IMG/VR virus record: IMGVR_UViG_3300012231_000004
Span: 1 to 49,234 of that record
Source of the DNA: a virus
Reading direction: 5' to 3' (one strand)
DNA: 49,234 nucleotides
The translations under genes were made by a program, and so were the position numbers. Shown here piece after piece: positions 1-49,234 of the stretch; the stretch's first letter is position 1; each line of letters opens with the position of its first letter. The notes below the pieces were generated by a model that saw only the letters and a list, made by a program, of their open reading frames with translations, did no database searches and had not been told where the DNA came from.

Positions 1-123
1 ATTCGAGGTCTTAAAGTCTATCCAGAAATAGAAAAGTGCGGGAGTAGAAACGAAGCATACGCTTACCTAAAGAAAAAACAAAAACTAAGGCGGTTCCTAG
101 AATCATGAACAAAATCTCTGTCA
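1..123. repeat. Left copy of an exact 123-bp terminal duplication (identical to 49112..49234)
   Basis: Read directly: bases 1-123 equal bases 49112-49234. Bases 1-108 are the 3' end of the CDS starting at 48914, and the ATG at 105 is the same as the ATG at 49216. Confidence 0.95.
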
Positions 124-527
124 TTACCAGTCGCTTTGACATTACTCGCAAACAGCTAGAGGGATTCCGTAATCTATTGCCCATCTTTGATAAGGAAAAG
201 CATATCTTTGTCTTAGGTGGGGATGAAGCGGATTACGATATATTCCTTTCTCTATTAGGACAAGGCTTTCCAGTAGAGGTCTATCCTCATGCTGGTAATA
301 GCCATGATATTGATAAGTATAATGGAGCTAAGATTGTCCAGTCTTCCCTTCCATTAAGAGATAGAAACAAGAAGATGATTGATGATTGTGAGATACTAGT
401 TGGTATCCCGCAAATCTTCAATGAATACGAAGACTCACCAGCGTGGAAGACTATTCGTTATGCCATGCAAAACAAAAAGGAAGTCTATATTGTTTCTCCT
501 AATGGTTATGTTTGGGGTCTTGAATGA
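105..527 (+). CDS. Rossmann-like SLOG/DUF2493-like (or nucleoside 2-deoxyribosyltransferase-like) protein
   Basis: 140 aa. The pattern FVLGGDEADYD ... RDRNKKMIDDCEILVGIP ... EDSPAWKTIRYAMQNKKEVYIV matches the GG-loop / RN..M / C-terminal helix layout of DUF2493-type SLOG proteins. ATGA overlaps with both neighbours. Confidence 0.4.
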   Translation: MNKISVITSRFDITRKQLEGFRNLLPIFDKEKHIFVLGGDEADYDIFLSLLGQGFPVEVYPHAGNSHDIDKYNGAKIVQSSLPLRDRNKKMIDDCEILVGIPQIFNEYEDSPAWKTIRYAMQNKKEVYIVSPNGYVWGLE

Positions 528-928
528 ATATAACTTTGATAGACCTATTATGGAGCAAGACAACAATAGATGACAAGACAGGTTGTTGGGTCTATCAAAC
601 AGGAAGTAAGAATGGTTCTATACGTTATAATGGAACAACATGGCAACTTAATCGTTTATCTTTATGTATCTATCTAAAGTTAAAATATAAAGATATATCT
701 TGGAAAGCATGTCATGTTGATGAGTTATGTTCTAATAGAAAATGTTGGAATCCAATTCACCATTATGCAGGAACCACTAGTAGTAACGCATTAGATTCTA
801 TTAAGAAGGGAACACACTTTAATAATAACAAAGCCCTCTGTAGTAAGGGACATTTGTATGATAGATTCTACAGTAGTGGAAGAAGTTGCAGCATTTGTCA
901 AAACGAACTTAGAAGAAAGAGGAGTTAA
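524..928 (+). CDS. HNH homing endonuclease (HNH_3-like)
   Basis: TGCWVY...NRLSLCIYLK...ACHVDELCSNRKCWNPIHHYAGT...DSIKKGTH. Paralogue of 1807..2163. Confidence 0.7.
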   Translation: MNITLIDLLWSKTTIDDKTGCWVYQTGSKNGSIRYNGTTWQLNRLSLCIYLKLKYKDISWKACHVDELCSNRKCWNPIHHYAGTTSSNALDSIKKGTHFNNNKALCSKGHLYDRFYSSGRSCSICQNELRRKRS

Positions 929-932
929 AGAG

Positions 933-1322
933 ATGCCAAATATCCCTGGTGTTATTGAAACTTTTGAAAAATTAAAAGGACTGCATAGACGTAAGAATGA
1001 AGATTACGCTGGTGATAGAGGACCATTCTATAACTTTGAATTTGCAGATTATTTCAGTTCTCTTTTTCAGAACACTAGAGATAAAGTCTATGCTGTTATA
1101 GTTGGTATCAAGCTAGCACGATTAACTATTGTGTTAACTAAACGTCCAGAAAATGAATCAGCTGAGGATACTTTCGACGATACTATCACATATATTACAA
1201 TTTGGAAAGCAGACTATATGTTGCGTAATAAACGTGAGACATTACATAACAAGGTAGAAGCTGCTACTGTTAGAGAGACTAAACCACCTGAACCTTATAT
1301 TGCAGTTCCCGGTGAACAATGA
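933..1322 (+). CDS. DUF1599-like all-alpha (MazG-fold-like) protein, a family linked to nucleotide modification
   Basis: The ATG at 933 follows a GAGGAG RBS; the track start at 858 would overlap the HNH gene. Motifs: RRKNEDYAGDRGPFYNFE ... TRDKVYAVIVGIKLARL ... ESAEDTFDDTITY. Confidence 0.4.
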   Translation: MPNIPGVIETFEKLKGLHRRKNEDYAGDRGPFYNFEFADYFSSLFQNTRDKVYAVIVGIKLARLTIVLTKRPENESAEDTFDDTITYITIWKADYMLRNKRETLHNKVEAATVRETKPPEPYIAVPGEQ

Positions 1323-1567
1323 GTAACTTCTTCTGTTATATATGTGGAGTTCAGTTAGAATCAACTGACCTATCTATTCCTGTTAATGTAGCAGGTCCAT
1401 TACCATTTGGGCAAATGCACGTAACAGTTTTTTGCCATTATATGTGTGGACTTAATTGCTACTTGGACATAAAAGGAATAGAGAACCTAACAGATAAGGA
1501 TAGAATTGCTATTGAAGGTAAGCTAATGGAGGTGTTAACCTCTCTAAGTGGAGGAACTAAACAGTGA
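1319..1567 (+). CDS. Small Cys-rich hypothetical protein
   Basis: 82 aa, with CYIC ... CHYMCGLNC. Start and stop overlap the neighbouring genes. Confidence 0.55.
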   Translation: MSNFFCYICGVQLESTDLSIPVNVAGPLPFGQMHVTVFCHYMCGLNCYLDIKGIENLTDKDRIAIEGKLMEVLTSLSGGTKQ

Positions 1568-1767
1568 GATTGTTAAGCGACAGAATGCAGGAGTTTATTG
1601 ATTGGCTAGAAGCTAATACAAACTTTGCTAATTGGCCTGAATCAAAAAAGACAGAGACTCATAAGCAACTAATTATATGTATGATTTCTGACCCACCAGT
1701 ATGTGATTGTGAGATATATCAAACTTGTGATGTTTGTCATCCAAAGGAGAAGCTCAATGAGCGATAA
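1564..1767 (+). CDS. Small hypothetical protein (Cys-rich C-terminus)
   Basis: 67 aa, with CDCEIYQTCDVC. The start overlaps the upstream stop. Confidence 0.5.
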   Translation: MRLLSDRMQEFIDWLEANTNFANWPESKKTETHKQLIICMISDPPVCDCEIYQTCDVCHPKEKLNER

Positions 1768-1806
1768 ACCAGAGAATGTTAAGTGCCCTGATTGTGGGGC
1801 AGGAAT

Positions 1807-2163
1807 ATGATTTTAGTTTTAGGGAATACTTTAGAAAGTAATATACCAGTTTTAACTAGACTTTGGAAACACAGTTCTGTTAAAGGTAATCACTGGATAT
1901 GGACTGGAGCTATTGATGATGGAGGAAACAAACCATATGGAAAGATTACTATAAATAGAAAAACATATATAGTTTCCAGGCTGTCACTTTGTATATTTCT
2001 AAAGCTAAAGTATAATGATTCTTGGCTTGCTTGCCACAATGATTCACTATGTGGTTATACATTATGTTGGAACCCTTTGCATTTATATGTAGGCGACAAA
2101 TCAACAAATACATATGATAGCATTAAAAAGGGAACTCACTATAAGTCACTAAAGTTTAAATAA
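1807..2163 (+). CDS. HNH homing endonuclease, paralogue of 524..928
   Basis: The ATG at 1807 is in frame with the track's TTG at 1792. SRLSLCIFLKLKYNDSWLACHNDSLCGYTLCWNPLHLYVGDKSTNTYDSIKKGTHY aligns with the first HNH. Confidence 0.7.
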   Translation: MILVLGNTLESNIPVLTRLWKHSSVKGNHWIWTGAIDDGGNKPYGKITINRKTYIVSRLSLCIFLKLKYNDSWLACHNDSLCGYTLCWNPLHLYVGDKSTNTYDSIKKGTHYKSLKFK

Positions 2164-2164
2164 T

Positions 2165-4636
2165 ATGCCAAACATGGTGCCAGGCCAAGGGAATCCATAC
2201 TCTAAACTATTGATATTAGGTGACTTCCCCAACCAGACAGATGATAGATTAGAGAAACCATTTAACGGAGCACCAGGAGAATTATTAGATAGGATATTCA
2301 CAGAACTAGGTCATCCAAATTGGAAAACAGATTTCTGGTTGACTAACGTATATAGATACCGACCACCATTTAATGATGTAAAACAAATCAATACTGTATG
2401 TGACCCGGATGAGGAAAAGCAAAGACTCTATAGAGAAATCCTTTCTATTAACCCTAATTGTATCCTTGCTATCGGCCCTGTTGCTTTTGAATGTGTTTCT
2501 GGACTTAGTAAGATACTTCTTTACAGGGGTTCAATATTACCTAGTCAAGTAGGAGACTCTAAAGTAGTAGGAACAATACATCCTGGTCATTTAGTTAGAG
2601 CTTCCGATGAATCAGAAGACCATGATGAAAACAAAGGGATGTTCTCTTACGTCTGGAAATGGGTAGTTCAAAATGACATCAAAAGAGCAATCACTGAATC
2701 GAAGACAGTGGGCTGCGACCTACCTCAAAGGTCACTCCTTATTGCAAGAAATAGTGTTGACGTATCAAGGTTTATTGATAGGAACATCAAAAGCGGGGAT
2801 AGAGTCTTTGCAGACATTGAGACAATTAAATCAACAGTTGCAGGATGTGTTAGTCTTGCTTGGAACAGATATGAAGCCATCTCAATCCCCCTCTTCCCTA
2901 AAGTCGGAAATTATGAACTCTGCACAATCCCAACAACAGACCTCGTCTACATCTGGCAAAAGTTAGATTGGTTATTTAGGAATGTATTAGTAGCCGGCCA
3001 GAACTTTAAGTTTGACCAGGCTAAACTGGAGATGCTTGGCTTTAGATTCAAAGGTCTAAAGTCTGACACCTCTCTAAAAGCACATACTATCAACCCGGAA
3101 ATACCTTATGTTGGTTTGGCGTTCATCAGTTCAATTTGGACTAGAGAGCCTTACTATAAAGACGAAGGCAAAGAATTCATATTTGGAAAGCACGACATCG
3201 ACCGCTGGTTTTTATATAATGCTAAAGATTCCGCGGTGGATTGTGAAGTTGATGAGGTTCAAGAGAAAGAACTGGAAATACTCTCAGATATTTACAAGAC
3301 GGACCTGAAAGGTTTTTACTATAAGTATATCACAAAGCTCCATCAACTATATTATGAGATGGAATATAATGGATTTAGGGTAGATGATGGTCTTAGAGAT
3401 TACTTGATATGTAAGTATAAGACATGGGCTGAACATATTAAGGTAAAGCTGGATGTAGCAGTAGGAAGGAATATAAACTATAACAGTCCAAAGCAGGTAA
3501 AGGAATTACTATATGAGCAGATGGCAATTAAACCTATTGACCGCGACCACGGAACTAATGAAGATGTTATTAGTAGACTATTGAAAGACAAGGTAAAAGA
3601 TGACACCTATCGAACAATATTATCGGATATACTCGAAATACGCAGAGTTAATAAGACACTATCAACATATCTCTATGCAATGCCAGACTTTGATGGCCGT
3701 ATGCGAACACAAGTTAGAATCGCTGGAACAGAAACGGGTAGAAGTTCAGACAGTGTTTTGGAACCCCCCGTTAGACCAGTCAAAATTGGATTCGCTTTCA
3801 AAACACTTACAAAGCATGGGGATATCGGACAAGACATTAGAGGGATTCTTATTGCTGATGAAGGATATGTCATTGTTAACATTGACCTTAGTCAAGCTGA
3901 GGGACGAATCGTAGCTCTGTTGTCTAAAGATAAGAAACTATTAGAAGCATATGACAACATCGACATTCATAAGAGAACAGCAGCATTGGCTTTATTTACA
4001 GGCCAACTTAACCTGGACTATGCTTATGACCCGGTTGCTGATGTTCTTGGTAAGGATAGTCCTGAAAGATTTATAGGTAAAAAGACACGACACGCGGGCA
4101 ACTACTTCATGCAATGGAAAGAGTTTATGAAGCAGGTTGTTAGTGATTGTCGTAGGTTCCACATTCAGTTTACTATATCCGCTTTCTCAGCTAAGGTAAT
4201 ATTAGAGAGATTCCATGCCGCATCACCTAGTATTATGAACGTATTTCATGCGGAAGTTAAAGACCAAATAGATACAACGAGAGCACTAATCAATCCATTT
4301 GGTAGATTACGCCGCTTTTTTGACCGACCAGGACCACAGCTATATAAGGAAAGTTATGCTTTCATTCCTCAATCGACTGTTAAGGATAGACTCACTCACA
4401 GTCTATTGGAAATACGCGACAAGAAATACCCGATTAAGATGGTTAACGAGTCTCACGATAGTGTTACTTATCTTATGCCTATTGGTGAGTATCATGATAT
4501 CTGTAGGGAACTAAGACCTATTATAGAACAACCCATTGACTTCTCTACCTGCTCCCTTAAAAGAGGTTCACTGATAATACCTTGTGACTTTGAATATGGG
4601 GATAACTACAAAGACCTACAAAAGCTTAAGCTCTAG
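2165..4636 (+). CDS. Family-A DNA polymerase with an N-terminal family-4 UDG-like domain and a 3'-5' exonuclease domain
   Basis: UDG-like motifs: LILGDFPN, PFNGAPGELLDRIF, IHPGHLVR. Exonuclease motifs: VFADIET, YNAKDSAVD. PolA motif A NIDLSQAEGR, motif B RFIGKKTRHAGNY, motif C NESHDS. Confidence 0.85.
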   Translation: MPNMVPGQGNPYSKLLILGDFPNQTDDRLEKPFNGAPGELLDRIFTELGHPNWKTDFWLTNVYRYRPPFNDVKQINTVCDPDEEKQRLYREILSINPNCILAIGPVAFECVSGLSKILLYRGSILPSQVGDSKVVGTIHPGHLVRASDESEDHDENKGMFSYVWKWVVQNDIKRAITESKTVGCDLPQRSLLIARNSVDVSRFIDRNIKSGDRVFADIETIKSTVAGCVSLAWNRYEAISIPLFPKVGNYELCTIPTTDLVYIWQKLDWLFRNVLVAGQNFKFDQAKLEMLGFRFKGLKSDTSLKAHTINPEIPYVGLAFISSIWTREPYYKDEGKEFIFGKHDIDRWFLYNAKDSAVDCEVDEVQEKELEILSDIYKTDLKGFYYKYITKLHQLYYEMEYNGFRVDDGLRDYLICKYKTWAEHIKVKLDVAVGRNINYNSPKQVKELLYEQMAIKPIDRDHGTNEDVISRLLKDKVKDDTYRTILSDILEIRRVNKTLSTYLYAMPDFDGRMRTQVRIAGTETGRSSDSVLEPPVRPVKIGFAFKTLTKHGDIGQDIRGILIADEGYVIVNIDLSQAEGRIVALLSKDKKLLEAYDNIDIHKRTAALALFTGQLNLDYAYDPVADVLGKDSPERFIGKKTRHAGNYFMQWKEFMKQVVSDCRRFHIQFTISAFSAKVILERFHAASPSIMNVFHAEVKDQIDTTRALINPFGRLRRFFDRPGPQLYKESYAFIPQSTVKDRLTHSLLEIRDKKYPIKMVNESHDSVTYLMPIGEYHDICRELRPIIEQPIDFSTCSLKRGSLIIPCDFEYGDNYKDLQKLKL

Positions 4637-4647
4637 AAAGGCGAATT

Positions 4648-5844
4648 ATGAGCTGGCTGGAACTATTGATAGAAGAAACTGATTTTGTCGAAACCCCTAA
4701 ACAATGGATATATTGGAGTGGATTAGCAACAATAAGTGCAATAGTCTCCCCCAATATAGTCATTAACAAAGGGGCATACAAACTCAAGCCAAATCTTTAT
4801 ATCCTATTGATTGGACGTTCAGGATTAGGTAAAGGATTTGGTCCTAATGTAGCAAGAAAATTAGTTCAGATGGTAGACAATACTAGAGTTATATCAGGAA
4901 GGGGGAGCATTGAAGGTATCATTAAGGAATTGGCTATTGTCAAAGCTAAGGAAAATGGCAGCATACCATTCAAAGATGCAAGGGGATTTTTATGCTCAGG
5001 AGAATTTGCTTCCTCGTTATATGAAGCTACCCATGCCCTTACTATTCTTACTGATTTATACGATGCTCACTATAATCCTGAATGGGTTAATACACTTAAG
5101 AACTCTCCTGTTGAGAAACTACGCTTCCCCTGTTTAACTCTACTAAGCGGAGCTAATCAAGATATGTTTGACATGACAGTAGATAAATCCCATTTAGGTG
5201 GTGGATTTATTGGTCGAACATTATTGATTAACGCTGATAAGAGATACCGCTCTAACAGTATGATATATGAAGAAGGAGAAAAGGAAGATGAAGTAGATTA
5301 TGAGAAGTTAGCTTGTTATCTTAAGAAACTATCCAAATTAGAAGGAGCAATGAAATGGTCATCTGGTGCTAAGAAAGTATATAATGAATGGTTCTACCCT
5401 TATAGAGAAATGGAAGTGGATGATAGAACTGGCACCCACGACAGAATGAATGACCATGTTATTAAGATAGCAGCATGTATATCATTAAGCCGCAAAGAGG
5501 ATATGGTATTAGAGGAGGATGATATAGTAGAGGCTATTGCAGCTTGCTCATCATTAAGTAATACTGCTAGACAAATGGCAGGGATGCAAGGACAAAGCTC
5601 TGCATCAGGGATGCTTAAATCCTTCTTAATGATTATGTTTCAGGTTGAGAACTATACGCTCTCTAGGAAAAGAGTATTGCAGAAAGGCTTTGGAGAGTTC
5701 GATAGCTCTGAACTTGATAAGATAGTAGAAACTTTAAGTCAGATGGGATTCGTAGTTCAAACAACTGGCGGGAAAGAGATTACTTATAAGCTCACCAAAG
5801 GATGTATAGAATGGTGGGAGAGAAAGACTAAGGGTGGTCAGTGA
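4648..5844 (+). CDS. P-loop NTPase, DUF3987/VirE-like putative replicative helicase
   Basis: 398 aa. Deviant Walker A LLIGRSGLGKGFG, Walker-B-like RTLLINAD, and an N-terminal layout typical of DUF3987. Sits directly after the polymerase. Confidence 0.4.
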   Translation: MSWLELLIEETDFVETPKQWIYWSGLATISAIVSPNIVINKGAYKLKPNLYILLIGRSGLGKGFGPNVARKLVQMVDNTRVISGRGSIEGIIKELAIVKAKENGSIPFKDARGFLCSGEFASSLYEATHALTILTDLYDAHYNPEWVNTLKNSPVEKLRFPCLTLLSGANQDMFDMTVDKSHLGGGFIGRTLLINADKRYRSNSMIYEEGEKEDEVDYEKLACYLKKLSKLEGAMKWSSGAKKVYNEWFYPYREMEVDDRTGTHDRMNDHVIKIAACISLSRKEDMVLEEDDIVEAIAACSSLSNTARQMAGMQGQSSASGMLKSFLMIMFQVENYTLSRKRVLQKGFGEFDSSELDKIVETLSQMGFVVQTTGGKEITYKLTKGCIEWWERKTKGGQ

Positions 5845-6068
5845 TGTTAGGTCGAGTAAAGAATATCAAACCTTCTCTATATGGCTTTATCCTTGATGAA
5901 GAAGGAAAGGAGTATTTCTTTCATGCACAAAACTATAATGGAGATTGGGAGGAGTTAAAGTTAATCTCTCCCCCCATTACCACTAAAGGACCAATAGTTC
6001 AGTTTACTCCAGTTAACGGTCCTAAAGGATTGAAGGCTGAAAAGGTAGAGTTTGTGGGTGACTTTTAA
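5844..6068 (+). CDS. Cold-shock-domain-like small OB-fold protein
   Basis: GRVKNIKPSLYGFILDEEGKEYFFHAQNY ... VQFTPVNGPKGLKAEKVEF resembles the CSD pattern. The ATG at 5844 overlaps the upstream TGA; a GTG at 5841 is an alternative start. Confidence 0.45.
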   Translation: MLGRVKNIKPSLYGFILDEEGKEYFFHAQNYNGDWEELKLISPPITTKGPIVQFTPVNGPKGLKAEKVEFVGDF

Positions 6069-9000
6069 CGCCCATAATCCCAGACTGATTTACCTCTCCT
6101 ATTAGAAGGAACAGGGGTAAATGGTTCAAAGGCAAAGGGATTCTTTTTCTTTTTACCATACTTTAATGGAGCTTCTGCTACTCTAGCGATAGCTTCCTCT
6201 CCAGTCATTCTACCTGTTGCATAGTTATAAGGAGCAGCAGCCTGTGGCGGTCCAAAGTTAATAGTCTGAGATAGAGTATTCCTTAATCTCTCAGCAGTCG
6301 GAACCTGCCTACCATATCTATCTCTAGTTCCAACAATATTCTTTTCTCCCTTATAATCCTCACCACTAGCAACCGCTAAAGCTGCATGAGTTAATGGTGA
6401 ACCTCGTCCTTCTAATGAACTCTCTAATACCTCTGCACCACCACCTTCTTCAACAGTAGCTTTAGCAATCTGCATTGGAATCTTAAAGAAGTCACCAGCA
6501 TTGTTGAATATCTTTAAGCCTCTGGTCTTCTTGTTCTCTACATCTTTACCTAACTTCATAGTAAACTGGTCAGATGTAGAGTTCTCCCACATGAACTTAC
6601 CAGTAGCCGCTTTCTGTGCAAGATTAGCAGCAGCATAGATAGCTAACATCCTACCACCAGCTTTAGCATAAGCCTGAGTAAGTGGGTCTTTAGGATTGGA
6701 TAGAATCTTTACCATAGACTTAGGAACATTGATACCCAAATCAACAGTAGACCTGAACCAATCAGGAGCAGCCATTGCAATCTTAGCAAAGGTATTGAAG
6801 TTCTTGTTATGATACATCAGGTCTAGATTCCTACCTGAATAGAATGAATCTCCTATCTTAACAGCAGCTTTACCTGCCTCATCTTCAGTCATTCCCTTCT
6901 TGAGATTCCTTTGGAAGTTATCCCAAGTAGCTTCTAATTTAGTAGCAGGAATAGTCTTATCGAACAGAGGCTTTTCAAAATACTTAGCCTGTAATTCAGA
7001 TAACTTATTAGCCGCTTCCTTACCCTTACCAAATATACCTTCAGTATTTTCAAATAGATTACCACCAGGTGAAGGATTCTCTACCTGCCCTCTATAACCC
7101 CACCGCTTAGTAAGATATTCAGCTTTTTTAGCATTCTCATCTAAATACTTACCAGCCGCTTCCGGGGACCAAGCATACTTAAGAGCCTTTAGATTCCTCT
7201 TAATACCACCTTCCATAAATGAACGACTCATAAATGGAAAGGCCATGTTAGCACCATGAGCGGTGAACAATGGCTTATTAGGAACAAGGCCAGAAGATAA
7301 TGCTAAGTTAGTCATCTTACCTGAGAACCTAGCAAGAGCTTGACCTATACCTCCACCTACTTTTTCCTGACTACCTAAGTAGTTTTCTAATACAGCTTTA
7401 ACAGATGGGTCTGCATAGTATCCTTCGAATGAACCATACTTAGACTCAATCTTTTGCATACCAGAAGTTCTATTCTTAGCCTGAACAAGATAACCCTGTT
7501 TCCTCAGACTCTTTAATGCCGCTCGGTCAGCGATTAACTTATTAACTCTCTGAGCATACCAATCCATTAGCTCAAGAGGTTTCATCTTTGGCTTAAGACC
7601 CTTCTCAATACCCTCTGCATAATCGTCAATAAAAGACCTAAACTGGAAGGATGCTTTCTCCCTCATGGTCTTATTACCAAATACAGCAGCTACTTCTTCA
7701 GGTGTATTATCCCACATCTGAGGTAAGTAGTTCTCCTTATAACCTACCTTAGCTCCCTTTGATTCTAATAGAGCATGAAGGTTATCAAAGAACTCTCTAA
7801 CTCTAGGATACTTACCAGCTTCTACATCCTCTTGGAATGGAACAATCTCATCCTTACTAATATGACCAATCTCATCCTTAAACTCATCTCTAACTTGTTT
7901 ACCAATAATCTCACTAGCACTACGACGCTTAATGAGTCTATCAGTAATCTCCTTAAACTTAGGATTAGCTTCCATGAACTTCTTATAGAATATCCTACCT
8001 ACCTTACCTACAATAGTAGCTGGTTCTACTCCCTTTTTCTTAGGAGGAATTGGAGGTTCTCCACTTTCTGTTTTTTTAGGTGAAGTAGGAGGCTTATTCC
8101 CACCACCAGAAGCACCATAACCAGCTAATACAGCAGTTCTAGTTCTATTAGGTAACTTATTAAATTGCTCTTTAGTTAATCCCGTAACTCTAGAAACATA
8201 GGCTTCTTTTGTCTCTACAGATGAAGCTTTACTTTCTCCAATACTTGGTTCAATTCCTCCTTGTCTTCCTTTGATGTTTGATGGTCCTTCTTTACCAATT
8301 CTTGCTCCCGGGATAAAGAACTCATTGCTGTTTGGTATCCAAGGGACTGCTTTAACTTGTTGTAATACTTCAAGTAACTCTGGAAAATGTTGTCCGTTGG
8401 CATCGAAGAATCCCTTTCTTAAAGTATCAATTATTTCTGGTAATTTGTCAGCAGACAATCTTCTAATTGCTGCCATACGAACACCATGAGAGTAAGACAT
8501 TTCATCACGAATTATATTATGTGCTAATTCATGCTCAAGAGTGTTTATTACATCAGCAATAAAACTATCTGGTCTTCCCTTTGATAACTGAGTCATATAT
8601 GGTAAATCAATAAATGCTCCAAATTCATAATTTAATTTCTGATAGATAGTATCAAGGTCAATATCCATTTCTCTAAACATCTTCTCTATACTTTTTATCT
8701 TTTTATGTTCTGCAAAATTAACTCTTGGATTAGAAACATTAACCCCCCATTGTTCTCCAGAAGGATGGGTAAATGCAAATCCTAATCTCTTTAATCTCTT
8801 TCTAATAAGAAACATTTCCTTCCCAATTTTATCTGTTGGGTCAGCAAGAGGTCTTTCAATAGCATCTAATATGATATTAGTGGCCTGTCTTAACGCACTA
8901 CCCATCTTCTTAAAAGCAGGGGAATGTTCAACAATAGCTTTACTCTCAGGTGATAAATAGCTACCAGGTTTATTGATATGAATTACATCATTCCCATCTG

Positions 9001-11653
9001 CACCAAGTCTTACTTCTGATTGTCCATCCCATACCTTTTGAATATACTCTGCTTCAGCTTTCTCTCTAGCTTTTCTTTCCATTCTTTCAAAAGGGTCTTC
9101 ATTAGGTCTAACAGCCATTTCTTTAGGTTCAATATCAGGTCCTCTAAAAGTATCCTGTCCCTTTCTCCATTCCTTTAGAACTTGTTGTTGAACATCCTTT
9201 GGTATCTTCTGGAATTGTTCAATAGGAACATTCAAAGTTCTCTTAATGAAATCAACAGCAGACTCACCTTCAATAGGTTCTGGTTTAGCTTCAATAGGAG
9301 ACTCTACTTTAGGAAGTTCTTTTACTACTTCTTTAGGAACAACAGACGTTTCTACTTCTGGTAGATTCATCCGCTTATTGGCAATATCTGCCATATCAGC
9401 AAACTTAAGAACTCTACCTCTCCAGGTTTCACCCTTCTTTAATTCAGCCTTACCACCAGTAGACAGAACATCTCTATATTCTACATCTTTTGCACCAGTA
9501 GCATCCATCTCTGCTACAATAGCTCTATACCTTTCAGATAAACTTCTGGTAGCTTCATGCTTCTTAATAGTTTCAGCATGAGGATTAACTGGTTCTTCTG
9601 TCTTTGGTTGTTCAACAGGAGGCAATTCCTTTACAACCTGCTTAGGAACAACAGAAGTATCTACCTCTGGAGTAGCAGCAGCTTTAGCAGACCTAGCAGC
9701 TTGAACTGCCTTTTCATAGTTTTCAGCAGCAGTAATCTCTCTCTGTCTAAAATGTTCAATATTAGCTTCTGCTTCTGCAATAGACCTTATTTCTGTTTTA
9801 GTAGCCCAATCTCTTTCCCAATCAACTTGCTCAGGAGGCATCCCTTTAATCTTAGCAAGTTTAGCGACCTTTTCTTTTACAGTCTGACCATGTGCCCAAG
9901 AAACATAAGCTAATCTTTGAGTAGAACCTGGCTTACCTTTCTTTGGCTCAGTAGTAAATAACTTTGGTCCTGTCGGTTCTGCCTTAGCTTTAGGAGTCTT
10001 TGGAGAAGTTAATACAGCACCTTCATTAGTAGGTAGAACATTAGTAATAGAACGAACAGAATCTAAAGATGCCTGTAAGTTAGCTTCTGAGATACCAAGG
10101 GACTTCGCGGTTTTGGCAATATCCATCCCATTGGCATTGAAATCTTCTACTATAATACGAAGTCTAGGAGTAAGACCTTCAAACTCATCTGCTGGTATAG
10201 GTGCTACATTACCTGCTTTGTCTCTAATCTTAAATGTTGGTTGTTCTACCTTTGGTTGAGGCTGTTCAACTTTTGGTTGTGTAATAGGCTCAACAGTAGG
10301 TAGAGTTTTTACTGCTTCTTTAGGAACAACATTTGTCTCTACTTTAGGTAATTCCCTAATAGGTTTCTCAACAGGTAATGGAGCCTCTACTTGGGGAGCA
10401 TTTAGATTAGCCTCAACCCACTTATTTGCCAGGTAATCAGAATTAAATGGACCAGAGGGTCTACGTAATGTTGGACTCTCTACCCAATATTTTCCATCTT
10501 TCTTTAATAAAACTTGGAATCCAGTTTCACTAGGGGCAGGTGGAACTTCTGGTTGTTTTACAGGTTCAACAGGAGCTTCAACAGAAGGTAATGCTCTAAC
10601 CTTTTGCTTAGCTTTCTCAAAAGCATCTACTACTTTCTGTTTAGGAGTAGGAGGAGCTTGTGCAATAGGAGTTACTGGAGGTAATGGTTGTGCTTGTTGT
10701 GGAATAACAGGTGGTTGTTGAATAGGAGTAGGTGGTATAGATGGAACTTGTTGAACAGGCGCAGCAGCTTGTGGAGCAACAGGAGGATTAACTCCCATAT
10801 CAATAGAAGACTTTATCTTATCTCTAATAGAAGTGGCTTCTTCAACAGAGACACCTAATCTCTTCTGAATAGTAGCAACAGATGGAACTCTACTCTTTGG
10901 TTGTCCATTAGCAGGAGCAGTAGGAGGTGGTCCACTTGGAGGAACAACACTAGTATCTACATCAGGAACAACTTTAACATTAGGTTTACCGGCTGGTAAT
11001 GCAGTAGGGTCAATACCTTTAGTTCTAATCTTTGGGTAGGCAGCAAATCCACCACCTAATGCACCACCCATTACTCCGCCCATTACTCCAGCTTCACCTA
11101 CTTGTGGTAAAGATGGTAATTCACCAGTCTCAGCTAATTGTGTTGGAACAGTAGCAGCAGCATTAACAACTCCACCTTCTAATGCTGCTCTACCAGCATA
11201 CTTACCAATTTGTCCCCAAGTAGCACCTGCACCTGGAAACTTACCTAAGAATGGAATAGCACCTACACCAGTTTGAACAGCTACTTGAGCAGGATTAAAC
11301 TCTTTTCTAATACCTCTAACTTTCTCATACCATTCAGCTAATCCTTCTCCAATACCAGCACCAGCAGCACCACCAATAGAACCACCTGCTAATGTTCCAA
11401 CGCCCATAGTAGCAGCGCCAGTAGCAGTTCCACCTACTACTCCACCAACAACAGCAGGAATAGTTCTTAATCCACCAGAAACCCACTTATCTAATGTAGT
11501 AGGTTCTGTAGAAGTATTAACCCGCTTTACTGGAGCAGGCGGAGGAGTAGGTTCAGGTCTGTTTTTAGCAAACCAATCATCTTCTTCCTCTACTTGAGTA
11601 GGGATATAATTCCTGCGAACAGGTTTATTTTGTTCAAACCAATCTTGTGGCAT
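6065..11653 (-). CDS. Giant (1862 aa) internal virion / DNA-ejection protein with Gly-zipper membrane segments, Pro-rich linkers and an HExxH zincin motif
   Basis: Last gene of the late arm, in the T7 gp16 position. Gly-rich hydrophobic runs (AVVGGVVGGTATGAATMGVG; GVMGGVMGGALGGGF). LEHELAHNII encoded at ~8512-8545. A four-fold (E/D)V(E/D)T(S/N)VVP repeat. Confidence 0.6.
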   Translation of the reverse strand: MPQDWFEQNKPVRRNYIPTQVEEEDDWFAKNRPEPTPPPAPVKRVNTSTEPTTLDKWVSGGLRTIPAVVGGVVGGTATGAATMGVGTLAGGSIGGAAGAGIGEGLAEWYEKVRGIRKEFNPAQVAVQTGVGAIPFLGKFPGAGATWGQIGKYAGRAALEGGVVNAAATVPTQLAETGELPSLPQVGEAGVMGGVMGGALGGGFAAYPKIRTKGIDPTALPAGKPNVKVVPDVDTSVVPPSGPPPTAPANGQPKSRVPSVATIQKRLGVSVEEATSIRDKIKSSIDMGVNPPVAPQAAAPVQQVPSIPPTPIQQPPVIPQQAQPLPPVTPIAQAPPTPKQKVVDAFEKAKQKVRALPSVEAPVEPVKQPEVPPAPSETGFQVLLKKDGKYWVESPTLRRPSGPFNSDYLANKWVEANLNAPQVEAPLPVEKPIRELPKVETNVVPKEAVKTLPTVEPITQPKVEQPQPKVEQPTFKIRDKAGNVAPIPADEFEGLTPRLRIIVEDFNANGMDIAKTAKSLGISEANLQASLDSVRSITNVLPTNEGAVLTSPKTPKAKAEPTGPKLFTTEPKKGKPGSTQRLAYVSWAHGQTVKEKVAKLAKIKGMPPEQVDWERDWATKTEIRSIAEAEANIEHFRQREITAAENYEKAVQAARSAKAAATPEVDTSVVPKQVVKELPPVEQPKTEEPVNPHAETIKKHEATRSLSERYRAIVAEMDATGAKDVEYRDVLSTGGKAELKKGETWRGRVLKFADMADIANKRMNLPEVETSVVPKEVVKELPKVESPIEAKPEPIEGESAVDFIKRTLNVPIEQFQKIPKDVQQQVLKEWRKGQDTFRGPDIEPKEMAVRPNEDPFERMERKAREKAEAEYIQKVWDGQSEVRLGADGNDVIHINKPGSYLSPESKAIVEHSPAFKKMGSALRQATNIILDAIERPLADPTDKIGKEMFLIRKRLKRLGFAFTHPSGEQWGVNVSNPRVNFAEHKKIKSIEKMFREMDIDLDTIYQKLNYEFGAFIDLPYMTQLSKGRPDSFIADVINTLEHELAHNIIRDEMSYSHGVRMAAIRRLSADKLPEIIDTLRKGFFDANGQHFPELLEVLQQVKAVPWIPNSNEFFIPGARIGKEGPSNIKGRQGGIEPSIGESKASSVETKEAYVSRVTGLTKEQFNKLPNRTRTAVLAGYGASGGGNKPPTSPKKTESGEPPIPPKKKGVEPATIVGKVGRIFYKKFMEANPKFKEITDRLIKRRSASEIIGKQVRDEFKDEIGHISKDEIVPFQEDVEAGKYPRVREFFDNLHALLESKGAKVGYKENYLPQMWDNTPEEVAAVFGNKTMREKASFQFRSFIDDYAEGIEKGLKPKMKPLELMDWYAQRVNKLIADRAALKSLRKQGYLVQAKNRTSGMQKIESKYGSFEGYYADPSVKAVLENYLGSQEKVGGGIGQALARFSGKMTNLALSSGLVPNKPLFTAHGANMAFPFMSRSFMEGGIKRNLKALKYAWSPEAAGKYLDENAKKAEYLTKRWGYRGQVENPSPGGNLFENTEGIFGKGKEAANKLSELQAKYFEKPLFDKTIPATKLEATWDNFQRNLKKGMTEDEAGKAAVKIGDSFYSGRNLDLMYHNKNFNTFAKIAMAAPDWFRSTVDLGINVPKSMVKILSNPKDPLTQAYAKAGGRMLAIYAAANLAQKAATGKFMWENSTSDQFTMKLGKDVENKKTRGLKIFNNAGDFFKIPMQIAKATVEEGGGAEVLESSLEGRGSPLTHAALAVASGEDYKGEKNIVGTRDRYGRQVPTAERLRNTLSQTINFGPPQAAAPYNYATGRMTGEEAIARVAEAPLKYGKKKKNPFAFEPFTPVPSNRRGKSVWDYGR

Positions 11654-11659
11654 TGTATC

Positions 11660-14029
11660 CTACCTAGCTGGATTCAATTGAACATGCCAAGGTTCGGGAT
11701 TTTTGAATCCACCACCCCAAATTAAACCTTCTTCTTTAATGATTCTACCAATAGAATCCCAAACTTTCTTACTATTAACTTTCTTACCATTCTTATCATA
11801 GACTTCTAAATCTGCTGCTTGCCCAGTTTGATGTTGTGACTTAACCTTTGTTCCATCAGCGGGTGTAACAACTTTACCTGGAGCAGTTCTACCTTGTGCA
11901 AAGAACTTAGCTTGCTCCTCTGGAGTTCTAGTCTTTGCATTAGGTCTAATAGTGTATCCAGTCTCAGCCTGCACTCTCTTAACAATACTAGACATCTTAT
12001 CAGTAAAGGTCTTTTGTGCAGGAACAGCACCCAAATTATTAGGATTCAACCTAATTGGGTTTTCAGTTGGAATATTACCCATTGCTCCAGGACTTAATTC
12101 TACTGGTGGAGCAGGTGGAGTTAATGTAGCATTACCACCAGGTAATCCCATTAAAGGATTTGGAATTGCCATCCTCATTGCAGCTTCCTCTGGATTAGGT
12201 GGTGGAGGAGGTGCAGTAACAGGAGCTACATTAGGAGATAATCTACTAGCTACTTGTCTTGGTAGATTATTATAGTTAGGTGGAGCAGGAGCATGAGAGG
12301 CTCTAGGATTAGATGGAACAAGTAAATCTTTAGTTGGTATATGTGACCCTTGTGGAGCCATAGCATTCATAGAAGGGGCGTTAATAATTCCTCTCTGGTC
12401 TGATGGTAAACCAATACCTGGTTGTTTACGCATTGGACCAGTTAAACCAACATTAGGTCCAGGAGGAAATGGATTACCACCAGTAGGGTCAAATGGATTC
12501 CTAGCAGGTGGAGGAATAGCTGCCGCTGTTGCTGGTAATGGAGCATTAGCTGTTGCTGCAAACTTATTTGGAGCTGGAGCAGCACCTTCTTCATAAGGCT
12601 TAAATGCTGGTGGTTTGAAATTACCTGCTGGAGCACCAGTATTAGCTCCACTAGTAGCAGGAACATTACCACCAGTAGGAGCACCACCACCATCATTAAC
12701 TATTGTAGCACCTTTAGAAAGATAGTGCTGAACTTGAGATTCTGGAACCTGACTAGTTACTCCACTAGGAGAACGCATAGTAACAGTTCCACCGGAAGGA
12801 GAGCCACCAGTAGGACCAATCATACTCCCAAGATTCTTAGAACCAGCAGAAGGGTAGTTCTGAGGATTCTGGTCTTTATCAATAGAATAAGCAATCAGCT
12901 TTCTAACCTTCTCAGTAATAGCAGGGTCGCCAAACCAAGGAGTATAGGCTCTAGGAGTTCCATTATCATCAAACTCTAAGTAATTAGCAGCTGATGGTGG
13001 CAGAGCATTCTCTCCTTGACTCGGGTCCATAGCAACCGCTAAATCTAACATAATACCTTGAGCTATTTTATCAGGAGCAGTCGCGGCATTGGCTCTTAAT
13101 CTATCTTGTGCTGTCTTAATAGATGCTGCTGCTCTAGTATTCGCTACTTCATTCCTACCCTCTACTCCTAATCTAGTTCCTTCTAGAGCATATTCTCCTC
13201 TAGTAACATTAGCCTGATGTTCATAGTAACCTCTAATCTTTTCCTGTCTAGCAAACGTAGATATAGCTGCATCTTCTTGTTCTTTGCTAGTTAGGTCAGT
13301 CTTACCAATCTTCCACTTAGCCTTAGTTCCTTTGTCATAGGCATAGGTATTACCATCATCTTCTTTAATGGTAATAATATTGTCCAATGCCATATTGTGA
13401 ATCTGGGCATCAGTTAACTTATCTGCTCTATTCTCTCCTCTTTCTGCTCTACCTTCTGCCTTATTTAGATAGAATTCTCCATGCTTCTTTTCAAGCTGTT
13501 GCATCTGCCTGTTAATATCAGCTTCTTCCATATTAGCCATATTACCAAGGCCACGAATCTTCTTTTCATATTCATCATCAGCCCTCATTTGAGGACGTTC
13601 ATATGCAGACATTCCTAAATTATAACCAGCAGTAGCACTCTTAGTAGATAATCCTTCTGCTGATGCTGCTAATATAGCACCTAACTTTGCCCAATTACCT
13701 CTTTCAATCTTAGGAGAACCTTCATTAACAGCCTGTTGATAGGCCATTCTATTAGGTCTGTTAGAGTTAATCTTTTCATATTCTTTTGCAAGGTCATATG
13801 GATTCTTATTTGGGTCAGGAACTGCTGGACCTTGTAATCCAGTAATTGGAGTTTCACCCAATGTATTAAGACGGTCTTTAGGCATATTAACACCAAACAT
13901 ACTATCATCCCTTTCAGGAATAATAGGAGGTTCAGGCGCTACAGGAGCTTGCTGGTCCTGATAATCTAAAACATTAGCAGGCAGAAAGTTATTTCTTCTT
14001 CTTTGACGGTATGGGTTAATGGCTGGCAT
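11660..14029 (-). CDS. Internal virion protein (789 aa) with a C-terminal peptidase M15 (VanY / L-Ala-D-Glu peptidase-like) cell-wall hydrolase domain
   Basis: The C-terminus reads FAQGRT...KSQHQTGQAADLEVYD...GGGFKNPEPWHVQL, matching the SxHxxGxAxD ... DxxH zinc-peptidase pattern. The centre is Pro/Ala/Gly-rich. The gene sits in the gp15-like position. Confidence 0.65.
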   Translation of the reverse strand: MPAINPYRQRRRNNFLPANVLDYQDQQAPVAPEPPIIPERDDSMFGVNMPKDRLNTLGETPITGLQGPAVPDPNKNPYDLAKEYEKINSNRPNRMAYQQAVNEGSPKIERGNWAKLGAILAASAEGLSTKSATAGYNLGMSAYERPQMRADDEYEKKIRGLGNMANMEEADINRQMQQLEKKHGEFYLNKAEGRAERGENRADKLTDAQIHNMALDNIITIKEDDGNTYAYDKGTKAKWKIGKTDLTSKEQEDAAISTFARQEKIRGYYEHQANVTRGEYALEGTRLGVEGRNEVANTRAAASIKTAQDRLRANAATAPDKIAQGIMLDLAVAMDPSQGENALPPSAANYLEFDDNGTPRAYTPWFGDPAITEKVRKLIAYSIDKDQNPQNYPSAGSKNLGSMIGPTGGSPSGGTVTMRSPSGVTSQVPESQVQHYLSKGATIVNDGGGAPTGGNVPATSGANTGAPAGNFKPPAFKPYEEGAAPAPNKFAATANAPLPATAAAIPPPARNPFDPTGGNPFPPGPNVGLTGPMRKQPGIGLPSDQRGIINAPSMNAMAPQGSHIPTKDLLVPSNPRASHAPAPPNYNNLPRQVASRLSPNVAPVTAPPPPPNPEEAAMRMAIPNPLMGLPGGNATLTPPAPPVELSPGAMGNIPTENPIRLNPNNLGAVPAQKTFTDKMSSIVKRVQAETGYTIRPNAKTRTPEEQAKFFAQGRTAPGKVVTPADGTKVKSQHQTGQAADLEVYDKNGKKVNSKKVWDSIGRIIKEEGLIWGGGFKNPEPWHVQLNPAR

Positions 14030-14040
14030 TGTAATATCCC

Positions 14041-15438
14041 TTAGTAAGGTCTTTTGCCTAATGCTTCAGGTCCATACTGTGTTAGATTGCTAGTAGGGAA
14101 CTGATATGGACCAGTATTAACTGGACCTAATGCTTTACTAGCAGCTCCACCAGCTAATCCAGCTAATCCACCCATACCAGTAGCAGCGCCTAATCCAGCA
14201 CCAACCATACCACTAATAGCAGAAGCATTTTCCATCGCAGTATTACCACGATTTTGAGTAGCCATACCCAACATCATACCCTGTGTATCATATTTATTGT
14301 TAACCATATTAAGTGCTTGGTTGCCAAAGTTATAAGTAGCATCCAAGTTAGTCTTATATAAATCATTCTGTCCAGTTATACCATATTGTCTATTAGCATC
14401 TTTTTGTTGAGTAAGCCACTTCTCATAATCAGCTTGTTGAGTAGCAGCTTGCTGATTTAGATTTTGACCATAAGCATCAAACTGACCTTTAGCTTGTTCA
14501 AACTGGTCTATTCCACCAGCCTGACCTAATCCCCACTGACCTAATCCAGACTGAGAATCCTGTAATCCTCTAAGTCCCTGTTGCTGATTAGCTGTAATAG
14601 CCTGTTGAGTATTTAATCCTAAGTTGCCAGCAGAACCAGCACCTTGTAATTGATTACCAGTTCTAAGACCAGCTAGCTGCATACCTTGATTAGATAAGAA
14701 TTGACCGGCTCTTTCCTTTCCACCTCTAACAGATTCCTGCAAAGCCATCTCTTGAGCAAGTCTATCTTGGCCTTGCTGTTGAGCACCTTGTCTTGCCATC
14801 TTAAAGTCAACAGCACCAGCATTAGCTAGATTGCCAGTAACGCCACGCTGTCTTTCAAGTTGGTCTTTTAAGGCAGAGAAATAGGCAGGTGAGGAAGCAG
14901 CAGATTTAGCTCTAACTAAAGCCTTATCCTGGTCGGAATAACCACCAGTTCTTTCCTGTTCCAACATAGAGGCACGATTGATATTAGCCTTATCTTCATC
15001 AGTAATACCACCAGTCTTACCAATATCAGACAAAGTATCTACATTACCATATATCTTATCTAACTGGCCTTTATCAAATCCACCACCCTCACCGGCCAGC
15101 TTTCTGAAACCAGCATCAGCTTCAGAATAATCTGGACGATAAGCTCCAGCATAAGCTGAAGACTGTCCGGCTAATGGATTAGTAAACTTATTAGTGCCTG
15201 CTCCTGGGATATTAGCATAAGAAGCACGCATCCGGTCTTCATCTTCTTTAGATACACCAGGACCTGAAGCATAATCGCCATAACCTTTAGCGGTATTGGC
15301 ATAATCATCCGTAGCTCTGCCCCAGGTGGTATCTCCTTTATCAGTTAACTCACCTGTCTTTTTAGTGTATTCAGTTTCAGCTTGGCCTACTTTGCCTTTG
15401 CTGATATTATACAGCTCTTGCTTATCGCCTTTTCCCAT
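14041..15438 (-). CDS. Gln/Gly-rich internal virion protein (465 aa)
   Basis: Low-complexity Q/G/A-rich sequence with a Gly-zipper C-terminus (GMVGAGLGAATGMGGLAGLAGGAA). Sits upstream of the two larger ejection-type proteins. Confidence 0.5.
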   Translation of the reverse strand: MGKGDKQELYNISKGKVGQAETEYTKKTGELTDKGDTTWGRATDDYANTAKGYGDYASGPGVSKEDEDRMRASYANIPGAGTNKFTNPLAGQSSAYAGAYRPDYSEADAGFRKLAGEGGGFDKGQLDKIYGNVDTLSDIGKTGGITDEDKANINRASMLEQERTGGYSDQDKALVRAKSAASSPAYFSALKDQLERQRGVTGNLANAGAVDFKMARQGAQQQGQDRLAQEMALQESVRGGKERAGQFLSNQGMQLAGLRTGNQLQGAGSAGNLGLNTQQAITANQQQGLRGLQDSQSGLGQWGLGQAGGIDQFEQAKGQFDAYGQNLNQQAATQQADYEKWLTQQKDANRQYGITGQNDLYKTNLDATYNFGNQALNMVNNKYDTQGMMLGMATQNRGNTAMENASAISGMVGAGLGAATGMGGLAGLAGGAASKALGPVNTGPYQFPTSNLTQYGPEALGKRPY

Positions 15439-15811
15439 TGTTGTCTAAATCCAGAAATAGAGGTGTGCCTTTGCATACCCCGTAATTGAAGCGTTCTACT
15501 AAAAGCTGGGCAAAGTCAATGTCTTCAACAAAAGAATGAACCATGTCAATGCCACGAGCTTTAGTAATTTCAGTAGACTTTTCTGACAACAACTTTAGGG
15601 ACTTTACTTTTGTAATCTTAGGGCTATCTACTGCTGGAACAAATACTATCTCTACTTGTTTCTTTGTATATCCCCAAGCTACAATTTTTCCTTCGTGCTC
15701 GACAACAAGAACATCTAACATATTCCTGAAGTCTGGAAACGGGAAACTATGGCCTTTATGTATCGTTAATAGTTCAGGCCAATCTGTTACCTTAGCTGGC
15801 CGGACTTCCAT
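15422..15811 (-). CDS. Small GNAT-fold-like protein (possible acetyltransferase)
   Basis: 129 aa. VVVEHEGKIVAWGY ... ITKARGIDMVHSFVEDIDFAQLLVERFNY resembles GNAT beta4-alpha3/alpha4. Sits in the T7 gp13-like position. Confidence 0.3.
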   Translation of the reverse strand: MEVRPAKVTDWPELLTIHKGHSFPFPDFRNMLDVLVVEHEGKIVAWGYTKKQVEIVFVPAVDSPKITKVKSLKLLSEKSTEITKARGIDMVHSFVEDIDFAQLLVERFNYGVCKGTPLFLDLDNNGKRR

Positions 15812-16172
15812 TTTTCATCCAAGCTAAACACTTCAATGCACCACGACTGGACTTACCAATAGACCAAGGGACTTTTGAAATATAATCAAAGAGAATATCA
15901 AACTCAGGGTCATCTACTACTAACTCAAGTGGCAATTTACTATTTTCAACAATATCTAATTCCCTATCCGGCTCCTGACTACCAGCTACTAACTTACCAC
16001 AAGCACAAGGTCTGCTAATAGATTCAATCTTATCTAATAAAGAAATCTCTCTATTGAGGACTGATAATCCCTTTTGAGTATTCTGATTTCCCATGATAAT
16101 CAAACCGTGGAAAATATACTCAAACCGTTCCTTACTTAAATCATCATTATCGAAATGAAAGTGTCTAATCAT
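15792..16172 (-). CDS. Hypothetical virion-module protein
   Basis: 126-aa ORF, co-oriented with and overlapping its neighbours. Confidence 0.5.
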   Translation of the reverse strand: MIRHFHFDNDDLSKERFEYIFHGLIIMGNQNTQKGLSVLNREISLLDKIESISRPCACGKLVAGSQEPDRELDIVENSKLPLELVVDDPEFDILFDYISKVPWSIGKSSRGALKCLAWMKNGSPAS

Positions 16173-16174
16173 TA

Positions 16175-17422
16175 CTAATCCTTTCTACACCAAACTACTG
16201 TTAAATATGGAGGCCAATGGTCAGCCCATCCAGTTTCTCCACTAACTCCATGACTATGATTAGGAGCAGAATCTACACGTCCATATACTTGAACAGTATG
16301 GCTATGGTCCCCTACTCCATCTGTATTTCCACTACCACTAAAACTAAAACTATGAGTATGGCCTGGAGCTGATGCAGATACATCATTCTCCGCGTCAGCC
16401 CTTATATAATCATTAGGCTCTGCGTCTGTTCTTCCACCACCACTAAAGCTAAAACTATGTGAATGTGCTCCTGCACCATCTGATTGATGAGCATTACCAT
16501 AACCGTGGTCATGTCCACCGGCTCCATCTGTTGAAGTGCTAAAGCCATGATAATGATTAGAACTACCACCAGCACTACCATATGAACCAGAACCAATAGG
16601 GAATCTATTATCTAATGCTGCTACTCTAGTCCAACCAGCCGGACAACCTGTATCAAATATAGCAATTAAACCTGGAGGAACTGAAGCTCCAGCAGAACCA
16701 GGAGGCGGTGCCCAAACACCATCACCTCTTAAGAAAACAGCTTGACTACCTGAATAACTTGACCCTAAGAAAGAAGGATGAACAATTCCCTGATTGATAT
16801 TATAACCATTCAGAGCAGTTAAATTAGTTCCAACTCCATAGAGAGCACCAGTAAAGTTATTAGTTCCAGTCCAAGTATTGTTACCATCCTTATAAGCAAC
16901 ATTAGCAGGAAGCTTAGCAGCAGGAACTACACCTTGAATAGCATTAGCATTGACCTGAGAGATACTAATACCAGAATCAAATACTACTCCAGAACCATTA
17001 GAAAGTAATACGGTTCCTACACCACCTAATGATAAAGATGCACCTGTTCCACCCCTAGCTAATGCAATAACGCCAGCTGTAATGTCTGATGCAGAGAAAT
17101 TAACACCAGTAATAGAACCACCAGTAATAGCAACAGCATTACTATTCTGAGTAGCCATGCTGCCAAGTCCAAGATTAGCTCTTGCACCAGCAGCATTAGC
17201 AGCACCAGTTCCACCACCTGCTAAAGATATTAACTTAGGAACCCAAGATGTAAGATTCCATTCCTCAAATATATCAACAGAACGATTGTATCTAATAGCA
17301 TGGTCTGGAAGATTAGTTGGAGCACCATAACCAATAGTTCCAGCATCAGCTATCTTAGCATTCATCTCATCGACAAATGCTATGTAGCCGGATGTAATTG
17401 TTGGAAGATTCCAGTTAGCCAT
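16175..17422 (-). CDS. Tail fibre with GGTGA...ARxNLGL fibre repeats and a His-x-His-rich, tail-collar-like C-terminal tip
   Basis: LAGGGTGAANAAGARANLGLGS and LARGGTGASLSLGG. The C-terminus has six HxH triplets (HYH, HDH, HSH, HTH, HSH, HSH) and ends WPPYLTVVWCRK. Confidence 0.75.
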   Translation of the reverse strand: MANWNLPTITSGYIAFVDEMNAKIADAGTIGYGAPTNLPDHAIRYNRSVDIFEEWNLTSWVPKLISLAGGGTGAANAAGARANLGLGSMATQNSNAVAITGGSITGVNFSASDITAGVIALARGGTGASLSLGGVGTVLLSNGSGVVFDSGISISQVNANAIQGVVPAAKLPANVAYKDGNNTWTGTNNFTGALYGVGTNLTALNGYNINQGIVHPSFLGSSYSGSQAVFLRGDGVWAPPPGSAGASVPPGLIAIFDTGCPAGWTRVAALDNRFPIGSGSYGSAGGSSNHYHGFSTSTDGAGGHDHGYGNAHQSDGAGAHSHSFSFSGGGRTDAEPNDYIRADAENDVSASAPGHTHSFSFSGSGNTDGVGDHSHTVQVYGRVDSAPNHSHGVSGETGWADHWPPYLTVVWCRKD

Positions 17423-17757
17423 TAGTTTTCCGTTACTAACTTATCAGGTGGCATTAAAATAGTTGGTCTAGGTGCTTCAGGTTGTAATGGCCCTGCTGGT
17501 GGTGGTATTTCTGGTAATAGATTTTTCTTTTTCTTTTCAATATAAGCCTCTATTACTTCTGGAGTCCATACTACACCAGCTACATCTCTAACTCTTTGCG
17601 GTTTACCTTCTAAATCATCACCAGGATTGGAGACATATCTATTATAAGTTCTAGAAATCTCTACTAGATTTTCATATATAACAGTATCCTCACGGACTTG
17701 CATTTCTCCACCTTGAAGTATTGTAATGAGGCCAAGTTCTATTTTCTTTTCTAACAT
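17422..17757 (-). CDS. Hypothetical protein (Pro-rich C-terminus), possible fibre-associated
   Basis: 111-aa ORF whose start and stop abut the flanking fibre genes. Confidence 0.45.
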   Translation of the reverse strand: MLEKKIELGLITILQGGEMQVREDTVIYENLVEISRTYNRYVSNPGDDLEGKPQRVRDVAGVVWTPEVIEAYIEKKKKNLLPEIPPPAGPLQPEAPRPTILMPPDKLVTEN

Positions 17758-18818
17758 TATGTTGGTGTCCTATAAGTTCCGCCGCCAATCATTCTTCCAG
17801 CCCCTATATTACCCACATAAAGCATACCAGTTCCACTAGAACCTTCAGCATTAGTAAAACGAAAACTAGCAGAGGCAGCATTTGGGTCAATCAATATACC
17901 AAACCAAGATACAGAGTTTGTTATAGTAAAATATGATACTTGTCCAGAACCATAATAACCAGAATTTATAAAAGGAAAACCATTTAAAATTGCAAAACCT
18001 TCTACAAACCCATAACTTGCAATTTGAAGGTCAAATGTAAAAGTAACAACATTTCCAATCTTAGTATAGCTTCCATTTTGAATTGCATATGTTGCAGAAC
18101 CACCATTAGAAGAAGAAAAATAAGGAGTCCAAGTTCCTTCTTCATAATCATCTAAAGAATTTGGAGCAGATTGTGATACTTGTGCATTTAGAAAACCAAT
18201 ATATTGTGGATGAACTCCAGCTTCTATTTTTAATCCAGTATTAGTATATAATCCATAACCACCATGAGAAGCAAGATACCAACCACCTTGAGAACCCGCT
18301 ATATCAATACGCCCAGGATAAATTACACCCGTGCTCATTATATAACCAGTTGCACTTAGAATTCCATTAGCAGCAATACTAGCAGCAACAAAACTTTCAT
18401 ATCCAGTGCCAGGATTATCATATGTTCTAATTCTACCAGAAGTATCTACGCCAATCTGTGATGCTACTACTCCATGCCAATGAAATGCTATTCTTGGGCT
18501 GTCTGCATTTCCTACTTCAATGTGAGCTAAGTTGTAAGGTAAACCACCTCCACCAACTGCATTGATTCTACCATTAAATTGACTAGCATTATTAAATGTA
18601 TTGACATTAGTAAATACATTAGCAAGGTGAGTTTGAACAACAGTAGCAGGCAATACATATGGTGGTGGAATAGGAGGAAGATTATATATTTGAGTGTAAT
18701 CAATAGGCAGAATTAACCAAGGACCTTTTCCTCGTCTGGTTATATCTGTGCTATATTCGTAGTATTTAGCTACGGGATTATACCTAATAAACACTAAACA
18801 ACTCCTCTTGCTTTCCAA
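17757..18818 (-). CDS. Tail fibre / receptor-binding-type structural protein
   Basis: 353 aa, beta-rich and Gly/Ser/Asn-rich, lying between two tail genes. Confidence 0.45.
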   Translation of the reverse strand: MESKRSCLVFIRYNPVAKYYEYSTDITRRGKGPWLILPIDYTQIYNLPPIPPPYVLPATVVQTHLANVFTNVNTFNNASQFNGRINAVGGGGLPYNLAHIEVGNADSPRIAFHWHGVVASQIGVDTSGRIRTYDNPGTGYESFVAASIAANGILSATGYIMSTGVIYPGRIDIAGSQGGWYLASHGGYGLYTNTGLKIEAGVHPQYIGFLNAQVSQSAPNSLDDYEEGTWTPYFSSSNGGSATYAIQNGSYTKIGNVVTFTFDLQIASYGFVEGFAILNGFPFINSGYYGSGQVSYFTITNSVSWFGILIDPNAASASFRFTNAEGSSGTGMLYVGNIGAGRMIGGGTYRTPT

Positions 18819-20215
18819 GAAACAGAAGCACTTTCCCTATTACCAGAAGAATCAAATATAAGAATCTTAAAATTGTCTTTATTCACAGCATCACAAATAG
18901 AATATAAAGGTTCTACGGAAACGGTTGGTGTTGCTGTTACTGAACTAATCCCTGTAAATGTTTTATTATATGTTACTAATGTTCCATCTGCATCTAAAGC
19001 AGAACAATCAATAGTTCCAGAATCTAGTGTTAAAGTAACATTCAACAGAACTTTAAGATTAGATATGAAAGCAAGTGATAAATCATCTGCATTAGTAAAT
19101 ACCCACTTAACTTTAACATATTGAAACTTATTTACAAGAAGACTATTTGTTATAACAGGAACAGAATAAGTAATGCCATCTTCTGAATGAGAAATTTCTG
19201 TATGAACAAAAGTAGAACCAACCAGCTGTGTTTTGTTATAATCAGCAACAACAGTTAGCTTCTCATATAACTGGCCGAAATCAAATATTTCTTCATAAGA
19301 ACCTTCTCCAATAAATGCTGGCTGGAAATAGACAGGATAGCCGGCATCTATTTGGTCTTGTGGAGAACCAAAACTATTATTAACAAAGTGTTCTTGCCAA
19401 GTTTCAGGAGATATAACTGGACCAACAATACCTACAATGTTATCAATAATAGTCTTTTCAGTATTTACATAGATTCCTGTATAATCAGCTTCTAATTCAT
19501 CTACGAACTCAAACTCTGATGGGTCATGTAAATCGGCAGTTTTACCACCTGACCTTTGACCAACATTACCTACTATATCAACTGCTGCTACTTCATATGT
19601 ATAAGTTCCACCTACCTGCTCTTGTATTAACTTAAAAGTTCCAGCTATGGTTCCAATCTCTATATTGTTCTTATAGATGATATAGTGACTAATTCTCCAT
19701 GCTGATGCAGGAACAGTCCATTTAAGTAATACAGTAGAAACTACTACTTCTAATGATAAATCAGGTGGCCCTATTACCGGAACAATTAAGGTAGCAGAAG
19801 CAGGAAGGCCAGGAACACTAGCAAAGTTCCAAGGCCGTATGATAAAGTTATATGTTCCATAAACAAGGTTGAGAAATACAGGGTCGATATTAGCCACGTC
19901 TGTTGCAGTAACAATAATAGGCTTAGCACTATCCCAATCCAAGCCCATCTTAATCTGATACCGAAAAGCACCTGGTAAGTTATCCCAATCTAATCGTAAG
20001 TTATCTGGGTAGGCAGTTCCAGTAAAATTAAGAACTGGCCCTATTGCAGCAACTACTCCACCTTGATTATCTCCAACACCAACAACAGAAGGAGGAAATA
20101 CCTCATTGTTAATCCTATATAAATCATCAATCAATAACTGTAGTGCTCTGAATAAGGTTGGATTAGCCTTATCATCAATACGAATAAGATTGCGAACTGC
20201 ATTCTCATTAGACAC
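18794..20215 (-). CDS. Tail protein with two fibronectin-III-like modules
   Basis: LRLDWDNLPGAFRYQIKMG and LLKWTVPASAWRISHYIIYKNN are FN3-like signatures. 473 aa in the tail module. Confidence 0.5.
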   Translation of the reverse strand: MSNENAVRNLIRIDDKANPTLFRALQLLIDDLYRINNEVFPPSVVGVGDNQGGVVAAIGPVLNFTGTAYPDNLRLDWDNLPGAFRYQIKMGLDWDSAKPIIVTATDVANIDPVFLNLVYGTYNFIIRPWNFASVPGLPASATLIVPVIGPPDLSLEVVVSTVLLKWTVPASAWRISHYIIYKNNIEIGTIAGTFKLIQEQVGGTYTYEVAAVDIVGNVGQRSGGKTADLHDPSEFEFVDELEADYTGIYVNTEKTIIDNIVGIVGPVISPETWQEHFVNNSFGSPQDQIDAGYPVYFQPAFIGEGSYEEIFDFGQLYEKLTVVADYNKTQLVGSTFVHTEISHSEDGITYSVPVITNSLLVNKFQYVKVKWVFTNADDLSLAFISNLKVLLNVTLTLDSGTIDCSALDADGTLVTYNKTFTGISSVTATPTVSVEPLYSICDAVNKDNFKILIFDSSGNRESASVSWKARGVV

Positions 20216-22118
20216 GAGCGGTTTCCATCCATAGAGGCTTAACGTCTACAGACAAATCAAATATGACAAACTTATCTCCTGCATTGTTATTGGACATTAA
20301 CTTCACAGACATTTTAGTGTCTACGAAATTGATAGGCTTCTGGTAATGGAGCCGGGGGAATTGAGTTAAGTCCCAAGCCGGTGGTATTACCTGTTTAACA
20401 TTATTAGTTCCATAGAGATAGATGTTAAGTTTACCTACTCCTTCTGCTCTAGACTCTAAGAAACCATAATGGTTAACAGAATGGCTACCTTTCATCGCCA
20501 GCAGGTGAGTATGAATATAGCTAGTAATCCTAATATTATCATCCAGGTCAACGGTGTAATCCTGTTCATAGATATTTCCTTCAAATCCAGATTGCTTAAG
20601 GACAGTTTCCTTATTAGCATTAGCATCTAATACAATACAAGAAACTTGCCAAGGCATTGCCCAAATAGACCAACGAACTTGTGAGGCTACTAACATGCCG
20701 TATCTATTGAAGGAGTTATTGTAATCTGCTTGAAGGATATGTGAACACTCAGTAGAATTGTCCAAAGGAATAGCAGCGTAAAGATACTTGTTCTCCGGGT
20801 CATCGACGACTTGAACCTTATTAAAATGATTCTTGTTAATCCTTAACCAAATGTCAATAATATTAAGAGTAAAAGCCGGGTCTTGGAATCCGCCTCCTTC
20901 ATAACAATAGATTCCAGACTTATCTCCTTGAAAGAATCTCTTAACGGATGTTCCTCTAGAATCAAGTATCTTAGAAACAGAGAATACTTCTGCTCCTATT
21001 GCTTTATCCAGAGGGTCAGCACGCCAAGTATCAGGGTCATTACCATTATCGACAGTAATATACGTTCTATCCTGTGTTTGTATGAGTAACGAGGTTTCAT
21101 GGTCAACAACGTTTTTAATAGAACTAATAGCGTCAGAAGGGTCAAGATATAACAAACCACCTGTAGAATCAAACGTCTCAACATATAAGGCTTTTGAGAA
21201 GAATACATAATGCTCGAAACCTGGAACTCCCCATAGACACATCTTGTTATTGTAGATAGTTAAGCCTAATCCACAAGGTAATGTAGACCGGCTATCGAAT
21301 AAGAAATCAGCAGAGTCAATCAGGTCATCATCAAAGAAGTTAATATCATTTAGGACGGTAGTAGTATTATCTGGAATCCTGCCATTAGGAACAAAGAAAT
21401 ACTCATAACCAAATTGATTCCCACTATAAAGACCAGCAGGAATAGACTTGGTAATGATTAGTCTTCTGGCAACAGTTCCAGCTGGACCAATAGGAATATC
21501 ACTTACATTTAATCTGAAACCGCCCGGACTATCAATATCACCAAATACAGTAGGACCAGGAGCAGTAAGGAACCCTGAAGAAGTTTCATATAATACCGCC
21601 ACCAGATATTTACCAAGACCTAAATCTCCAATGGTAGTAGAGATAGCTAATGTTAAAGTAAAGCCAACTGGAGGATAACCACCTGCCGGTCTTAATGTTC
21701 CAGGTCCAGCACCTTCATATACTTGAATAAAGGTTCCTGGTATCCCTTCAATCCTATCATGGAAAGTAATGTATGCCCGGTTGAGAAAGTTTACTGCACT
21801 AAAGTCTTTATATAGGACATTAGTAACGAGAGGAGAACCATAAAGGCTATCCCACAAATTACCATCAGTGTCCAGAATAAGATAGCGAGAAGTCTCATTG
21901 AGTCTCTTATAAACAAAATACCTGCGAATATTAGCAAGGGTAAATATTTTAGTGTTTCCATCTCTAGTTTTAACCTCAATCTCCTCGAATTGAGTATTAA
22001 GTGAGTCGATGAAGAATCCTGGCGGACAGGCATCATCCATACCATTAGCATATAGACCTCTAAAGGCCGTAATGGGAACTTGGGTATGGTCCCGTAAACT
22101 AGGTGCTCTGGCTGGCAT
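20208..22118 (-). CDS. Large tail (tubular/nozzle-type) structural protein
   Basis: 636 aa and beta-rich. The position corresponds to tail tubular protein B in a T7-like order. No diagnostic motif was found. Confidence 0.4.
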   Translation of the reverse strand: MPARAPSLRDHTQVPITAFRGLYANGMDDACPPGFFIDSLNTQFEEIEVKTRDGNTKIFTLANIRRYFVYKRLNETSRYLILDTDGNLWDSLYGSPLVTNVLYKDFSAVNFLNRAYITFHDRIEGIPGTFIQVYEGAGPGTLRPAGGYPPVGFTLTLAISTTIGDLGLGKYLVAVLYETSSGFLTAPGPTVFGDIDSPGGFRLNVSDIPIGPAGTVARRLIITKSIPAGLYSGNQFGYEYFFVPNGRIPDNTTTVLNDINFFDDDLIDSADFLFDSRSTLPCGLGLTIYNNKMCLWGVPGFEHYVFFSKALYVETFDSTGGLLYLDPSDAISSIKNVVDHETSLLIQTQDRTYITVDNGNDPDTWRADPLDKAIGAEVFSVSKILDSRGTSVKRFFQGDKSGIYCYEGGGFQDPAFTLNIIDIWLRINKNHFNKVQVVDDPENKYLYAAIPLDNSTECSHILQADYNNSFNRYGMLVASQVRWSIWAMPWQVSCIVLDANANKETVLKQSGFEGNIYEQDYTVDLDDNIRITSYIHTHLLAMKGSHSVNHYGFLESRAEGVGKLNIYLYGTNNVKQVIPPAWDLTQFPRLHYQKPINFVDTKMSVKLMSNNNAGDKFVIFDLSVDVKPLWMETARV

Positions 22119-22153
22119 TAGCTCTGTCCTTACCAGGATTCCTCAAACTGTAA

Positions 22154-22516
22154 TTACATCATCTTATCAAAGACAAGATAGAACGTAATTACATCTCCTG
22201 AGACACCGGCGGGCACGGCAGCAGCAGGAACTTCAGCGCCACCAAAGGCAAGAAGTTTTAGCTTCTTAGTAGTAGGATTATACTGACCGAAGTAAGCTAA
22301 TCCCATTACTAAGGCATAGAATGGCTGAGAACTAATGCCAGGTAAAGGAACACCTAAACCAGCACCATCAATCATATTGGCAACAAAGTCTAAAGCGTTA
22401 CCGCCAGTTGTATATGTATCTGGTGATGCTGCAACAGCTAATGTTCCTACGACGTGAATCTTTTTTCCGTCATCCCAGACTCGCTTACTAGTCGGGGTCA
22501 TCTTTGCTTCTGCCAT
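22154..22516 (-). CDS. Small virion-module protein (function unknown)
   Basis: 120-aa ORF between head and tail genes, with relatively GC-rich codons like the capsid gene. Confidence 0.5.
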   Translation of the reverse strand: MAEAKMTPTSKRVWDDGKKIHVVGTLAVAASPDTYTTGGNALDFVANMIDGAGLGVPLPGISSQPFYALVMGLAYFGQYNPTTKKLKLLAFGGAEVPAAAVPAGVSGDVITFYLVFDKMM

Positions 22517-22527
22517 TGTTGTGCTCC

Positions 22528-23190
22528 TTAACGAGTTTGGTAAGTTACTGGTCTAGTTAACCGGAAAGCTCTACGTCGAACCGGCCTGGCATTTTGCTTC
22601 ACTTCTCTCTTTAACAACTTGTTTAACTTTGCGGTTGCTAGACTTTCTAAATCAATCGCTTTCTGTCTGTTCTGGCCGATATGTTCAGCAGCCATAGCAG
22701 CAGTATGGTAAGCCAAGTAACCTAACGCATGAGGTAATTCAATAATAGTATTGGGTCCCACAATAGAAGTAATTAAGCGATAGTATCTAATCCTAATTAA
22801 TTTAGCTTGGTTGGAAGGAACAAGGTTAATAGCCCCCTCTCTCCAAGAATAAACACTTAGTTCAGAACCACCAGATGCTTTATTAGGTAAGAAGTCTCTC
22901 TGGTCAATCTGTCTATATGCTTCGTTAGGTTCTCCTACATTCTTTTCAAATAGCTGGATAGGAACAATAATATCATTGGGTAATGGAAGGGCATTACTGT
23001 TAGCGGCAAGAGGAATATCTGTTAAGACTTCCTTTTGAACAGTAGCGCCGTTGTCAACCATAGCATCGGACAAATCGTCATTAGCAATCTGTAGAAATGG
23101 TAACAGGGTAGTATCTGTAAACAAATCTATAGGTAAATCATTCAAGACTGCTCTTGACTTATTAAAAATGTCAGATGCTAGTGTTGCCAT
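22528..23190 (-). CDS. Hypothetical head-tail joining region protein
   Basis: 220-aa ORF, tightly packed in the structural operon. Confidence 0.45.
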   Translation of the reverse strand: MATLASDIFNKSRAVLNDLPIDLFTDTTLLPFLQIANDDLSDAMVDNGATVQKEVLTDIPLAANSNALPLPNDIIVPIQLFEKNVGEPNEAYRQIDQRDFLPNKASGGSELSVYSWREGAINLVPSNQAKLIRIRYYRLITSIVGPNTIIELPHALGYLAYHTAAMAAEHIGQNRQKAIDLESLATAKLNKLLKREVKQNARPVRRRAFRLTRPVTYQTR

Positions 23191-23192
23191 TG

Positions 23193-23855
23193 TTACGCCT
23201 TAGCTGCTACCTTTTCAACAGGAGCAGGTAACTGTGGAACTGGAGGAATCAATCCAAAGCTAATAGCCTTCTCACGGTTAAGAATAGCCTTGCAATGAAT
23301 ACAAATAGCTGCTCTTGCATCCACTTGAGTAAAGCAAGCTGGACAATCAATCATACCAGCACCAGTGTTATATTCAACAATCCAGTCTGCCTTATAACCT
23401 AAGTAACTGGCAGCATATCTCTGGTGGCCGGAAATTAAACCCAGCTTATGATACTGGTTCCAATCATCATCAGCCTTCTTACAGAGATTCTCAAACCAAC
23501 GAATCTGTCTTTCTTTAAGAGCTTGTAAAGCATCTTTATGTTTAGTGGTAACTTCTAACCGGGTAACAACACCAGGAAACCACATCATTCCGGGTCCAGC
23601 ATTATCATCAGCTTCAATAACAGTATTTATGAAATCATCCACGATAGACTTAGCAATATGATGAGAAGCAACCGGAATAACAATATTATGGTCCGTAGCA
23701 GGAAGGCGTTGAATATAGGATGATTCTCTAATCTCCATGAGAATAAAGTTATCTTTTTCCGCCGCGGGGATTTTGAAGTATCCCGCATTGATTGGCTTAA
23801 TCTCTACTGTCTCAAAAGGACAGATTGATAGAATTGTTGAAACAGGTCCTGTCAT
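23193..23855 (-). CDS. Hypothetical structural-module protein with a C-terminal zinc ribbon
   Basis: 220 aa. CPACFTQVDARAAICIHCKAI is a CxxC...CxxC pattern. Confidence 0.45.
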   Translation of the reverse strand: MTGPVSTILSICPFETVEIKPINAGYFKIPAAEKDNFILMEIRESSYIQRLPATDHNIVIPVASHHIAKSIVDDFINTVIEADDNAGPGMMWFPGVVTRLEVTTKHKDALQALKERQIRWFENLCKKADDDWNQYHKLGLISGHQRYAASYLGYKADWIVEYNTGAGMIDCPACFTQVDARAAICIHCKAILNREKAISFGLIPPVPQLPAPVEKVAAKA

Positions 23856-23858
23856 TGT

Positions 23859-24380
23859 TCACCCCAATAGCGTTGACTTTTCAAACGTAGGTAATGGCTT
23901 TGTTGACTCTGGTGCATCAAGAATGCCGTAAACTTTCTCTGATTCCTTATCCATCTTCTTTTCTTCAATCTGTCGATGGTCTTCTTCGTTAAGAAACTTT
24001 TTCTCCACATGTTCTAATTGATGAAGAAGAAACTCTATTGCTCTCCAGTTAAGGTCTAGACGGTTGTTATCTTTGTCTAGAAAAGTTAAAATCGGTTCGT
24101 AAGTGTGCTTGTCGTGAAACAAGTCTTTTCTATTCTTATTAGGCTCAACTCTTTCAAGGAGCCAGCATGGTTTAGCAAGATACCAGTATTTCTTAATCTC
24201 AACTAAACCTTGTTTTCTTCCTAGCCAGATACCAGTTTCTTGTGTTAATACGTCGTAGGAACCGTATCTCTTTTCAGTCTGTAATTCAGACCAAACTACT
24301 CTATACTTGGCTAACCCGGTTAAAGGTTCTTTGCCATATAACTTAATCAATCTTTCGTTTATAGTCTTATCTAATGCCAT
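23859..24380 (-). CDS. Hypothetical protein downstream of the capsid gene
   Basis: 173-aa ORF, co-oriented with its neighbours. Confidence 0.45.
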   Translation of the reverse strand: MALDKTINERLIKLYGKEPLTGLAKYRVVWSELQTEKRYGSYDVLTQETGIWLGRKQGLVEIKKYWYLAKPCWLLERVEPNKNRKDLFHDKHTYEPILTFLDKDNNRLDLNWRAIEFLLHQLEHVEKKFLNEEDHRQIEEKKMDKESEKVYGILDAPESTKPLPTFEKSTLLG

Positions 24381-24398
24381 ATAATTACTTGTCGGATT

Positions 24399-24436
24399 GG
24401 GGGACTAGAAGTAAGGCGATTCACCTCTAGCCCCCC
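24399..24436 (-). terminator. GC-rich stem-loop just downstream of the major capsid gene (attenuator or processing hairpin)
   Basis: GGGGG(a)CTAGA ... TCTAG(c)CCCCC gives 5+5 bp around a 1x1 mismatch, 25 nt after the capsid stop. There is no clear U-tract on the transcribed strand. Confidence 0.3.
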
Positions 24437-24460
24437 TTTCCTACTTACAGTCGATGAACC

Positions 24461-25720
24461 TTAGTAGCCTGTTGGGACTTGAAGGTTGTCGATGTAAGCC
24501 TGTGCTGGCGGACAATCGCAAAACAGATTCCACGAAGCAACGATGTAGAAAATCTGGCTTGCAGCTACTCCACCACTAGTTCCACGCATCTCGAATATCT
24601 TACGGCCTTCTACCGTGTAATAGTCGATAGGCGTTAATTCTGCCCGACCCCAATGGTCATTGGTCAGAAAGTCAATCCTTGTCTTATTCCAGACAAAGTT
24701 TGGCTTGATTGGTGCGCCGGCAAGTCTCATGTTCTCAGAGAAGAACAAATTGAGACCTTGTTCAGAAGCTTCCTTATTGATAACGGAAACAAGCTGACCT
24801 AAAGCTTCGTATGCCTGAACCTGACAGGGGTGCATCCAAGCTGTAAGTGGAGTCTTGTTATCCATTCCCAATCTATCGCCAATAGCATTGATAGCTCTAC
24901 GGGCGAAAGCAGGAGCTAAAGCAGCAGAGGCAGCATTGACACGATTAGCCTGAACTTCTGGCGTTGTTGCTCGTGGCAATCCTAACCAATTACCTACTGT
25001 GCTATTCTGAACGTGATATGGAACACCAAAAAGACCAACTGGTGTTGCACCAGCTAATCCTTCAGGAAGAATCACATCACCAGGAGCAACAGCAGCAACA
25101 GTCGCATCCACTGTAATACGCTTGTTTACCAAGTCGTAAGCAATGATTTTGACTGGAGTTGGAGTCTTGGTTGCTGCCAATGCAGAATCATACACAAGAA
25201 TCCGCTGACCTTTGCGAAGGAGCTTTACACCATAACCATCGGTGGTCATAGTGAAAGTGTCATTAGCAAGGGTAGTAGTAGACAAAGAAGTAATGGTTCC
25301 AAGAACTCCATTACCTGCTGTCATGCACTGAGATTCAGTCTGACGACGGAACTCAGGCATTGCCTTTGCCATTAACTCTTTGAAGAGATTGATAACACTC
25401 TTTCGAGAATCATCAGTTCCCCACTGAGCTTTTGTGTTCCACTGAATAGCGTGCTTGAAGTTAACGGTGTTGATAACAGCCTTGTCGTAAGTCTGTCCAT
25501 CACCGATACCTAAATCTCCGCCATCAGGGTTCCAGTATCCGAAATAGCCACCAGGTCCGATAGCTAATGGGATTCTCATATCCCTTTCGGAAATGACTTC
25601 CACGTCTTTCTTCTCGACCGTGGAAAAGAACTTAGCTGACTCTAACTCGTAAAGCATGGAGAGCTTCTTACGAACTTTCTCCATCTCTACGGAAAGAAGT
25701 TGTGTGCCGCCAACAGCCAT
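24461..25720 (-). CDS. Major capsid protein
   Basis: 419 aa, immediately after the scaffold gene. GC-richer codon usage typical of the highly expressed genes here, and followed by a hairpin. Called from position and size, not from a motif. Confidence 0.65.
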   Translation of the reverse strand: MAVGGTQLLSVEMEKVRKKLSMLYELESAKFFSTVEKKDVEVISERDMRIPLAIGPGGYFGYWNPDGGDLGIGDGQTYDKAVINTVNFKHAIQWNTKAQWGTDDSRKSVINLFKELMAKAMPEFRRQTESQCMTAGNGVLGTITSLSTTTLANDTFTMTTDGYGVKLLRKGQRILVYDSALAATKTPTPVKIIAYDLVNKRITVDATVAAVAPGDVILPEGLAGATPVGLFGVPYHVQNSTVGNWLGLPRATTPEVQANRVNAASAALAPAFARRAINAIGDRLGMDNKTPLTAWMHPCQVQAYEALGQLVSVINKEASEQGLNLFFSENMRLAGAPIKPNFVWNKTRIDFLTNDHWGRAELTPIDYYTVEGRKIFEMRGTSGGVAASQIFYIVASWNLFCDCPPAQAYIDNLQVPTGY

Positions 25721-25746
25721 TGTTTATTCCTTGTAGTCCGAATAGA

Positions 25747-27057
25747 CTACTTAATGTATTTGGGTTTGCCGTTCAGAATGTCCATATCTGTAGTTCTGGA
25801 ACGGTCAACTCTGCTGAAATCAATCTTATCTTCACCTTTATTGCCACCCAATCCAGCAGGAACTAATCGGCGTGGCTCAGACTTTTGACTGTCTTTGACT
25901 TTAATTCCAGCTTCTTTCAAAACCTTATTACGAATCGCTGGAAGTGCTTGTCTAGCTCGCTGGAGATAAGCTTTAACAATACGCGACTTCCAATCTGGTG
26001 AATACTTGGAGGATTTAGCCTGGTCAAACAAACTCTGTATTCCACCTAAATAGCGTTTGTCTGTTCCAAGAACTTCATCAACTCCAGCAAAGATGTCACG
26101 GATGATATTCCTTTTCTGGTAATCATCCATTTTAATTCCATCAAGCTCCTTAGTAATAGAGAGCTTCATGGAATGATTAACTACCTCTGTAATGCCGCCC
26201 CGGAACTCTTGAGCTTTAGTTCCTTCGTATTCCTGTTTCTCCTTCTCCCAAGCTTCCTGCTCCTTAGTCTTAGTAGCTTTCTTTCTCTCCTCTAAAGGAG
26301 CCTTAATATCCTGGGTATCGAACCAGTAATTATGAGCATGAATAGCAACAGCAGCTAAGTTTCTGTTACCTGATTTTAAGGCATCAGAATACATAGCCAT
26401 AATAGCCCGCTTCATGGGCTTAAGCATTACTTCGCCATATAACTGTGGGTCTACCTTACCAATAGATTCAAGAATAGTATGAGAGAAATCTTCAAATGCT
26501 TCTGCACTAGTATTCTTAACTGCCTTAATGAAATTAGCAGTTCTATCTACATCTCCAGAAGCAATATCATTATACATAGCAGAAAGGAAGCCACTGTTCT
26601 TATGAGCATCTTTAGCTTCTTCAACAGTAGAGAAAACTTCCCCAAATGCTTTGTCTCGCTCTAATGCTTCTCTTAAGCCAGGAATCTTCTTAAAAAGCTC
26701 AGGTGCTAGCTTCTTAACATTCTTTGCTAAATCAGAAGCATCTAAGTCAGAGGAGTCCCCAGACCCATCAGATTCCTCGTCGGTAGAGCTATCTTCTTCC
26801 TCGGAGTCGTCATCGTCGCTTTCTTCATCGTCGGCATCTTCTTCGGTTTCTCCGTCATCTGATTCTTCGCCATCTGACTCGTCGTCGTCGGAAACCGATT
26901 CATTATCGCCTTCATCATCCCCATCGTCATCTCCTTGATTTAAGATGTCCTTATCGGTCATTCCTTCAGGATTAGAAACATCTCCAACGGGTTCATTTCC
27001 ACCACCGGCAGGAGTTCCTTCAGGAGCATTTAATACTTTAATGAACTTGATAAACAT
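25747..27057 (-). CDS. Scaffolding protein with a ~67-aa poly-acidic N-terminal tract
   Basis: 436 aa between portal and capsid. The D/E/S run is at aa 43-109 (nt ~26731-26931), followed by a helical K/E-rich body. Confidence 0.6.
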   Translation of the reverse strand: MFIKFIKVLNAPEGTPAGGGNEPVGDVSNPEGMTDKDILNQGDDDGDDEGDNESVSDDDESDGEESDDGETEEDADDEESDDDDSEEEDSSTDEESDGSGDSSDLDASDLAKNVKKLAPELFKKIPGLREALERDKAFGEVFSTVEEAKDAHKNSGFLSAMYNDIASGDVDRTANFIKAVKNTSAEAFEDFSHTILESIGKVDPQLYGEVMLKPMKRAIMAMYSDALKSGNRNLAAVAIHAHNYWFDTQDIKAPLEERKKATKTKEQEAWEKEKQEYEGTKAQEFRGGITEVVNHSMKLSITKELDGIKMDDYQKRNIIRDIFAGVDEVLGTDKRYLGGIQSLFDQAKSSKYSPDWKSRIVKAYLQRARQALPAIRNKVLKEAGIKVKDSQKSEPRRLVPAGLGGNKGEDKIDFSRVDRSRTTDMDILNGKPKYIK

Positions 27058-29342
27058 TATCCACCTACTCTTGTTGAAGCCGAATCTGGCTCTTGACCTT
27101 CTGGTGACTCATTGGGTGTTTGCGTTACCATCATTTGCATTAACTGATGGGCTTTCCAATGCATCACAACATTTTGATAACCTGCTGGATTTTCAAACTT
27201 AACCTTTTGACCCTTGGAGCTGTTTAACCATACCTTACAAACTTCCATTTCTACTCTATGGTCATCGAACTCCTCGGGTGGAATAGAAGATTCAAATCCT
27301 ATTGGAGAGTTAGGCGATGGGACTGGTTCAGCTTCTATTAAGCGGGCAATCTCTCGATACTGTTTAGTTCTGTCATTGATACCAGGAATATATAGTTCAG
27401 GAATAGCAAGAGCTTTCTTAACCAGTTCGTTGTTTTGCGGGTGGGAGATTAAGGACATTATCATTGGGTCTTTCGATTCAACCAATTGGAATAATGTATC
27501 CTTAATCTGGCCGGGTGTCATTGGTAACTGTTCAGAGAACTCTGGTTCACACTTACCTACTTCTCCGCGACCTAAAGCCATGTGGTCTACAGTAGTAGTG
27601 GTAAATCCACCGGAACCTTTTTCTACTAACTTCTCATCATATTCTAAATTCTTAGCATGTTCATTTACTGCCTTGTCAATAATATCTGCCCATAAGAAAG
27701 ATGCGATTGTTGCTATTGTTCCTAATCTTTGAAGCGCCTGGTTTTGCGATTTCGTGTATTCGGTGGCCGTTGAAGAACCAGGAACAGAGCCTCCATAAAC
27801 AGTAGGAAAATCTCCAGTAACAAACTCAGCAAGATTCTTATATTTTGCGTTAAGACCGACAACCTCTGGAGAAAGATTCGCAGCTTTAGTTTCAAAGAAG
27901 TTTTCGCCGATTCCTCGTCCAACTTCCTTAAATGCTTGTGTAACATTGCCAGGTTTGGCTTGTGCATCGCCATACTTATTGAAATCAATAGCGTCAGAAG
28001 CTATAAATAATTCAGAAATGCCATGTTCCATCGTCTGTAATTCAAGTTCATCAATTTCTGCATTGATGTCTTGAATCATTGCTAGATTCGTTCCGAGTGG
28101 CTCAGCATGTATAGAAGAAGAACGAGGGTCAATACCAATAGTCCAGTGCTCATCTAAATCCTCTGATATAATTTCAACCGCTTCGGTGTTTATATAGATT
28201 ACATAGCATCCGGTTGGATGAGCTTTGTTAATTGCATCCACTATTTCGCGGTTGGTGGAATCTTTACCACACATTAGCTCTAATTGCCAAGGTCTATACC
28301 AAGCACACTTAACAACTGCGGTATTTTGTGGTTGATTATTGAGATATACAGAAGGATAGCGAATAGTAGTGTCAGTTGCTGTATCAGCAGTAGAAGATTC
28401 TATATTTTCTACTAAAGGTTCTTCACCATTAGGTCCAGGAATACAGAAAATTGAGCGAAGTAAAGAGATTGGCTGGTCAAACTTGAGGATTAGGAAGCCA
28501 CAATGCTCTTGTGCTCTAGCAGAGTATGGGACTTTTACGTTTAAGACACCAAATGGGTCAATACTAACTCGAGATTTCTCTTTATCTACTTGAATAGGAA
28601 CAGAAACTTTTGTTGTTATAGGAGAAACTTCAGTATTTATCTGCTGTTGACAAGAAGCACACACCATTGATACGGATTCAGGAGCACCTTCACCGTATTG
28701 ATAACCGCAAATCGGACATTCATGATTATAAGCGGTTTGGTCCTGCAAGCTAGTTTCTTCTACTTGATATAATCCATACTTTCTGTCTTTTCTGGAGTAG
28801 GAATAGACGAAGGGAGTTCCCTGATTAAAGAGTATGGTAAGGATTTTGATATAGAGGAGCTTTGACTTATTGTGTTTCTGAACTACTTTGGCTAAGGCGC
28901 TAAAGTTTTCAGCTTTATCTATATCGTCGGCATTATCGGCATCGGCTGGAAAGAAAAGAACAGAAGGAACACCGACAGATAAAGCAGCAATAATAGACTC
29001 ACCGTGAGGCCGATAGATGTTGATAATACGAGGTGGAATACCTTCAGATTCTTTCTCGTCCCAGTTAGGAATAGCCCAATCATTAGTAAGGTTATCCCAA
29101 AACAATGTAACAATATTATTGAAATAGAGTTCAAGACGCTTTGCCTTTCTAACCCAAGCATAGTGAACCGCTTCATCTTCTCTTTCACAAGAAGATAAAA
29201 GGGAAGCCAACATACTTTTCCAATCTTCTGGAACAGCAGTTGGTTGCTTAGGCTTTTCCTCGTCGGTAGAATCCAATACCTGTTTGTCCGTCATCTCTGG
29301 CGGAGGTATTGATAATCCCGTTGGAGGTTGTTCTATTGGCAT
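27057..29342 (-). CDS. Portal protein (with an inserted CxxC...CxxC zinc ribbon)
   Basis: 761 aa, lying between the terminase and scaffold genes. ECPICGYQYGEGAPESVSMVCASCQQ is encoded at nt ~28647-28720. Confidence 0.65.
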   Translation of the reverse strand: MPIEQPPTGLSIPPPEMTDKQVLDSTDEEKPKQPTAVPEDWKSMLASLLSSCEREDEAVHYAWVRKAKRLELYFNNIVTLFWDNLTNDWAIPNWDEKESEGIPPRIINIYRPHGESIIAALSVGVPSVLFFPADADNADDIDKAENFSALAKVVQKHNKSKLLYIKILTILFNQGTPFVYSYSRKDRKYGLYQVEETSLQDQTAYNHECPICGYQYGEGAPESVSMVCASCQQQINTEVSPITTKVSVPIQVDKEKSRVSIDPFGVLNVKVPYSARAQEHCGFLILKFDQPISLLRSIFCIPGPNGEEPLVENIESSTADTATDTTIRYPSVYLNNQPQNTAVVKCAWYRPWQLELMCGKDSTNREIVDAINKAHPTGCYVIYINTEAVEIISEDLDEHWTIGIDPRSSSIHAEPLGTNLAMIQDINAEIDELELQTMEHGISELFIASDAIDFNKYGDAQAKPGNVTQAFKEVGRGIGENFFETKAANLSPEVVGLNAKYKNLAEFVTGDFPTVYGGSVPGSSTATEYTKSQNQALQRLGTIATIASFLWADIIDKAVNEHAKNLEYDEKLVEKGSGGFTTTTVDHMALGRGEVGKCEPEFSEQLPMTPGQIKDTLFQLVESKDPMIMSLISHPQNNELVKKALAIPELYIPGINDRTKQYREIARLIEAEPVPSPNSPIGFESSIPPEEFDDHRVEMEVCKVWLNSSKGQKVKFENPAGYQNVVMHWKAHQLMQMMVTQTPNESPEGQEPDSASTRVGG

Positions 29343-29345
29343 TTA

Positions 29346-29720
29346 TTACTCGTTAACAATTTGTTTGTCGTATTCAGCTTCAGTTACAGGCTCATGCTTA
29401 CGCTGATTAAATGCAACCTGCTCTCTCATCCTAGTATGGACTGACTTATATCCTCTGTTAGATTTGAAGTCTACTTCATTCCTAACTCTTTCAGGACGTT
29501 CTTCTTTAAGCTGAGCACGTAACCAAGCTATCTCATCCTGAAGATATACTATAAATTCGTTCTTAGAATTAACGAAAGCGTCGAAAGCCTCTACGTCTAA
29601 ATGTATAACTCGAATCTTGTTTCTTTCCTTGTTTGCTCTCCAGGAACTCCATCTTTCTGTAATAAGATGTTTGGTCCCCGTTAGCCAATTCTGTAAGTGC
29701 TTCATTAGATTTTTGAGCAT
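29346..29720 (-). CDS. Hypothetical coiled-coil protein between TerL and portal
   Basis: 124-aa ORF. The only ATG starts (29720 and 29705) lie inside the 3' end of terL in another frame. Confidence 0.4.
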   Translation of the reverse strand: MLKNLMKHLQNWLTGTKHLITERWSSWRANKERNKIRVIHLDVEAFDAFVNSKNEFIVYLQDEIAWLRAQLKEERPERVRNEVDFKSNRGYKSVHTRMREQVAFNQRKHEPVTEAEYDKQIVNE

Positions 29721-31242
29721 GTTCTAAACTTTTTGCATTAGCAACCTGATAGTCCTTAATTCCACCCAACAGGATACGCAAGCAATCGTAAGGGTCATCA
29801 CCATCAAACTCTTTAACATCTTCTGCCTTCTTTCCTTCATCTGGACTATCTTCATATACACAAGCGGGTAATGTTTCTATGAGCAACGGACAACTGTTAA
29901 AAATCTGAAGCTTTGGAAGATTATCTTCTTCCTTTTGTGTTTCGAACATCCTAACATAATCCACATATGCTTTCTGCCCATAGAGCCTAAAAATCTTATC
30001 CGCATAGTCTTTATCAAAATCTCCATATATCTTGATGGGGTTCTCTTTAGGACTCCATCTTAAGAACTCATGGACTGCAATCTTTCCATTGATTCGATTC
30101 TTTTCCCCTAGTGTTACTGGGCACTTAAAGTCAGCGTGTCTTAGGGCGCGGGTTAGCTGTTCATATATAGTAGCAGGTTCTCCCCGGTTCTGGTCTGCTG
30201 AATGACATATAGCTACCTTTGATACTAGAACCTTTTCTTCTGGTTCAGTTAAGTTTACTAAATCTGAAAGGTAATCTACTATCAATCTTTCCTTTACTGC
30301 ATACTCTCTATATATGTATATCCTACCAGTAGGAGCTAAAGCAGCCCAGTAAACAACAGTATAAGCAGCAAAACCCCAATCAATTCCAATAAAACGAGGC
30401 CACCAAGACGGAATAGTAAAAGGTTCAATAACATGCCTAGCATTATCCGGCTCATCTGATAAAGGTTCAAGTCTAAACTCTTTGAAGACTTGTCCTTCGT
30501 ATGTATCCCAATCGCCATATAGTTTAGCTTTCTTCTCTGCTTCTGACAGAGACATTAGCTGCTGTATATATTCTGGATTGTTTGCTAATAGAGTTGGATT
30601 ATCCTGAATCCTTGCTGGAATAAAGATTCTCTTTAAGCCAGTCTTTCCATCTATTAAGAGTTTATATCCTTCCTTATAAGGTTTAACAAATCTGTTTTTG
30701 AAATAGGAATGGCCAACATTTCCTGGATTCGTTCCACTTCTTGCAATCGCTGGTAAGTCGGCGCATCTACTGCGTAAGCGAGACATGACGAGATAGGAAT
30801 ATTGGAACTCTGTAAAATGGGTCGCTTCATCATAGGATATGAGATTATACTGGTCTGAGTCAAACTTTCTAATATCGTCTTCTTTATCTGCTCCCCCGAA
30901 GTATTGGACAGCTCCACTTGGGAATGTCCATTTCTTTTTTGTTTCATTAAATACTGCTCCTAATGCTGGATATATCTCTTTGCTTCTTGATATTAACTCT
31001 GTCTCTAACTGCTTTAAGTTTCTTCTTAATATGATTCCTTTATAAAGAGGATGCTCATGGAACTGATATATTAAGGGCATCCATACTACTACTTCCGTTT
31101 TACCCGCGCCGGCTGCTCCACCATATAAAGCTTCTTTAACAGACCAAGGAATAGAGATAAAATCATTCTGCTTCTTAGTAGGATTGAACTCTCTTTCTAC
31201 TACAGAAGTAACTTCTATCTGTTGTGCCTTGGCTTGGAACAT
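29569..31242 (-). CDS. terL: Terminase large subunit
   Basis: Walker A GGAAGAGKTEV, Walker B LISYDEATHF, and nuclease-domain acidic motifs IGIDWGF and DDPYDCLR. Confidence 0.85.
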   Translation of the reverse strand: MFQAKAQQIEVTSVVEREFNPTKKQNDFISIPWSVKEALYGGAAGAGKTEVVVWMPLIYQFHEHPLYKGIILRRNLKQLETELISRSKEIYPALGAVFNETKKKWTFPSGAVQYFGGADKEDDIRKFDSDQYNLISYDEATHFTEFQYSYLVMSRLRSRCADLPAIARSGTNPGNVGHSYFKNRFVKPYKEGYKLLIDGKTGLKRIFIPARIQDNPTLLANNPEYIQQLMSLSEAEKKAKLYGDWDTYEGQVFKEFRLEPLSDEPDNARHVIEPFTIPSWWPRFIGIDWGFAAYTVVYWAALAPTGRIYIYREYAVKERLIVDYLSDLVNLTEPEEKVLVSKVAICHSADQNRGEPATIYEQLTRALRHADFKCPVTLGEKNRINGKIAVHEFLRWSPKENPIKIYGDFDKDYADKIFRLYGQKAYVDYVRMFETQKEEDNLPKLQIFNSCPLLIETLPACVYEDSPDEGKKAEDVKEFDGDDPYDCLRILLGGIKDYQVANAKSLEHAQKSNEALTELANGDQTSYYRKMEFLESKQGKKQDSSYTFRRRGFRRFR

Positions 31243-31377
31243 TGTCTTTAATAGGGACCAAGACTTTTTAAGAACTTAAATAATTTTGATATAATACCAG
31301 AAATGCTACTTTCTGACATCTCCTCTGATAGAATCTCTCTATTATCTTCTGTAATAACTAATTTTGCTTTATACATA

Positions 31378-31764
31378 TTAAACAGCCGGCTCTAAATGCC
31401 ACTGAACATTCAGTTTACCAACTACCCCATTACCGCCCGGACCTAAAGTAACAGAGAATGTTTTATCTGTCTGACCTGGGATATAGAGATTCAGAACTCC
31501 AGTTAAGTCTGGAATATCTGCATCCCATTTAATCTTGTCATCCAATCTAATAGTAAGTCTACCTGTAACTGGTGCAGCTTGAGAAGTAGCATCAGTTTGT
31601 TTCTTATATGAATACTGAATTGCATCAAGAACCCAAATCCTGTCACCTGATTCCTCGGGTGGCTGTGCAATTACTACAGCATTTCCTGGTGTGGATTCTG
31701 CTGAATCAGTATTGACTGACCTATATGTAGACTGATGACCTTCACCAATTAACTTGGTAATCAT
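31378..31764 (-). CDS. Hypothetical beta-rich protein
   Basis: 128-aa ORF upstream of terL, co-oriented. Confidence 0.45.
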   Translation of the reverse strand: MITKLIGEGHQSTYRSVNTDSAESTPGNAVVIAQPPEESGDRIWVLDAIQYSYKKQTDATSQAAPVTGRLTIRLDDKIKWDADIPDLTGVLNLYIPGQTDKTFSVTLGPGGNGVVGKLNVQWHLEPAV

Positions 31765-31821
31765 TGTTTATCCTGAAAAGGTTGGGGAGACTTTTTTGGT
31801 TGTTTGTTCAGCGTGAAACGC

Positions 31822-32370
31822 TTAGGGATTATTCAAAGCACGATACTCATTCACCTTTGCCCAGTAAGGACTGTTGTGAGGAATATGGCTCTCACCTTGT
31901 GGATACTGCTTGAGGAAGTCTCCAATCTCCTTTAACAAAGCAACCTTCTTTTCTCTGATTGCTTTTGCATCTGGAGTTTCAACAGACTGAGTTCCACCAC
32001 CAGCAGGAGGATTCATAGCCAAACCAATCCTTACTTCACTAGCAGGTTTCTCAGATTGAGTCTGAGGCATATTAGCTGGATTGGATGGATTGACTGGAAC
32101 TGTTACCGGACTCAATGGATTGTTGGGATTGGCTAACTGAGAGGGGTCATTCTCTTTAGGAGAACCCTGATTAGGAGAGTAACCAGGAAGAACATCCTTC
32201 ATATCCATTGAACCATCTGGAATGGAGTTCTGAACTGGAACTACTGCTGTTGCTCCAACTACTGCTTTTCCTGTTGGAGACAATACCTTTCCTGTTGGCG
32301 GAGGTGTCTGCACAAGTGGGTCTTTTGGAACTAAGTGTGGATTGTCTACGCTTTTCTTTTCTTCGTTCAT
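31822..32370 (-). CDS. Pro/Asn-rich hypothetical protein
   Basis: 182-aa ORF with a low-complexity P-rich centre. Confidence 0.4.
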   Translation of the reverse strand: MNEEKKSVDNPHLVPKDPLVQTPPPTGKVLSPTGKAVVGATAVVPVQNSIPDGSMDMKDVLPGYSPNQGSPKENDPSQLANPNNPLSPVTVPVNPSNPANMPQTQSEKPASEVRIGLAMNPPAGGGTQSVETPDAKAIREKKVALLKEIGDFLKQYPQGESHIPHNSPYWAKVNEYRALNNP

Positions 32371-32404
32371 TGTCGGTCCCCTTTTTGTTTGGTCAGTTCA
32401 CGAT

Positions 32405-32788
32405 TCAGTGTTTGAATGTCCCACTTACAGAAATGGGAATTGTTGTAAAGTCAGAGAAGGTTGCTTCTCTAAAGATATTTCCATTCACAATAATCTGAAC
32501 TGATAAAAAAGGAAACAAAGTAGGAATAGGATAGTTAAGAGGCAATGCTTCTAATGTTAGAAAGATAGAAGACTTAGTGCTAGTAAACTCAGTATTAAAA
32601 GGCAAAGTAGATATAACTTGTTGTAACCCGTCAGGACCTTCATATCTAATCCTGGTAGTAATGGCATTACCAGTCACCCGGAACTCTATCTTATCTTTCC
32701 ATACATATTCAGATGGATTGGCTGGTAATATTACGTCAGTGCATGATAGAATGAACAACGCTGATAGGACGGTCAATACATACTTCAT
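32405..32788 (-). CDS. Putative lipoprotein
   Basis: Signal peptide MKYVLTVLSALFILSC with a lipobox-like ILSC. Confidence 0.55.
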   Translation of the reverse strand: MKYVLTVLSALFILSCTDVILPANPSEYVWKDKIEFRVTGNAITTRIRYEGPDGLQQVISTLPFNTEFTSTKSSIFLTLEALPLNYPIPTLFPFLSVQIIVNGNIFREATFSDFTTIPISVSGTFKH

Positions 32789-32812
32789 AACACCCCTTTT
32801 AGGATTTACAAA

Positions 32813-33346
32813 CTAAACAGTAATGGATTGATAATGCTTTTCTTCCCGCATTGCAGGAACATTGATTATAATAGCTGTTTTGTTTCCTTTACCATTATCT
32901 TTATCACCATTAACTCTATCTAAGATTTTGGACATATCGGTGGCAATCTTAGATGCTTCTGTTGCAGAAGTGTTATGAAGATTACCCGCGACCTGACCTA
33001 ATGCTGCTGCTAGATTAGTTACTAGCTGTTCTTCTATCTTCTTATTTCCTTCTAAAGTAGCTTTTGCTCTGTCTTGTATAGTATCTTTAATATCATCTCT
33101 TAGTTCTTTATCTAATCCAATAGTAGGTGATGTTAGTGCTCTAGAGGCATTACTAACTGTCATCTGAGAAACACCAACTAAATCTGCAATATTCTTTTGA
33201 GTATCTGTTTCCTCTAATACTCCAATAAGAACTCTATCCTCATGAGTTAAACGTCTCTCTGGCTTCCTTACCTTTCGCTCTCTTTCAACGATTTGAACTT
33301 CAGTTCTCTTTAATCGTTGTTCTAGTTCTTCTTTGGTAATATACAT
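32813..33346 (-). CDS. Helix-turn-helix DNA-binding protein (candidate small terminase or late regulator)
   Basis: QKNIADLVGVSQMTVSNASRAL is a classic HTH. Second gene of the leftward arm. Confidence 0.5.
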   Translation of the reverse strand: MYITKEELEQRLKRTEVQIVERERKVRKPERRLTHEDRVLIGVLEETDTQKNIADLVGVSQMTVSNASRALTSPTIGLDKELRDDIKDTIQDRAKATLEGNKKIEEQLVTNLAAALGQVAGNLHNTSATEASKIATDMSKILDRVNGDKDNGKGNKTAIIINVPAMREEKHYQSITV

Positions 33347-33347
33347 T

Positions 33348-33794
33348 TCATTGTTCTCCAGCTAAGTATCGTTTGAATTCTCTACTTTTTGGTATTGCAC
33401 GATACTTGTTGAATTTTGTAATATTGTTTGTTCTATAGAATGTTAAGCAAGGAGGACAACAAGCAACTTGTTCTTTTGTTTCAAATCTATGGTTGCAACG
33501 AATACAAATCTTTTCAGTTAAAACTCCATTATACTTCGGAGTTAATTTCTTTATGAGTTCTCTTTCTAATTCTCTTGGATTATTTGTATGCCAAATGTCT
33601 ATAAAATCTTCTTCTAATCGTTTCTCTACTTTACCTATAACATGATGATTACCAAATGGCCTCCAGCTTCCTATAAAACTCATTCCAATATATAAGTAAG
33701 TTTCTATTCTTCTCCAACCATATACTATTCTTCCTTCATAAAAATCATTCTCTTTTAAGGACTTGATTGGGGATACATCAACCCAAGTGCTCAT
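33348..33794 (-). CDS. GIY-YIG homing endonuclease with a C-terminal zinc finger
   Basis: RIVYGWRRIETYLYIGMS (GIY...YIG), a conserved R (SWRPFG), ELERELIKKLTPKYN, and CIRCNHRF...CCPPC. Confidence 0.6.
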   Translation of the reverse strand: MSTWVDVSPIKSLKENDFYEGRIVYGWRRIETYLYIGMSFIGSWRPFGNHHVIGKVEKRLEEDFIDIWHTNNPRELERELIKKLTPKYNGVLTEKICIRCNHRFETKEQVACCPPCLTFYRTNNITKFNKYRAIPKSREFKRYLAGEQ

Positions 33795-34294
33795 TACCTA
33801 CCATAGCACGTCTGTCAAGCGTTTTTTCCTAGCAATTTTGCTGTCCACACTTTGTCCCTAATCTGGGACTGTCCCAATTATTTTTCTAAATTTTGTTTTT
33901 CAATATTTATCTTAACAATCCTTTTCTACTTTACTGCAACAATCCTTTTTATACTTTTGGTCCAATATCACTCAGTATCTACCTTTCCCCGCTGACATAA
34001 GATATGGAACCGTAATGATTTGGGGTATGGGGTAGGGGGTATACTATACTCCAGTATACTATCATTAGGGTAAATGACCATAGGAAGACAAATGTCATCT
34101 GTCAGGCAGAATGGCAGACTTCTTATCCTTTGGCCTTTCAATTACTGGCCTGTATCCTCACATTAGGTCTGGTATAGCCGTTGCACTATAGGTCGGTGCA
34201 AGGCACGGCGGGTAACATTAGGCTTTGCCTTGTGTCTTCCCTTATTGCGCTGGAAAAACATCCCAGAGATAAGGCCGGACATAGTTCTTTGACA

Positions 34295-34326
34295 ACTGAA
34301 TATTGGCTAATCCAAGGGTTTGGATT
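34295..34326. repeat. Left arm of a 32-bp inverted repeat (partner at 35234..35265)
   Basis: ACTGAATATTGGCTAATCCAAGGGTTTGGATT matches the reverse complement of the right arm, ACTGAATATTGGCTAACCCAAAGATTAGGATT. 28/32 identical, with a perfect 16-bp core. Confidence 0.9.
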
Positions 34327-34365
34327 CCCTAAAGCTGACGAGCCTTTCACTGGAGAGGTAAGTCA

Positions 34366-34995
34366 ATGACCGAGATACTGAATACCGTCATCTCATTCAC
34401 GCTAAACCTTTGCCGTATTTCACGGCGAGGTAAGGCAGCCAAGGGGCACGTTACGGTCCATACGTTTGGCATTCCCGTTCTTAACCCGGACGGTATTGCT
34501 AAGGACTGGGATTACACGCCATTCGCAAACGGCAATATGTCGGATGCGATTGATGCGGTCCGTAGTCTTGGAATCAATCCTGTAATCGCTTTATTGCAGG
34601 GTGCCGACTTGGTAAACAAGTCTGATTCCATGCGTAAGCAAAACCAGCTCGGATTGCTTACGGCCAGAGTCCTTGAGATGGGATTGGCTCCAGATACTTC
34701 AGCGGCAGCTAAGATTGCCGATGCAATTCTGGAAACAATCAGACTCCAGCTTAAGGCTGGAATGGACCCGGACGATATTCCAACAGTAGAGTTTATGTTG
34801 GAATCCAAGCGTAAGAGACTGGCAAAGACAAATGCCAATCTTCCGCGACTCGTGGACAACCGCAATATCATTCCAGTCGATGAGATTGGTGATATTGAAT
34901 CTGACGATGATTCAGACGATGAGTTATCCGATGATGAAGACAACGACGAATCCGATTCAGACGATTCTGATTCGGACGAGGACAACCGCCTGTAA
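34366..34995 (+). CDS. Early protein with an extreme poly-Asp/Ser/Glu C-terminal tail (candidate DNA mimic / anti-restriction)
   Basis: 209 aa with a GGAGAGG RBS 7 nt upstream. The tail DIESDDDSDDELSDDEDNDESDSDDSDSDEDN is encoded at nt ~34882-34992. A sampled 60 nt gives ~50% GC, against ~37% elsewhere. Confidence 0.65.
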   Translation: MTEILNTVISFTLNLCRISRRGKAAKGHVTVHTFGIPVLNPDGIAKDWDYTPFANGNMSDAIDAVRSLGINPVIALLQGADLVNKSDSMRKQNQLGLLTARVLEMGLAPDTSAAAKIADAILETIRLQLKAGMDPDDIPTVEFMLESKRKRLAKTNANLPRLVDNRNIIPVDEIGDIESDDDSDDELSDDEDNDESDSDDSDSDEDNRL

Positions 34996-35067
34996 GTTAA
35001 CCCGGTTCGTCAGCTTCATGGAGTCCAAACCTTAGGATAGATTAGTGGGCTAGAATAGGAGCACACT

Positions 35068-35211
35068 ATGACAGAGAACGATAGAGTAGCCAGATTGATT
35101 CTCCAGTTCTGTTTGGTGACTGTAATGAGACAGAAAAGTCATTACAGAATGTCATCTGAGGAAATGGTTAGGGCATTCCTTACGTTCGTTAGGACTCACA
35201 ACCTACAATAA
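35068..35211 (+). CDS. Small hypothetical protein (47 aa)
   Basis: AGGAG RBS 6 nt upstream of the ATG. MTENDRVARLILQFCLVTVMRQKSHYRMSSEEMVRAFLTFVRTHNLQ. Below the ORF-track cutoff. Confidence 0.4.
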   Translation: MTENDRVARLILQFCLVTVMRQKSHYRMSSEEMVRAFLTFVRTHNLQ

Positions 35212-35233
35212 CCTGTAATTCAGCCCACTATTC

Positions 35234-35265
35234 AATCCTAATCTTTGGGTTAGCCAATATTCAGT
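35234..35265. repeat. Right arm of the 32-bp inverted repeat (partner at 34295..34326)
   Basis: AATCCTAATCTTTGGGTTAGCCAATATTCAGT, read directly. Confidence 0.9.
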
Positions 35266-35421
35266 AAGTTAACTCTATGGGAGTAGCAATTTTATATTGC
35301 TGGCTTTGTAATCCGAACTCCAGCTCGTGTATAAATTAAGGTTTATAGAATATGAAATGATAATATTAGTGTCTAAACAACTAAAGCGAATGACTTTTCC
35401 AGATACCTTGGGGAGCCTCTG

Positions 35422-35476
35422 CTATTTGACCGTATATCGACCGTGTATCGACTGATAATCGACCGATATTCGACCG
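35422..35476 (+). repeat. Left iteron array: five tandem 11-bp units (consensus wTATTCGACCG / TATATCGACCG)
   Basis: ctatttgaccg tatatcgaccg tgtatcgactg ataatcgaccg atattcgaccg, with exact 11-bp phasing. Confidence 0.85.
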
Positions 35477-35608
35477 GCATAACCTTGGGTAACGAAAAGT
35501 GAGAATACCCCAATGTTTACGGGCCTTTTCGCTTACCCCTATAGGGCTATCCCCTTATTTCTTGCCTGATACCCTCTGGGGTGGTCTTAGGGGGGTGTGT
35601 GTTCTTGT

Positions 35609-35642
35609 CTATTTATATATATAAAAAAATATATACATAAAG
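35609..35642. other. AT-rich core (candidate DNA-unwinding element) flanked by the short inverted repeat GTGTGTTCTT / AAGAACAACAC
   Basis: ctatttatatatataaaaaaatatatacataaag is almost pure A/T and lies midway between the two iteron arrays. Confidence 0.5.
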
Positions 35643-35655
35643 AACAACACAAAAA

Positions 35656-35706
35656 GGTGTCACCCATAGAGGACAGGTAGACTCATATCGAAAAGTATGG
35701 TATACT
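35656..35706 (+). promoter_or_regulatory. Rightward sigma70-type promoter with a conserved upstream module (GGTGTCACC-N4-GAGGACA-N2-TAGACT-N17-TATACT, TGn extended -10)
   Basis: -35 TAGACT at 35678-83, TGG at 35698-700, -10 TATACT at 35701-06. The same architecture occurs at 42647..42697. Confidence 0.55.
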
Positions 35707-35786
35707 CTACCAGGGGTAAGCTTAAACCCGCATAAACAAAGGGCCGGGAGCACTTTCCACTACCCAACCTTATACCAGAGGATAGC

Positions 35787-35841
35787 CGGTCGATAGCCGG
35801 TCGATGTTCGGTCAATAGCCGGTCAATATACAGTCGCTTCA
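35787..35841 (-). repeat. Right iteron array: four to five 11-bp units, the reverse complement of the left array
   Basis: cggtcgatagc cggtcgatgtt cggtcaatagc cggtcaatata (cagtcgcttca). CGGTCGAT is the reverse complement of ATCGACCG. Confidence 0.85.
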
Positions 35842-36052
35842 TTAGCCTTGGAAGAAAACGCACTAAAGTATAACATTGAAAATGTATATACATGATTAGA
35901 TTATCGAATGTTAGTGTATATACATATAATCTATAGCTGTTAATTTAACGCTTTATATGTTTAGAATGAAAGATAACAACTAAAGAGGCTTCCAAAGATT
36001 AAACAAAATACAATATAACACTATAAAGAAGAAATGTCCTCAAGTTGAGACA

Positions 36053-36082
36053 TTACGTCATAATATTGAACTGTGATATAAT
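36053..36082 (+). promoter_or_regulatory. Candidate extended -10 promoter for the small-ORF cluster
   Basis: TGaTATAAT at 36074-36082. The -35 is poor (TTACGT). Confidence 0.35.
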
Positions 36083-36152
36083 GGAGCGGAGCGAGCGAAG
36101 TCTATCTCTTTGGAATTAACCTTAGATTATAGACTTTATCTTAAGGAGGTAA

Positions 36153-36326
36153 ATGAATCCAACCTTGTATATCGTCACAGTAATGGGTTGTGAAATCTAT
36201 TACTACGGTTCTTTGGTGGTTGCAGTATGTGGTTCAGTAATTAAGGTTGGCAGAACCATTGAAACTGATATTAACTTCGAATTAGTTAACCGCTTAACCT
36301 GGGAGAATTGGAATTATGACGCTTAG
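36153..36326 (+). CDS. Small hypothetical protein (57 aa)
   Basis: Strong AAGGAGG RBS. MNPTLYIVTVMGCEIYYYGSLVVAVCGSVIKVGRTIETDINFELVNRLTWENWNYDA. Below the track cutoff. Confidence 0.5.
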   Translation: MNPTLYIVTVMGCEIYYYGSLVVAVCGSVIKVGRTIETDINFELVNRLTWENWNYDA

Positions 36327-36483
36327 AACAAAGTCTGAACTTCGTGCTGCTAGAATTGCAGCGAAAGCCAATGGGGAAAAGCTTATTGGAGAGCTTGCAC
36401 TTCCCCACAATTCAACAGCCTCCAAAAGAACACTGAATCGTAAGGCTGGTAGGCTTAGGGCAAAGTTGAGAGCGGGTAATTGA
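36316..36483 (+). CDS. Small basic hypothetical protein (55 aa)
   Basis: The ATG overlaps the end of the previous ORF, with a GGGAGA RBS. MTLRTKSELRAARIAAKANGEKLIGELALPHNSTASKRTLNRKAGRLRAKLRAGN. Confidence 0.45.
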   Translation: MTLRTKSELRAARIAAKANGEKLIGELALPHNSTASKRTLNRKAGRLRAKLRAGN

Positions 36484-36577
36484 AACAAGGGAAAGGGTAA
36501 TTCCTTTCCTTAAGTCCTTGCACTATAAAGACATAAACAAGGATTTAAGGAAGGGATAAACCTTCAGAAAGGATATT

Positions 36578-36730
36578 ATGACTGCTACTGTTATCGTGCT
36601 AGTGGTAAAGGCTGAAGTTTTGCAGGTTGCAATTCAAGAAGCCAAAGACAACGGCCAAAGGATTCTGGCTTTGTCACCCGCGAAGATTTACCGCACCAAA
36701 GTTACCGAATACACTTTGGTTGTTCAATAG
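36578..36730 (+). CDS. Small hypothetical protein (50 aa)
   Basis: AAAGGA RBS. MTATVIVLVVKAEVLQVAIQEAKDNGQRILALSPAKIYRTKVTEYTLVVQ. Confidence 0.4.
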   Translation: MTATVIVLVVKAEVLQVAIQEAKDNGQRILALSPAKIYRTKVTEYTLVVQ

Positions 36731-36761
36731 TTAACAGACTAAAGAAAGGAGGTTGGACTAT

Positions 36762-37253
36762 ATGACTTGCAATACAGGGAAATACAATTTCAAGCCGCGT
36801 AATCCATACCTTCTTTCTTTAGAGGGGAATCATGGTAGGTTCATTATCTCTTGTCGTCATAGAGATATACTCCGTGCTTCTACATCTAAGCATTTCCGCT
36901 CTTGCTATTCCAAAGATGGAATTAACAGACATATTCCTGCTAGGCTTTGCACTAATCCTGACATAGCAATAGTTGGGGAAAAAGATAAGGCAGGAGATTG
37001 GCTTTGGAGAGCATTTATTCGTTACTCTAGGGTATCAATAGATTATGTTGAGCCTAGATATGACGCATATGATGATTGGATACGTGGAACTTACAGCAAA
37101 CATAATCCGCCTATGTCTAAAGAGACTAGAGGTAGGATTGAAATGTTTCGCATCTATGGTAATTGCAATCTTAATGTAGATGCGATTAAGATTTTCCTTC
37201 AAGATTATGGGATACCGTTCTTTAAGTATTCCATATATGACGATGCTGTTTAG
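36762..37253 (+). CDS. Hypothetical early protein (163 aa)
   Basis: The ATG at 36762 is 9 nt after an AAGGAGG RBS. The track's TTG at 36753 has no spacing to that RBS. Confidence 0.6.
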   Translation: MTCNTGKYNFKPRNPYLLSLEGNHGRFIISCRHRDILRASTSKHFRSCYSKDGINRHIPARLCTNPDIAIVGEKDKAGDWLWRAFIRYSRVSIDYVEPRYDAYDDWIRGTYSKHNPPMSKETRGRIEMFRIYGNCNLNVDAIKIFLQDYGIPFFKYSIYDDAV

Positions 37254-37447
37254 GTGGATATGCTAATGATTAGAAAAATAGATTCTAGTTAAAAGAGTAA
37301 ACACAAAGGCTGATAGCCTACCCTCTTATGGGTCTCGGAGTTAAAGGATGTTCCATGCTATTACTTGCGGGTAATAGGAATCTGATTAGCTAAGAGTTGG
37401 GTAGATATTAGTCACTGTGTTAAAAAATATTAAAGATAACCCATAAG

Positions 37448-37493
37448 CTAGGTTAGGTTACTGCCTGAGAAACAGTATGCAATCCTAACCTAG
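37448..37493 (+). terminator. Long stem-loop (10-bp perfect outer stem plus 5-bp inner stem), possible terminator or processing site
   Basis: CTAGGTTAGG ... CCTAACCTAG with an inner TACTG/CAGTA stem, followed by acagTTTCTTTac. Confidence 0.35.
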
Positions 37494-37552
37494 ACAGTTT
37501 CTTTACAGTTGAATTAGGCTCTTAAGTCTAATTGAAAGGTAAAGGAGATAAG

Positions 37553-37753
37553 ATGAGAAGCAAGTCAATCTATGCTGTCATTGAAGTAAACGGAGATGAT
37601 ATTATCAATCGTGATGTTTCCGGTTGGTATTTCGAGAACTACAATAAAGCATTAGAAGTAGCAGGTAAGATGAACGCGGCTAATGATAGAGTTGATGATA
37701 AGAGAGTATTTCTTGTCATTACTTTACTTAGAGGTGAATCATGGGTGCAATAA
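37553..37753 (+). CDS. Small hypothetical protein
   Basis: ATG after an AAAGGAGA RBS, in frame with the track's TTG at 37532. Confidence 0.55.
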   Translation: MRSKSIYAVIEVNGDDIINRDVSGWYFENYNKALEVAGKMNAANDRVDDKRVFLVITLLRGESWVQ

Positions 37754-37983
37754 CAGCTAGCCGGATAAAGCATATTGCCGATGCTTTTATCATCATAGCA
37801 AAGGCAGACCATTACATGGTTAAGTTTGCCTCTGTTGCTACATCCGAGGAATTAGAAAAGGCAAAAGGATACCTCATCGTTAAATCAAACGCCGTAGGGA
37901 ATAGGGACGAACTAATCGAAAAGGCGCTTGATTTAATCGAGAATGAAATCAAAGGTGTTAAGTTTATTGAGGGGAGAAAATGA
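37741..37983 (+). CDS. Small hypothetical protein
   Basis: 80-aa ORF that overlaps its neighbours. Confidence 0.5.
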   Translation: MGAITASRIKHIADAFIIIAKADHYMVKFASVATSEELEKAKGYLIVKSNAVGNRDELIEKALDLIENEIKGVKFIEGRK

Positions 37984-38165
37984 CTGAACAAGAGATAAAG
38001 GAGAGAATCCTTAATCATCTACAGTCTATTGCCATTCAATCTGTAGAGGCTCAATCTAATCTAGATGATTTAGACAAGCTAATTGATTTACTAGATGATA
38101 TTGAGCGAGATACAGAAACTTGCACTAAGTTAGTAACTCAAATAGCAACAGGAGTAAAGGAGTAG
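37980..38165 (+). CDS. Small acidic hypothetical protein
   Basis: 61-aa ORF with an ATGA overlap upstream. Confidence 0.5.
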   Translation: MTEQEIKERILNHLQSIAIQSVEAQSNLDDLDKLIDLLDDIERDTETCTKLVTQIATGVKE

Positions 38166-38168
38166 CCA

Positions 38169-38318
38169 ATGGATATGACTCTTTCTGCATGTGCCAAGTA
38201 TGATTTCGAGAACAAATTGAAATACAAACTTACCGGGTGGGGTAGGATTTGTAAAGATAGAGAGGCTCGTGGAATTAGCCGAAAGGCTATGAGACTCAAA
38301 AAGAAAGAAAATAAGTAA
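38169..38318 (+). CDS. Small basic hypothetical protein (49 aa)
   Basis: AAGGAG RBS 6 nt upstream. MDMTLSACAKYDFENKLKYKLTGWGRICKDREARGISRKAMRLKKKENK. TAATG junction with the next gene. Confidence 0.45.
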   Translation: MDMTLSACAKYDFENKLKYKLTGWGRICKDREARGISRKAMRLKKKENK

Positions 38319-38749
38319 TGACCAAAACTTTAGATATTTCTTGGCTTTCTGGTTTATTAGAAGGTGAGGGATGCTTTTATTATGGTGATTCTCCATCAAT
38401 CAAAGTAATGATGACTGATAGAGATACCATAGAAAAAGTAGCTCACTTACTCAAGATGCCAGTAAGTGAACAAAAGAAATACTCTAACTACAAACAAGTA
38501 TATATTGTAAGCATCCACGGTGATAGAGCAATAGGTTGGATGTTTACCTTATATTCTTTAATGGGAAAGAGAAGACAAGCTAAAATTAAAGAAGTCTTAG
38601 ATAAATGGAAAGATAAAGTAAGAAAGCAAGGGAATATAGACTCATTTATCTGTGGACATCCTAAATCACAAGAGAATACCTATTGGTCTGGTAGATATAG
38701 AGTATGTAGACAGTGCTCTATAGAAAGGAAAAGAGTAAAAGTCCTATGA
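38318..38749 (+). CDS. LAGLIDADG homing endonuclease (single-motif type) with a C-terminal Cys cluster
   Basis: LSGLLEGEGCFYY is the LAGLIDADG motif, followed by FICGHP...CRQC. Confidence 0.65.
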   Translation: MTKTLDISWLSGLLEGEGCFYYGDSPSIKVMMTDRDTIEKVAHLLKMPVSEQKKYSNYKQVYIVSIHGDRAIGWMFTLYSLMGKRRQAKIKEVLDKWKDKVRKQGNIDSFICGHPKSQENTYWSGRYRVCRQCSIERKRVKVL

Positions 38750-38961
38750 TAAATGAATTGATTAAGAAGCTTAGGAAAGCGGCAGATGCTTTAGACTCTC
38801 TATTGGATGGAGAACCAAAGCATAACAAGGCAGTAGAGAAAGCCATCCGCAAATCTATTGCCAAAAGAGTAAAGCCTCATTGGACCCAACTGCCTAAGAA
38901 TAAGGCAAAGATGAAGAAAGCCATTCGTAAGATGAGGGCAGCTAAGTCTGCAAAGGTGTAA
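38746..38961 (+). CDS. Small basic helical hypothetical protein
   Basis: The ATG at 38746 forms an ATGA overlap with the upstream stop. The track start at 38713 lies inside the endonuclease gene. Confidence 0.5.
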   Translation: MINELIKKLRKAADALDSLLDGEPKHNKAVEKAIRKSIAKRVKPHWTQLPKNKAKMKKAIRKMRAAKSAKV

Positions 38962-38964
38962 AAG

Positions 38965-39171
38965 ATGGCAAATCGAAAGCGTAAAAAGTGGAATGTTATC
39001 CGTAGACAAAAGCCGATTCAAGGTGGCCGGGAATCTTTACCAGCTTGTGTAATCAAAGAGATTCTCTATGCTGTTGAAAAGGAAGCCATGAAACATAAGG
39101 TTTCCAAATCTTTTGTCATTGCAGTAAGATTGGCCCATAGTTATGGGATTAGTCAACAAGAGGAATTGTAA
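38965..39171 (+). CDS. Small basic protein, possible ribbon-helix-helix DNA binder
   Basis: The basic N-terminus is followed by LPACVIKEILYAVEKEAMKHKVSKSFVIAVRLA, which is RHH-like. Confidence 0.3.
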   Translation: MANRKRKKWNVIRRQKPIQGGRESLPACVIKEILYAVEKEAMKHKVSKSFVIAVRLAHSYGISQQEEL

Positions 39172-39832
39172 GGTCTGTGGAACTAAACCAGCTTTTGAAG
39201 ATGGTGATTTTTGTTCTTGGGTGTGTCAACAGGTTTATGTTTGGCACAAGATAAGGATTGAACCTATGGGTAAATACGACGTAGATTATGAGCTTTACAT
39301 AGCCTGGCAAAAAGAAAAGCAGCCAGTTATTGAAGCCATGATGACTGAGGAAGAAATAGAAACAAGAATTATCGAGATTATCAACATCAAGTTTTATGCC
39401 GAAAGAGAATGGCAGATGTTGCATATGCGATTGGATAAACTTACCAACCGCAAAGGTATTCCCAAATGGATTAGAGAAGGTAGAGATGCTCTAATTACTG
39501 ACCCTCATATTAAAGTCAATTATGAAGGTGAGCCGCGTAAGAAAGAACCTAAAGAGAAGAAACCAAAGTCTAATCTCTTGAAGGAATTGCTCGGTATTGA
39601 TATGGCAGAGCTTACCAAAGACTTTAAGAAGTCTAAGGAAGCGGGTAATGGAACTCCTAGTAAGCCTATTGAAACAAAGGTTACTATGGATGATTTCATG
39701 GACCAAATGCTTAATCCCAAGCCTAAACCTGTAGTTCCAGTGATTAGCGATGAAGAAAAAGCAGCTAAAGTTAACGCAATGAAAGAAAAGATGCGATTAG
39801 CTAAGGAAGCTAAAGAAGGTAAAAAGGAGTAG
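39143..39832 (+). CDS. Hypothetical protein with an N-terminal zinc finger and a K/E-rich tail
   Basis: CKVCGTKPAFEDGDFCSWVCQQ. 229 aa. Confidence 0.5.
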   Translation: MGLVNKRNCKVCGTKPAFEDGDFCSWVCQQVYVWHKIRIEPMGKYDVDYELYIAWQKEKQPVIEAMMTEEEIETRIIEIINIKFYAEREWQMLHMRLDKLTNRKGIPKWIREGRDALITDPHIKVNYEGEPRKKEPKEKKPKSNLLKELLGIDMAELTKDFKKSKEAGNGTPSKPIETKVTMDDFMDQMLNPKPKPVVPVISDEEKAAKVNAMKEKMRLAKEAKEGKKE

Positions 39833-41601
39833 TGATGGAACAAATCCTATGTCCTCAATGCCTACAACCTAAAGAGGTTAAGGCAAGAATCAAAAGGATG
39901 GCTCGTTTGTCTTGCGGCCATCTAGTAATGGGTAATGTTCCTTCTATTAAAGAAGAACAAAACATTATCCAAGAGATTCAAACATCTCTAGACAATAACA
40001 TAGAGCAAGCTCCGGTTAATGTGGCTCTAGATGAAATACCTGTTGAAGTAACCCCACCTAAATCAGAGTTAATCATTGACTCTGAAACCTTCCACAACAC
40101 TAAGACAAAGGATTTACCTTATCCTTTCCAAGAAAAAGGTATAAGATTCGCTATAGACTCTGGATTCAAATGCTTAATCGCTGATGAACAAGGACTAGGT
40201 AAAACAGTCCAAGCATTAGGAGTTCTATTCTATGCGATGAAGCATTGCCCGGACCAAGTCTTTCCTGTTCTAATCACCGCGAAGTCTAACGTAAAGATGC
40301 AATGGTTAGTCCAGATAATGAGATGGTGTGGAATTGATTACATTCCCCAAATCATTGAGACTAGTAAGAATGCTCCGGTCGAAGGATTCAATGTCTATAT
40401 TGCATCCTACGACATATTCCGCAGGTTCTCCAAAGTTACTCCAGTTATTCTCAAATCCAAGTATGGTCATGAAATTGAAACGACTAGAAAAGAAAATCCT
40501 TTCTATGACTTTCCTTTTAAGACTATCATTATGGATGAAGTCCAGGCAATTAAAGGAGATAGCCAAAGGACTGGAGAGTTAAAGCGAATCTGTGAGGGTA
40601 AGAATGTTATAGCATTAAGCGGAACGCCGATTAAGAATAGCGCCGCGGAATACTATACAATCTTGCATATGTTAGCTCCAGATTTATTCCCAACTAAACA
40701 GGGATACCTTGACTACTGGGTTAAGAAAGAGTATGTCAATGGTTACGAGAAGTATACGGGAATCAAAAGACCACTACAGTTTGCCGAATACACTAAGAAC
40801 ATTATCATTCGGCGAACTAGAGAAGAAGTTAAAGAAGAGATTGGTCTTAGAGTTACAAAGGCTAACCGAATCTTCTACCACGTAGACTTTGACGATGAAA
40901 AGCTTAAAGCCGCTTATAAAGCAGCGGAAGCAGAGTTTATCCGGGCGATGGAAGAAAGCACTAAGAAGAAAGACCCGGTTGAACTTATTGGTAGACTTTC
41001 TGTAATGAGACATTTGGTTGGTCTTAATAAGATACAGCCAACTGTAGACTTAGCTACAGAGTTTCTACTAGAGAATCCTTCCGGTAAACTTGTAATCTTT
41101 GCACATCACCAGGATGTTATGGAAGCAATCTATAAACTGGCTGGTATTTGGTGCAACGATGGCGGTTACGATGTTCCTTTGATATATCATTCAGGTCTTA
41201 ACCAAACGGAAAGATTTGAGATGATAGCTAAGTTCGCGGATAACAAGAACATCCCATTCATTATTGGTTCAACCTTAGCGATGGGAGAAGGGGTAGATAG
41301 ATTACAGGAAGTATCAAACGACTGTATCTTAGCAGAGAGACAGTGGAATCCTGCTAATGAAGAACAGGCTGAATCAAGATTGGTAAGAATAGGACAGAAG
41401 AAAGGGTTTGTTAATGCAACCTATCCTATTGCTTCTGGAACTATTGACGAATACTTTACCGAGATTGTAGAAGCCAAGCGTAGAGCTATGAAGGAAACAT
41501 TAGACGGAGAAGTTAGTCAGTGGGATGAAACAGGATTGCTTAGTGCATTGTATGAAGCAATCACCGCGAAGGGCAGAAAACGAACTATAAAGGGGTGGTA
41601 G
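39832..41601 (+). CDS. SNF2-family (SF2) helicase/ATPase with an N-terminal zinc ribbon
   Basis: Motif I ADEQGLGKT, motif II IIMDEVQAIK, motif III ALSGTPIKN, motif VI QWNPANEEQAESRLVRIGQKK. N-terminal CPQC...CGH. Confidence 0.85.
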   Translation: MMEQILCPQCLQPKEVKARIKRMARLSCGHLVMGNVPSIKEEQNIIQEIQTSLDNNIEQAPVNVALDEIPVEVTPPKSELIIDSETFHNTKTKDLPYPFQEKGIRFAIDSGFKCLIADEQGLGKTVQALGVLFYAMKHCPDQVFPVLITAKSNVKMQWLVQIMRWCGIDYIPQIIETSKNAPVEGFNVYIASYDIFRRFSKVTPVILKSKYGHEIETTRKENPFYDFPFKTIIMDEVQAIKGDSQRTGELKRICEGKNVIALSGTPIKNSAAEYYTILHMLAPDLFPTKQGYLDYWVKKEYVNGYEKYTGIKRPLQFAEYTKNIIIRRTREEVKEEIGLRVTKANRIFYHVDFDDEKLKAAYKAAEAEFIRAMEESTKKKDPVELIGRLSVMRHLVGLNKIQPTVDLATEFLLENPSGKLVIFAHHQDVMEAIYKLAGIWCNDGGYDVPLIYHSGLNQTERFEMIAKFADNKNIPFIIGSTLAMGEGVDRLQEVSNDCILAERQWNPANEEQAESRLVRIGQKKGFVNATYPIASGTIDEYFTEIVEAKRRAMKETLDGEVSQWDETGLLSALYEAITAKGRKRTIKGW

Positions 41602-41602
41602 T

Positions 41603-41797
41603 TTGGCATACTATGATGAGACACCTAACGATAAAAGGTGTGAAATTGATTGTCTTATAGAGAATGAGGAGGATGAAATAGAGTGTGATAACCTTGCACT
41701 ATATCCTATTCATCATGCCAAGCTAGGAATAACAGCTATGGTTTGTGATGAACATTACGAGTTGGCTAAGCGGTTAAGAGATGGAGATAAAAGATGA
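41603..41797 (+). CDS. Small Cys-rich acidic hypothetical protein
   Basis: 64-aa ORF. It requires a TTG start because no in-frame ATG lies near the 5' end. Confidence 0.35.
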   Translation: MAYYDETPNDKRCEIDCLIENEEDEIECDNLALYPIHHAKLGITAMVCDEHYELAKRLRDGDKR

Positions 41798-42066
41798 CAA
41801 ACGCAAGCAACAAAGTTAACAAAGCTCTAGTAGAGGTTTGCAATTCATATCACGATATGATTAGAGTTGGAACAGAAATTCTAACTGTTGCCACTAATGT
41901 TATAGATGGAAAGGAGAAAGACATCTATATTGCTAGAGCACAGGTAGAACAGGCAAAGGAAATCTATCTCCAAAAGCTTAACGAGATTAGAGATATTCTG
42001 GATAAGCTAAAGAAAGAATTGGAGTTAGAGATTCACTTGTCTAAACCAACCATTAACATTCATTAA
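41794..42066 (+). CDS. Small coiled-coil hypothetical protein
   Basis: 90-aa ORF with an ATGA overlap. Confidence 0.5.
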   Translation: MTNASNKVNKALVEVCNSYHDMIRVGTEILTVATNVIDGKEKDIYIARAQVEQAKEIYLQKLNEIRDILDKLKKELELEIHLSKPTINIH

Positions 42067-42074
42067 GGTTTGTA

Positions 42075-42320
42075 ATGAGAGGTAAAAAGATGCAAATAAA
42101 GATTACCCGCTTCACTGGTAGTGGTCATGTATTAGAGATTACTTTGACTACTAACAACATAGCTCACTCCGCTTTATCAGATGATGAAGATTTAAGGACT
42201 GAGATAACAGAAGGAATACATACTGCCTTAACTAAGCACTTAAGGAAAGAGGCAGCTAAGTATGTGAAAGGAATTGAGGAGAATAAAAATGATGAAAAAA
42301 GTAACGATAAGAATAATTGA
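42075..42320 (+). CDS. Small hypothetical protein
   Basis: 81-aa ORF. An alternative ATG lies at 42090. Confidence 0.5.
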   Translation: MRGKKMQIKITRFTGSGHVLEITLTTNNIAHSALSDDEDLRTEITEGIHTALTKHLRKEAAKYVKGIEENKNDEKSNDKNN

Positions 42321-42606
42321 AGTTAGTATCCACCGGAGTAAAAAGAATCCCCGGTTAGGACATGCTGTTGCTTTACTATTCCCTTGTAATCATCATCGTT
42401 ACTTGGGATTAACTCTTTACAAAGGAGAACCTGGCACTATAGAGTATAGAAGTCAAGGTTGTAGAGTAATCAAGTTTGAAGACTACGATGTAATGGACAA
42501 AGAAGTTTGTAAACTTTGTCCGCATGAAGATATGTGGCTGGATGATTTAGCTACAGAGACTACATTAGAAGACTTTGCGGATATTCTTGAGGCTTTCGAT
42601 GATTGA
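42289..42606 (+). CDS. Small Cys/His-containing hypothetical protein
   Basis: The ATG at 42289 is 6 nt after a GAGGAG RBS. The track's TTG at 42274 is less likely. Confidence 0.5.
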   Translation: MMKKVTIRIIEVSIHRSKKNPRLGHAVALLFPCNHHRYLGLTLYKGEPGTIEYRSQGCRVIKFEDYDVMDKEVCKLCPHEDMWLDDLATETTLEDFADILEAFDD

Positions 42607-42646
42607 GTGTATACTATGGTGACTAAGATAAGGGGAAAACATATAT

Positions 42647-42697
42647 AGTGTCACCTAATGAGGACAAGTTGACTTTAAGATAGGTCCGTGCTATAAT
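42647..42697 (+). promoter_or_regulatory. Strong sigma70-type promoter with the same upstream module as 35656..35706
   Basis: aGTGTCACC (42647-55), N4, GAGGACA (42660-66), N2, TTGACT (42669-74), 17-nt spacer with TGc, TATAAT (42692-97). Confidence 0.7.
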
Positions 42698-42804
42698 GGA
42701 CAGGCGGAGAGCATATCCGTCCGGCGTTAATTTAACCGGCGGAAAACTTAGGGTTTTAGGATGGGCCTGAAACCTTTTTACTGTAAACGAAAAGGGAAAA
42801 GAAA

Positions 42805-43362
42805 ATGTCTATCGAATTGGTTGAAGTCTCAAAGAATACCCGCGGCGTTAACTCACGCGAGATTAAGTATCTTGCGATTGGTAAGTGGGTGAAAAAGGTT
42901 GTTGCCCGCGAATCCAAGCCGGTATTCAATGAAGATGGAACTCCTAAGCTGGATGAAAAGGGAAACCAAGTTAGGACTCCGCTTGGTAAGGACGCTGAAG
43001 GTAAGCTCATTACTATTGATGAGGAAGTTAACGAGTTTGAATCCGATGGCGTTCTTACTGATGTCGCGGATGCAATGGAACTCGTTAACAATGACGAGCA
43101 GGTTTTCCTCGATTGCTTTGCGGATGGCTTTAACGAAAGGCAATACGCAAAGGAAGCCGGTAAGGATGAACTGGACGAGTTTTTGGCTGACATGGAAATG
43201 AACGATGACCAGAAAGCGGTCTTTAAGAGAACCGCTCGTCAGCTTAACCGTGGAACTGGTGTCGAGCTTTTGGATGCCGCTGAAATGATTAAGGCAATGA
43301 TTCTTAAAAAGAAGGCAGAAGCATTGGCTAAAGCACAGGCGGCGTCTGCGGTTCCTGCCTAA
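42805..43362 (+). CDS. Acidic 185-aa protein in its own promoter-to-terminator unit (function unknown)
   Basis: GC-richer codons, a dedicated promoter and a ~105-nt leader. A rho-independent terminator follows 25 nt after the stop. Confidence 0.7.
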   Translation: MSIELVEVSKNTRGVNSREIKYLAIGKWVKKVVARESKPVFNEDGTPKLDEKGNQVRTPLGKDAEGKLITIDEEVNEFESDGVLTDVADAMELVNNDEQVFLDCFADGFNERQYAKEAGKDELDEFLADMEMNDDQKAVFKRTARQLNRGTGVELLDAAEMIKAMILKKKAEALAKAQAASAVPA

Positions 43363-43387
43363 TTCAATTAGGTAAAGGTTTGGAGAA

Positions 43388-43427
43388 GGGTCGGTGGACT
43401 AACAATCCATCGGCCCTTTTCCTTTTT
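43388..43427 (+). terminator. Rho-independent terminator
   Basis: GGGTCGGTGGA ctaacaa TCCATCGGCCC forms an 11-bp stem (two G-U pairs), followed by TTTTCCTTTTT. Confidence 0.8.
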
Positions 43428-43575
43428 CTACTCTAAACTTTTAATCTTTATCTATTGCTCTCTACACGCTTACGCCATAGTCCATAGTATCCTTATACTG
43501 GGTTGCTATAAAAACGCCTGAAACCTTACCAGAGGCGTGTATAGGGGCATTCTAGGGGCAAAGTGTAGCCTATGG

Positions 43576-43614
43576 GTGACACACTTGACAGAGTATACAC
43601 GCTTATGATACAAT
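43576..43614 (+). promoter_or_regulatory. Sigma70-type promoter (TTGACA-18-TACAAT, TGa extended -10) abutted by GGTGACAC
   Basis: GTGACAC at 43576-82, TTGACA at 43585-90, TGaTACAAT at 43606-14. Confidence 0.55.
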
Positions 43615-43629
43615 ATAAATAGGTAATCT

Positions 43630-43980
43630 ATGGCTTCCAATAAAATAACTAAAGTGATTTATGGAAGCCACTCCTTTATCAACCTGCCAAATCAAACCAT
43701 TGTTTTACACAGTAAGGATTTAAGAAATGAAAAAAATAAAGTGGCCTGTAAAAAAGGAAGCAACTTTTTGCCTGCAATGTCTAAAAGAAATAGACAAATC
43801 GAAAAGGAAAGGCTCAAAGTATTGCGGTCCAATATGCAGGTGGAGAAGTGCAAATCAAAAGAGACACTCATTTGCGATTCCAAAAACCCTGTTAGAATAG
43901 AAACTACACAATCAAAACTTGATAAGTATCATAAATTATATGATGACTTTATTAGTTCAATACCTAAACACAATAGTTAG
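43630..43980 (+). CDS. Hypothetical 116-aa ORF (doubtful; see the alternative frame at 43727..43900)
   Basis: Longest ORF in this stretch, but it has a poor RBS and a low-information K/N/S-rich sequence. Confidence 0.3.
   Translation: MASNKITKVIYGSHSFINLPNQTIVLHSKDLRNEKNKVACKKGSNFLPAMSKRNRQIEKERLKVLRSNMQVEKCKSKETLICDSKNPVRIETTQSKLDKYHKLYDDFISSIPKHNS
43727..43900 (+). CDS. Small zinc-ribbon protein (57 aa) in the +1 frame relative to the 116-aa ORF
   Basis: AAGGA RBS 9 nt upstream. MKKIKWPVKKEATFCLQCLKEIDKSKRKGSKYCGPICRWRSANQKRHSFAIPKTLLE carries a CxxC-x14-CxxxC pattern. Confidence 0.45.
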   Translation: MKKIKWPVKKEATFCLQCLKEIDKSKRKGSKYCGPICRWRSANQKRHSFAIPKTLLE

Positions 43981-44010
43981 TATACTCTCTAATTGGTGAA
44001 GCAAAGCCAC

Positions 44011-44040
44011 TTGACAAGCCTACCCTAAATGTGCTATACT
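44011..44040 (+). promoter_or_regulatory. Sigma70-type promoter (TTGACA-18-TATACT with TGc)
   Basis: TTGACA at 44011-16 and TGcTATACT at 44032-40. Confidence 0.55.
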
Positions 44041-44103
44041 ATAGTGTGCTCCGTCCAACTGTAGATATATCACTTTAGTGATTATGAAAGTCAGAGGATA
44101 AAG

Positions 44104-44295
44104 ATGAACACTGTTTGGGACGTTGTAAGCGGTGAGCATACTATTATTCGACTCTATGCTTTTGGTTATGAGTCCATAGAAGATACAAAGGAAGCTGTAA
44201 CCAATAAGGCAAATAAACCAACCAAAGGGGTATTAGTAGTTCCTATTACTCTAGTTAAAGTAGAAGATACTATATGGCCGAACAACGTATCCTAG
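44104..44295 (+). CDS. Small hypothetical protein
   Basis: 63-aa ORF with a GAGGA RBS. Confidence 0.5.
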   Translation: MNTVWDVVSGEHTIIRLYAFGYESIEDTKEAVTNKANKPTKGVLVVPITLVKVEDTIWPNNVS

Positions 44296-45158
44296 CACTT
44301 GATTCACAAATCCTAGATGCAATTCAAAAGTGTCCGTTCTATACTTACTTAAACTTTGTAAAGAACTGGCGACCAAATGAGGTAGGAACACCATTAAAGC
44401 GTGGCGATTTAGGTCACACTCTACTGGAAACTTATTACAAATTACTCCAGAAAGGTTTTGACTGGAATGATGCTGTTGAGCAGGCAACTATTGTAGGTAG
44501 AGAACACTACTTAACTTTAGATATTGACCTAGCTCTGGCTGAATGGACAATCAAAACATTCCATCAATACTCTGAGTTCTATAAGTATGATGGGATAGAG
44601 ATTCTGGGAGTCGAGGAATCATTTTCCTTTGTCATTCATGAGGATGAAGAACTAATCATTCTATATGAAGGCAAGATAGATTTGGACGCTAAGTTTCCAG
44701 TAATAGGTCCATCAATCTATGACCACAAGTTCCGTGCGATGAAAGCGGATTACATTGGATTAGATAACCAGTTAATCGGATACTCTGTTGCTAAGAAACT
44801 CAACATGGTATTCATTAACGAAATAGGAATGCAAAAGTCTTACGAACCAGAAAAGAAGTTTAGACGAGTAGCAGTTCCTATTGGTGATGGTGTTAAAGAA
44901 AGATGGTTAAAGAACACAATCATCTGGGCAAAGATTCTGGATTACAGTATACAACAGAACATTTGGCCTCAATCACATTTGAAGACTCCACCCGCGGGGG
45001 TTACTCAATGTGTAAAGTGTCAATACAATCGTATCTGTAATTCGGAAAACGATGAGGAAATGGCAAGGAAGATAGAAGACCATTTCCATATCGGAAAGCG
45101 ATGGGACGTTGGTAACAAAATAGAGATAGAAAGTGAAGTAGCAACTAATGGCGAATAA
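44274..45158 (+). CDS. PD-(D/E)xK exonuclease, Cas4/RecB-like, with a four-Cys cluster
   Basis: N-terminal CPFYTY. GKIDLD ... IYDHKF is the D...DxK motif. DNQLIGY is the QxxxY motif. The C-terminal CVKCQYNRIC is CxxCx5C. Confidence 0.75.
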   Translation: MAEQRILALDSQILDAIQKCPFYTYLNFVKNWRPNEVGTPLKRGDLGHTLLETYYKLLQKGFDWNDAVEQATIVGREHYLTLDIDLALAEWTIKTFHQYSEFYKYDGIEILGVEESFSFVIHEDEELIILYEGKIDLDAKFPVIGPSIYDHKFRAMKADYIGLDNQLIGYSVAKKLNMVFINEIGMQKSYEPEKKFRRVAVPIGDGVKERWLKNTIIWAKILDYSIQQNIWPQSHLKTPPAGVTQCVKCQYNRICNSENDEEMARKIEDHFHIGKRWDVGNKIEIESEVATNGE

Positions 45159-45483
45159 ACACATACACAAGTATCGGCTAAAGGATTTAGCTAGAAAGAA
45201 AGATGTTCCTCCATATCTTGTTTATATCTGTATTAAACAGGATTGCACTCATCACGTTAGAGTAGAGTTAGTAGAAGGTAAGCTATCTGAATGTAATCGT
45301 TGCGATAGTCCCTTTGTCATGAGGTTAGTAAAGCTAAAGCATGGTGAAAGGATTGTTGTAAGACCTCATTGTGATGATTGCACTAAAACGCCGGCCCGCT
45401 TTAAGAAAGAGAAACAGAAGAAAGAAGTAGTTTCCAGCTCTATTGACGAACTATTGAATAGTGTATTGCCAAAGGGGATGTAG
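45148..45483 (+). CDS. Zinc-finger hypothetical protein
   Basis: CIKQDCTHH ... CNRCDSPF ... HCDDC. 111 aa. Confidence 0.5.
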   Translation: MANKHIHKYRLKDLARKKDVPPYLVYICIKQDCTHHVRVELVEGKLSECNRCDSPFVMRLVKLKHGERIVVRPHCDDCTKTPARFKKEKQKKEVVSSSIDELLNSVLPKGM

Positions 45484-45678
45484 GTGAGGAATATCCTTAC
45501 TATAAAAGAAGCAGAAGAAATCTGGAACCTTTGTAGAGAGATTGATACTATACTCAATGCACCAATGATTGATTCTTCTAGAAAGGAAAGAATTAGATAC
45601 GCAACTAATCTGATTAGGAACAGGCTTCAGCCTATTATTGGCACTACTAATCCTGTAGATAGAAGGGATAATCTATGA
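45484..45678 (+). CDS. Small hypothetical protein (GTG start)
   Basis: 64-aa ORF with a GTG directly after the upstream TAG. Confidence 0.4.
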   Translation: MRNILTIKEAEEIWNLCREIDTILNAPMIDSSRKERIRYATNLIRNRLQPIIGTTNPVDRRDNL

Positions 45679-46127
45679 TTAACATAGGAATAGTAGGTTC
45701 GGAAGCGGCTAAGTTTACATCGGAAACAGAGAAGATAGCAAGAGACTCTATCAAGACTCTAATAGATAGACACGATAGAGTAGTGTCAGGCGGTTGTCAT
45801 TTAGGTGGTATTGATATATGGGCTAGAGAAGAAGCTACGAAACAAGGTATTCCCTTTATCGAGTTCCTTCCTAAGACTAGAAACTGGGAAGGATATAAGA
45901 AAAGAAATATCCAGATAGCTGAGACTTCAAACGTAGTAGTCTGTATAACAGTAAAAGAATTACCACCCGGCTATAGAGTTAGAGGATTTGAGAAGTATTG
46001 CTATCACTGTAAGACAGACGAGCATATTAAATCAGGTGGTTGTTGGACAGTTAAATACGCAAAGGGATTAGGCAAGAACGCTTTTGTTGCTGTCATTGAA
46101 GATGGAAGGATAGTATTAGCTGTATGA
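45675..46127 (+). CDS. SLOG/DUF2493-like Rossmann protein with an inserted Cys cluster
   Basis: VVSGGCHLGGIDIWAREEATKQGIPFIEFLP ... KKRNIQIAETSNVVVCI ... YCYHCK...GGCW ... AKGLGKNAFVAV. Confidence 0.45.
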   Translation: MINIGIVGSEAAKFTSETEKIARDSIKTLIDRHDRVVSGGCHLGGIDIWAREEATKQGIPFIEFLPKTRNWEGYKKRNIQIAETSNVVVCITVKELPPGYRVRGFEKYCYHCKTDEHIKSGGCWTVKYAKGLGKNAFVAVIEDGRIVLAV

Positions 46128-46321
46128 TTGTATTAGTAGATAGATACAACTCAGAAGGTGAACGTATCAAGATAGATAGACTTGTCGTTGATACAGTTCA
46201 GATAAAGGAAAAGGTAATTATACTTGAAGGTGGAGAATTACCTACAACACAATATATAAGAGTAGCACCAGGTGAACCAATAGATATTCTTATATCAGAG
46301 GATGAATATGCCAAATCTTAA
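46124..46321 (+). CDS. Small hypothetical protein
   Basis: 65-aa ORF with overlapping junctions. Confidence 0.45.
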   Translation: MIVLVDRYNSEGERIKIDRLVVDTVQIKEKVIILEGGELPTTQYIRVAPGEPIDILISEDEYAKS

Positions 46322-47099
46322 TAACGTGTCATATGAAAAGTTTTTTCGAGGACTTTTTGTTGGAGCAACAGGTAGAGGTAAGACTATTGCTGCCTCATCT
46401 TGGCCCGGTAAGACTATTGTTTTTGACTTCGATGAAAGACATAAACCAATCATCGAATGGTATCCAGATAGAGTTAAAGATGGAGACTATGTTGTTGAAA
46501 GCATCCACCCAAAAAACTTCTGGTCCCATTTCAAACCACAAGTCAATGCTCTAGTATCATACAATCCATATAACAATGTTATTGTAGATGGTATTACTTC
46601 CCTTTCCACTACAGTTGTAGTAATGCAAATGTTAGTAAAGGGAAGCTGGGCAGATTGGTCTTCTCTAAAAGGTTCTGACGAATCTAAAGGTGCAAAGGTT
46701 ACAACAGGTGGAGTAATGGTTCCTTCATGGGATGAGTTCAATGGAGAAGCAATGATTATCTCCACTCTCCTAGAGACATTGAAGTCTTTGAAGTGTAATC
46801 TCTTTGTTACTGCCCACCCGGTTAGCAGAACTGCAATAGATAAAAAGAAGTCTACCAAGTATACTTCCATTACAACCTTTGGTCCTAAGATTGAATCCAT
46901 TATCCCTACTTACTTTGACGAAGTTTGGTTCTTCGATTATAAAGTAGATACGGATAGTATGGGTAAAGAAGTAATCCGTCGCACAGTCTATACTAATCCA
47001 TGCGAAGATTACTTAGAGGCTAAGACAGCTTTAAAAATTCCAAGCCAGATAGATTACACGAACAAGAACCTTTATGATTTAGTAAAGGAGTATCTATAA
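46302..47099 (+). CDS. Sak4-like / AAA_24-type RecA-fold ATPase (recombination)
   Basis: Walker A FVGATGRGKT, Walker B NNVIVDGITSL. 265 aa, next to the nuclease and the SSB-like gene. Confidence 0.6.
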   Translation: MNMPNLNNVSYEKFFRGLFVGATGRGKTIAASSWPGKTIVFDFDERHKPIIEWYPDRVKDGDYVVESIHPKNFWSHFKPQVNALVSYNPYNNVIVDGITSLSTTVVVMQMLVKGSWADWSSLKGSDESKGAKVTTGGVMVPSWDEFNGEAMIISTLLETLKSLKCNLFVTAHPVSRTAIDKKKSTKYTSITTFGPKIESIIPTYFDEVWFFDYKVDTDSMGKEVIRRTVYTNPCEDYLEAKTALKIPSQIDYTNKNLYDLVKEYL

Positions 47100-47227
47100 T
47101 GGACTTCATTGAATACATTGAGTTCATTGCAAATAAGTTAAAGACTGCTGATAAAGCGGAGTATCTCAGGTTGACTATACTCCTTAGAGATACATGCAAT
47201 GATACCATTATTAAAATTCAGAAATAA
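47099..47227 (+). CDS. Small hypothetical protein (42 aa)
   Basis: TAATG junction and an AAGGAG RBS. MDFIEYIEFIANKLKTADKAEYLRLTILLRDTCNDTIIKIQK. Confidence 0.45.
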   Translation: MDFIEYIEFIANKLKTADKAEYLRLTILLRDTCNDTIIKIQK

Positions 47228-47238
47228 AAGATTATCTC

Positions 47239-47268
47239 TAGTCACTCAATTCCGAGGACAGGGATAAT
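47239..47268 (+). promoter_or_regulatory. Candidate promoter (TAGTCA-18-GATAAT)
   Basis: TAGTCA at 47239-44 and GATAAT at 47263-68. GAGGACAGG lies within the spacer. Confidence 0.35.
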
Positions 47269-47309
47269 AAAGTGAAGACCCTCACTTAACAACAAAAGAG
47301 GTAAAGCAA

Positions 47310-47717
47310 ATGGCAGACGACAGCATTGTTTGGGGAATCACAGCAGACGACATTAGCAAGAATAGACTTGTTGATGCTCCGTCTTGGCTACCGACAGAGA
47401 TTGTTGATTTTGCAGTAGAGGATTCCAAAGCGGGAGACTCTAAGAATCTGCATATCACAATGCGTGTTTTTGCTGGAGACTTAAAGGGGCTTGAGAATCC
47501 CTTTATCTATTTCAGTGAGAAGATGCCGGTAATGGCAGCGCCACTTCTCGTAGCCTGTGGCTTTCCTCAGAATCCCGATAAATCCTTTTCGGTTAAGTTG
47601 TCGAAGGGGACAATGATTGGGAAGAAGTTTCTTGCTCATTGGGTGCGGGGAACTTACAACAACAAGCCGGTTAATCAGATTGATGATTATTCCGCCTTGC
47701 CAACAGTAGCGGAGTAG
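47310..47717 (+). CDS. Possible single-stranded DNA-binding protein (OB-fold-like), in its own expression unit
   Basis: 135 aa. It has GC-richer codons, its own candidate promoter and a terminator, and it is adjacent to the Sak4-like ATPase. No diagnostic motif was found. Confidence 0.3.
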   Translation: MADDSIVWGITADDISKNRLVDAPSWLPTEIVDFAVEDSKAGDSKNLHITMRVFAGDLKGLENPFIYFSEKMPVMAAPLLVACGFPQNPDKSFSVKLSKGTMIGKKFLAHWVRGTYNNKPVNQIDDYSALPTVAE

Positions 47718-47805
47718 TCAGAGAGTTCCCTTTCTGAATCGGTTTAGTGTTGCAGCTGGGGAGCCAGCATTAGACTAAATAGGATTAGGGACAACTGGTT
47801 CTTTT

Positions 47806-47841
47806 CTGTTCTCCAGGATAATAAAAGAACAGTTCGTTTTT
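47806..47841 (+). terminator. Rho-independent terminator
   Basis: CTGTTCT ccaggataataaa AGAACAG followed by TTCGTTTTT. Confidence 0.6.
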
Positions 47842-47849
47842 GAGGTAAT

Positions 47850-48299
47850 ATGGATAATCAAATATCATACGGTCATTTAGCACCAAAGTTAAAGTATGTT
47901 CTTGTATATTACTCTGACGGTTACACAGTTCTGAATAAAAGGTTTAGTGATTTGAACTATGCTAATCCTTTTGTTGAGAAGCTAATGACCAATCCAGACT
48001 TTCATTTAGTTGAAGTGCGGGTAGTAACAGAGAAGAAAGTAATCGCTCCCTTCAGTGGTGCAATTCCTTTAAGGACAGAAAAAGTGGACAAAACAAAAGT
48101 AGAAGAAGCATTTACCTATCACGCGCCAAACGAAACTCAAATCAAGCAAATGCAAATGATTAGAGAGAAAGCTAAAGAGCTAGCTTATCTAATCTTTGAA
48201 GAATGTCCAGCCAGTGCAGATAGAACTGCTGCATTGAGAAAGTTGAGAGAGACAGTAACAACCGCGAACTCCTCGATTATCCTTAACGGGATTATCTAG
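47850..48299 (+). CDS. Conserved-looking phage protein of unknown function
   Basis: 149 aa. The C-terminal half reads FTYHAPNETQIKQMQMIREKAKELAYLIFEECPASADRTAALRKLRETVTTANSSIILNG, a pattern I recall from many phage genomes but cannot name with confidence. Confidence 0.55.
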   Translation: MDNQISYGHLAPKLKYVLVYYSDGYTVLNKRFSDLNYANPFVEKLMTNPDFHLVEVRVVTEKKVIAPFSGAIPLRTEKVDKTKVEEAFTYHAPNETQIKQMQMIREKAKELAYLIFEECPASADRTAALRKLRETVTTANSSIILNGII

Positions 48300-48300
48300 T

Positions 48301-48660
48301 GTGCGGTATCTAGGACCATACATAAGATTCCCTGACCAGAGAAAGTTTATGGTTATTGTTAAGGATGATGGTAGTAAGAGCACCATTACCTATGCAAGAT
48401 ACCTAATGCTTTCTAAAGTTAAGAGTCATGAAGTAGTAGACCACAAAGATGAGGACAAAACTAATGATAAAATGTCCAATCTACAGGTCTTAACTAGAGC
48501 AGAAAATACTGCAAAAACTACAAAGCATCTAGCTAAAGGTAGAAGAACAGAGACTAGATATTGTGGTTATTGTGGTAAAGAAATACAGCGGGAGATAAGA
48601 ACCAGAAAGACTGGTTTGGTTTTCTGTTCTAAACAGTGCAATGGGAAAGTAAACCACTGA
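48301..48660 (+). CDS. HNH homing endonuclease with a C-terminal zinc ribbon
   Basis: VVDHKDEDKTNDKMSNLQVLTRAENTAK is the H-N-N motif, followed by YCGYCGKE...FCSKQC. GTG start. Confidence 0.65.
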   Translation: MRYLGPYIRFPDQRKFMVIVKDDGSKSTITYARYLMLSKVKSHEVVDHKDEDKTNDKMSNLQVLTRAENTAKTTKHLAKGRRTETRYCGYCGKEIQREIRTRKTGLVFCSKQCNGKVNH

Positions 48661-48661
48661 T

Positions 48662-48738
48662 GCCCCAGTATTCCAACTGGTAGAGAAAGTGGACTTAAAA
48701 TCCATACAGTGTCAGTTCGAATCTGACCTGGGGCACCA
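48662..48738 (+). tRNA. tRNA, anticodon UAA (Leu codons UUA/UUG) but class-I architecture with a 5-nt variable loop; CCA encoded
   Basis: Acceptor GCCCCAG/CTGGGGC (7 bp). T-arm GTCAG-TTCGAAT-CTGAC. Anticodon stem GTGGA/TCCAT with loop CT-TAA-AA. Discriminator A followed by CCA. The D-stem is weak. Confidence 0.8.
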
Positions 48739-48752
48739 TTAAGGAAAAGACA

Positions 48753-48944
48753 ATGCCGTTACTAACAATCATAATCGTTCTACTCGTAGTAGGCGCGTTA
48801 GTTATGTTAGTAAATAAATATGGTCCTCCCTATATAGACTCCAAGTTCATAGTATTCATTAACATCATAGCGGTTGTAGCCACAATCATTTGGTTAATGA
48901 AAGTCTTCGGCGTATGGGAATACCTCAGCAAACTGACGGTCTAG
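48753..48944 (+). CDS. Small two-TM membrane protein (holin-like)
   Basis: 63 aa with two hydrophobic spans, LLTIIIVLLVVGALVMLV and FIVFINIIAVVATIIWLM. Confidence 0.5.
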   Translation: MPLLTIIIVLLVVGALVMLVNKYGPPYIDSKFIVFINIIAVVATIIWLMKVFGVWEYLSKLTV

Positions 48945-49219
48945 AATATCTAATCAATAGTCTAAAAGAGCAGAGACATTGGATAACTGAAGTCTCTAAT
49001 CTCTCTCAGCTAATATTAAGATTAGACAATCTAGGGAAAACTGCGTCTATACGTGACTTAGCTAATCTTATTAGTAGGTCAAAGTCCTGGGTTGGGGTTA
49101 GCATGTTACTAATTCGAGGTCTTAAAGTCTATCCAGAAATAGAAAAGTGCGGGAGTAGAAACGAAGCATACGCTTACCTAAAGAAAAAACAAAAACTAAG
49201 GCGGTTCCTAGAATCATGA
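48914..49219 (+). CDS. HTH DNA-binding protein (ParB/KorB-like HTH), spanning the artificial genome junction
   Basis: KTASIRDLANLISRSKSWVGVSMLL is HTH-like. ATG at 48914 (track start 48890). The stop forms an ATGA overlap with the next gene, which is the gene at 105. Confidence 0.45.
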   Translation: MGIPQQTDGLEYLINSLKEQRHWITEVSNLSQLILRLDNLGKTASIRDLANLISRSKSWVGVSMLLIRGLKVYPEIEKCGSRNEAYAYLKKKQKLRRFLES

Positions 49220-49234
49220 ACAAAATCTCTGTCA
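49112..49234. repeat. Right copy of the exact 123-bp terminal duplication
   Basis: Identical to bases 1-123. Confidence 0.95.

Follow-up and report, generated by a model that had tools for sequence, protein, structure and literature searches.

Long-range RNA helices that follow an rrn-type boxA and bracket two phage genes: a probable mimic of the rRNA operon

Described systems and the present locus

In the early region of phage T7, RNase III sites (R0.3, R0.5, R1 and others) form duplexes between the early genes, including those flanking the first, acidic early protein, and they are thought to cut the polycistronic early RNA into single mRNAs with structured ends. These sites are local hairpins of ~60 nt built from contiguous sequence. 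At the locus described here, in contrast, the duplex arms lie 170-900 nt apart, enclose an ORF and are coupled to a boxA. RNase III also cleaves long-range intramolecular mRNA duplexes in Bacillus subtilis (PMC11780869); these targets are cellular genes and, within the passages covered, are not described as boxA-linked or as bracketing a single ORF precisely. For rRNA operons, a model has been proposed in which boxA acts as a tether for leader-trailer pairing, and an RNase III site overlaps that helix (PMC10250234). A boxA near a ribosome-binding site can also repress translation and promote Rho termination, for example in suhB (PMC5725501, PMC12360218). Our locus resembles the suhB type of mRNA in having a boxA in the 5' leader of a protein gene, tens of nucleotides from the start codon, but the outcome at suhB is translational repression and Rho termination without a long-range helix (PMC5725501).

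The locus lies in a window of 49,234 nt, by which we mean the whole stretch of phage DNA that was analysed. A preliminary description had noted one 32-nt inverted repeat around two genes and had read it either as an RNA processing stem or as the ends of a mobile cassette. We found three repeats, designated P1, P2 and P3, which take their place among the following elements.

34150-34178, + strand: candidate early promoter, CTGTAT-17 nt-TATAGC, ~106 nt upstream of boxA
34284-34302, + strand: rrn-type boxA, GTTCTTTGACAACTGAATA, probable NusB/NusE loading site on the nascent RNA
34295-34326, + strand: P1 5' arm (left arm of the repeat first noted), ensemble pairing over 34290-34316
34310-34344, + strand: P2 5' arm, ensemble pairing over 34317-34344
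34366-34995, + strand: ORF1, 209 aa; N-terminal basic motif RISRRGKAAKG, acidic tail of Asp/Ser
35004-35038, + strand: P2 3' arm, ensemble pairing over 35004-35031, beginning 8 nt past the ORF1 stop codon
35025-35051, + strand: P3 5' arm, ensemble pairing over 35032-35054, directly abutting the P2 3' arm
35068-35211, + strand: ORF2, 47 aa, with an upstream Shine-Dalgarno AGGAG; a variable cargo slot
35222-35248, + strand: P3 3' arm, ensemble pairing over 35220-35241
35234-35265, + strand: P1 3' arm (right arm of the repeat first noted), ensemble pairing over 35244-35271
35285-35335, + strand: weak A+U-rich hairpin (35285-35301), T-rich run and promoter-like TTGTAA-18 nt-TATAAA (35306-35335)

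The outer repeat had been likened at first sight to the stems that flank 16S and 23S rRNA. This analogy was strengthened by our analysis and is quite literal, because the stems directly follow an exact boxA of the rrn type. Real rrn operons carry the identical boxA sequence; within 0-25 nt after it a long-range helix of 20-35 bp begins with its 5' strand, and the 3' strand of this helix lies just beyond the enclosed unit; two successive units are enclosed per transcript; and a terminal intrinsic terminator is found, here in the relatives. The phage element differs in its cargo, which is a translated ORF of 0.15-0.65 kb rather than a structural RNA of 1.5-2.9 kb, and in that a single boxA serves both units and none lies in a spacer. 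Its helices abut, a third helix closes a three-way junction in this lineage, and the whole element sits on a phage genome. Since the enclosed segments are protein-coding ORFs and an Rfam scan of 33700-36800 returned no family (two sub-threshold microRNA chance hits only), the arrangement works like an rrn helix and is not an rRNA operon.

Like lambdoid nut sites, the element is a phage boxA that opens an early operon just upstream of the first early gene, presumably for host NusB/NusE. Unlike lambda nut, however, it carries a full rrn-type boxA in place of the weakened lambda version, and this boxA leads into a long-range helix. Across the lineages, boxA is not followed by a conserved local boxB hairpin, and the neighbouring ORFs gave no matches to N-like families, which leaves the locus outside the lambda-type nut class. 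In the literature covered, which includes few subscription journals, we met no account of phage ORFs bracketed by helices linked to a boxA.

The three helices and the boxA that precedes them

P1 is the best repeat of its kind in the window, being the sole 28/32 match at a spacing of up to 2.6 kb, and it is far above chance expectation: the maxima in eight shuffles were 23-25/32. Recomputation of 34295-34326 against 35234-35265 returned the same 28 of 32 complementary positions and the same perfect 16-bp core that had been claimed before; this core, ACTGAATATTGGCTAA, is at the outer end. The four remaining positions, earlier thought to include two G-U pairs, are in fact U-G, G-U and G-U on the + strand plus one U-U. 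In the window the core occurs twice, in the arms alone; its 25 IMG/VR matches are single and scattered and were taken as chance. The arm-to-ORF distances agreed with those first reported (39 nt from the left arm to the start codon of ORF1 at 34366, 22 nt from the ORF2 stop at 35211 to the right arm), and so did the GC-richness of the segment (0.45-0.49, versus ~0.35-0.40 in the flanks).

The two inner repeats bracket the ORFs one by one. P2, which is absent from the preliminary description, is a 35-nt repeat with 83% complementarity (34310-34344 / 35004-35038) and brackets the 209-aa ORF alone. P3, a 27-nt repeat with 85% complementarity (35025-35051 / 35222-35248), brackets the 47-aa ORF; a nested 9-bp pair reported there previously is real, but it is merely the inner end of P3. 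Folding of 34270-35290 clearly revealed a three-way junction in both the minimum-free-energy and the centroid structures, with P1 as the outer helix. Mean pair probabilities were 0.96 for P1 (34295-34316 / 35244-35265), 0.85 for P2 and 0.86 for P3, and the ensemble helices measured 22, 28 and 20 bp, respectively, against a threshold of at least ~17-20 bp. The duplexes were calculated at -44.3 kcal/mol on the + strand versus -32.2 kcal/mol on the - strand for P1, and at -50.2 versus -42.9 kcal/mol for P2. The three helices exist, and the unit is ordered as (promoter)-boxA-P1 5'-P2 5'-ORF1-P2 3'-P3 5'-ORF2-P3 3'-P1 3'-weak terminator, with each ORF looped out. A scan for terminator-like sites on the + strand between the arms found none.

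We assign 34284-34302 to the rrn type of boxA because the exact 19-mer precedes 16S or 23S in 45 bacterial loci. It stands 53-238 nt upstream of 16S in 23 of them and 59-229 nt upstream of 23S in 22, always in the sense orientation (45/121 bacterial loci, from diverse bacteria, have it at an rrn leader or spacer position). The element also matches the gamma-proteobacterial consensus GYTCTTTAANA (PMC5725501) at 10/11 positions. It is unique in the window, where no further copy was found in the sense of transcription; it is oriented in sense with ORF1 and ORF2 and lies directly 5' of the stems, and it carries at most three substitutions in all six lineages compared below while the flanks diverge. 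The P1 5' arm overlaps its CTGAATA tail, and the P2 5' arm starts 8-15 nt past it. At rRNA loci with the identical motif, the leader arm begins 7 nt before to 23 nt after the motif end, and rRNA operons with this boxA continue into a leader-trailer helix of 27-35 nt that encloses 16S. In Acidobacteriota rRNA operons the CUGAAUA tail pairs with the trailer, as it does in P1 here. A recombination joint in strain L036 falls exactly at boxA.

ORF1 is the first gene after boxA, and its Shine-Dalgarno GGAGAGG (34352-34358) begins 8 nt past the P2 arm. Its homologues in five other lineages are 34-45% identical, and the basic patch is invariant among them. These relatives were drawn from a search of 5.8 billion proteins, beyond which protein-pattern scans of IMG/VR and JGI metagenomes yielded none. 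Pfam and PHROGs gave nothing usable for either ORF, the AlphaFold2 model of ORF1 was mediocre (pLDDT 64), no PDB structure matched it in Foldseek with an E below 0.6, and megablast of 33800-36200 against GenBank phages gave no match. At the position of ORF2, the relatives carry ORFs of 63-85 aa that cannot be aligned with it. Upstream, the candidate promoter motif is kept in strain L036 despite divergent surroundings, and -10-like hexamers precede boxA by ~80-110 nt in L028, L033, L031 and, by eye, L030; a consensus scan gave only weak candidates in the window and no strong sigma70 site at the candidate promoter. Downstream, the two-gene unit likely ends, and the following unit begins, within 35285-35335. 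The promoter-like motif at 35306-35335 is also present in L030, and strong intrinsic terminators stand at the equivalent place in L028 and L033. An iteron-rich, origin-like region lies 160 nt downstream.

Conservation among relatives and recurrence in unrelated phages

We compared six lineages, namely the window and L026, L028, L030, L033 and L031. A helix of 26-35 nt encloses ORF1 in all five relatives, and a complete helix of 24-26 nt encloses ORF2 in L026, L028 and L030, in each case with sequences that differ among the lineages; P3 is absent from L033, and the L031 contig ends within the P3 5' arm. In a cross-lineage column alignment anchored by hand and confined to these six lineages, 23/30 columns of P2 showed compensatory change with 93% of cells paired, and 17/24 columns of P3 (four lineages) did so with 95% of cells paired. 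The position of P3 is kept in the three relatives even though the enclosed ORF is not homologous. Within P2, a core AUUC...UAAAG / CUU.AU.GAGU is conserved in sequence; next to AUUC there is a U-G wobble in 5/6 lineages and a pyrimidine-pyrimidine mismatch in 4/6, and the other pairs covary freely.

P1 behaved differently from the inner helices, as leader-trailer pairing at its place was not above shuffles in L026, L028, L030 or L033. On sequence comparison, P1 is specific to this lineage and the conserved units are the inner helices, each with one ORF, and P1 could be a recent, weakly selected addition. The sole natural variant within an arm, 35254 C>T in the P1 3' arm of strain L036, converts a G-C pair to G-U. 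Of the compensatory changes that the preliminary description had looked to relatives for, P2 and P3 indeed supply many and P1 has no counterpart.

The mismatches in the arms point to the strand concerned. With a strand-blind DNA repeat finder, we counted 24 G-U versus 4 A-C (binomial p = 9e-5), and because of this asymmetry we conclude that the structure is selected in the + strand RNA. This is the sole fully unbiased mismatch count; at the unrelated loci described below, a first G-U count was biased by the scoring, and strand-symmetric trimming gave 23 versus 6. The reading of the repeat as an RNA stem is supported, and more strongly than at first sight: compensatory change in P2 and P3, the G-U bias of the sense strand, the lack of a + strand terminator-like site between the arms and the exact boxA in front of the stems all speak for it. 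It needs correcting in that P1 itself is not conserved.

The arrangement of boxA plus bracket recurs in unrelated phages. Among unrelated IMG/VR loci, a long-range complement scoring at least 18 was present in 10/94 boxA windows versus 1/564 controls (Fisher p = 2e-8), and on unrelated phage contigs a long-range helix of 19-35 nt was ~50 times commoner after boxA than at control positions. In most of the significant cases the helix starts 7 nt before to 10 nt after the motif end, and at six loci among the clearest it tightly wraps one ORF together with its Shine-Dalgarno, leaving a 5' gap of 20-31 nt and a 3' gap of 0-45 nt. About 85-90% of boxA-carrying phage loci have no long-range helix; SPO1, where boxA is present and no such helix was found, is among them. 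Unannotated copies of the exact rrn boxA are present in SPO1-like Bacillus phages, Streptococcus prophages, mycobacteriophages, Prevotella phages and more than 120 IMG/VR contigs, and at the unrelated phage loci it lies ~15-45 nt past clear sigma70-like promoters. Contamination of the IMG/VR matches by rRNA was ruled out (rRNA by Rfam at 0/15 loci, 16S/23S landmarks at 0/122 occurrences). The ORF1 family as a cargo shared with the unrelated phages was ruled out as well (hmmsearch best E = 0.9).

Favoured reading, alternatives and implications

We consider it probable, at roughly 0.6, that P1 belongs to an RNA structure on the sense strand of a novel phage of ~49 kb, within its first early transcription unit, and that this unit is a mimic of the rrn operon. 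The phage appears to express ORF1 and ORF2 by the transcription and processing logic of host rRNA. In the mechanism we propose, the nascent boxA would bind host NusB/NusE and nucleate an rrn-type antitermination complex, which would render RNA polymerase fast and Rho-resistant. Because boxA is proposed to stay bound to the polymerase, the leader arms would be held at the RNA exit channel, and they would pair with the trailer arms upon emergence of the latter, across 660-900 nt of translated RNA. Host RNase III would cut the resulting duplexes of 20-28 bp, and each ORF would be freed as a separate mRNA whose 5' and 3' ends are paired; judged by duplex length, cleavage of the leader-trailer helices by RNase III is probable. 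Where transcription starts, that Nus factors bind, that RNase III cuts and how expression is affected are all points that we infer. Several observations count against this reading: P1 has no counterpart in the other lineages and P3 is lacking in L033, most phage loci that carry a boxA have no long-range helix, and the boxA of suhB favours Rho termination, the reverse of the effect proposed here.

A broader proposition, to which we would give slightly less than an even chance, is that phages of many unrelated lineages copied the entire maturation logic of the rRNA operon, that is, the boxA-tethered leader, co-transcriptional trailer pairing and RNase III excision. The segments treated in this way would be single protein-coding ORFs and, in some Streptococcus prophages, short non-coding stretches. 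A Rho-proof polymerase complex of the rrn type would transcribe selected early products, and these would be released as RNAs with paired ends. The window would then be the most elaborate example, with two cargo slots in a three-way junction and the second slot exchangeable.

Functional sense-strand helices might instead act without RNase III and close each mRNA into a loop, with boxA still an antiterminator or tether; we regard this as unlikely. Such a loop could shield the ends from RNase E/J and 3' exonucleases, hide untranslated RNA from Rho, or link termination at the stop codon with re-initiation or with exposure of the Shine-Dalgarno. Loop closure would agree with the tight wrap, in which the stop lies 0-15 nt from the 3' arm and the Shine-Dalgarno 8-20 nt past the 5' arm, both here and at most of the unrelated loci examined. 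It would also be in accordance with the essential RNase III-independent role of the E. coli leader-trailer helix (PMC10250234). An extra helix between the Shine-Dalgarno region and the stop-codon region, found in the window, L028 and L030, points in the same direction, but this helix was not seen in L026 or L033. Moreover, 20-35 nearly perfect base pairs make a generic RNase III substrate, so that escaping cleavage would need anti-determinants.

It is rather improbable that a phage protein binds to P2; the most plausible candidate would be ORF1, the RISRRGKAAKG motif of which would act like the arginine-rich motif of lambda N. On that supposition boxA and P2 would form a nut-like site, with a long-range helix in place of boxB, or an autoregulatory RNA operator. 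The position of ORF1 as the first gene after boxA and its invariant basic patch would suit this role, as would the wobble (5/6) and the mismatch (4/6) in the conserved core of P2, although an irregularity conserved inside the helix is just as typical of RNase III sites. However, no similarity of ORF1 to N or to an RNA-binding family was detected, and the same bracket architecture surrounds ORFs unrelated to ORF1 in unrelated phages.

We give very little credence to a function of the arms at the DNA level, be it as cassette terminal inverted repeats, invertase sites, split looping operators or origin-linked cruciform or single-stranded DNA structures. The GC content above that of the flanks, the unrelated cargo in the ORF2 slot of different lineages, the L036 joint at boxA and the nearby iteron-rich region could be cited in its favour, but the arm sequences differ among lineages and therefore cannot be sites for one conserved DNA-binding protein. 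The 24:4 excess of sense-strand G-T over A-C is likewise unexpected for double-stranded DNA repeats, and the arms are associated with boxA, an RNA signal. The unit has the same orientation and synteny in all six lineages. A check for presence/absence variation, a prediction of the mobile-cassette idea, found none; this, together with the synteny and with arms that diverge but remain complementary, tells against that idea, and the accompanying remark that target-site duplication and recombinase are lacking was borne out for the flanks and the nearby genes, where no transposase was found either. A mobile element of the MITE or IS-like type bounded by terminal inverted repeats was rejected, the flanks CTTTGACA and AAGTTAAC not being duplicated, and so was a Hin/Gin-type invertible segment, no invertase having been found and the orientation being single in all ~20 contigs.

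The combination of boxA and bracket may be of use in annotation as a marker of immediate-early units in uncultured phages, and the design suggests insulated, Rho-resistant, self-excising expression cassettes. With their short ORFs and compact stems, such units would offer a testable system for co-transcriptional long-range duplexes on translated RNA. If the rrn-mimic reading is true, the RNA-chaperone role proposed for the rrn antitermination complex, in which a leader is kept at the polymerase until its distant partner is made, would be applicable to mRNAs, and phage use of host Nus-factor antitermination would extend far beyond the lambdoid N/nut paradigm.

Long-range helices at the start of the early genes

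We found no match among GenBank phages by megablast of 33800-36200, and from its sequence the window appears to be a novel phage. Three long-range helices, P1 to P3, lie between the diverging - strand and + strand genes, just where the rightward (early) set begins.

Features of the window (helices as defined by a repeat finder)
up to 33794, - strand: packaging and structural genes
29569-31242, - strand: large terminase
34284-34302, + strand: boxA motif, single copy in the window
34295-34326 / 35234-35265: P1, 32 nt, 28/32 complementary
34310-34344 / 35004-35038: P2, 35 nt, 83% complementary, brackets the 209-aa ORF1
35025-35051 / 35222-35248: P3, 27 nt, 85% complementary, brackets the 47-aa ORF2
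from about 36150, + strand: replication genes, including SNF2 helicase and PolA

P1 is the inverted repeat of the preliminary description. We indeed observed complementarity at 28 of its 32 positions with a perfect outer 16-bp core, and the distances reported from its arms to ORF1 and ORF2 were correct; three of the four exceptions, rather than two, are G-U on + strand RNA. No other pair of 32-nt segments up to 2.6 kb apart in the whole 49-kb window reached 28/32, and the best pairs in shuffled windows (n = 8) reached 23-25/32. The nested 9-bp pair around ORF2 exists but is the inner end of the 27-nt P3 repeat and not a separate element.

Three sites, A, B and C, pair by halves (A5':C3' as P1, A3':B5' as P2, B3':C5' as P3), and their common quasi-palindromic core is split so that nearly every junction nucleotide is paired. 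RNA folding of 34270-35290 reproduced this pairing as a three-way junction in the minimum-free-energy and centroid structures, with mean ensemble pair probabilities of 0.96 for P1 (22 bp), 0.85 for P2 (28 bp) and 0.86 for P3 (20 bp). A scan found no + strand terminator-like site between the arms.

The unit ends in strong intrinsic terminators in two related contigs (L028 and L033), and in the window in a weak hairpin alone, followed by a promoter-like motif directly past the right arm (TTGTAA, 18 nt, TATAAA; 35306-35335). Its counterpart in L030, another lineage, is CTGTAA, 18 nt, TATAAT (about 1330-1360). The next transcription unit probably begins at this motif and runs into an iteron region. 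There, two mutually inverted arrays, each with four to five iterons of 11 bp (ATCGACCGnnT; 35425-35478 and 35785-35836), lie on either side of an A+T-rich stretch (about 35605-35650) and an inverted repeat (35509-35540 / 35712-35743). The segment 35425-35836 looks like a replication origin just 3' of the boxA operon, and L028 carries an analogous inverted pair of iterons. Elsewhere the window encodes a DNA polymerase of family A that bears a uracil-DNA-glycosylase-like domain at its N terminus (2165-4636), an 1862-aa ORF lacking a Pfam match (6065-11653) and, amid the early genes, an HNH/LAGLIDADG-like endonuclease (38318-38749).

Covariation and strand of selection

Homologues of ORF1 with 34-45% identity were found in five other lineages, besides many near-identical strains. 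Synteny is the same in these relatives: terminase and small - strand genes, a ~600 bp gap, ORF1, a small ORF, a non-coding region and + strand genes. Each lineage has its own 26-35 nt P2 helix surrounding ORF1, and a complete P3 helix of 24-26 nt surrounds the second ORF in L026, L028 and L030; the helix sequences vary between lineages. We anchored the duplex alignment by hand, using a conserved AUUC core, and counted compensatory double changes in 23 of 30 columns of P2 (93% of cells paired, six lineages) and 17 of 24 columns of P3 (95%, four lineages). The P2 3' arm abuts the P3 5' arm in all four lineages that have both. Because the second ORFs share no homology between lineages, P3 is a conserved bracket with variable cargo (window 35068-35211, L026 4659-4916, L028 4684-4929, L030 1054-1245), and its interior looks like an exchangeable slot. 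The inner end of P3, AGUGGSC / GSCCACU, is kept in the window, L026 and L028, with a variant in L030.

Transitions from a Watson-Crick pair are expected to yield G-U and A-C equally often. Arms picked out by a DNA repeat finder that ignores strand contained, among their non-Watson-Crick positions on the + strand, 24 G-U and 4 A-C (binomial p = 9e-5). This excess therefore indicates selection on the single-stranded form of the + strand, namely sense RNA. Both P1 and P2 form more stable duplexes on the + strand than on the - strand. The RNA stem originally proposed for P1 was thus largely right for the region, in view of this bias and the compensatory changes in P2 and P3, but P1 is not the conserved helix: no counterpart above shuffles was found in L026, L028, L030 or L033. 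The sole arm substitution among 12 near-identical strains, 35254 C>T, converts a P1 G-C pair to G-U.

The boxA motif and its recurrence

Every lineage carries GTTCTTTGACAACTGAATA immediately before the stems on the 5' side, exact or with one to three substitutions, while its surroundings diverge. The exact 19-mer occurs at no fewer than 120 bacterial genome loci of very diverse phyla. Among the loci listed, 23 have it 53-238 nt before the start of 16S and 22 have it in the spacer, 59-229 nt before the start of 23S; its orientation is sense in every case. The boxA antiterminators of rrn operons occupy these same places, in the leader and in the spacer (PMC10250234). The 19-mer fits GYTCTTTAANA, the gamma-proteobacterial boxA consensus (PMC5725501), at 10 of 11 positions. 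By sequence, 34284-34302 is thereby recognizable as an rrn-type boxA. In rRNA loci with the same motif, 16S is enclosed by a leader-trailer helix of 27-35 nt whose leader strand follows the motif at +15 to +23 nt. In Acidobacteriota the motif's own CUGAAUA tail takes part in the pairing with the trailer, and the same is seen in P1. In L036, a near-identical strain, 31 of the 72 nt directly upstream of boxA (34206-34277) differ from the window, and the stretch beginning with boxA and ending at 34785 has no differences, which marks a recombination joint exactly at the conserved boxA.

The 16-mer CTTTGACAACTGAATA was found in at least 120 IMG/VR contigs and its neighbouring 16-mer in 25. Flanks of the IMG/VR boxA matches are mutually unrelated, no rRNA operon surrounds those listed, and the motif often follows a sigma70-like promoter by ~15-45 nt. 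Taking 77 nt from the motif tail, we sought a complement within 1.5 kb, with controls from the same loci; complements scoring at least 18 occurred at 10 of 94 distinct boxA loci versus 1 of 564 control windows (Fisher p = 2e-8). At most loci with a significant helix, it begins -7 to +10 nt from the motif end. In six of the clearest, it encloses one ORF (78-306 aa) whose Shine-Dalgarno sequence and start codon lie 20-31 nt inward of the 5' arm and whose stop codon is separated from the 3' arm by 0-45 nt; no relationship to ORF1 was found for the bracketed ORFs of unrelated phages. After strand-symmetric trimming, these unrelated helices contain 23 G-U versus 6 A-C.

Unannotated rrn-type boxA motifs were also observed in intergenic DNA of Bacillus phages SPO1, SP82G and CampHawk, many Streptococcus Javan prophages, 16 mycobacteriophages and 9 Prevotella phages. 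The SPO1 copy (NC_011421.1 97398-97417; L288 2501-2520) lies between gp29.1 and gp27.9, and no long-range partner helix was found for it. Three Streptococcus prophage loci (L067 4619-4950, minus-strand orientation; L070 1142-1700; L208 3188-3800) each carry two tandem boxA-plus-bracket units ~300 nt apart, each around ~210-230 nt in which we found no convincing ORF or Rfam family; these segments may be small RNAs excised like rRNA. In a few IMG/VR contigs (L043, L046, L069 and others), boxA lies directly upstream of phage tRNA genes, which suggests Nus-dependent transcription of tRNA clusters.

Proposed mechanism and alternatives

The best-supported reading, to which we assign a probability of about 0.6, is that the element mimics an rrn operon. 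The helices, their covariation, the bias toward one strand, the identity of boxA and the recurrence in other phages are direct results; from them we infer a transcription start, Nus binding, cleavage and a physiological effect. Nascent boxA RNA would recruit NusB/NusE and the remaining antitermination complex, making RNA polymerase fast and Rho-resistant. If boxA were held at the polymerase, keeping the leader arms near the RNA exit channel until the trailer arms emerge, this tethering would account for 20-28 bp helices forming over 170-900 nt of RNA under translation. Duplexes of 20-28 bp are generic RNase III substrates. In B. subtilis, the mRNA duplexes that RNase III typically targets are long-range and intramolecular (PMC11780869). 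Cleavage would give ORF1 and ORF2 an mRNA each, its two ends paired, and boxA would stay base-paired to downstream RNA.

An RNA structure acting without RNase III, through loop closure, end protection or coupling of Shine-Dalgarno and stop codon, is rather unlikely in our estimate; it is consistent with all results described here, and two of them speak for it: the very tight wrap of the ORFs and, in three lineages, an additional helix between the region of the Shine-Dalgarno sequence and that of the stop codon. It is improbable that P2 is a protein-binding site with ORF1 acting like N: the idea comes from the conserved, irregular core of P2 and the invariant basic patch of ORF1, but family evidence was not found for ORF1 and the same architecture around unrelated ORFs would be left unexplained. 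DNA-level elements (terminal inverted repeats, invertase sites, operators or cruciforms), among them the mobile cassette once offered as the alternative, are very improbable and the cassette is rejected: synteny is kept, no target-site duplication or nearby recombinase was found, the arms are not conserved in sequence, their mismatches are biased to one strand, and they are tied to boxA.

Each component is already known: boxA, the leader-trailer helix and the long-range RNase III target. In the literature searched we found no account of these components together at phage ORFs that encode proteins, none of the three-way junction, and none of how widely the exact rrn boxA is distributed among non-lambdoid phages.
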